In this document: positions 1 to 25,765 of the stretch, one piece after another
Position numbering within the stretch: the stretch's first letter is position 1
Layout: each line of letters starts with the position of its first letter
Source of the DNA: an uncultured archaeon
Lineage (GTDB): Archaea > Asgardarchaeota > Hermodarchaeia > Hermodarchaeales > Hermodarchaeaceae
Assembly (NCBI GenBank): GCA_964347045.1
Contig: CAYFXC010000028.1
Location: forward strand, 1 to 25,765
Reading direction: 5' to 3'
DNA: 25,765 bases
Translations under genes and position numbers: made by a program
Notes under the pieces: generated by a model
The model's input: the letters and a program-made list of their open reading frames with translations, nothing else
What the model was told of the DNA's origin: nothing
The model's database searches: none

Positions 1-1113
1 GAGTGGTCTGAGCTAGGAGAACGTGTGGAAAGGCAAGCACAGAAATCCCTAGATGGAAGACACAAGATAAGCGCAAGGACGGGATTTCTCCGAGCCTCCA
101 ACTACTATCGAACAGCTGAGTATGGAACTCCGCCTGACCATCCACTATTTCATGTCTTATGGCGGAAGAGTGTTGATACCTTCGCTAAGGCAAGTGCTCT
201 GTTTGACCCACCAATTCAGAGAGTCGAGATCGAATTCGAAAGCAAGAAATTACCTGGCTATTTCTGGAAGCCTGACAATTCCGATAATCCCCGCCCCACG
301 CTAATCGTAGCTGGTGGTAATGACACTTCATTAGAAGAGCTGGTCTTTCTATGCGGTTTTGATGCAGTACAGCGAGGATACAACTTCTTTGCTTTTGAGC
401 ATCATGGCCATCGAGGTGCAGTCCACCTATACAAGGACTTCGTCAAACAGGCAGACTATGAGACCGTCTATGGTGTTGCATTAGATTGGTTGACGCAACA
501 ACCAGGAGTTGATGACCGGATCGCACTTACTGGTTTCAGTTTTGGTGGCTATGTAGCTGCTAGAGTTGCAACTTATGAGAAGAGAATCAAGGCGGTTATT
601 CCGAGTAGTCCATTGATTGACCTTGACACTATGACCCGGGCCTTCTGGATGGCGATTCCAAAATGGGTTCCAGACAGGCTGATAGGCTGGGCCTTCAAGA
701 GAGCCATGAAGAAGTCGCCCCTGCGAAAAGCTCTGAAGGAGTACTCCGACTGGACTACTGGGCTCTTTGGAATTGTCTTCACATCAATAGAGGAGAAACT
801 AGCTGTTGCGAAGGACTGGAAGATCCCCCTTGAGGACCTTGCCACTACGGAGTGTGCAGTGTTGGGTCTAGTAAGTGATCGCGAGGGTGAAGAGCTGCTT
901 CGACAGGCCTATCAGTACATAGACACAATCTCATCCGAGACAAAGAGCCTGTACATATTATCTCTCGAAAAGGATGGGTCTGATGACCACTGTCAACTGG
1001 ACAACAGAATTCGGGCGAATCAAGTCATGTTCGATTGGCTCGACGAAGTTTTTGGGCATTCAATTGATCCAACGGAACTAGGTGCTGTCACTGAATCTGT
1101 TCTACGCCTGTAG
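1..1113 (+). CDS. Alpha/beta-fold hydrolase (2,6-dihydropseudooxynicotine hydrolase / FrsA-like family), 5'-truncated
   Basis: GxSxG nucleophile elbow (GFSFGG), RASNYYRTAE N-terminal motif and DDHCQ catalytic His region. The frame is open from base 1 (EWSELGERVER...), so the true start lies outside the window. Confidence 0.85.
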   Translation, partial: EWSELGERVERQAQKSLDGRHKISARTGFLRASNYYRTAEYGTPPDHPLFHVLWRKSVDTFAKASALFDPPIQRVEIEFESKKLPGYFWKPDNSDNPRPTLIVAGGNDTSLEELVFLCGFDAVQRGYNFFAFEHHGHRGAVHLYKDFVKQADYETVYGVALDWLTQQPGVDDRIALTGFSFGGYVAARVATYEKRIKAVIPSSPLIDLDTMTRAFWMAIPKWVPDRLIGWAFKRAMKKSPLRKALKEYSDWTTGLFGIVFTSIEEKLAVAKDWKIPLEDLATTECAVLGLVSDREGEELLRQAYQYIDTISSETKSLYILSLEKDGSDDHCQLDNRIRANQVMFDWLDEVFGHSIDPTELGAVTESVLRL

Positions 1114-1331
1114 TCTCAATCTCTCTCCGCCAAGAATTCATCATTGTTGTTCGTCAGATAACGGGTGATAAAGGTGAGGCTGTGGAGTTCATCTGGAATA
1201 ATTATCGCTTTACATAAGGCTATAACCAGAAAAAAACCAAAAAGATAATTCGCGTTCGATGTAGCATAGCAATGTGTCCCGCTGAAATCTGATTGTACAC
1301 AGGCTTGTGATGGTTCCACGCTAATAAATTG

Positions 1332-2684
1332 TCATATTCCAGAAGGTGGAAAGCCATCAGCTTCACCAAGTGTTGTTATCGCTTGATTCTCTAAATCCTC
1401 ATCCCGTTGCTTTTCAGCATTCCAAAAGAACACTGTGTAAAGAATTGTTTGCACTCCATACAATCCCAGAGTTAGCCAGAAGGGTATCAGGTATAGTTCC
1501 TGATCGAATAAGTATCCGGCAAATTGAACGCTAGTGGCGCGACCTACACTCATTGCCGAGCTATTTAGGGCTTGAAGATTCGGTCGCCAAGAACTTGGAA
1601 CGAGTTCCATGCGCAATGTCTGACCAATTGGCATGGCCGCATTCATTAATGCGCCTCTGAGCAAATAACTCACAATGGCAACAACTGGGTTAACCACCAT
1701 AGCAAGTAGTATGATGAAGGGTAAGGAGAGCGCTTGGGTGATTGCTACCGATGGAACTTTACCAATACGAACAGCTAGAATCGGTGACAATAGTACTCCT
1801 GTCGCCATGGTTGCCTGCCCAAATCCTATGATGATTCCAACCATATACGTTGGTAGATTATAAAACTCCCAGAAGAAGACGTTGATCAAGGGGACAATAA
1901 GCCCCGCACCCAGCCCTATTAATATGGAACAAATAATGAATCGTATAACAATGTTGATTCGACCTTTTGGTTCACCTGAATCTGCAAGGTCGCCTTTCTT
2001 TTTCATCACATCTTCTGATGTTGCTTTTGATTGTATATCCTTTAGCCAAAGAAGAGGAACAATCCCTATCACACTGGACAACACCCAAATGAGAAGAGAA
2101 AGTTGAAAGGTAATCGGGCTATCCAAAGGAACAACTAGCCATATAGCAAATAGTCCCGGTAGAAATCCCCCCAAGAGACTTCCAAAAAAACTACTACTAA
2201 TCCGTGAGGCTTGAGATGTCCCAAACAAATGAGTACGCTCATAGGAAGAACTACTCCGTGCCATCAACGGACTATACGAAGTTATCGATAAACTGTTCCC
2301 GAAATAAAAAACCACCATCATCATATAAAGTATTCCTGGAAATGGAAGTGTTATGAGTGTCCCTGCAGCTATTGCCATAATAATGCTGGACAAAATCATT
2401 GCATACTTTTCGCCTATACGAGTAGTGTAGGGACCAGCCAATAAGGCTCCAACCGCCATTGTATACAATCCTAGGGATAAGAGCCCAGCCACAAAAGCAA
2501 TTGAATATCCTAGTGATAACAGGTACAAATTAAAAATGGCTTGATAGATACCAAATCCAAGCCGAGTAATTGCTTGGCTCACTATAACTCGTTTGGCATC
2601 TGGAGTGAACCTACGAACTCGCTGCCAATAAGCATCTGCTTCAGAACTAAGACTTCGCGAGAGGTTCACCGATTGATCCTCCAT
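1332..2684 (-). CDS. MFS transporter (paralog 1)
   Basis: About 12 hydrophobic segments and motif-A-like loops (GPYTTRIGEK, PILAVRIGK). Start moved from 2819 to ATG 2684 (MEDQSV), which is preceded by GGTG; the paralog's N-terminus also supports this. Confidence 0.88.
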   Translation of the reverse strand: MEDQSVNLSRSLSSEADAYWQRVRRFTPDAKRVIVSQAITRLGFGIYQAIFNLYLLSLGYSIAFVAGLLSLGLYTMAVGALLAGPYTTRIGEKYAMILSSIIMAIAAGTLITLPFPGILYMMMVVFYFGNSLSITSYSPLMARSSSSYERTHLFGTSQASRISSSFFGSLLGGFLPGLFAIWLVVPLDSPITFQLSLLIWVLSSVIGIVPLLWLKDIQSKATSEDVMKKKGDLADSGEPKGRINIVIRFIICSILIGLGAGLIVPLINVFFWEFYNLPTYMVGIIIGFGQATMATGVLLSPILAVRIGKVPSVAITQALSLPFIILLAMVVNPVVAIVSYLLRGALMNAAMPIGQTLRMELVPSSWRPNLQALNSSAMSVGRATSVQFAGYLFDQELYLIPFWLTLGLYGVQTILYTVFFWNAEKQRDEDLENQAITTLGEADGFPPSGI

Positions 2685-2776
2685 AGCACCAGAAAATTGA
2701 GGATGCATCCACGTATTCTTATGACGGTGGTTCGATTCAGCCTCGTTTTGGAAGTAATAAAAGTTTGTGAAGGGAT

Positions 2777-2802
2777 AAGAAAAAAGAAGATGCGACGTCG
2801 CA
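2777..2802 (-). terminator. Putative terminator of the padR-DUF5320 unit
   Basis: Perfect palindrome TGCGACGTCGCA (2791-2802) followed on the minus strand by TCTTCTTTTTTCTT, about 30 nt after the stop at 2835. Confidence 0.5.
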
Positions 2803-2834
2803 ACACTCAAAGGGCCCATGTATTTATGTTTGCG

Positions 2835-3038
2835 TTAGGCTCCTTTCTTCTCTTCTTTTTCAAGTTCGGATATTTGTTCGTCGATTTGCTCGATGTAGTC
2901 TTCAAGTCGTGCCTTCATGGCTTCAAGTCCCTTGATTTGGGCCTTTTTACTTGGTTCGTAGCCAGGGCCGCAGCACATCGCACTCATAAACGGTGCCATT
3001 TTCATGAAACCCTGATGATATCCTTTAGGTCCACACAT
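2835..3038 (-). CDS. Small DUF5320-like protein (Cys/Gly-rich N-terminus, C-terminal coiled coil)
   Basis: 67 aa with MCGP...MCCGPGY followed by the heptad helix LEAMKARLEDYIEQIDEQISELEK. Strong RBS GAGGTGA upstream; 13 nt from the padR stop. Confidence 0.7.
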   Translation of the reverse strand: MCGPKGYHQGFMKMAPFMSAMCCGPGYEPSKKAQIKGLEAMKARLEDYIEQIDEQISELEKEEKKGA

Positions 3039-3051
3039 AGCTGATTCACCT

Positions 3052-3624
3052 CTACTCCGATTTATCAGAGCTCTTCAAGTCGGTGAGCCTTTGCTCCACC
3101 CATTTCAGTTCTCGTTCAAGGTGTTTGCGATACTGTTTCAAAAAACGAAGATGACGCGGTGAACAATGTCCAGTTTTGAAATCACTTTGCATTTTCATGA
3201 CCATTATTGCTATTGGGCTCTGTTCTCTCATACTCCAATCTAATAAGTCGTCTTGAACTTCACTATTCATGCTCGTCCCCAGAAATCGCCAAAAATGGTC
3301 TTGCACTTGAAATTCTGAGCGGAGGTTGTGAAAGGCTTCGCGTAACATCTTTTTTCCTTTGGGTGTCAACTTGTACTCTACTGCATCAGGTCGATCAATT
3401 TGAGTAACACGTTTACTCGATACTAGTCCCTTTTCAGCCATTCTGTGGAGTGCAGGATACACTGTTCCGCTTTTAAGTCGCCAGCTTCCGAGTTTCCCTT
3501 GCAATCCTTGCAATACCCCATATCCGTGTGTTGGGCCACGGTTGAGAAAGGCTAGAATGATGAACTCGACTTGGCTGATGCGTCCTTCGCTGGTGTTGAT
3601 GTGCCTTCTGCCACAGAATGCCAT
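3052..3624 (-). CDS. PadR-family transcriptional regulator
   Basis: ILAFLNRGPTHGYGVL...SGTVYPALHRM...YKLTPKGK is the PadR wHTH signature; RBS GGTGA at 3632-3636. Confidence 0.92.
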   Translation of the reverse strand: MAFCGRRHINTSEGRISQVEFIILAFLNRGPTHGYGVLQGLQGKLGSWRLKSGTVYPALHRMAEKGLVSSKRVTQIDRPDAVEYKLTPKGKKMLREAFHNLRSEFQVQDHFWRFLGTSMNSEVQDDLLDWSMREQSPIAIMVMKMQSDFKTGHCSPRHLRFLKQYRKHLERELKWVEQRLTDLKSSDKSE

Positions 3625-3678
3625 TATGTAGTCACCTACTTATGTAGAACTCTACTCAGCTATGTAGAAGCCTACATA
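3625..3678. promoter_or_regulatory. Three tandem palindromic operators TATGTAG-N4-CTAC(ATA) over the padR promoter/leader
   Basis: TATGTAGtcacCTACt (3625-3640), TATGTAGaactCTACt (3641-3656) and TATGTAGaagcCTACATA (3661-3678, perfect). The minus-strand TATA-like TTTTATAT (~3676-3683) abuts copy 3. Confidence 0.8.
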
Positions 3679-3953
3679 TAAAAATATTCTTTCACTATCG
3701 CTTCTTATGATTTAACGCTATCGTTTTCAGTTAATTACGAAAATCCTTGACTTCTTTTGGTGCGTTAGAATATCCATAAATAGTTGGGTTGGCGATAATT
3801 CCTTTGAAGCTCCTTATTGCTGCGGCAACGGGTACAGGTATATTCAACGCAATTCTAGCGGGTAACTTAAGAAATACTCCGAGCGGAGAAATTTCCTAGT
3901 TTTCTGTTTATGCCGGAAGGCTTTGAGGAGCAAAATATGAGGTTTAAAGAAAA

Positions 3954-6194
3954 ATGCGTCGAAAATTTCTATCTCTTACAACTCTCCTACTAGCACTAAC
4001 GCTTTTACAAGTAAGTACGCCATTCAGTTTTGCAACCTTTATGCCCGGATACTATAATTCAACCGTAGCCTCCGTTTCAATGGATCCGATACCTGTAGAC
4101 ACCTTAACCATGCTTACATTCAATTCAACGTATGATTCGCAAGTTTACGCGCTATTAGTATCGAATCCAACACAGTTCAGTTTCAATATGTCCTTATACG
4201 TTGATTCCGCGCCACCCGGTCCATTCACATCCGTTTATTTTAACGTCAATCTTCGCGGGAGTGGCACCGAATACATTCCACACCTCAATCAACAACTCTT
4301 TGAAGTCAACCAATTCTGGTCTGACAACTGGTGGTGGCTAACACTCGGTTATTCTGATACCAGTTATACCGAGTTTTTGACAATCCAGTCTGGTTGGCTA
4401 ATCCTCGAATTTGATTTCGATTGGGATGATCCCACTGACCAGCTAAGTGTGAACTTCACACTAAGTCAGCTTTATGATTTAGATACAGCACAGTCCTTTA
4501 TGTGGGATCAAGATATTCTAACAAGCTGGCAAGACGATATGGAATGGGAAGCTTGTACGTTCATGCTTCCTGAAGCCAATTTATACAATGTATCTTTATA
4601 TGGAGAAATGGATTACACAACGACTGGTAGCTGGGGTGGAAATCTCAATTTTCAACCCTTCATGGATGTTGATTTTCTCGATCGTACTTATGGATCTCTT
4701 CTCCCGATTGACACGTACAATCCTTCGTTTGCTATACCTGCGGGTGCTGGTTCAGGGAACGCTAATTGGACCTACTGGGAACTCTACAAACTAGCACCAG
4801 ATGACTACTATCTCTTTGGACAAATTGGAACATTCGAATACCTCAACAGCAGTTCTGTATCTCTTCAAATGAATATCGAACCCCTCGGTATGTCAATGCT
4901 TGAAATTAACCAAACGATTAATCTCAGTTTCGATAGTACACCAACCGGGTCTCTTGCATATGTTGGTATTCACGCCCCACAAATGTACACCTATGAATTA
5001 TACTTTGATAATCACATTGGGGCCAACTGGTCTGTTGATTGTGTCGATGTGGATACAGGATGGCTTCCACCTACCTACGCCTATTATGAAGATGCTTCAT
5101 CGTACACGATTTTTGAAAATCGATTAGAAAATAGCTTTGTATTTTCCATACCAATGATGGATCCTACTCCAACGTCATCAATACTTGGAAATGAGTATCT
5201 TGAAGCATACGTGTTTGGGGGCACCAATGTTGCCTACATTAATGGCTCTGCTACAGGCGCGACATTTGCTCCAGGTGGCTATCAAAATACCTTTGATACT
5301 TTTTACATCCAAATCATCGCATCACCGTTTGGAGGAACACCAACTTCCGAGTTCAATATTACCTTCAACTTCGAAGCATATAATGTTGCCAACCTTCTAC
5401 CGAGTGGGGCTACCTTTGCAATCAATCAGACTATCGGACCTTTCTACCAAGCTTTTGCTCTCCCAGTGATTAGCGGCTTCGAATATGACTTGACAGTTTG
5501 GGCATCAGATTACAACAACTCAGGTGTTGTAGGGATCTTCTTGGCGCCCGTTTCTCAATTTTACCTAGATTGGCAGTGGATGGGATGGGTTCCGCTTTAT
5601 CAGACGACTCCACCAGGCTTGATACCAATGCAGGTAACAAATGTAAATGAAACTGCTGGGCTGAAGTTCATCGCAGTGCGAACCACAACCTTGTTTTTTG
5701 GACTGATGGGTGTGTCTATGAGTGGACCACCTCCAAGTGATACGACCGAAGTCACTGCCAACATTACGGAATCAGCTCCGCCATTCTATGCCCTGGGTAC
5801 CGTCGTTACTGAAACAATACAGGATACAGATTTGACTGTGTACAGTGTGAGCATCGTTGCAGGAACTAGCTATCGTCTCAGCCTCTCACTTAATGTGGGT
5901 GGTAGTTATGCACTTTGCTCCGTCTTTGATGGGTTCGGTTATACACCCTTTGATGCCAGTCTGTTTACACTTTATCTTGAAACAAGTAGTAGTTATCTCA
6001 ATTCCTCCATCACCTATCAAGCTCTGACCAGTGGACCTGTGACCATCTTTCTAATTGGACGTGGAACAGTTTCCTTCAGCCTTACACCTATTGGTGAAGC
6101 ACCAGGTTCTTTCGTGCTAGGACTAATGATTGGACTTATTTTCATGATTGTAGGAGTCATTATCGTCTATGTCGTCATGAGACGAAGATTCTAA
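3954..6194 (+). CDS. Secreted, C-terminally membrane-anchored cell-surface glycoprotein of unknown function
   Basis: Signal peptide MRRKFLSLTTLLLALTLL. The body is T/S/N/aromatic-rich with almost no Lys/Arg and about 17 NxS/T sequons (manual count). C-terminal PGSF + hydrophobic helix + RRRF. Confidence 0.85.
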   Translation: MRRKFLSLTTLLLALTLLQVSTPFSFATFMPGYYNSTVASVSMDPIPVDTLTMLTFNSTYDSQVYALLVSNPTQFSFNMSLYVDSAPPGPFTSVYFNVNLRGSGTEYIPHLNQQLFEVNQFWSDNWWWLTLGYSDTSYTEFLTIQSGWLILEFDFDWDDPTDQLSVNFTLSQLYDLDTAQSFMWDQDILTSWQDDMEWEACTFMLPEANLYNVSLYGEMDYTTTGSWGGNLNFQPFMDVDFLDRTYGSLLPIDTYNPSFAIPAGAGSGNANWTYWELYKLAPDDYYLFGQIGTFEYLNSSSVSLQMNIEPLGMSMLEINQTINLSFDSTPTGSLAYVGIHAPQMYTYELYFDNHIGANWSVDCVDVDTGWLPPTYAYYEDASSYTIFENRLENSFVFSIPMMDPTPTSSILGNEYLEAYVFGGTNVAYINGSATGATFAPGGYQNTFDTFYIQIIASPFGGTPTSEFNITFNFEAYNVANLLPSGATFAINQTIGPFYQAFALPVISGFEYDLTVWASDYNNSGVVGIFLAPVSQFYLDWQWMGWVPLYQTTPPGLIPMQVTNVNETAGLKFIAVRTTTLFFGLMGVSMSGPPPSDTTEVTANITESAPPFYALGTVVTETIQDTDLTVYSVSIVAGTSYRLSLSLNVGGSYALCSVFDGFGYTPFDASLFTLYLETSSSYLNSSITYQALTSGPVTIFLIGRGTVSFSLTPIGEAPGSFVLGLMIGLIFMIVGVIIVYVVMRRRF

Positions 6195-6206
6195 CTCACT
6201 TCATTC

Positions 6207-6257
6207 ACCGGGCTAACGGAGTAGCCGTCCTGCTCAGCCCGGTTCCTTATTTTTTTT
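6207..6257 (+). terminator. Hairpin + T-tract between convergent genes
   Basis: Stem ACCGGGCT (6207-6214) / AGCCCGGT (6236-6243) enclosing an inner ACGG/CCGT stem, followed by TATTTTTTTT. Confidence 0.6.
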
Positions 6258-6262
6258 GGGTT

Positions 6263-7555
6263 TTATTGGGTCCTAACCTGGTTTGGGAGTCTGCGTTTCT
6301 GTTGTTTTTTTTCGATCTTCCAGAAGAAGCCTGCGTATAGTACGGTGGAAACCGAATAGCTGGTCAAAGTAAACCAAAATGGAATCAAAAATAAGCCTTG
6401 ATCAAAGAGTGGTCCTGTAATGAGGGTGCTAATAGCCCAAGGGAAGTTCCAGGCAAAGGAGGATACAGCACTCATTTGGGGGCGATACAGTTCAGGTGTC
6501 AACTCCATTCTTAATGCTTGGTCAACAGGTCCGCTTGCATTCATGAGCACCACTCGAAAGATATAGCTTGCGATGGCTACATATGGATTGATGATTGTGG
6601 CAATGAGAAAAAGGAATGGTAGGGAAAGACTTTGTGTGACGAGAACGGTTTTGACTTTTCCGATTCGTGTGGACAAAACTGGAGAAAGAAAAACCCCAGC
6701 TGCAACAGATAGTGACCCGAAGCCTTGAACTAGCCCAACCATGAAGGTTGGAAGATTATAGAATTCCCAGAAGAAAATATTCAGATATGGGATTACAAAT
6801 CCTGCACCTAGACCAATGAATAGATTTACTATGCTGAAGCGGAGGAGAAGGGTTCGTACATTTTTTTGTGTAACGGGCTCTAAGTCTCCAACTTCAGGTT
6901 TAATTTCTGCAACTGGTGGATAATCTCCTTCGCGAACGATTACAAGGGGAATGATGCCAAGGGATAGTGGTAGGGCTTGGACGAGAAGTGCCATTTGGAA
7001 GGTTATAGCGCTATCAAGGGGAAAATTAAAGGTGATTGCAAAGATTCCTGGAAGTAACCCTGCTAGGGTATTAGCGATGAAGGAGCTTAGGATCATTAAA
7101 GAATATGAAGTTCCAAACAGGTGTGTGCGTTCATAGGGTGTACTGCATTTGGTCATGAAGGGGCTAAATGCCACACTAAACATGGCGGCGCCGAGTCCAC
7201 TTAGCATGGCAGTTGTATACAAAATAAGAGGCAGCGGAAATAAAACTTGACTAAGTGAGGCAAGCAGCAGGATGAACGAGGAAAGGATTAGTGATTTTTT
7301 CGTTCCAAATTTTGAAACAAATGATCCCATAATTAGTGAACAGATCGCCATGGTAAAGGCGTTGATTGACATGAGGCTGCCTATGAAAGTGTTACTATAT
7401 CCCAGGCTGATGAGATAGAGGTTGAAGAGAGTTTGGGCAATTCCCCAGCCGAAAGCGCGAAGGACATTGGCTAAAATGAGCTTTTGTGCATTAGGTGTAA
7501 ACTGGCGTATACGCTGCCAATATCCAACAGCATCCTCGCGTAGCATGTTACTCAC
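6263..7555 (-). CDS. MFS transporter (paralog 2)
   Basis: About 12 TM segments with GSFVSKFGTK and PVLSTRIGK loops; GTG start with AGGAG RBS; shares sequence blocks with 1332-2684. Confidence 0.9.
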   Translation of the reverse strand: MSNMLREDAVGYWQRIRQFTPNAQKLILANVLRAFGWGIAQTLFNLYLISLGYSNTFIGSLMSINAFTMAICSLIMGSFVSKFGTKKSLILSSFILLLASLSQVLFPLPLILYTTAMLSGLGAAMFSVAFSPFMTKCSTPYERTHLFGTSYSLMILSSFIANTLAGLLPGIFAITFNFPLDSAITFQMALLVQALPLSLGIIPLVIVREGDYPPVAEIKPEVGDLEPVTQKNVRTLLLRFSIVNLFIGLGAGFVIPYLNIFFWEFYNLPTFMVGLVQGFGSLSVAAGVFLSPVLSTRIGKVKTVLVTQSLSLPFLFLIATIINPYVAIASYIFRVVLMNASGPVDQALRMELTPELYRPQMSAVSSFAWNFPWAISTLITGPLFDQGLFLIPFWFTLTSYSVSTVLYAGFFWKIEKKQQKRRLPNQVRTQ

Positions 7556-7631
7556 GGGTTTCTCCTATAATAGAGAAGTGACCATAGAAAGAGCGTATTT
7601 TAAGCTACTGTCTATAACAAAATCGATGAAT

Positions 7632-8801
7632 CTACAAATCGTATTCTCGAAAAACTTCACGTTGAATCAAATATCGAAGAATTTCGGCTGTTCCTCCTCC
7701 AATTGTCATGAGCCGTGCATCACGAAGGAACCGTTCAACCGGACGTTGTTTTGTATAACCGATTCCTCCTAGCACTTGAAGTGCCTCTGTAGCGGTTTCA
7801 ATAGCTTTCTCACATGCATAGAGTTTTGCAATTGCAGCATCTTTTGTAGCGGGTTTACCTTCATCAATCATTCGTGCTGCTTTGAAGGTAAGCAATCGTG
7901 CTGCTTCAAGTTTCATTGCCATATCTGCAATTTTAAAACTAATACCTTCAAACTCGCGGATCTTCCTACGGAATTGTACCCTATAATTACTATAATGCAC
8001 TGCTTCTTCCATGGCAGCACGAGCAACACCGTTCATTTCTGCAGCAAGGATTGTTCTCTCAGCATCTAATCCTGCCATTACTACACGAAACCCCCCATTC
8101 AAATCTCCAAGGATTTGTTCTTCTGCTACTTCTACATCATTTAAGGCAAGTCGACCTACATGGGCACCATGCATACCTAGGAGCTCATATTCCTCAACTA
8201 CTTCAAAACCCTTCGATTTTGTTTCTACGATAAATGCCGTCATACCCTGTTTAGCTTTCACTTTCGGATCCGTTACAGTATAGCAGAGCAAGTAATCAGC
8301 TACCGGACCATTTGTGATAAATCGTTTTTCTCCATTGATAACATATTTATCGCCGCGTTTTTCAGCTCGTGTTTCTATTCCTGCAACATCACTTCCCACA
8401 TTGGGTTCGGTTATCCCCAAAGCACCGATTTTTTTTCCCTGAGCCACAGGTCTCAAATATTTCTTCTTTTGTTCTACTGTTCCAAATTCGAATACTGGAT
8501 GAGCAAATAGAATACAAGAGGCCACTCTTGCCATATCAAGACCTGCATGCACAGCACAGATTTCCTCAGTAACTAAGACTTCATAAATCAGACCCTTACC
8601 GATCCCTCCATATTCAGGTGGGTATCTAGCTCCTAAGTATCCGGCTTTTCCGAATTTTCGAATTATATCCCATGCCTCAACTTTTCCTTGCTCAATATCC
8701 TCTACAACCGGTGTTAGGGTTTTTTGTACAAAATCTCGAGCATCCGCTTGAAATTTTAGCTCATCATCAGATAAGAACGATAACTTTGTCACAGAAATCA
8801 C
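7632..8801 (-). CDS. Acyl-CoA dehydrogenase (isovaleryl-CoA DH/LCAD-type catalytic layout)
   Basis: GITEPNVGSD, NGEKRFITNG, RVQFRRKI, QVLGGIGY and ERFLRDAR motifs. IGGGTAEI lacks the MCAD-type Glu while GLDAER carries the helix-G Glu. Exact start uncertain (GTG 8801 or 8792). Confidence 0.93.
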   Translation of the reverse strand: MISVTKLSFLSDDELKFQADARDFVQKTLTPVVEDIEQGKVEAWDIIRKFGKAGYLGARYPPEYGGIGKGLIYEVLVTEEICAVHAGLDMARVASCILFAHPVFEFGTVEQKKKYLRPVAQGKKIGALGITEPNVGSDVAGIETRAEKRGDKYVINGEKRFITNGPVADYLLCYTVTDPKVKAKQGMTAFIVETKSKGFEVVEEYELLGMHGAHVGRLALNDVEVAEEQILGDLNGGFRVVMAGLDAERTILAAEMNGVARAAMEEAVHYSNYRVQFRRKIREFEGISFKIADMAMKLEAARLLTFKAARMIDEGKPATKDAAIAKLYACEKAIETATEALQVLGGIGYTKQRPVERFLRDARLMTIGGGTAEILRYLIQREVFREYDL

Positions 8802-8899
8802 ATCGCAGACAATTTCAAAGCCGAAAAATAATAGGCTCTTGTTTTTAAAGTGCTTTGCTACGCACTAAAAACAAATCTAATCAAGCTAAAAAAATTATA

Positions 8900-9295
8900 T
8901 TACTTTTTACGCCTTGATTTATGCAAGGCTGTAACAGCTTGTTGTCGGGTTTGTCTTTTAATTTCCTCAATTTGCTCAATTGCAGGAAGAATGGTGTCTA
9001 CCAAATCACTCTTCGCTTGTATTCCTTCATGGGTAAGGAACGCTACCGCCTCGCTTCGACTTTTAAAAATCTCTAAGGCGATCAAAGCATCGACAATGCG
9101 AAGATCACTATCCCATAGTCGAGTCATTACGATATTATCACGACGTTTAGCCTCAGGCAGATCGCCTTTCATAAAGAGCTGCTTGAGCTCTTCCATTACT
9201 TCTTGCTTTAAAGTTGGGGAGATCGCTAAATCTTCGGATGAAATTGAAGCGGGTGCTGTTTTTCGTTTTGATTTAGCTTTCGTTGATTGGGTCAT
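8900..9295 (-). CDS. Ribbon-helix-helix (CopG/Arc/MetJ-like) domain protein
   Basis: NIVMTRL (beta strand) - DSDLRIVDALIA (helix) - FKSRSEAVAFLTHEGI (helix with the SRSE turn). Confidence 0.7.
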   Translation of the reverse strand: MTQSTKAKSKRKTAPASISSEDLAISPTLKQEVMEELKQLFMKGDLPEAKRRDNIVMTRLWDSDLRIVDALIALEIFKSRSEAVAFLTHEGIQAKSDLVDTILPAIEQIEEIKRQTRQQAVTALHKSRRKK

Positions 9296-9393
9296 AGGCC
9301 TTCCCTACCATTCAAGGTGATTCAAACATTACATTTTAGCGTTACGCCTCACCATCTTTACGCGTTACATTTTTGCACTTCTTGTTGAGGTTC

Positions 9394-9454
9394 GTGATAG
9401 GGGCAAGCTTATATACGATGTAGAATACCCCTATTCACCTTAACAGTGTTAAGG
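9394..9454 (+). promoter_or_regulatory. Promoter and palindromic operator(s) of the tusA-dsrE-iscS-iscU operon
   Basis: TATA-like TTATATA at 9409-9415; perfect palindrome CCTTAACA-G-TGTTAAGG at 9438-9454; imperfect inverted repeat GTGATAGGGG (9394-9403) / CCCCTATTCAC (9428-9438) around the TATA box. Confidence 0.6.
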
Positions 9455-9479
9455 AGTATGGTTCTGGAGGCGTATACGA

Positions 9480-9740
9480 GTGCCAGAAAAAAACAAAAGC
9501 AGTGAAATAGAAATTCATCATCGGATTGATGCACGAGGTTTGTATTGTCCAATCCCCGTATACAAAACACGTCAAGCCGTATTGGAGGCGAAACCCCAAG
9601 AAGTGGTTGAAATTCTTTCAGATGATCCTGCTTCTGAAGAAGACATTTCACGATGGGCGAAACGAACTGGAAATACAATCCTTCATCTTGAACACTGTGA
9701 TGATTATTTGCGGTTCCTAATTCAAAAAACAGATAGGTGA
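9480..9740 (+). CDS. tusA: Sulfurtransferase TusA/SirA family protein
   Basis: IDARGLYCPIPV (CPxP), ILSDDPASEEDISRWAKRTG; GTG start with GGAGG RBS. Confidence 0.92.
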   Translation: MPEKNKSSEIEIHHRIDARGLYCPIPVYKTRQAVLEAKPQEVVEILSDDPASEEDISRWAKRTGNTILHLEHCDDYLRFLIQKTDR

Positions 9741-9746
9741 AAAATA

Positions 9747-10109
9747 ATGGCGGTGAAAATGCTCTATGTCGTAGTTAGCGGTATAGATACTCCAGAACGC
9801 CTTTATGCCCCTTTTATACTTGCTACAACGGCCTGTCATTTAGATATTGATGCCACGATTTATTTTGTCATTAAATGTGTGACGGTCATGAAGAAAGGTG
9901 AAGCAGAGAAAATTATGATGGGTAATTTCCCGCCACCTAATGAAGTAATTGAGCAAACAATTAAGGCGGGTGTTGAACTCGTAGCCTGCGATCAAAGCAC
10001 TCAAGTGCTGGGAATAGATCGAGGTGGATATGTTGAAGAATGTGGTGTCGTTGGTGCCACAACATTAAACGATCTTGCCTCAGAAGCTGATGCAATCCTC
10101 ACCTTCTAG
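9747..10109 (+). CDS. DsrE/DsrF-like sulfur carrier family protein
   Basis: YAPFILATTA...ATIYF, GVELVACDQS (conserved Cys), VVGATTL...EADAILTF C-terminus; AGGTGA RBS. Confidence 0.82.
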   Translation: MAVKMLYVVVSGIDTPERLYAPFILATTACHLDIDATIYFVIKCVTVMKKGEAEKIMMGNFPPPNEVIEQTIKAGVELVACDQSTQVLGIDRGGYVEECGVVGATTLNDLASEADAILTF

Positions 10110-10139
10110 CGGAAATTGATATGTGGGAGACAGGAAAAA

Positions 10140-11354
10140 ATGGTAATACAAACTAATTTCAATCATAGTGCGGGTGTTCCTGTCGATGAACGTGTGCTTA
10201 AAGCCATGGAACCCTATTTTCGCACTTACTATGGAAATCCATCATCAGTGCATACAGCTGGCCAGCAATCTGCCAAAGCAATTGCCAATGCTCGGGTTCA
10301 AGTTGGGCAACTAATCGGCGCTGAATCCAAGGATCGAATATTATTCACAAGCGGAGCCACAGAAGCCAATAACTTAGCACTACAAGGATACGCGTATCGC
10401 CATCGACGAAAAGGGAATCACATTATAATCTCTCAGGTCGAGCATCTAAGCATTATTAATACTGCAAAATTCCTTAGCAAACAAGGCTTTGAATATACTC
10501 AGCTACCTGTTGATAAATACGGTATTGTCGACTTAAAAGCACTTGAAAAAGCGATTACGGAACAAACTATTCTACTTTCAATTCAACATGCTAATAATGA
10601 AGTAGGAACAATCCAACCACTAGTGGATATAGCAAAAATCGCTAACGATGCTGAAGTTCCCCTTCATGTAGACGCCGTTGCAAGTGTCGGTCAGATACCG
10701 ATAAATGTGTCAGAATTAGACATTGCAATGCTCACCCTTTCTTCAAATGACATATATGGACCCAAAGGCATGGGTGCGCTTTATGCAAAAAAAGAAATTG
10801 CCCTCCAGCCAATCCTACTCGGAGGAGGTCAAGAATTTGGAATCCGTTCTGGATCTGAAAATGTACCTGGAATTGTAGGTATGGGTGTCGCCGCTGAGAT
10901 CGCAATGAATGAACTTCCCAAACATGCAGAACACCTCTCAGGACTGCGTGATAAACTAATTAGCGGTGTACTTGAGAGGGTAGATGAAGCATACTTGAAT
11001 GGTCACCCCATAAAACGCCTACCTAATAACGCTAACATTCGATTTAGTTACATTGAAGGAGAGGCCATAACTTTGCATCTAAGTTTCCAAGGATTCCTCG
11101 TTGCAACTAGCTCCGCATGCACTTCGAAAACACTTGCCCCCTCACATTGTTTACTAAGTATGGGTATCTCAGAAGCTGAAGCGCATGGTGCACTCCAGCT
11201 AACTTTAGGTCGTGAAAACACGAAAACACAAATCAATCTATTCGTCGATATATTACCGCCGATTATTGAAAAACTTAGAGCTATGTCACCACTTTCAAAA
11301 GATGTCCCCTATGATCTTTTCGAAAGCGAGGATAAAGAACATCACCATCATTAA
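10140..11354 (+). CDS. iscS: IscS/NifS-family cysteine-desulfurase homolog, Archaeoglobus type (PLP Lys replaced by Asp)
   Basis: GNPSSVH, FTSGATEANN, EHLSI, NNEVGTIQP, GGGQE, RSGSENV and SSACTS (Cys codon 11118-11120). SSNDIYGPKG replaces S(A/G)HKxYGPKG. ATG 10140 is preferred over TTG 10116. Confidence 0.9.
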   Translation: MVIQTNFNHSAGVPVDERVLKAMEPYFRTYYGNPSSVHTAGQQSAKAIANARVQVGQLIGAESKDRILFTSGATEANNLALQGYAYRHRRKGNHIIISQVEHLSIINTAKFLSKQGFEYTQLPVDKYGIVDLKALEKAITEQTILLSIQHANNEVGTIQPLVDIAKIANDAEVPLHVDAVASVGQIPINVSELDIAMLTLSSNDIYGPKGMGALYAKKEIALQPILLGGGQEFGIRSGSENVPGIVGMGVAAEIAMNELPKHAEHLSGLRDKLISGVLERVDEAYLNGHPIKRLPNNANIRFSYIEGEAITLHLSFQGFLVATSSACTSKTLAPSHCLLSMGISEAEAHGALQLTLGRENTKTQINLFVDILPPIIEKLRAMSPLSKDVPYDLFESEDKEHHHH

Positions 11355-11380
11355 GTATAACAAAACGAGATGAATAAAAC

Positions 11381-11767
11381 ATGTACAGTGAAAAAGTTGT
11401 AGAGCATTTCGCCAATCCCCGAAATATGGGTGAAATGGAAGACGCAGATGCCGTCGGAAAAGTCGGTAATCCAACATGTGGAGATCTCATTTGGATTTAC
11501 ATCAAGGTTAAAGATGATATCATCACAGATGTCACTTTCAAAACATTTGGATGTGCTGCTGCAATTGCCACTTCAAGTATGGTAACTGAACTCACGAAAG
11601 GCAAGACTCTGAAAGAAGCCTACAAGATAACCCGAAACGATGTTGCAGATAACCTTGAAGGATTACCACCAATCAAGATGCATTGCTCTAACTTGGCAGC
11701 AGATGGTCTACACAAAGCTATTGAAGAATATTTGCAAAAAACTGGTCGCACCATTGATGATCTTTAG
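11381..11767 (+). CDS. iscU: Fe-S cluster scaffold IscU/NifU-N
   Basis: MYSEKVVEHFANPRNMG, GNPTCGD, FGCAAAIA and LPPIKMHCSNLA; all three Cys plus the Asp and His are intact. Confidence 0.97.
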   Translation: MYSEKVVEHFANPRNMGEMEDADAVGKVGNPTCGDLIWIYIKVKDDIITDVTFKTFGCAAAIATSSMVTELTKGKTLKEAYKITRNDVADNLEGLPPIKMHCSNLAADGLHKAIEEYLQKTGRTIDDL

Positions 11768-11776
11768 TAGTCTGAG

Positions 11777-12163
11777 TTATTCATCAGGCGAAGCTATCAG
11801 TTTCTCAATGATTGCCTTGAAGGTCTCCGATGAGAGAGCACCTTTGATAAGATAGTCTTTGGCTCCCATGTCCATGACTTCTTGAACGGTTTCATCGTCG
11901 TCGATAGCAGTTAATGCGACGATTGCTACCTTTGGGTAATCAGTTGAGACCTGGCGGATTAGTTCGGTTCCGCTGATTTTTGGTAACACCAAATCAACGA
12001 AGAAGATGTGCGGGGGATTAGCCTTAAGCTTTTGGAGAGCTTCTTCCCCATCTACAGCGGTCTCTATTTCATAGTCTCTAAGTAGTAACTGCGCCGCTCG
12101 AAGGAATGTTTCAGAGTCATCTGCTAACAGAATTTTTATGCTATGCGATTTCTTGGAAACCAA
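11777..12163 (-). CDS. Stand-alone response-regulator receiver (CheY-like) domain
   Basis: ILLADDS acidic pocket, FFVDLVLP phosphoacceptor Asp, ALTA Thr and DYLIKG Lys. The probable TTG start at 12163 overlaps the upstream gene's end (ORF track start 12229). Confidence 0.9.
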   Translation of the reverse strand: MVSKKSHSIKILLADDSETFLRAAQLLLRDYEIETAVDGEEALQKLKANPPHIFFVDLVLPKISGTELIRQVSTDYPKVAIVALTAIDDDETVQEVMDMGAKDYLIKGALSSETFKAIIEKLIASPDE

Positions 12164-13595
12164 TTTGTGGTTTTCCCTCCACAAGGTGTGTATAGATACA
12201 ATATTGAGGAGTCGGGGGATTGATACCATGAAATATTGTGACTCCTTCCTTAACAGCTAAATTAACATGAATGTCCGAAAGATCCGCCAAATATTGGTTA
12301 ATCTCTGGCGTACTACTATAGCCGATAGTGACGGCGAGGTTACTTTCGGTAGCTGTGTCGTTGGCGATGCGTGTTGCCCATCGGGGGAGTTCCGCTGGAC
12401 CGAGCCAGGAATGCAGCCAGCCAAAACCGACAATACTAAGAAGGTCTTTGCACCCCTGATTCCGGAGTTCTTCTAATACCATGCTCCAGGCATTTTCAAG
12501 GTCAGAACTTTCACGAAAGGCTACCGTCTTATAATATGGTTCGCCAAGCTCTCCAGTCGCACTAGATACACCCAGACTTGTAGCCGCGCTTGCGAAAAGG
12601 CGAAGGTGTGTATTTAATTGATCAACAAAACCATAACGTAATGCGGCGGCTTTAAGGCGGCGAAAACTGAGTTTGTTGGGTGGTACAATAACTACTCCAC
12701 TTTTTTGTCGAAGAAAGTTTGCAATCATATTAAGTACTAGGCTATTGACCGTTTCATTGGCTACTCCTTCAGAGACATTGAGGAAAAAGGTGCTCCCACG
12801 ACGGAAACCACCAAAGATGGCGTCAAGTTCTTTTATACCTGATGAGAATCGACCACCTGTATGGGGAATAACCTCAAAATCCGAAACGCGAACAGCCTGC
12901 TCTGAATCATAAGAGTACAAAATAGTAAACCGATTACCACGAAGTGAAAACCCGCGCGTGGCTTGATCGATTGGAGTTCCACGCAACTTTATAATTCGGA
13001 TACTTCGCCACATACGTCCTTCTGTAAGTTCTTTAGTTACACAAACAATTCCATCGACAATGTGATCTAACGGTGATTCTTCAATTCCTTCAAAAACTAG
13101 AATAATTTTTCCGCTCAGTATACGACCAAGATTCGTTAATGCGCTTGTCAATCGCTGAGGATCTGCCTGTGCCGCTTCAATAATTGCATCAAATGAGTCA
13201 ATGATGCAAACAGGAGAGGTCATATCTCGTAGTCGATCATTTACAGCACTAATGAAGGTCAGCTCATCAGAATAAACCATTCGTGTTTTAGAGGGTTCCC
13301 CGGATTCAAAAGGGGCTTCTGGAACACCCATTATTGTAGGGGTGGCATCGACAATTTGGCTTTCCGGAAGCATCTCGAAAGCCCATGGAAACTGAGATTT
13401 CAAATTTGTGCTAGCAACACGTGAAGAAAGATAGATGAAGTTTTCAACGCTGAATCTGTCAGGAAGTGATTTAGTGAGTTGGTCTAAGAGAGATAAAGCA
13501 AATGTTGATTTGCCAGTTCCTGACCGTCCTTTAACAAGTAGCGTCTGTCCTTGTTCTTTTTTCAAGAATTCGATGAGTTCTGATGGGAAGGTCAC
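12141..13595 (-). CDS. Two-domain KaiC/RecA-fold ATPase, GvpD-like (intact N-domain P-loop, degenerate C-domain)
   Basis: N-domain: LLVKGRSGTGKS, YLSSRV, CIIDS, HIVDGIV, IKLRG. The second domain begins FSSGIKELDAIFGGFRRGS but has no Walker A. GTG 13595 has AGGTG upstream (alternative GTG 13607). Confidence 0.8.
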   Translation of the reverse strand: MTFPSELIEFLKKEQGQTLLVKGRSGTGKSTFALSLLDQLTKSLPDRFSVENFIYLSSRVASTNLKSQFPWAFEMLPESQIVDATPTIMGVPEAPFESGEPSKTRMVYSDELTFISAVNDRLRDMTSPVCIIDSFDAIIEAAQADPQRLTSALTNLGRILSGKIILVFEGIEESPLDHIVDGIVCVTKELTEGRMWRSIRIIKLRGTPIDQATRGFSLRGNRFTILYSYDSEQAVRVSDFEVIPHTGGRFSSGIKELDAIFGGFRRGSTFFLNVSEGVANETVNSLVLNMIANFLRQKSGVVIVPPNKLSFRRLKAAALRYGFVDQLNTHLRLFASAATSLGVSSATGELGEPYYKTVAFRESSDLENAWSMVLEELRNQGCKDLLSIVGFGWLHSWLGPAELPRWATRIANDTATESNLAVTIGYSSTPEINQYLADLSDIHVNLAVKEGVTIFHGINPPTPQYCIYTHLVEGKPQIGFQEIA

Positions 13596-13618
13596 GAGTT
13601 TGAGCACCTTTTATTTCT

Positions 13619-14158
13619 TTATTGTGTTGCCATTTCCGTATGTTCTAAGAGTAATTGTGAAATGATCTGGAAAAGTTCTTTGACGTTCGTTCCGTCTTTT
13701 GCGGAAGTTTCAGTATATCCTAGCATTTTGAGTTTTTTTCCAATCTTCTCAGCTAGCGCAGGTTCAACAACTCGGTCTTCTCTCAAATCGCTCTTATTAC
13801 CCACAAGATATAGAAGTACATCCGGTGCGCCCTGCTTTACATCGTTTACCCACTCATTAACACATTCTAAGGTATCTTTTCTAGTCAAATCAAATACGAC
13901 AATAGCAAAATCGGTTCCAAAGAGATACTGTACACGAACACGCCGAAAGGAGGTTTGGCCTGCCAGATCCCACACCTGAAGTGAAATATCTGAATCCCTG
14001 ATAGCGGTCTTGAATGTAAATATCGCCGCACCTAGAGTTGCTTTGTACCCTTCTTCAAAAGCATCAGTCATATAACGCTTGATGAGTGAGGTTTTCCCCA
14101 CGGCATAATCACCAATGATTGAAACCTTGAACATGTAACGGCTACTTTTTGGTACCAT
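13619..14158 (-). CDS. Rab-like small GTPase (Ras superfamily)
   Basis: G1 GDYAVGKT, G2 YKATLG, G3 WDLAGQ, G4 NKSD, G5 ETSAK. RabF-like SLQVW, FRRVR and VVFDLT. No C-terminal Cys prenylation motif. GGTGA RBS at 14168-14172. Confidence 0.95.
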   Translation of the reverse strand: MVPKSSRYMFKVSIIGDYAVGKTSLIKRYMTDAFEEGYKATLGAAIFTFKTAIRDSDISLQVWDLAGQTSFRRVRVQYLFGTDFAIVVFDLTRKDTLECVNEWVNDVKQGAPDVLLYLVGNKSDLREDRVVEPALAEKIGKKLKMLGYTETSAKDGTNVKELFQIISQLLLEHTEMATQ

Positions 14159-14265
14159 TCTGCGTTATCACCAAACCCAGTGTTGTTTCCCTCAGATGAG
14201 TATTTTCGATTAGAGTGATTTAAGCCCGTCGGTTTTGTTTCTCATGCTTTCTCCATTTTTAGTGA

Positions 14266-15006
14266 TTATTGAATGGGTGGTAAATCGGAGACCTGAATAC
14301 CTTTGTCACCTATTATAAGGAGGAGGGGGTTCATCTGGTGACTTGTGCCCCGCATTTTACCGATTTCAATAGTTCTAATTCGTACAGTTCCTTGGCTCAT
14401 AAGCTTCAAAATGATCACCCCGTCCATTAGAAATCCTTCAACATCGAAACGACCGATGCTATCATCTGTTGGACTTTCCACTGCGACTAAGCAGGTTGCT
14501 TTGCTCATACGGAGCGAGCGAACCATGTTGAGGAGATCATGTCGAATACGAAACAGATCCTTATGTTGAAGAGTCAGTGTTGATACCGAGTCGATGGCTA
14601 CTCGTTTTGCTTTAACGCGGCGTATTTCGCGATGAATTAAAGATAATAATGATTCCATCGTGAATTCTTCGCGACCAAGCACGGGGTGTTCTGGTTTAAG
14701 AACCACTCGTTCATTTTGAATCATCGGTGAAGCATCGACGAGTGCAATTAGTCCCCTATCGATGAGTTCTTGGAGGTCCCACCCAAATTGCTTCATATTT
14801 CGAACTGTCGATTCAATAGATTCTTCCATCGACACTAGTACACCTGGTTCCTTGAGTTCCATGGCGCCTTTGATGAGAAATTGGTTCATCAGAATCGATT
14901 TGCCAGTTCCTGGTCCTCCACTAATAAGAATCACCGCGCCTTTTGGAAATCCTCCGTGCAATGCTTCATCTAAGCCTGGTATGCCTGATTTTGTCTTTTC
15001 AGCCAC
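14266..15006 (-). CDS. Single-domain KaiC-like (RAD55 family) ATPase, all catalytic motifs intact
   Basis: SGIPGLDEALHGGFP, Walker A GGPGTGKS, SMEES catalytic Glu pair, Walker B VAIDS, DGVIIL and the KMRGT Arg finger. GTG 15006 is preferred over TTG 15042. Confidence 0.92.
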   Translation of the reverse strand: MAEKTKSGIPGLDEALHGGFPKGAVILISGGPGTGKSILMNQFLIKGAMELKEPGVLVSMEESIESTVRNMKQFGWDLQELIDRGLIALVDASPMIQNERVVLKPEHPVLGREEFTMESLLSLIHREIRRVKAKRVAIDSVSTLTLQHKDLFRIRHDLLNMVRSLRMSKATCLVAVESPTDDSIGRFDVEGFLMDGVIILKLMSQGTVRIRTIEIGKMRGTSHQMNPLLLIIGDKGIQVSDLPPIQ

Positions 15007-15202
15007 ACTAATCCCCCGATTATATGGTCTCCTTATATTCAAGTCCCAATTGATGGCTTAAGAGGTTTGCGTATCTCTTCAAAGTATTTAGAAACATCTA
15101 CAGACTTCCCAAAACCTTTTTTCTTTTCAAGAGAGCTAGAATACGAACTCGGCACTTGCGAAGTAAATACGATTTGCTAGTGATATTACCGAGGGGGCTA
15201 TC

Positions 15203-15910
15203 GTGATTCTCGATCCAATCCTGCAGGGAGGACTCCCTCATGGAACCAGTATTGCATTGATAGGACCACCAGGTTCAGGAAAAACTTGTCTTTGTCTTCA
15301 ATTAGTGTTGGATGCAGTAAATCAAGGACTTGATGGCTTATATCTTACAACTGAAAATACGCCATCTACTTTAGTCGAATATGCTCAAGGTTTTGGAATT
15401 CCTCTTCCAAATCAACCCACGAAAAACCCAATCCAATATGTCGATGCTTATAGCTGGAGAATTGGAATGCAAAAAGATCCATTTGCTTTTAGTCGAATTA
15501 GTAATCCTGGGAATCTTAATGAAGTAAATTTGATTATTACCGATCAAGCCAAACTTTTGAAGCCGGGTTCCATTGTTATTATTGATTCTATATCAGGTCT
15601 AAGCCTATCAGCTCCTGATGAACAACGAATTCGAACTTTTGTACATAGCCTTGCACAAAGGATTTGCATTCAAGGAAAGATTCTCGTTTTAATTCTCGAA
15701 GACAGGGCTCATGATCCTAGACTAATTACAAATCTTCGTTCTCTCGTTCAAGGGTCTATTCATACAAGGGTGGTTGATGGTTCCGATGGATCACTTCAAT
15801 GGTTTCTACGGATGTACAGCCTTATCGGAGTTCAACACGAGACTAGATGGTACGAAGTAGCCGTTGAAAAGAAGGGTCTAACCTTGAAAGGAGGTGCAAG
15901 AAGTGAATAA
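15203..15910 (+). CDS. Single-domain KaiC/RAD55-like ATPase lacking the Arg finger
   Basis: LDPILQGGLP, Walker A GPPGSGKT, TTEN, YVDAYSW and VIIDS. The KxRG position reads SLIG. GAGGGGG RBS. Confidence 0.85.
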   Translation: MILDPILQGGLPHGTSIALIGPPGSGKTCLCLQLVLDAVNQGLDGLYLTTENTPSTLVEYAQGFGIPLPNQPTKNPIQYVDAYSWRIGMQKDPFAFSRISNPGNLNEVNLIITDQAKLLKPGSIVIIDSISGLSLSAPDEQRIRTFVHSLAQRICIQGKILVLILEDRAHDPRLITNLRSLVQGSIHTRVVDGSDGSLQWFLRMYSLIGVQHETRWYEVAVEKKGLTLKGGARSE

Positions 15911-16586
15911 ACTAATCCATCTTGCTTTTGCCCCCACAGGAGCTTTACAAATTCCTCGGGGTTCACAGTTACTCATAATTGGACCTCCCAGTGTTGTCAA
16001 GACTTTGATTGCCCTAAGATATCTTGCTGATCGACTTAAAGCTGGTGAGCCTGCTGTTTTTGCAACCACACTTTGGTCTCCAAAACAAATTCGTGACTCA
16101 CTTCACCGAATGGGTGAAAGCCAAGTTGTTACCAAGCTTCGCATTGCTGACGGTATCTCTTGTGTAACTGCACAACCATCGCAGGAACCCTATTCTTTTC
16201 AAAATCTCTATGATTTAAACACTATCAACCTAGTCTTGCTCCAAGCTATTGCTGACCTTGAGAACGGTCATATTTGCCTGGATAATTTAACCACTTTGAT
16301 GACGTATTCATCACCGTTATCTGTCATTAAATTTCTTCAAGTTCTTTGTGCCAGAGTGAAAACCAAGGGAGTCACCGGTATCTATTTGATCGAAGAGGGA
16401 GTTCATGCAGAAACAATTGTTGCCACACTTCGATTTGTAGTTGATGGTGTTTTAGAAATTCAAGATGAAGAAGAGAAAGATCGTCTTAAACATAAGATTC
16501 GTTTAACTCATCTTCGTGGTACTCAGGTTGATTCACGTTGGCTCAAATATAACGAATCAAGCCATTTGATCAGAATCAAGAAGTGA
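15903..16586 (+). CDS. Degenerate KaiC/RAD55-like protein (broken P-loop, Arg finger retained)
   Basis: GPPSVVKT, TTLWS (no Glu), ICLDNL, RFVVDGVLEI and THLRG. GTG 15903 follows GGAGGTG and overlaps the upstream gene's end by 8 nt. Confidence 0.82.
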   Translation: MNKLIHLAFAPTGALQIPRGSQLLIIGPPSVVKTLIALRYLADRLKAGEPAVFATTLWSPKQIRDSLHRMGESQVVTKLRIADGISCVTAQPSQEPYSFQNLYDLNTINLVLLQAIADLENGHICLDNLTTLMTYSSPLSVIKFLQVLCARVKTKGVTGIYLIEEGVHAETIVATLRFVVDGVLEIQDEEEKDRLKHKIRLTHLRGTQVDSRWLKYNESSHLIRIKK

Positions 16587-16636
16587 ATTATCAGGCAAAA
16601 ATACTTCTTTTTGTGATATTGTTTGAAAATTGACTA

Positions 16637-17350
16637 TTATCCTTCTAAAAATCGCACTGAGCTGTCCTTGACTTGATTGAAGCTTGAGAATGTCTCATCT
16701 GATGATACTTCTTTAGTACTTGACTCTTTAGGTTTGGGTGGAAAGAGGTAGTAGATTATATCTTCAAAGGTTTCGATAAAACCTGGTACTAGTAAGATAG
16801 CGACTATACAGAGAACGAAAACACCGACAACACCTAAGATAAAGCTCATTGGATAGTGTGCCATTTCCCACGGTAGGATACCCATGTAGACAAGCCAGAT
16901 TTCAAAGACAACTCGCGCCACATTTGCAAAGAAGAGGATGATAGTGACAACAATCACAGCGAGGATTTTCCGCGACCAAGTACCTCTGGGCAAGGGAAGA
17001 ATTAATCCCATAAATACAGCAATTACTTGAATGCCCGTGCATTCACGTACAATTTGATACTGCTGAAATCCAATAACAAAAACGTAAACAATACCATTAA
17101 TCCAATCGATAAGAGCAAAAGAAGGAACACTAACCCAAGTTAAGAATACAGCTGATACGACGGCTGTTGGAATGCCGAGAATAAATGGTTGCGGAAGAAA
17201 ATATACTAAAAGCGTTATAGTAATAGCAATAATCAGGTACAAAACCAGAGCTCGCGGAGTCGGTCTTTCAATGTCTTCTGCTGAATCTTCAACTACTTTT
17301 TCTGGTTCGTCTCGGTTTCTAATTGGTTTATCAGTAGTTATTGGGTTCAC
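16637..17350 (-). CDS. Exosortase/archaeosortase family membrane protease-transpeptidase
   Basis: Multi-TM protein with the Cys-Arg-His triad in order: IVRECTG, ANVARV, EMAHY. Start uncertain (GTG 17350 chosen; the ORF is open to 17494). Confidence 0.85.
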   Translation of the reverse strand: MNPITTDKPIRNRDEPEKVVEDSAEDIERPTPRALVLYLIIAITITLLVYFLPQPFILGIPTAVVSAVFLTWVSVPSFALIDWINGIVYVFVIGFQQYQIVRECTGIQVIAVFMGLILPLPRGTWSRKILAVIVVTIILFFANVARVVFEIWLVYMGILPWEMAHYPMSFILGVVGVFVLCIVAILLVPGFIETFEDIIYYLFPPKPKESSTKEVSSDETFSSFNQVKDSSVRFLEG

Positions 17351-17567
17351 CGTCCTCGTAGCTGGGGGACTTGCCTTCCTAATGAATCTCCAATTCCTAG
17401 GAGAGACATTGGTACTTTTTGGAGTGTTTCTCTTCACTTCTACACTAATCTGCTGGATAGCAGCGCGTCGGCAAAGGAAACAATAATCAAGCAATTCTCC
17501 AATTATTTATTAGGCTTCTCCCTTCACCATTCATTATTTTGGCTGACATCAATCAATATGATCTTAG

Positions 17568-20500
17568 TCAGTTCCACATTGGAAGGAGGAAAATAAATTT
17601 CGCCCCCTTCGTATAATTTCCTTTTACTCTATCTTCAACCCAAATTTCTCCTCCATATCGATCAACAATACGCTGAACAAGGGTGAGACCTATACCCGAG
17701 CCTTGAGCCTTTTCAAAGACTCTTTGTGTGTAACGAGCAAAAATCCGCTTCTTCAAATCGTCTGGGATACCAGGTCCGTGATCACTTATTTCAACTCGAA
17801 GGAAGCGCTTATTCGTATCCGAGTGAACCTTCGCTTCAACCTCAACTTTTTCATGATGATCAAATTTTACTGAGTTATGAAGTAAATTGAAGAATAAATC
17901 GGCTAACAAATCATCAGCCAGAACTTTGTATTTATCTGGATGAATATTAGTATCCAATTTAATGGTTTTTTCAGGAAAAGCTTGTTTCACCGCCTGGAGT
18001 GCAGATTGGAAGTCAGGTTCGATATCTCTAATCTCCATCAGTGTTTCAATCTTATCCATTCCTGAAAACTTCTTTACTCTTCCAATCAGAGCCGCACTTC
18101 TTTCGACTTGGTGTAAAGATAATTGAAGTTGGGTTCTCAGGGTTTCAGGGAGTTCAGGATTTAATAATTGTAATTCTAAAGTTGAAAGAATTGCCTGATT
18201 AATATTGTTCAAATCATGTGCCATCAAGTCAGTGAAAAATTCCGCTCTAGCTTTTGCTTCTTCTAGAGCACGTTCGTCATCTTTTCGCTCTCTAATATTT
18301 CGTGTTACAATTATGTAGCCCTTGGGTTTTCCATCCGCTCCGATTAGAAGCGAAGCACTGATTTCTGCCGGAAATATAGATCCATCTTTTTGGGTAAGTG
18401 TGAAAGGGTAAGGAATAGATGGACTATGCTCCTTAGTAGCTCTTAAAAGTTTGATTGCATCATTTCGTTCTTCAGGAACAATGAAATCAAAACAATTTCT
18501 GCCTAAAAGCTCTTCAGGCGTCCTAAATCCCAACAACTGTACAGCGCGCTCATTGACCAAAATAATAATTCCTTCAGCGTTAGTAAGAGTAATAGCATCC
18601 GGAGAAGTTTCAACAAGAGAACGATATCGCGCTTCTGATTCACGCAATGTTTCATCAGTATTCATCCTTTGTGTGATGTCGCGACAAACTCCTCGGTAAC
18701 CGGTTAGTTCTCCATTATCTCCTATGACTGGTCGTCCACTGGCTTCAAGAATAATAATACTCCCATCTCTATGGACGAAACGATCAACAAGATTCTTGAA
18801 TGGTTTCTGTTTAGAAAGCGTTTCGGCGAAAATCGCTTCCCCCTCTTCAGCACTTGCTGGATCCATATATTCAAAAAATACCCGATCAATAATTTGTCCT
18901 GCTGTATACCCGAGGATATCTTCAACAGAACTATTTGAATATACAAACCTACCTTCGCGATTCACTTCCCAAACCCAATATGCTGTATCTTCAACCAGTG
19001 ACCTGAATTTTTCTTCAGAGGCCTTGAGTGCAATCTCAGCGAGTTTTCGTTCAGTGATATCCTCTCCAGAGCTTAAGATTCCTGTTCGATTTCCTTCCTC
19101 ATCTTCCAATATTGTAGTGTGCCACAGGATCATTCGCTCTGTTCCATCTTTGTTTATAATTGGATTTTCAACGAATTCTTTTAGCTGATAATCACTTGAC
19201 ATAGCTTTTTCGAAAAGTTCCTTCATTTCATCGCGATCACGTTCAGGGATGCACAAATCGAAATAATTCTGACCAATGAGTTCTTCTTCATTAAAACCAA
19301 AGATTTCACATCCTTTACGGTTAACCAAGAAAATACGCTGTTCCCTATCAATACCGAAAAACGCCGTACCTGCAACATCAAGATATTGTTGAGCCCGATC
19401 TCTTTCATACCGAATAACATCTTCTGCAATTTTCCGTTCATGAATATCCATAATAGTAGCTTGAGTAGCAGGTTTACCTTGGTATTCTATAACTGACAGG
19501 GACAGCTCAAACCATCGAATACTCCCATCCTTGAGGATTCCACGCAACTCTAAACTTGTTGAAACCGGTTGCCCTTGAATGATGTTCTGAAGCTGTTCCC
19601 AAGGAACATTTCGATCATCAGGATGAATAATTTCAAAAATCTTCCACGGTTCAAAGTCAAGGATTTCTTTTTCTGTGAACCCACTGATATTGAGAAACGC
19701 AGGATTGACAAAAACAACTTTGCCATCTTGAATGATGAATAATCCTTGGATTGATTGGTCGACTAATTTGTGGTAAGCTTCTTCGGCTCGTTTTCGCTCG
19801 GTAATTTCCTGAGTTACTTCGACACAACCAAGAAGCTGTTTATTCTCATCAAAAAGGGGATACCCATGTATTAGCCACACACGTCCATCGGGAGTGCGAA
19901 TTTCATTTTCATGAAATTCACCTGTATCCCTTGCAGCAACAACAGGGCAATCACTACAAGGGCTCTCTCGCTGTTGCCAGATTTCGTAACAATATTTTCC
20001 TATGAGTTCATCAACATTTAGATTCACCGAATCAGCTGCGGCTCGATTCGCCCAAACAATTCGGTTTTCTTTGTCATGGAAAATTACATGCTCTGAAATA
20101 CTATCCAAAATCACAGATTTTTCATGTTCGGATTTTTTCAACGCGTCTTGGCTTTGCTTTAACTCATCTTGTTTGTGTCTTAATTCAGTAATGTCTTTTT
20201 GAATTGAGATTGAATATTTTAATGACCCGTTATCGTCTCGAATTGCGTTTGCACTAAGTAAAACTGTTCGTCTATCTCCGGATTTGCTTTGAATAATGAG
20301 TTCTTCATCATTGATTGTGCCTTTTTCCTTCCAGGACAAAAATAGTTCTTTGACCTTCGCCTCGCATTCAGGTGCATATATGGTTCGGATGTGCTTCCCT
20401 ATTAATTCAACACGTGAGTAACCAAGTACTTTTAGTGCCGCTTTATTCAAATCTAAAAGAATTCCTTGGGGTGAGACCATATAGCAGTATAGGGGGGCAT

Positions 20501-20576
20501 TTTCAAAGAAAAGCCTAAACCGCGGGTCTTCATCTTCATCGGTGATTTCTTTTTCTTCTCGCTTGTGTGAAGACAT
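17568..20576 (-). CDS. Cytoplasmic sensor histidine kinase with six PAS/PAC domains
   Basis: Six PAS starts (FENAP, LDSISE, VDQSIQ, LDVAGT, VEDTAY, VETSPD), each ending in a DITE/EITE/DIHE/DITQ/NIRE-type linker. H-box MAHDLNN, N-box NLLHNSVKF, G1 DHGPGI, G2 GSGIGL. No TM segment. Confidence 0.96.
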   Translation of the reverse strand: MSSHKREEKEITDEDEDPRFRLFFENAPLYCYMVSPQGILLDLNKAALKVLGYSRVELIGKHIRTIYAPECEAKVKELFLSWKEKGTINDEELIIQSKSGDRRTVLLSANAIRDDNGSLKYSISIQKDITELRHKQDELKQSQDALKKSEHEKSVILDSISEHVIFHDKENRIVWANRAAADSVNLNVDELIGKYCYEIWQQRESPCSDCPVVAARDTGEFHENEIRTPDGRVWLIHGYPLFDENKQLLGCVEVTQEITERKRAEEAYHKLVDQSIQGLFIIQDGKVVFVNPAFLNISGFTEKEILDFEPWKIFEIIHPDDRNVPWEQLQNIIQGQPVSTSLELRGILKDGSIRWFELSLSVIEYQGKPATQATIMDIHERKIAEDVIRYERDRAQQYLDVAGTAFFGIDREQRIFLVNRKGCEIFGFNEEELIGQNYFDLCIPERDRDEMKELFEKAMSSDYQLKEFVENPIINKDGTERMILWHTTILEDEEGNRTGILSSGEDITERKLAEIALKASEEKFRSLVEDTAYWVWEVNREGRFVYSNSSVEDILGYTAGQIIDRVFFEYMDPASAEEGEAIFAETLSKQKPFKNLVDRFVHRDGSIIILEASGRPVIGDNGELTGYRGVCRDITQRMNTDETLRESEARYRSLVETSPDAITLTNAEGIIILVNERAVQLLGFRTPEELLGRNCFDFIVPEERNDAIKLLRATKEHSPSIPYPFTLTQKDGSIFPAEISASLLIGADGKPKGYIIVTRNIRERKDDERALEEAKARAEFFTDLMAHDLNNINQAILSTLELQLLNPELPETLRTQLQLSLHQVERSAALIGRVKKFSGMDKIETLMEIRDIEPDFQSALQAVKQAFPEKTIKLDTNIHPDKYKVLADDLLADLFFNLLHNSVKFDHHEKVEVEAKVHSDTNKRFLRVEISDHGPGIPDDLKKRIFARYTQRVFEKAQGSGIGLTLVQRIVDRYGGEIWVEDRVKGNYTKGAKFIFLLPMWN

Positions 20577-20708
20577 AATCGTACACGTTAATGTCTTTCA
20601 TTATCCCCAAGTCTTTTGACTTTAAGAATTTGTGTTGGAAAACAGTACATATCTGTTTCGGGTTTCAACAAAATGTGCTCGCAAAACTGCGCGAATCACA
20701 TCTAAAAC

Positions 20709-20724
20709 TCCCAAAGTTTTAAAT
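20709..20724 (+). promoter_or_regulatory. Putative BRE/TATA promoter of acs
   Basis: CCCAAAG-TTTTAAAT about 120 nt upstream of the acs start. Confidence 0.5.
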
Positions 20725-20845
20725 AGCTCGTTCAGTGACCGAAACGCATTCTCCTCCTTTGGACGCGAGTCCACATTTCTGAGGGGATAAAGGTCTGAAT
20801 TCCTGATAGCATAAGGATCTCTATTACCAACACCGGTGACAAGCA

Positions 20846-22810
20846 TTGAGTAAAATTGAGATTACATCAACAGAAGCCCGGAAATTTCCACCATCGAAGG
20901 CTTTTAGCAAAAAAGCCTATATCAAAAATATGCAAGAGTTGGGAGAAATCTATCAAGAATCCATCCGGGATCCTCAAGCCTTCTGGGCTAAACAAGCTGA
21001 AAACCTTGATTGGTTCGAAAAGTGGCCAGATCCAGTACATACCTGGGATCCAACTGAAGTCAAGCATACTTGGTTCAAAGGCGGTAAACTCAACGCAAGC
21101 TATAACTGCCTTGACCGGCACTTGAAAACAGAACGTAGGGACAAAATCGCAATTATATGGGAGGGTGATGATCCTAATCAAAGTAAGACAATTACTTTCC
21201 AGCAACTCTATGAAGATGTCAGCAAGTTTGCAAACGTCTTAAGAAACCTTGGATACCAGAAAGGCGACCGTATTGCACTCTACATGCCTATGATTCCAGA
21301 ACTTGTAATAGCCATGCTCGCCTGTGCACGTTTGGGGATCATTCACAGCATCGTTTTTGGTGGTTTTAGTGCTGAAAGTTTGAAGGACCGCATATTAGAT
21401 GCTGATTGCATTGGGCTCATCACAAGTGATGGCAGTTATCGAGGAGGCAAAACGATCCCTTTAAAAATCAATGCCGATACAGCGCTTAAAAATTGTCCCA
21501 ATGTCAAGTATAGCATTGTTGTCAAACGCACAGGCATTGAGGTGGAGATGAAAAATCAACGGGATTTTTGGTGGCACGAACTCATGGAGGATCCAGCTGT
21601 TCAAGCCCCATGCCCTGCAGAACCAATTGATGCCGAAGATCCTCTTTTTATTCTCTACACTAGCGGCTCAACTGGAAAACCTAAGGGTGTACTCCATACT
21701 ACCGGTGGTTATCTCACATACACGATGACTACGTTCAAGTACATTTTCGATTACCATGAAGACGATATTTTCTGGTGTACAGCTGATATTGGATGGATTA
21801 CTGGTCATAGTTACATCGTTTATGGTCCTTTAGCTGCAGGTGCCACCAGCGTAATGTTTGAGGGCATACCAACATATCCCGAGCCTGACCGCTTTTGGGC
21901 TATTGTAGAAAAATACAAAATCACCCAATTCTATACTGCACCCACGGCAATCCGAGCTATTATGCGTCACGGTGACGAATGGGTTACCAAACACGATTTA
22001 AGTAGCCTGAAACTTCTTGGAACAGTGGGAGAGCCAATCAATCCTGAAGCTTGGTTGTGGTACTATAAGGTGGTTGGGAAAGAAAAAGCACCTATCGTTG
22101 ATACTTATTGGCAAACTGAGACCGGAGGAGTCATTATTACTCCAATTCCCGGGGCTGTAGACCTCAAACCTGGTTCGTGTACTCTTCCCTTCCCCGGTAT
22201 TGAACCAATGATCGTCGATGAATCAGGTCAAGAGATTGGTGTCAATGAAGGCGGATATTTGGTGATTAGAAAGCCTTGGCCTGGATTAATGCGAACTGTC
22301 TATGGTGATCACCAACGTTTCGTGGATACATATTTCAAAACATTCCCATCCTATTATATGACAGGAGATGGAGCCCGCAAAGATGAAGACGGCTACTTCT
22401 GGGTTGTCGGACGTATAGATGATGTGGTCAATGTATCTGGTCACAGGATGGGTACAGCGGAAATCGAATCTGCACTTGTTTCACATCCTTCCGTCGCTGA
22501 GGCTGCAGTCGTTGGCTTCCCTCATGATATCAAGGGACAAGCTCTCTACTGCTTTGTTACCTTGAAGATGAATTATGAGAAGACTGACGAGCTTCGCCAA
22601 GAGCTTCGAAAACATGTTCGTAAGGAAATTGGTCCTATTGCGACACCGGATAAGATTCAATTCGCTGATGCCTTGCCAAAGACACGTAGTGGTAAAATCA
22701 TGCGACGTATCTTAAAGAAAATTGCTGCGGGTGAAACAAAGGACTTGGGTGACACAACGACCTTGGCTGATCCCTTAGTGGTTCAGAAGCTTATCCAAGA
22801 ACGTGTTTAA
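20846..22810 (+). CDS. acs: Acetyl-CoA synthetase (AMP-forming acetate--CoA ligase)
   Basis: [71 protein letters not shown] and [12 protein letters not shown]; TTG start with GGTGA RBS. Confidence 0.97.
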
Positions 22811-22819
22811 TATGAGTAT

Positions 22820-22880
22820 GGAGACATTATTCATGTCTCCTTTGCCCTTATTTGTTGATCATTTATTGTGTTTTTTTCCG
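22820..22880 (+). terminator. Hairpin + T-rich tract after acs
   Basis: GGAGACAT-tattc-ATGTCTCC (22820-22840) followed by T-rich sequence including a T7 run at 22871-22877. Confidence 0.55.
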
Positions 22881-23090
22881 AACTTGCCGGTTACTAAGGA
22901 ATTATAGCTATTGTCAGATTGATGAAATTTCGTAATTGCTTTAATAATAAAACCTCAGCAAGCTATTAACTGGCATTGGTTGGTGTTACTCTTGTTAGAT
23001 GTCGAAAATGACTCGAAGAATGGAAGAAAAATCTCTGGGGCATTAATTTTTAACACATTGAATAGTCAGGCGGTTCTGTGGCTGTTGTCA

Positions 23091-24722
23091 ATGAATGGTT
23101 GGGGGAGGAAGGAAAAACGATTCGGAAATTCTAGTGTTTTTTTCATTGGAGCACTTAGTCTTGTGTGGTTTCTCTTTCGAACGGGGACAAAGCCAACACG
23201 AGCTGTGTATCCCTGTCAACGAGTTGCTGTGGATACAGTTTCAATGTCAGCACAAACATTACTACCTGCAGCAATAACTTCTCTTTTCGCAGGACTTTCT
23301 TATCGGTCGCTAAGAATAACCTCCGCCAAAATTAGTGCTGGATTTAGACGGTATTGGAAACCCATCATCGCCCTGCTTATTATCGTGCCAACGGCAGGCC
23401 TTGGAATCGCTTTATTGTGGAATAGCCTCCAACCTGGGTTACCAGGTAGCGATGTGACACTCACACTGAGTCCACAAACCGCTACCTCCTTTCCTGCCTC
23501 AAACATCTATGTTCTTAACGGTCCGGCATTCGCCCATATTACAAATCTAATCAACCTCATGGGTTCTCAGGGACTCGACTTCTACCAATCGAGTAGCACT
23601 GGAACGAACCAAGGACCTTCAGGACTCATTGCGAACAACGACGTTGTTCTAATCAAGATCAACAGCCAATGGGATGAACGCGGTGGTTCAAACACAGATC
23701 TTCTTCGTGAACTTATACAAGCTATACTCAATCATCCCGATGGGTTTGAAGGAGAAATCGTGGTGGCTGACAATGGACAAGGTTTTGGCAGTCTTGATTG
23801 GTCAGAAAATAACGCTGAAAACCCAAGCCAATCCGTGTCAACTGTCGTAGCGAGTTTCTCAACTACTCATGCAGTGAATCTATATGACTGGCAGTCCATA
23901 ATTGGAACTGAAGTCGACGAATATTCGGATGGGGATATGGACGATGGATATATTCGATATAGTGACGTCGATCCTGATACTGGACTTCGAGTCACCTATC
24001 CGAAATTCCAAACCACTGACGGCACTTATATCAGCTTCAAATATGGTATCTGGAACGGCTACTCCTATGAGGATCGACTCAAAATAATCAACCTACCTAT
24101 TCTCAAATCCCATAGCAATTATGGCGTCACTGGTGCAACTAAACACTATATGGGTGTACAATCTGAAGGCTTACATGGTGAAGGATTAGGCAATGGACAT
24201 TATAGTATCGCTGATGGGGGGATGGGTACACTTCTAGCCGAGACTCGGTATCCCGTACTTAATATCCTTGATGCTATTTGGGTCAACGCAAACCCCTATC
24301 CTTCAACTCATTGTGGTCCTCCCACTGCATATGAGGAAGCCACTCGGGTGAATGTGCTCATGGCAAGCACAGATCCAATTGCGTTGGATTATTGGGCCGC
24401 CAAAAACATCCTTATGCCAACAGCGGAGTTGATCGGAGACGACGATGTTTATACAATAGACCCTGATAACACCATCCGTGGATTGCTCACTGAAGCTTTT
24501 GGCGTTTGGCTCCGACTCACTGAAGACGAACTCATCCAAAATGGATTCACAGTTACTACTGACGAATCACGGATGAATGTCTACATTTCTCAACCGTTTT
24601 CTTTACCAATTGATCTTCCATCTTTCACAAAGATATTCGACGATACAGTTGCTAAACCTGTTAATCCCCTTTTCAAAATTTTGGGTAATTATTTATGTAG
24701 GAACAGTTACTGGAAGCCCTAG
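23091..24722 (+). CDS. Membrane-anchored DUF362 domain-containing protein
   Basis: DVVLIKIN, IINLPILKSH..GVTGATKHYMG, LNILDAIW and STDPIALD. N-terminal WFLFRTGTKPTRAVYPCQR plus hydrophobic helices. ATG 23091 is preferred over TTG 22980. Confidence 0.75.
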   Translation: MNGWGRKEKRFGNSSVFFIGALSLVWFLFRTGTKPTRAVYPCQRVAVDTVSMSAQTLLPAAITSLFAGLSYRSLRITSAKISAGFRRYWKPIIALLIIVPTAGLGIALLWNSLQPGLPGSDVTLTLSPQTATSFPASNIYVLNGPAFAHITNLINLMGSQGLDFYQSSSTGTNQGPSGLIANNDVVLIKINSQWDERGGSNTDLLRELIQAILNHPDGFEGEIVVADNGQGFGSLDWSENNAENPSQSVSTVVASFSTTHAVNLYDWQSIIGTEVDEYSDGDMDDGYIRYSDVDPDTGLRVTYPKFQTTDGTYISFKYGIWNGYSYEDRLKIINLPILKSHSNYGVTGATKHYMGVQSEGLHGEGLGNGHYSIADGGMGTLLAETRYPVLNILDAIWVNANPYPSTHCGPPTAYEEATRVNVLMASTDPIALDYWAAKNILMPTAELIGDDDVYTIDPDNTIRGLLTEAFGVWLRLTEDELIQNGFTVTTDESRMNVYISQPFSLPIDLPSFTKIFDDTVAKPVNPLFKILGNYLCRNSYWKP

Positions 24723-24733
24723 GGTGTTACAAC

Positions 24734-25069
24734 GTGTCAGATGAAACAGCTTCGACGCTAATCCTCATTGGCGCAATATTGCAGCTCCTTCTCTCTCTTA
24801 TCCTGCTAATACTTGGAGGTCTTGGTTTCATCCTACCCCTTATCTTTGGGGCTCCACCAGATATTTGGCTCTTGATCCCTGCATTCTTTTTCATCGGTGG
24901 AATCGTTAGTATAATCTTTGCTATCCTTTGGTTCGGTTGGCGTCAAGACCCAGGAGCTAATAAGACTTCGCTGATTATCACGGGAGTTCTTGGGCTGATT
25001 TTTGGTGGTTTCTTGCCAGGGCTTCTTGTTCTCATTGGCGGTGTTATTGCGACCGAAGAATCTGCATAA
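24734..25069 (+). CDS. Small integral membrane protein (3-4 TM), unknown function
   Basis: Almost entirely hydrophobic 111 aa; GTG start with GGGTG RBS, 11 nt after the upstream stop. Confidence 0.8.
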   Translation: MSDETASTLILIGAILQLLLSLILLILGGLGFILPLIFGAPPDIWLLIPAFFFIGGIVSIIFAILWFGWRQDPGANKTSLIITGVLGLIFGGFLPGLLVLIGGVIATEESA

Positions 25070-25071
25070 GT

Positions 25072-25116
25072 GGGTCAATAGGCTCAATCAAATTGACCCT
25101 CTTCTTATTTTTTCTA
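25072..25116 (+). terminator. Hairpin + T-tract between convergent genes
   Basis: GGGTCAAT (25072-25079) / ATTGACCC (25092-25099) followed by TCTTCTTATTTTTTCT. Confidence 0.55.
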
Positions 25117-25163
25117 TAGTATATTTTAGAGGAATGCCTGTTTTGAAATTTGGTTAAATGTTT

Positions 25164-25490
25164 TTATTTACTAATTCCATTGAACATATGGCGCATCTGA
25201 CGCTGATACTTCTCAAATGCTTCGCGACCCTTTGAAGTGAGTTGAATCAACGTATAGGGTTTCCGTTCCACGAATTTCTTAATAACCTCAACAAATCCTG
25301 CATTTTCTAATTTTGTAATATGAGAGGATAGATTCCCCCAAGTAAGTCCTGTCTGTTGTTGTAAAAATAGGAAATCCGCTCGGTCCAAGACATACAGATG
25401 GGACATAATAATGAGCCGTGCTGGTTCATGAATAACTCGATCAATGTCATCAATTATAGGAAATTGTACTTTGTCTGATTCTTCAGACAC
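25164..25490 (-). CDS. Winged helix-turn-helix transcriptional regulator (HTH_34 / MarR-ArsR-like)
   Basis: IHEPARLIIMSHL, LTWGNLSSHITKLENAGFV and LTSKGREAF; GTG start with GGAGG RBS. Confidence 0.9.
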   Translation of the reverse strand: MSEESDKVQFPIIDDIDRVIHEPARLIIMSHLYVLDRADFLFLQQQTGLTWGNLSSHITKLENAGFVEVIKKFVERKPYTLIQLTSKGREAFEKYQRQMRHMFNGISK

Positions 25491-25765
25491 CCTCCACCTC
25501 TCCGAATGTTTCTTTCGGAAACTGTCTCATGAATCTGTACAACAGAACAGTACCATAGGTAACCATCATCGCTCCTAACATAATCAAGGGAAGAAGCACA
25601 ACTACGGGAACAAGAAATGTGAAAAACGCCGTACCAAGAAAGATCGCTCCATAAATGTAGAATCGTTGGATGTTTGAAATATAGCCAATGAGCACTAAGA
25701 GCAATCCAACAATGTGTCCAACTATCAGAATGGTAAATACAGATTCGAAAATCAGAATTCCTAAT
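25483..25765 (-). CDS. Membrane protein, 5'-truncated by the window edge
   Basis: The frame is open to the window end (LGILIFESVFTILIVGHIVGLL...) with several hydrophobic helices; its stop overlaps the wHTH start. Confidence 0.75.
   Translation of the reverse strand, partial: LGILIFESVFTILIVGHIVGLLLVLIGYISNIQRFYIYGAIFLGTAFFTFLVPVVVLLPLIMLGAMMVTYGTVLLYRFMRQFPKETFGEVEGV

Follow-up and report, generated by a model that had tools for sequence, protein, structure and literature searches.

A candidate KaiC-type signaling cluster in a Hermodarchaeum-related Asgard archaeon links a GvpD-like two-domain ATPase with a receiver and a Rab-like GTPase

Asgard archaea encode dozens of Ras- and Rab-like GTPases, the regulators and targets of which are largely unknown. 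What is one of these proteins doing among KaiC-family ATPases, a receiver, and a sensor kinase? The locus that raises this question lies in a window of 25,765 nucleotides (by which is meant the whole stretch of DNA that was analyzed) from an archaeon of the genus of Candidatus Hermodarchaeum. An initial annotation had singled it out as a possible signaling system, and all of the genes, gaps, and domains it listed are present, as judged by Pfam and the open reading frame (ORF) coordinates. The features are as follows.

11777..12229, minus strand: stand-alone receiver (REC, CheY-like); Pfam Response_reg, E 2.7e-21
12141..13607, minus strand: GvpD-like two-domain KaiC-family ATPase, 488 aa; Pfam GvpD_P-loop, KaiC, and GvpD_bR2
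13619..14158, minus strand: Rab-like small GTPase, 179 aa; Pfam Ras, E 1.1e-44, 152 bits
14218..14225, minus strand: candidate TATA element, the GCTTAAAT box (TTAAAT); alignment of the KaiC1-GTPase spacer
14266..15042, minus strand: KaiC1, a canonical single-domain KaiC-like ATPase; Pfam KaiC, E 1.2e-66
15203..15910, plus strand: KaiC-like A; Pfam KaiC, E 2e-24
15894..16586, plus strand: KaiC-like B; Pfam KaiC, E 3.9e-21, and DUF7504, E 4e-12
16637..17494, minus strand: exosortase/archaeosortase-family membrane protein; NCBIfam TIGR04178, 42.6 bits against a cutoff of 23; TM-like segments
17568..20576, minus strand: soluble histidine kinase with six PAS stretches and HATPase_c; Pfam, motifs, and hydropathy

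Four of the nine KaiC-family matches that a profile search finds in the genome fall within 4.5 kb at this locus, so their clustering is not a matter of chance; all four of these ATPases pass the Pfam PF06745 gathering score of 26.6 bits. The gap sizes reported earlier also hold: 107 nt between the KaiC1 and GTPase genes, 11 or 23 nt from the GTPase gene to the ATPase gene (by choice of GTG start), an overlap of the ATPase and REC genes, and a divergent spacer of 160 nt, which widens to about 196 nt with GTG 15006, the likely start of KaiC1. The overlap measures 89 nt with the ATG start of REC and 23 nt with a start at TTG 12163. It is the 23-nt version that relatives have, and TTG 12163, which gives a REC of 128 aa, is the likely start.

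Which of these genes are transcribed together? The GTPase, ATPase, and REC genes form a probable operon. The GCTTAAAT box in the spacer ahead of them is kept in 7 of the 8 genomes of the genus that were aligned, making it a candidate promoter element for a GTPase-ATPase-REC transcript, and the GTPase ATG is closely preceded by a conserved GGTGAT ribosome-binding site. Given a conserved TTAAAT box within the 107-nt gap, KaiC1 is probably a transcription unit of its own. A scan for bacterial sigma-70 promoters and intrinsic terminators, a model not applicable to archaea, gave no excess over shuffled sequence.

The protein around which our reading is built is the GvpD-like ATPase, which matches Pfam GvpD_P-loop at 52.4 bits (cutoff, 24), KaiC at 50.8, and GvpD_bR2 at 32.6 (cutoff, 27.9). 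Its N-terminal domain carries a Walker A motif (GRSGTGKS), a Walker B motif (D137-S138), E173, and K207-x-R209 within a KLRG motif; these catalytic columns are invariant in the ATPase alignment, and the domain looks active. The C-terminal domain is RecA/KaiC-like with no P-loop, having SEGVANET at that position. An AF2 model of the protein (pLDDT, 89) finds a full-length match to two-domain KaiC in Foldseek (E 1e-24). A homolog search returned close relatives only, with no fused forms among them, and was too narrow to exclude fusions.

Is this protein, then, a GvpD or a circadian KaiC? In haloarchaea, GvpD binds GvpE and lowers its level in a P-loop-dependent manner (PMC4390858). The locus ATPase shares with haloarchaeal GvpD a P-loop KaiC-like domain and a bR2 region, but the family similarity is at the profile level only, and where GvpD has a transcription activator beside it, this ATPase has a REC and a GTPase. 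A profile search of the window proteins finds neither gvp genes nor GvpE, and the locus offers GTPase, REC, and KaiC genes in place of a gvp cluster. The protein is like GvpD in its architecture and is not a GvpD ortholog. With cyanobacterial KaiC it shares a two-domain RecA-like fold; however, only one of its domains has a P-loop, there is no KaiA or KaiB gene in the window, and its score against the NCBIfam equivalog PRK09302 is 33.8, compared with a cutoff of 408.

The remaining KaiC-family proteins are of two kinds. KaiC1 has every expected motif in the ortholog alignment (GGPGTGKS, SMEES, IDS, and KMRGTSH) and is 73 to 91% identical across the family. The divergent pair is encoded by genes that overlap, the start of KaiC-like B lying within the end of KaiC-like A. 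KaiC-like A keeps its P-loop (GPPGSGKT), Walker B motif, and one catalytic Glu (TTEN) and has LIG in place of the KxRG Arg finger of the family, a set of motifs shared by 11 orthologs, including one from a second Asgard family (f6). In the alignment of its own orthologs, KaiC-like B has a degenerate P-loop (GPPSVVKT), no catalytic Glu, and an intact HLRG Arg finger. By their motifs, the two proteins are degenerate in complementary ways.

The REC protein retains the residues typed as an acidic pocket (D37/D38), acceptor (D79), T107, and K129 in the numbering of the 150-aa ORF, and Pfam agrees with the earlier description of a receiver that has no output domain. The kinase had been described as soluble with six PAS domains; six PAS stretches are indeed recognized by Pfam, no TM-like segment appears in a hydropathy scan, and the sequence has an H-box His (His786), the N box, G1, and G2. 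At the level of sequence, the two qualify as two-component proteins. Do they belong together? A census of kinases and receivers finds three strong REC domains in the genome, two of which adjoin a histidine kinase of their own, which leaves the locus REC for either the PAS kinase of the window or a histidine kinase on another contig (C19). In genome G145 of family f6, a PAS kinase adjoins REC. The window kinase is the probable partner of the locus REC.

The GTPase has intact G1 to G5 motifs (GDYAVGKT, T41, DLAGQ, NKSD, and SAK), all invariant in the GTPase alignment, and since the catalytic Gln is kept along with them, it is predicted to cycle nucleotide. Its best PDB matches are Rab6, Ypt6, Rab43, Rab35, and Rab5 (E down to 3.7e-35). 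There is no TM-like segment, and the C terminus (...EHTEMATQ) has no Cys prenylation motif, which makes this a Rab-like protein rather than a membrane-anchored Rab of the eukaryotic type. Such a soluble Rab-like core without a prenylation motif is also found in the Asgard GTPases that Tran et al. 2024 describe along with Roadblock, longin, and TRAPPC3 proteins (PMC10933270). At this locus, as first noted, neither Roadblock nor longin genes are present in the window: the genome has 13 Roadblock (Robl_LC7) matches, none of them on this contig, and a profile search for Longin gives a single weak match elsewhere in the genome and none above the cutoff. The GTPase gene is under purifying selection (dN/dS, 0.07 to 0.09), with a dN that follows the ATPase value.

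How well is the arrangement conserved? The initial annotation proposed a gene neighborhood comparison across Asgard genomes. Synteny of KaiC1, the GvpD-like ATPase, REC, and the divergent A/B pair extends over 7 genomes of the genus and 3 of its sister genus, and the same set is found in G145 together with PAS kinase genes and a Ras gene. KaiC1, the GvpD-like gene with its overlapping REC, and the A/B pair make up the conserved core, and with a PAS kinase beside it in a second family, the idea of a conserved signaling cluster stands. For the Rab-like gene, the outcome is mixed. Metagenomic relatives have a GTPase ortholog (71% and 64% identity) upstream of the GvpD-like and REC genes, with ATPases that are 67% and 62% identical, and it is kept even in the 62% relative, in which a rearrangement has left a lipoate-ligase gene between the GTPase and KaiC1. 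The sister genus, by contrast, has the rest of the cluster intact and no GTPase in it, nor was an ortholog found elsewhere in these genomes, where the best match, at 45%, is at the level of paralogs. The GTPase is therefore dispensable, a real but nonobligatory member.

Farther afield, the GTPases linked to the cluster are not orthologous from one Asgard lineage to another, and the position of their genes varies, so the link could be a loose one across lineages. Genome G223 lacks all three KaiC genes between the GvpD-like and Ras genes, yet its REC and GvpD-like genes still adjoin Ras. This Ras is an ortholog of the one in G145 (60% identical), and the ATPases of the two genomes are 41% identical. 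Two small ORFs 3' of the GvpD-like and Ras pair in G035, and a 101-aa ORF between Ras and the GvpD-like gene at L155, match no family. A KaiC gene near a Ras gene on contig C1 was rejected as a related locus; the two are 6 kb apart, with genes for a RIO kinase, DUF460, a methyltransferase, and NucS between them.

Is a GvpD-like gene next to a Ras gene seen more often than expected? A census of the neighbors of GvpD-like genes in families other than the Hermod family (f1) finds a Ras-family gene at rank 1 in 13 of 157 slots, compared with 3/135 at rank 2, 0/124 at rank 3, 1/89 at rank 4, and a background of about 0.7 to 1% of genes. This excess spans four other families and is down to background by rank 3. 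With GvpD-like genes grouped at 50% identity, Ras is at rank 1 in 5 of 34 clusters (binomial P, 5e-4 to 1e-2), a test that rests on those 5 clusters and on our own dereplication. REC occupies rank 1 in 15 of the 157 slots, always downstream and on the same strand. The Ras neighbors usually take this same downstream slot, and the flanks fetched there contain no REC, as in families f14 and f23, where Ras holds the same-strand position that REC holds elsewhere. The majority of the GvpD-like genes surveyed adjoin neither.

Could a Ras-family gene simply have landed beside a system composed of KaiC1, the GvpD-like ATPase, REC, and the A/B pair and been inherited along with it, with no function in common? 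The absence from the sister genus is what one would expect of such a gene, as are the nonorthologous GTPases and shifting positions in other lineages. Moreover, the genome has some 20 to 30 Ras-family genes, and this one is preceded by a candidate promoter of its own. We nevertheless consider this account doubtful. The ortholog stays beside the GvpD-like and REC genes in several Hermod lineages, down to 62% ATPase identity, through a rearrangement, with only 11 to 23 nt separating it from the ATPase gene at the locus itself. Taken with a dN/dS below 0.1 and the enrichment of Ras at rank 1 in four other Asgard families, this retention makes the link of the GTPase to the ATPase and REC more than chance.

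What could such a set of proteins do? The reading we favor, with a probability of about 0.55, is that the locus represents the archaeal KaiC-type signaling hub in an Asgard variant built around the GvpD-like ATPase. It would work in four steps. (i) The soluble PAS kinase would sense an intracellular cue and phosphorylate the receiver. (ii) The receiver, having no output domain, would bind the GvpD-like ATPase and alter its nucleotide or oligomeric state. (iii) The GTPase would dock on the same ATPase as a second, parallel on/off switch. (iv) The ATPase would read the states of the two switches and act on a target, by analogy with haloarchaeal GvpD. KaiC1 and the A/B pair would serve as accessory ring ATPases; in the pair, the P-loop would come from one subunit and the Arg finger from the other. 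A role for the GvpD-like ATPase in setting the nucleotide state of the GTPase seems to us less likely. That the GTPase and REC may be parallel switch partners of the ATPase, and not successive steps, is suggested by the other lineages in which Ras fills the gene slot of REC without REC.

The initial annotation had proposed a linear relay instead, running from the PAS kinase to phosphorylated REC and on to a KaiC-type complex that acts as a noncanonical GEF, GAP, or effector of the GTPase. On this view, the complex, as a GEF, GAP, or GDI-like factor, would set the nucleotide state of the GTPase. The scheme draws on the same gene linkage as ours, and the conserved Gln and G motifs of the GTPase and the lack of a Roadblock or longin regulator in the window are in keeping with it. 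Even so, it is quite improbable. Nothing places the GTPase downstream of REC, the sharing of one gene slot by Ras and REC speaks for parallel roles, and the Roadblock genes elsewhere in the genome could provide GAP or GEF activity in trans. Nor do we know of a RecA-fold ATPase with GEF or GAP activity toward a Ras-family GTPase.

Under the hub reading, how does the locus compare with known systems? The archaeal KaiC-like hubs of Makarova, Galperin, and Koonin (2017, mBio), as they are presented in PMC5847659 and PMC6393860, likewise place several KaiC-family ATPases, inactivated copies included, among signal transduction genes. What sets the Hermod hub apart from the hubs outlined in those accounts is the GvpD-like two-domain form and the presence of a Rab-like GTPase in the unit. 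KaiC-REC fusions are known in Methanosarcinaceae (PMC5847659), whereas at the Hermod locus the partners are separate genes. There are bacterial parallels as well. In Myxococcus, response regulators feed the MglA GTPase module (Frz-RomR-MglA/MglB; PMC3441718), and conservons are sets of histidine kinase, Roadblock, and MglA-like genes (PMC4316618). In both, as here, a histidine kinase or receiver is genetically tied to a small Ras-superfamily GTPase; in those systems, the tie is functional as well. Furthermore, those systems pair an MglA-type GTPase with Roadblock (MglB), while the Hermod GTPase is Rab-like and has no Roadblock at the locus, a KaiC-family ATPase standing in the partner position. 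Among Asgard archaea, small GTPase genes of strain MK-D1 are reported generally not to be in operons with their presumed regulators, and gene layout rarely reveals partners (PMC10933270). The Hermod locus is a conserved exception to this pattern, with a different kind of neighbor. In the literature searched, no paper joins Asgard archaea, small GTPases, and KaiC, or GvpD and a small GTPase, and a link of KaiC or GvpD to GTPases is not described.

Why does this matter? A conserved neighborhood under selection links one Rab-like GTPase with a specific ATPase, with a receiver, and with a likely sensor kinase, giving it named candidate partners. Because GTPase-ATPase pairs recur in other Asgard lineages, GTPases that are otherwise partnerless gain a candidate partner too. 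If REC and the GTPase are indeed alternative inputs to the hub, a eukaryote-type switch would be wired into prokaryote-type signaling in the lineage closest to eukaryotes. A bolder generalization, which we regard as unlikely, is that GvpD-like ATPases make up an unrecognized class of proteins that partner directly with Ras-superfamily GTPases in Asgard archaea, with REC and Rab-like GTPases as interchangeable inputs. Were it true, these ATPases would act on GTPases as effectors, chaperones, or nucleotide-state regulators, and a prokaryote-type circuit controlling eukaryote-type GTPases would exist that is older than, or stands beside, the Roadblock and longin GEFs and GAPs.

Finally, might the cluster be a conflict or defense module, or a regulator of surface structures (the archaellum, pili, or archaeosortase substrates, for example), instead of a general hub? 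KaiC-like proteins such as ArlH work at the archaellum motor, subthreshold ArlH/FlaH matches in NCBIfam are seen for KaiC1 and KaiC-like A, and an archaeosortase-family gene is conserved beside the cluster in the Hermod family, but this alternative is highly improbable, given that those matches score far under their cutoffs, that the window proteins include no arl or pilus genes in the profile search, that PADLOC gives only marginal matches in the window (E about 1e-4, 17 to 19 bits, P-loop level), and that the archaeosortase-family neighbor is not detected at the G145 cluster. That gene, which lies between KaiC-like B and the kinase and is syntenic within the Hermod family, is a conserved neighbor of the candidate signaling system.

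The best-supported reading of the cluster is that it encodes a KaiC-type hub centered on the GvpD-like ATPase. The partner genes of this ATPase would be those for a Rab-like GTPase and for a stand-alone receiver (REC), the latter coupled to the ATPase in translation, with a nearby PAS kinase as the likely input. The genes concerned, assigned with Pfam unless another source is named, are as follows.

11777-12229, minus strand: REC-only protein
12141-13607, minus strand: 488-aa GvpD-like ATPase (Pfam GvpD_P-loop, KaiC, and GvpD_bR2)
13619-14158, minus strand: Ras-family GTPase
14266-15042, minus strand: canonical KaiC (KaiC1)
15203-15910, plus strand: KaiC-like A
15894-16586, plus strand: KaiC-like B
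16637-17494, minus strand: exosortase/archaeosortase-family membrane protein, 285 aa, multi-pass (NCBIfam TIGR04178, 42.6 bits)
17568-20576, minus strand: histidine kinase with six PAS stretches

Every domain call of the initial annotation was borne out, as were its intergenic gaps and its description of the kinase as soluble; TM-like segments are absent from the kinase and from all other window proteins except the archaeosortase-family one. That protein has no Pfam match, and its matches to ArtH and heimdallarchaeosortase are weak. Its gene, between KaiC-like B and the PAS kinase, is kept in both Hermodarchaeaceae genera, its conservation as a cluster neighbor being limited to this family. 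The genes flanking the cluster belong to ordinary metabolism (IscS/IscU, DsrE, acyl-CoA dehydrogenase, and acetyl-CoA synthetase), and PADLOC found no defense-system match among the window proteins. The genome bin (2.58 Mb, 89% complete) has nine KaiC-family matches, four of them inside 4.5 kb of the window, and about 20 to 30 Ras-family genes, or ~1% of its genes. Elsewhere in the window, a 746-aa protein (3954-6194, plus strand) and a 156-aa protein (8850-9320, plus strand) have no Pfam or NCBIfam match, and their positions are conserved across the genus.

What kind of ATPases are these? KaiC1, the most conserved gene in the cluster, has the full set of catalytic motifs. In the GvpD-like protein, the N-terminal P-loop domain is intact (G27, G30, G32, K33, D137, R201, K207, and R209 are invariant among 40 diverse homologues), the second domain has SEGVANET in place of a P-loop, and the confident AF2 model (pLDDT 89) aligns over its full length with two-domain cyanobacterial KaiC in Foldseek (E 1e-24). 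It is therefore a two-domain KaiC-like protein whose second half is inactivated. KaiC-like A has kept its P-loop and lost its Arg finger, while KaiC-like B has kept the Arg finger and lost the P-loop and Glu. This reciprocal degeneration, conserved in all 10 to 11 orthologues, including those of another Asgard family (f6), suggests that the two may form an obligate hetero-oligomer whose active sites are composite.

The initial annotation had placed these ATPases in a relay running from the PAS kinase through phosphorylated REC and a KaiC-like complex to the GTPase, on which they would act as a GEF, GAP, or effector. We would instead postulate that REC and the GTPase are parallel switches, not successive steps. 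In haloarchaea, GvpD binds GvpE and reduces the amount of it in a manner that depends on the P-loop (PMC4390858), and by this analogy the favored role of the GvpD-like ATPase would be to read the states of the two switches or to serve as their effector; a GEF or GAP role would be less likely. The GTPase has intact G1 to G5 motifs, catalytic Gln included, and no Cys at its C terminus; among solved structures, its closest relatives are Rab6, Ypt6, Rab43, Rab35, and Rab5. REC carries the acidic pocket, acceptor Asp, Thr, and Lys, and the PAS kinase carries the H-box His and the N, G1, and G2 boxes. Of the three strong REC domains in the genome, which has four histidine kinases, the other two directly adjoin their own kinases, leaving the cluster REC for either the PAS kinase, 5.3 kb away, or a 754-aa kinase on contig C19. 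Both genera retain a PAS kinase close to the cluster, and one adjoins REC in G145, an f6 genome with the full gene set; the window's PAS kinase is the likely partner.

The 107-nt spacer between KaiC1 and the GTPase holds a GCTTAAAT box conserved in seven of eight genomes, and its GGTGAT ribosome-binding site is conserved as well; in the sister genus, the TATA-like box ahead of the GvpD-like gene is a different one. From these signals we infer that GTPase, GvpD-like, and REC are probably transcribed as a unit of their own; KaiC1 would belong to a separate unit or to an additional one formed by read-through.

How old is the GTPase link? Across seven same-genus genomes the whole 18-kb region is syntenic, which taken alone says little. 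In the sister genus (three genomes; ATPase 61 to 62% identical), KaiC1, GvpD-like, REC, the A/B pair, the archaeosortase, and a PAS kinase are all retained, but no GTPase lies in the 116- to 136-nt gap between KaiC1 and GvpD-like, nor is there an orthologue elsewhere in these genomes, since the best match (45%) is at paralogue level. One metagenomic contig (ATPase 67% identical, GTPase 71%) has KaiC-Ras-GvpD-like-REC in the window's order. Another, from Guaymas-type sediment (ATPase 62% identical), reads KaiC1, lipoate ligase (inserted, on the opposite strand), Ras, a 101-aa open reading frame (ORF), GvpD-like, and REC, so that the GTPase stayed with GvpD-like-REC where KaiC1 became separated; its Ras is 64% identical to the window GTPase, versus 45% for the nearest paralogue. 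With orthologues beside GvpD-like-REC in both relatives, the GTPase is therefore older than the genus, and the sister genus appears to have lost it. Its dN/dS, where computable, is 0.07 to 0.09 (synonymous sites are saturated), similar to the ATPase (0.03 to 0.04) and REC (0.04 to 0.06), and its dN climbs in step with that of the ATPase. The 101-aa ORF (L155, 5668-5973, plus strand) has no family match and no counterpart in the window. In one sister-genus locus (L040, 11384-11986, minus strand), a 200-aa ORF between KaiC-like B and the archaeosortase has, by eye only, a phosphoribosyltransferase-like VVDDIVDTG motif.

A profile search of 301 genomes sampled from the phylum found the GvpD-like family in 139, and neighbors within ~4 kb either side of 84 copies outside the window's family were labeled with custom profiles. 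Of 157 neighbor slots, 15 (in 6 of 34 ATPase clusters) hold REC, always directly downstream and on the same strand, often with KaiC and another REC 2 to 3 kb off. Families f14 and f23 have a Ras-family gene in this downstream slot, after gaps of a few to ~20 nt, and no REC within the fetched flanks (~4 kb per side); in f23, a Gtr1/RagA-like GTPase gene follows. In G145, one strand encodes PAS kinase, PAS protein, REC, GvpD-like, and KaiC1, and the other encodes KaiC-like A, KaiC-like B, and Ras; a HisKA-REC protein comes next. In its relative G223, REC-GvpD-like is followed directly by an orthologous Ras, the KaiC genes being absent between them; the Ras proteins are 60% identical, the ATPases only 41%. 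In the ATPase tree, the G145 and G223 proteins fall in one group with those of the Hermodarchaeaceae.

Outside the window's family, genes assigned to the Ras family (E below 1e-15) fill 13/157 slots at rank 1, counted outward from the GvpD-like gene, 3/135 at rank 2, 0/124 at rank 3, and 1/89 at rank 4. Ras is found at rank 1 in 5 of 34 clusters (binomial P 5e-4 at 1% Ras per slot, 1e-2 at 2%), in counts that use self-chosen clusters and thresholds and non-independent related genomes from a subset of the phylum; Ras genes make up about 0.7 to 1% of genes in five surveyed genomes. The linked GTPases of different lineages are not one orthologous group, a pattern consistent with their having been recruited more than once or with one paralogue having replaced another.

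A role as signaling hubs in archaea has been proposed for KaiC-like ATPases (Makarova et al. 2017, as cited in PMC5847659), and KaiC-family ATPases are fused to REC in Methanosarcinaceae (PMC5847659). Bacterial MglA-type GTPases have links to receiver proteins and histidine kinases (PMC3441718, PMC4316618). None of the papers we searched joins Asgard archaea, small GTPases, and KaiC, or GvpD and a small GTPase. In strain MK-D1, Tran et al. found GTPase genes generally not in operons with Roadblock, longin, or TRAPPC3 genes, making GTPase partners in Asgard archaea hard to predict (PMC10933270). The window has no Roadblock or longin gene, as first noted; the genome has 13 Roadblock genes, none on the window's contig, and no convincing longin.

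Several further loci have features of their own. In f23, L141 (G212:C1:3716000-3734000) encodes, in this order, GvpD-like, Ras, and a 428-aa Gtr1/RagA-like GTPase at 6790-10246, with a second RagA-like gene two genes off, and the G3 motif of some f23 Ras proteins reads DxxSQ, not DxxGQ. A closed 3.6-Mb genome has three tandem ~320-aa Ras-like genes (G053:C1:3325186-3327596, in L138) a few kilobases upstream of a GvpD-like-KaiC-Ras run. After the f14 GvpD-like-Ras pair, L142 (G035:C7, 16809-17648, minus strand) has two small ORFs (134 and 140 aa) that match nothing in Pfam or NCBIfam and could be undetected Roadblock-like partners. In the window's own genome, C1:182150-184402 holds a cluster of four Roadblock/LC7 genes and a weak match to the Ras family (C1:182499-183005), and may be a classical GTPase-Roadblock locus.

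Follow-up and report, generated by a model that had tools for sequence, protein, structure and literature searches.

Two overlapping KaiC-like genes of a Hermodarchaeal archaeon with complementary active-site losses: a candidate hetero-oligomeric ATPase

In the window (the whole stretch of 25,765 nucleotides analysed in this study, from an uncultured archaeon of the Hermodarchaeaceae), two overlapping genes, designated A and B, encode single-domain KaiC-like proteins with complementary losses in their active-site motifs: A carries an intact nucleotide site and is devoid of the trans-acting Arg, and B retains this Arg together with a degenerate P-loop and no catalytic Glu. With moderate confidence, we favor the view that A and B are paralogs that work only as a hetero-oligomer, in which each pair forms one composite active site.

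It has been proposed that KaiC-like ATPases act as the principal signalling hubs of archaea. To our knowledge, almost none of the archaeal members have been characterised, and we know of no mechanism assigned to their many inactivated copies. The A-B pair offers such an inactivated copy a concrete candidate job, namely to supply the Arg finger that its dedicated partner lacks. Both proteins are small and look soluble, and through their gene cluster a connection emerges between KaiC-like proteins and Ras-like GTPases, in the archaeal lineage that stands nearest to the eukaryotes.

Complementary motifs and their conservation

Both proteins belong to the KaiC-like family by sequence and by predicted structure. 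They score above the Pfam PF06745 (KaiC) cut-off of 26.6 bits (A, 86.7 bits, E=2e-24; B, 76.0 bits, E=3.7e-21), and their AF2 models (pLDDT 89.4 for A and 91.8 for B) show the RecA-like core fold with PH0284 (2dr3) as the top fold match (TM 0.79-0.80 for A and 0.78-0.83 for B; in the Foldseek comparison of both models with 2dr3, TM 0.78-0.83 with E down to 7e-17). In addition, B matches DUF7504 (47.5 bits, cut-off 27, E=3.8e-12). The residues of B are numbered from the GTG at 15903; an alternative in-frame start, the GTG at 15894 within the Shine-Dalgarno-like GGAGGTG, would give a protein of 230 aa.

Each of the motifs that an earlier note on this DNA had assigned to A and B was found in its place (Table 1). 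The Walker A sequence GxxxxGK[ST] of the KaiC/RAD55 proteins and the catalytic Glu after strand 2 are present in A (E51) and absent from B, which carries L57 instead of the Glu. In contrast, the trans-acting residue before the conserved Gly, Arg or Lys in the family, is absent from A and present as Arg in B, with a His where the family has Lys. B also has the sequence VDGVL, and on the finger face of A the Asp of the DGV strand is missing as well. We take the trans-acting KaiC residues in front of the conserved Gly to be K224 and R226, and R205 of B falls on KaiC residue 226 in alignment coordinates. In KaiC, this residue lies in the C1-C1 interface, where it holds the lytic water (PMC9171630). 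With its KaiC-like fold and its disrupted nucleotide-binding and catalytic motifs, B has the properties that define iKaiC, the inactivated KaiC-like domains. This class was reportedly described by Makarova, Galperin and Koonin in 2017. Three further inactivated KaiC-like domains with a retained Arg were noticed in this genome (C2:106725 and the C8 pair).

Table 1. Coordinates of genes A and B, their motifs and the neighbouring genes within the window
Feature	Position	Strand	Remarks
Stand-alone response regulator receiver	11777..12229	-	PF00072, E=2.7e-21; conserved synteny
GvpD-like two-part KaiC-superfamily protein	12141..13607	-	GvpD_P-loop 8.1e-14, GvpD_bR2 7.5e-08; conserved synteny
Ras-family small GTPase	13619..14158	-	PF00071, E=1.1e-44; conserved synteny
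Gene C, intact classical KaiC-like paralog	14266..15006	-	PF06745, E=1e-66; divergent from A-B
Gene A, KaiC-like, single domain	15203..15910	+	235 aa, GTG start; nucleotide site intact, trans-acting Arg absent
A Walker A GPPGSGKT (G21-T28)	15263..15286	+	GxxGxGK[TS] in 53/55 aligned homologues, gapped in the other 2
A TTEN (residues 49-52), catalytic Glu E51	15347..15358	+	aligns with MEES of the intact paralog C
A Walker B IIDSISGL (residues 126-133), D128	15578..15601	+	Asp in 55/55 homologues
A SLIG (S206-G209)	15818..15829	+	replaces the family [KR]-G finger; neither Lys nor Arg
Shine-Dalgarno-like GGAGGTG for gene B	15890..15896	+	made by the C-terminal Gly-Gly codons of A
Gene B, inactivated KaiC-like, single domain	15903..16586	+	227 aa from the GTG at 15903
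B degenerate P-loop GPPSVVKT (G27-T34)	15981..16004	+	Lys kept, preceding Gly lost
B TTLW, L57 at the catalytic Glu position	16065..16076	+	L/V/H in 40/40 homologues, never E/D
B Walker B Asp D127, kept	16281..16283	+	Asp in 40/40 homologues; invariant in alignment A2
B HLRG (H203-G206)	16509..16520	+	R205, the retained trans-acting Arg
Conserved membrane protein	16637..17494	-	no Pfam match; conserved synteny
Multi-PAS histidine kinase	17568..20576	-	Pfam PAS domains and HATPase_c; conserved synteny

For analysis of conservation, 58 homologues of A and 47 homologues of B were collected, from which 55 and 40, respectively, were aligned after removal of sequences shorter than 200 aa (3 for A and 7 for B). 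The complementary losses, whose conservation the earlier note had proposed as a check, are indeed kept in the orthologues. Among the homologues of A, the catalytic Glu is present in 54/55 and D128 is invariant (alignment A1), and the finger position is occupied by I, V or L in 54/55, leaving 54 of the 55 without Arg or Lys. Among the homologues of B, the Gly before the P-loop Lys is retained in 0/40, being replaced by V, A, I or T in all 40, and the Glu in 0/40; R205 is Arg in all of the 39 homologues that cover this site. The description of the B P-loop as broken holds for this Gly, and some orthologues are altered at the fourth P-loop position as well, but the Lys and the Walker B Asp are each retained in 40/40. 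Likewise, A carries SLIG without a finger as had been described, but the family motif given as KxRG is usually x-S-[LM]-[KR]-G in the subfamily of A and B, so that the derived loss in A amounts to a single residue, from Arg/Lys to Ile, Val or Leu. The motif states are unchanged in the most distant pair of A and B (40% identity, genome G145). The mean column identity is 68% for B versus 59% for A, indicating that B is not decaying, and the alignments point to clear purifying selection on each of the two genes.

Linkage and ancestry of A and B

The start of B overlaps the stop of A by 8 nt, the GTG at 15903 lying inside GTGAATAA and the TAA of A at 15908-15910. All 14 genomes that have both genes on one contig carry them adjacent to each other, with an overlap or a gap of at most 3 nt at every one of the 14 junctions, and a GGAGG-like run (GGAGG, GGGGG or GGAGA) precedes the A stop in 14/14. 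As judged from this arrangement, the 8-nt overlap and the ribosome-binding site within the last codons of A probably couple the translation of A and B. Of sequencing runs listed as containing the locus, one DNA run, perhaps the source sample, was retrieved and no RNA run. Within 301 genomes of the phylum, the orthologues of A and B occur in the same lineages (14 of the 18 family f1 genomes for each gene, and in addition G145), and no intact contig was seen to carry the two genes at separate places. A read-through fusion of A and B was rejected, since B is read in the +1 frame with respect to A, and no fused A-B form was detected among 1.84 billion representatives at E <= 1e-30, where the only two proteins to reach this level, of 242 and 230 aa, are both A orthologues. 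A 436-aa A-like ORF in another genome (G020, locus L041), considered as a candidate A-B fusion, turned out to be a KaiC-like-REC fusion with 26% identity.

A and B are the sole members of their KaiC-like subfamily in this genome. In the trees, they form separate clades with support of 100 each inside one 42-row clade (support 97), not as sisters; the grouping of A and B as sister clades was neither rejected nor shown by the AU test (delta lnL 1.84, p = 0.41). The sister grouping expected from an origin by tandem duplication was thus not recovered in these trees. The descent of A and B from the 'Bl' gene of family f6 is also unsupported, because Bl lies outside the 42-row clade.

Predicted interface and the surrounding gene cluster

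The complex of A and B with ATP and Mg was modelled for the forward interface at a ratio of 1:1 in three runs, together with 3 controls. The median ipSAE was 0.67 (0.70, 0.67 and 0.59 for the individual runs) versus 0.00 for the best of the 3 controls; among solved complexes 116 of 157 attain this mark, and among mismatched pairs 2 of 215, a calibration of the tool from which our prediction departed by its custom alignments and riding ligand. The three runs share at least 97% of the contacts, with a partner pLDDT of at least 88. The modelled interface comprises residues 22-24, 28, 51-52 (including E51-N52 of the catalytic motif), 129-135 and 166-171 of A, and residues 139-154, 170-183, 202-203 and 205-208 of B. 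In all three runs the P-loop/catalytic face of A (Walker A, E51 and Walker B) was placed against the H203/R205-Q208 face of B, in agreement with the arrangement anticipated by the earlier note, and the model, which passed the controls, supports the binding of A to B. The score may come in part from model memory of, or likeness to, the solved homohexamers of KaiC and PH0284. The conservation of the forward faces gave permutation p values of 0.02 and 0.10, in part trivially from the catalytic motifs themselves, and the faces that would close a ring are averagely conserved (p=0.50 for the B P-loop face and p=0.40 for the A finger face).

We propose that A and B would join via the standard RecA/KaiC subunit interface, with A binding ATP by its own Walker A (K27/T28), E51 and the Walker B D128, and R205 of B completing this site in trans. 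The reverse interface, made of the P-loop face of B and the finger face of A, would be catalytically dead, since neither the Gly before the P-loop Lys nor the catalytic Glu is present in B, and A has lost both its finger Arg and, on the same face, the DGV-strand Asp. Such an assembly could be a dimer, AB, with a single active site, or else a ring, (AB)3, in which three sites are active and three dead.

The loss of the finger in A appears unusual among single-domain relatives, as K or R occupies this position in 53/72 of the sequences compared, but it is absent in the other 19/72, many of which carry K or R two or three residues earlier, and its absence alone therefore does not prove that A depends on a partner. 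Some KaiC-like proteins of a single domain, for example ArlH/FlaH, have been proposed to manage without an Arg finger. In accordance with such proteins, A might be a self-sufficient ATP-binding switch or slow autokinase without need of the finger, and B an ordinary inactivated scaffold, maybe touching A, with an Arg that is not catalytic for A. Residues Arg 144, 153, 179 and 203 are invariant or near-invariant in the alignment of A homologues, and one of them might conceivably substitute for the finger in an A homomer. It is also common for an inactivated KaiC-like domain to retain the Arg, as in the three others of this genome, and the class as such is described as iKaiC (PMC5847659). We consider this explanation unlikely, because it accounts neither for the constant adjacency and overlap of A and B, nor for the retention of the Arg in 39/39 B homologues in spite of their dead own site, nor for the position of this Arg on the A P-loop in 3/3 runs of the predicted complex.

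The pair is situated in a conserved signalling cluster together with C, a Ras-like GTPase, a GvpD-like protein, a response regulator and a PAS histidine kinase. The GvpD-like protein carries a Walker A (GRSGTGKS) and KLRG, and is devoid of the catalytic Glu. For the membrane protein downstream of B, a weak lead to exosortase/archaeosortase was obtained (Atlas score 0.88), to be taken as a lead only. Because of the location of the pair within this cluster, ATP turnover by the A-B hetero-oligomer, or a transfer of phosphate in trans, in the manner of KaiC, from A-bound ATP to B, would probably be a regulated step in the pathway of the cluster. A phosphorylation of this type would be expected in B near the invariant T175 of its interface strand. 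As a tentative extension, which we regard as possible and yet rather doubtful, an alternating (AB)3 ring would be an independent and recent F1-type split within the Asgard KaiC-like signalling ATPases, and it might pair with a C hexamer as a CI/CII-like double ring encoded by separate genes, with the neighbouring Ras-like GTPase and two-component proteins as its regulators.

The divergent gene C raises another alternative, namely that A and/or B join, cap or poison the ring of C, either in a mixed ring that contains C or in a stack of a C ring and an A/B ring; A could then take the Arg finger of C, and B could give its Arg to C or block its site. C adjoins A in 12/12 loci whose contig extends that far. 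Moreover, in 9 of the 10 loci fetched from the neighbouring family f6, a C-like gene stands immediately ahead of a member of the A/B subfamily that is not degenerate, next to Ras-like GTPases (the tenth, L051, has a B-like gene but no C-like gene beside it), and B-like matches were found in 65/76 genomes of f6; from this C-like and subfamily-2 tandem, proteins of the C type and of subfamily 2 seem to be regular partners. Nevertheless, C falls into another KaiC-like subfamily (over 150 residues, its identity to A is about 28%) and, from its sequence, should need no partner for activity, carrying every motif (GGPGTGKS, MEES, IDSVS, DGVI and KMRG). An involvement of C of this kind, to which we assign a low probability, would not contradict the A:B hetero-oligomer and could coexist with it. 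Given a KaiC-like family of many members with widely variable motifs, the complementarity could in principle be a coincidence between two independently drifting paralogs of unrelated roles, but this is very improbable, since both motif states are fixed in all orthologues down to 40% identity, the selection on both genes is clearly purifying, and the genes never stand apart on an intact contig.

Comparison with known systems

No KaiC-like pair with a split active site was found to be described in the open-access literature searched. Among characterised structures, the single-domain archaeal KaiC-like/RAD55 proteins (PH0284, 2dr3; SSO2452, 2w0m; PH0186, 2zts) share with A and B the family PF06745, the size and the fold (TM 0.72-0.83), and with A the full set of cis-acting motifs. 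In these known examples the P-loop and the finger reside in one gene, whereas in A and B the two halves are split over two coupled genes. The cyanobacterial KaiC, in which one chain with two complete domains forms stacked rings and works together with KaiB and KaiA, belongs to the same domain family, and B shares with it the Arg aligned at R226. Unlike KaiC, A (235 aa) and B (227 aa) are single domains in different frames and do not form a tandem of about 500 aa; no KaiB (PF07689) was detected above the cut-off of 27 in this 89% complete genome (best, 22.8 bits). The complexes of Rad55-Rad57 and of the RAD51 paralogs are RecA-like heteromers with unequal ATP sites that act in recombination on DNA. 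The RAD51B structures 8ouy and 8faz gave weak matches only, and A and B differ from this group by a signalling gene context without DNA-repair neighbours.

B resembles iKaiC/DUF7504 in its disrupted Walker A, its lack of the catalytic Glu and its match to DUF7504. In the text consulted (PMC5847659), iKaiC domains are described as inactivated parts of signalling proteins, not as donors of an Arg finger to a dedicated active paralog that lacks it. A division of labour similar to that proposed for A and B is found in Torsin, an ATPase activated by the degenerate homologues LAP1/LULL1, which have lost the nucleotide-binding motifs but in which the Arg of the finger position is strictly conserved; an alternating heterohexamer was proposed (PMC4358337). 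The Torsin system differs in being eukaryotic, membrane-tethered and of the AAA+ clade, and its partners are not adjacent paralogs.

The heads of F1 and V1 (alpha3beta3 and A3B3) consist of a catalytic RecA-type subunit with the P-loop and the carboxylate, and a non-catalytic paralog that has no carboxylate and gives the Arg finger, the reverse interface being non-catalytic. A and B, with the B finger placed on the A site in the predicted complex, likewise resemble a catalytic and a finger-donating paralog of the RecA superfamily, although they belong to a different family and no stalk or membrane partner is evident; in addition, F1 alpha still binds nucleotide, whereas the P-loop of B is without the Gly before the Lys. 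If the A-B hetero-oligomer is real, it would represent a young and cleanly traceable split of a homomeric ring ATPase into catalytic and regulatory subunits, a split of the kind that underlies the F1/V1 ATPases, the RAD51 paralogs and Torsin-LAP1.

Complementary motif losses and linkage of genes A and B

The genome that includes the window contig (2.58 Mb, 89% complete) carries two adjoining KaiC-like genes, A and B, both of which matched Pfam KaiC (PF06745) well over the cut-off, with DUF7504 as an additional match of B. The motif states of A and B were read from the alignment with the intact paralog C, and every motif quoted for the pair in an earlier note was located at the position named there, confirming the observation of complementary motif losses. 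The same note had described B as overlapping the end of A behind a strong ribosome-binding site; indeed, the A stop is overlapped by the B start in GTGAATAA, with GGAGGTG 7 nt upstream of the B start.

Features of the window, with active-site motifs where read (finger, the trans-acting Arg/Lys position)
Feature	Position	Strand	Description	Walker A	Glu region	Walker B	DGV strand	Finger
Gene A	15203-15910	+	open frame, GTG start, 235 aa	GPPGSGKT	TTEN	IDSIS	QGSI	SLIG
A residues 179-183	15737-15751		DGV strand with Asp replaced by Gln/His					
Gene B	start GTG 15903 or GTG 15894	+	open frame, 227 aa or 230 aa	GPPSVVKT	TTLW	LDNLT	DGVL	HLRG
Gene C	14266-15006	-	intact paralog	GGPGTGKS	MEES	IDSVS	DGVI	KMRG
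GvpD-like protein	12141-13607	-		GRSGTGKS, intact	LSSRV, catalytic Glu absent			KLRG
Response regulator	11777-12229	-						
Membrane protein	16637-17494	-	conserved, multi-pass, adjoins B					
746-aa ORF	3954-6194	+						

Conservation of these losses in orthologs, a point raised in the earlier note, was borne out by a database search that yielded 58 homologs of A and 47 of B, close ones carrying the source names Promethearchaeota, Hermodarchaeia and Hodarchaeota, by which the genome belongs among Asgard archaea. Only homologs of at least 200 aa were aligned, leaving out 3 A and 7 B sequences and giving 55 A and 40 B rows. Among A homologs, Walker A is intact in 53/55 (the other two are gapped at the site), the Walker B Asp is present in 55/55 and the catalytic Glu in 54/55, while the finger position is I, V or L, and thus without Arg/Lys, in 54/55. 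The Asp of the DGV strand is replaced by Q or H in 54/55 A homologs, versus its retention in 64/72 single-domain relatives and 40/40 B homologs; the lone A-row exception for Glu, finger and DGV each is P0058, an outlier at 31% identity. Since this Asp is kept in relatives and in B, and the neighboring B residues 182-183 contact the A P-loop in the complex model, its loss from A represents a second change on the trans-acting face of A. Among B homologs, the Gly before the P-loop Lys is found in 0/40 (V, A, I or T instead) and the catalytic position carries neither Glu nor Asp in any of the 40 (L, V or H instead), the P-loop Lys and the Walker B Asp are each kept in 40/40, and the finger Arg is kept in all 39 that cover the site. 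Judged by mean column identity (68% against 59% for A), B is not decaying. The most distant pair found (40% identity), in genome G145 of the neighboring family f6, has unchanged motif states (A, GKPGSGKT / TTENT / ELLG; B, GPPGSAKI / MTLT / YVRG).

The earlier note had set SLIG of A against a family motif KxRG; the lack of Arg/Lys stands, but the subfamily motif is x-S-[LM]-[KR]-G. As the finger is K or R in 53 of 72 single-domain relatives, with Ser the usual residue two positions earlier, the derived loss of A amounts to a single Arg/Lys.

In a search covering 301 genomes of the phylum, A orthologs were found in 14 of the 18 genomes in f1, the family to which the window belongs, B orthologs likewise in 14 of 18, and both in G145. 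The two genes are adjoining and co-directional in all 14 genomes having both on one contig, this genome included, three other cases (G073, G096 and G101) being interrupted by contig ends. Each of the 14 junctions shows an overlap or a gap of at most 3 nt and a GGAGG-like run from the C-terminal Gly-Gly codons of A, and the exact B start codon varies among orthologs.

Predicted complex and alternative readings

The AF2 models of A and B (pLDDT 89.4 and 91.8) best matched the fold of the hexameric KaiC-like PH0284 (TM 0.78-0.83), followed by SSO2452, KaiC CI and FlaH. The A+B complex, whose modeling the earlier note had proposed, was predicted with A and B entered as alignments together with ATP and Mg, and gave a median score of 0.67 (runs 0.70, 0.67 and 0.59) against 0.00 for the best of three controls; in the benchmark for this score, 116 of 157 solved complexes attained that mark, as did 2 of 215 mismatched pairs. 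Contacts agreed between the runs to at least 97%, and the partner pLDDT was no lower than 88. The modeled interface places the P-loop face of A (22-24, 28; E51-N52; Walker B region 129-135; 166-171) against the H203/R205 face of B (helix 139-154, strand 170-183, H203, R205-Q208). The prediction supports, rather than demonstrates, A-B binding; part of the pass may reflect likeness, since the KaiC family has solved homohexamers, and the predicted orientation is informative. In alignment coordinates, B R205 corresponds to KaiC residue 226, which is located at the C1-C1 interface in KaiC, where it holds the lytic water (PMC9171630).

A composite A:B active site, which we regard as the somewhat likelier reading, is in keeping with the conservation, the linkage and the model orientation alike. 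A would then bind and hydrolyze ATP only when B R205 is inserted from across the subunit boundary, both sides of the reverse interface would be dead, and the assembly would be either an AB dimer or a closed (AB)3 ring. Face conservation gave p values of 0.02 and 0.10 on the forward side versus 0.50 and 0.40 (average) for the reverse faces, and the latter hold many invariant residues, for instance G27, P29 and K33 of B and S206 and G209 of A. Conceivably, an alternative output of the KaiC type could also operate, in which A-bound ATP would trans-phosphorylate the B interface strand carrying the invariant T175.

Two rival readings are less likely: A may be a finger-independent switch and B a plain scaffold, or C may be the true partner, with mixed or stacked rings as the assembly. 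C adjoins A in all 12 loci extending that far. Mere coincidence of the A/B complementarity is disfavored by the conservation and linkage of the two genes.

Surrounding cluster and family placement

The response regulator, the GvpD-like protein, a Ras-family GTPase and C lie on one strand, with A-B divergent and followed by the membrane protein and a multi-PAS histidine kinase, and this gene order recurs across f1; in G145, the GTPase is located downstream of B. C is the most conserved member of the cluster (74-92% identity within f1, versus 49-78% for A and B). With the GvpD-like protein, having Walker A and KLRG but no Glu, the cluster's KaiC-superfamily proteins number four, no two of which carry the same subset of active-site motifs. 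The membrane protein gave no Pfam match, the exosortase/archaeosortase family being a weak lead only (language-model look-up, 0.88), and the 746-aa ORF gave none at E <= 0.001. Taken at their longest, the response-regulator and GvpD-like ORFs overlap by 89 nt; as the receiver domain begins only at residue 33, the true start of the response regulator is probably further downstream.

A and B, the only members of their subfamily (subfamily-2) in this genome, share the marks VDxYSWRxG, DLNELS, LEEGVH and x-S-[LM]-[KR]-G-x-x-H-x-T-x-W, which are absent in C. In trees they form two clades, each with support of 100 and stems of 1.1-1.3, inside a common 42-row clade, and were not resolved as sisters; an AU test neither rejected nor established sisterhood (p = 0.41). 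Searched exhaustively, 1.84 billion representatives yielded 432 matches at E <= 1e-10. Only two passed E <= 1e-30, both A orthologs (230-242 aa); no A-B fusion, which would have appeared at the latter threshold, was among them.

B-like matches of about 30% identity were found in 65 of 76 f6 genomes. In nine of ten fetched f6 loci (L042-L050, e.g. L043:2882-9971), the B-like gene directly follows a C-like gene, and both its P-loop and its finger are intact (GPxGSGKT, TTD, DSLS, ERMRG). The conserved cluster there comprises Ras-like GTPase genes (mostly two), two small ORFs, proteins of about 375 and 767 aa, the C-like KaiC gene and this undegenerate subfamily-2 gene; the tenth locus, L051, has a B-like gene without a C-like neighbor. 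From these nine loci, a C-type gene with one subfamily-2 gene looks like the common arrangement, the f6 cluster has the look of a module, widespread in Asgard archaea, that combines a KaiC-like pair with small GTPases, and A/B look like a lineage-specific split of roles.

Two side observations concern other loci. In genome G020, L041:1158-2468 (-) encodes a 436-aa protein with a subfamily-2 KaiC-like domain and, as judged by eye, a C-terminal receiver-like stretch; it has GPPGVGKS, no catalytic Glu and HHLDG, in which Asp occupies the finger position, and adjoins a C-like gene and a Ras-like GTPase. The window's genome holds a second tandem KaiC-like pair (contig C8:96768-98409; L008, L009) with fully eroded P-loops (EELHGESSG / EELKGESRG), keeping K-N-R-G and a Glu at the catalytic position.

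Comparison with known systems

Inactivated KaiC-like domains, iKaiC, were reportedly described by Makarova et al. in 2017. The class is on record in PMC5847659, and B fits it. Three further inactivated KaiC-like genes with the Arg kept are present in the same genome. In F1 alpha/beta, a RecA-type site is split between the catalytic subunit and a degenerate homolog that donates the Arg. The AAA+ site of Torsin-LAP1 is divided in the same manner (PMC4358337). The open-access literature searched gave no description of a KaiC-like site divided between catalytic and Arg-donating paralogs; the division itself is already known from F1 and Torsin-LAP1, and what is new here, within that literature, is its proposed occurrence in KaiC-like proteins.
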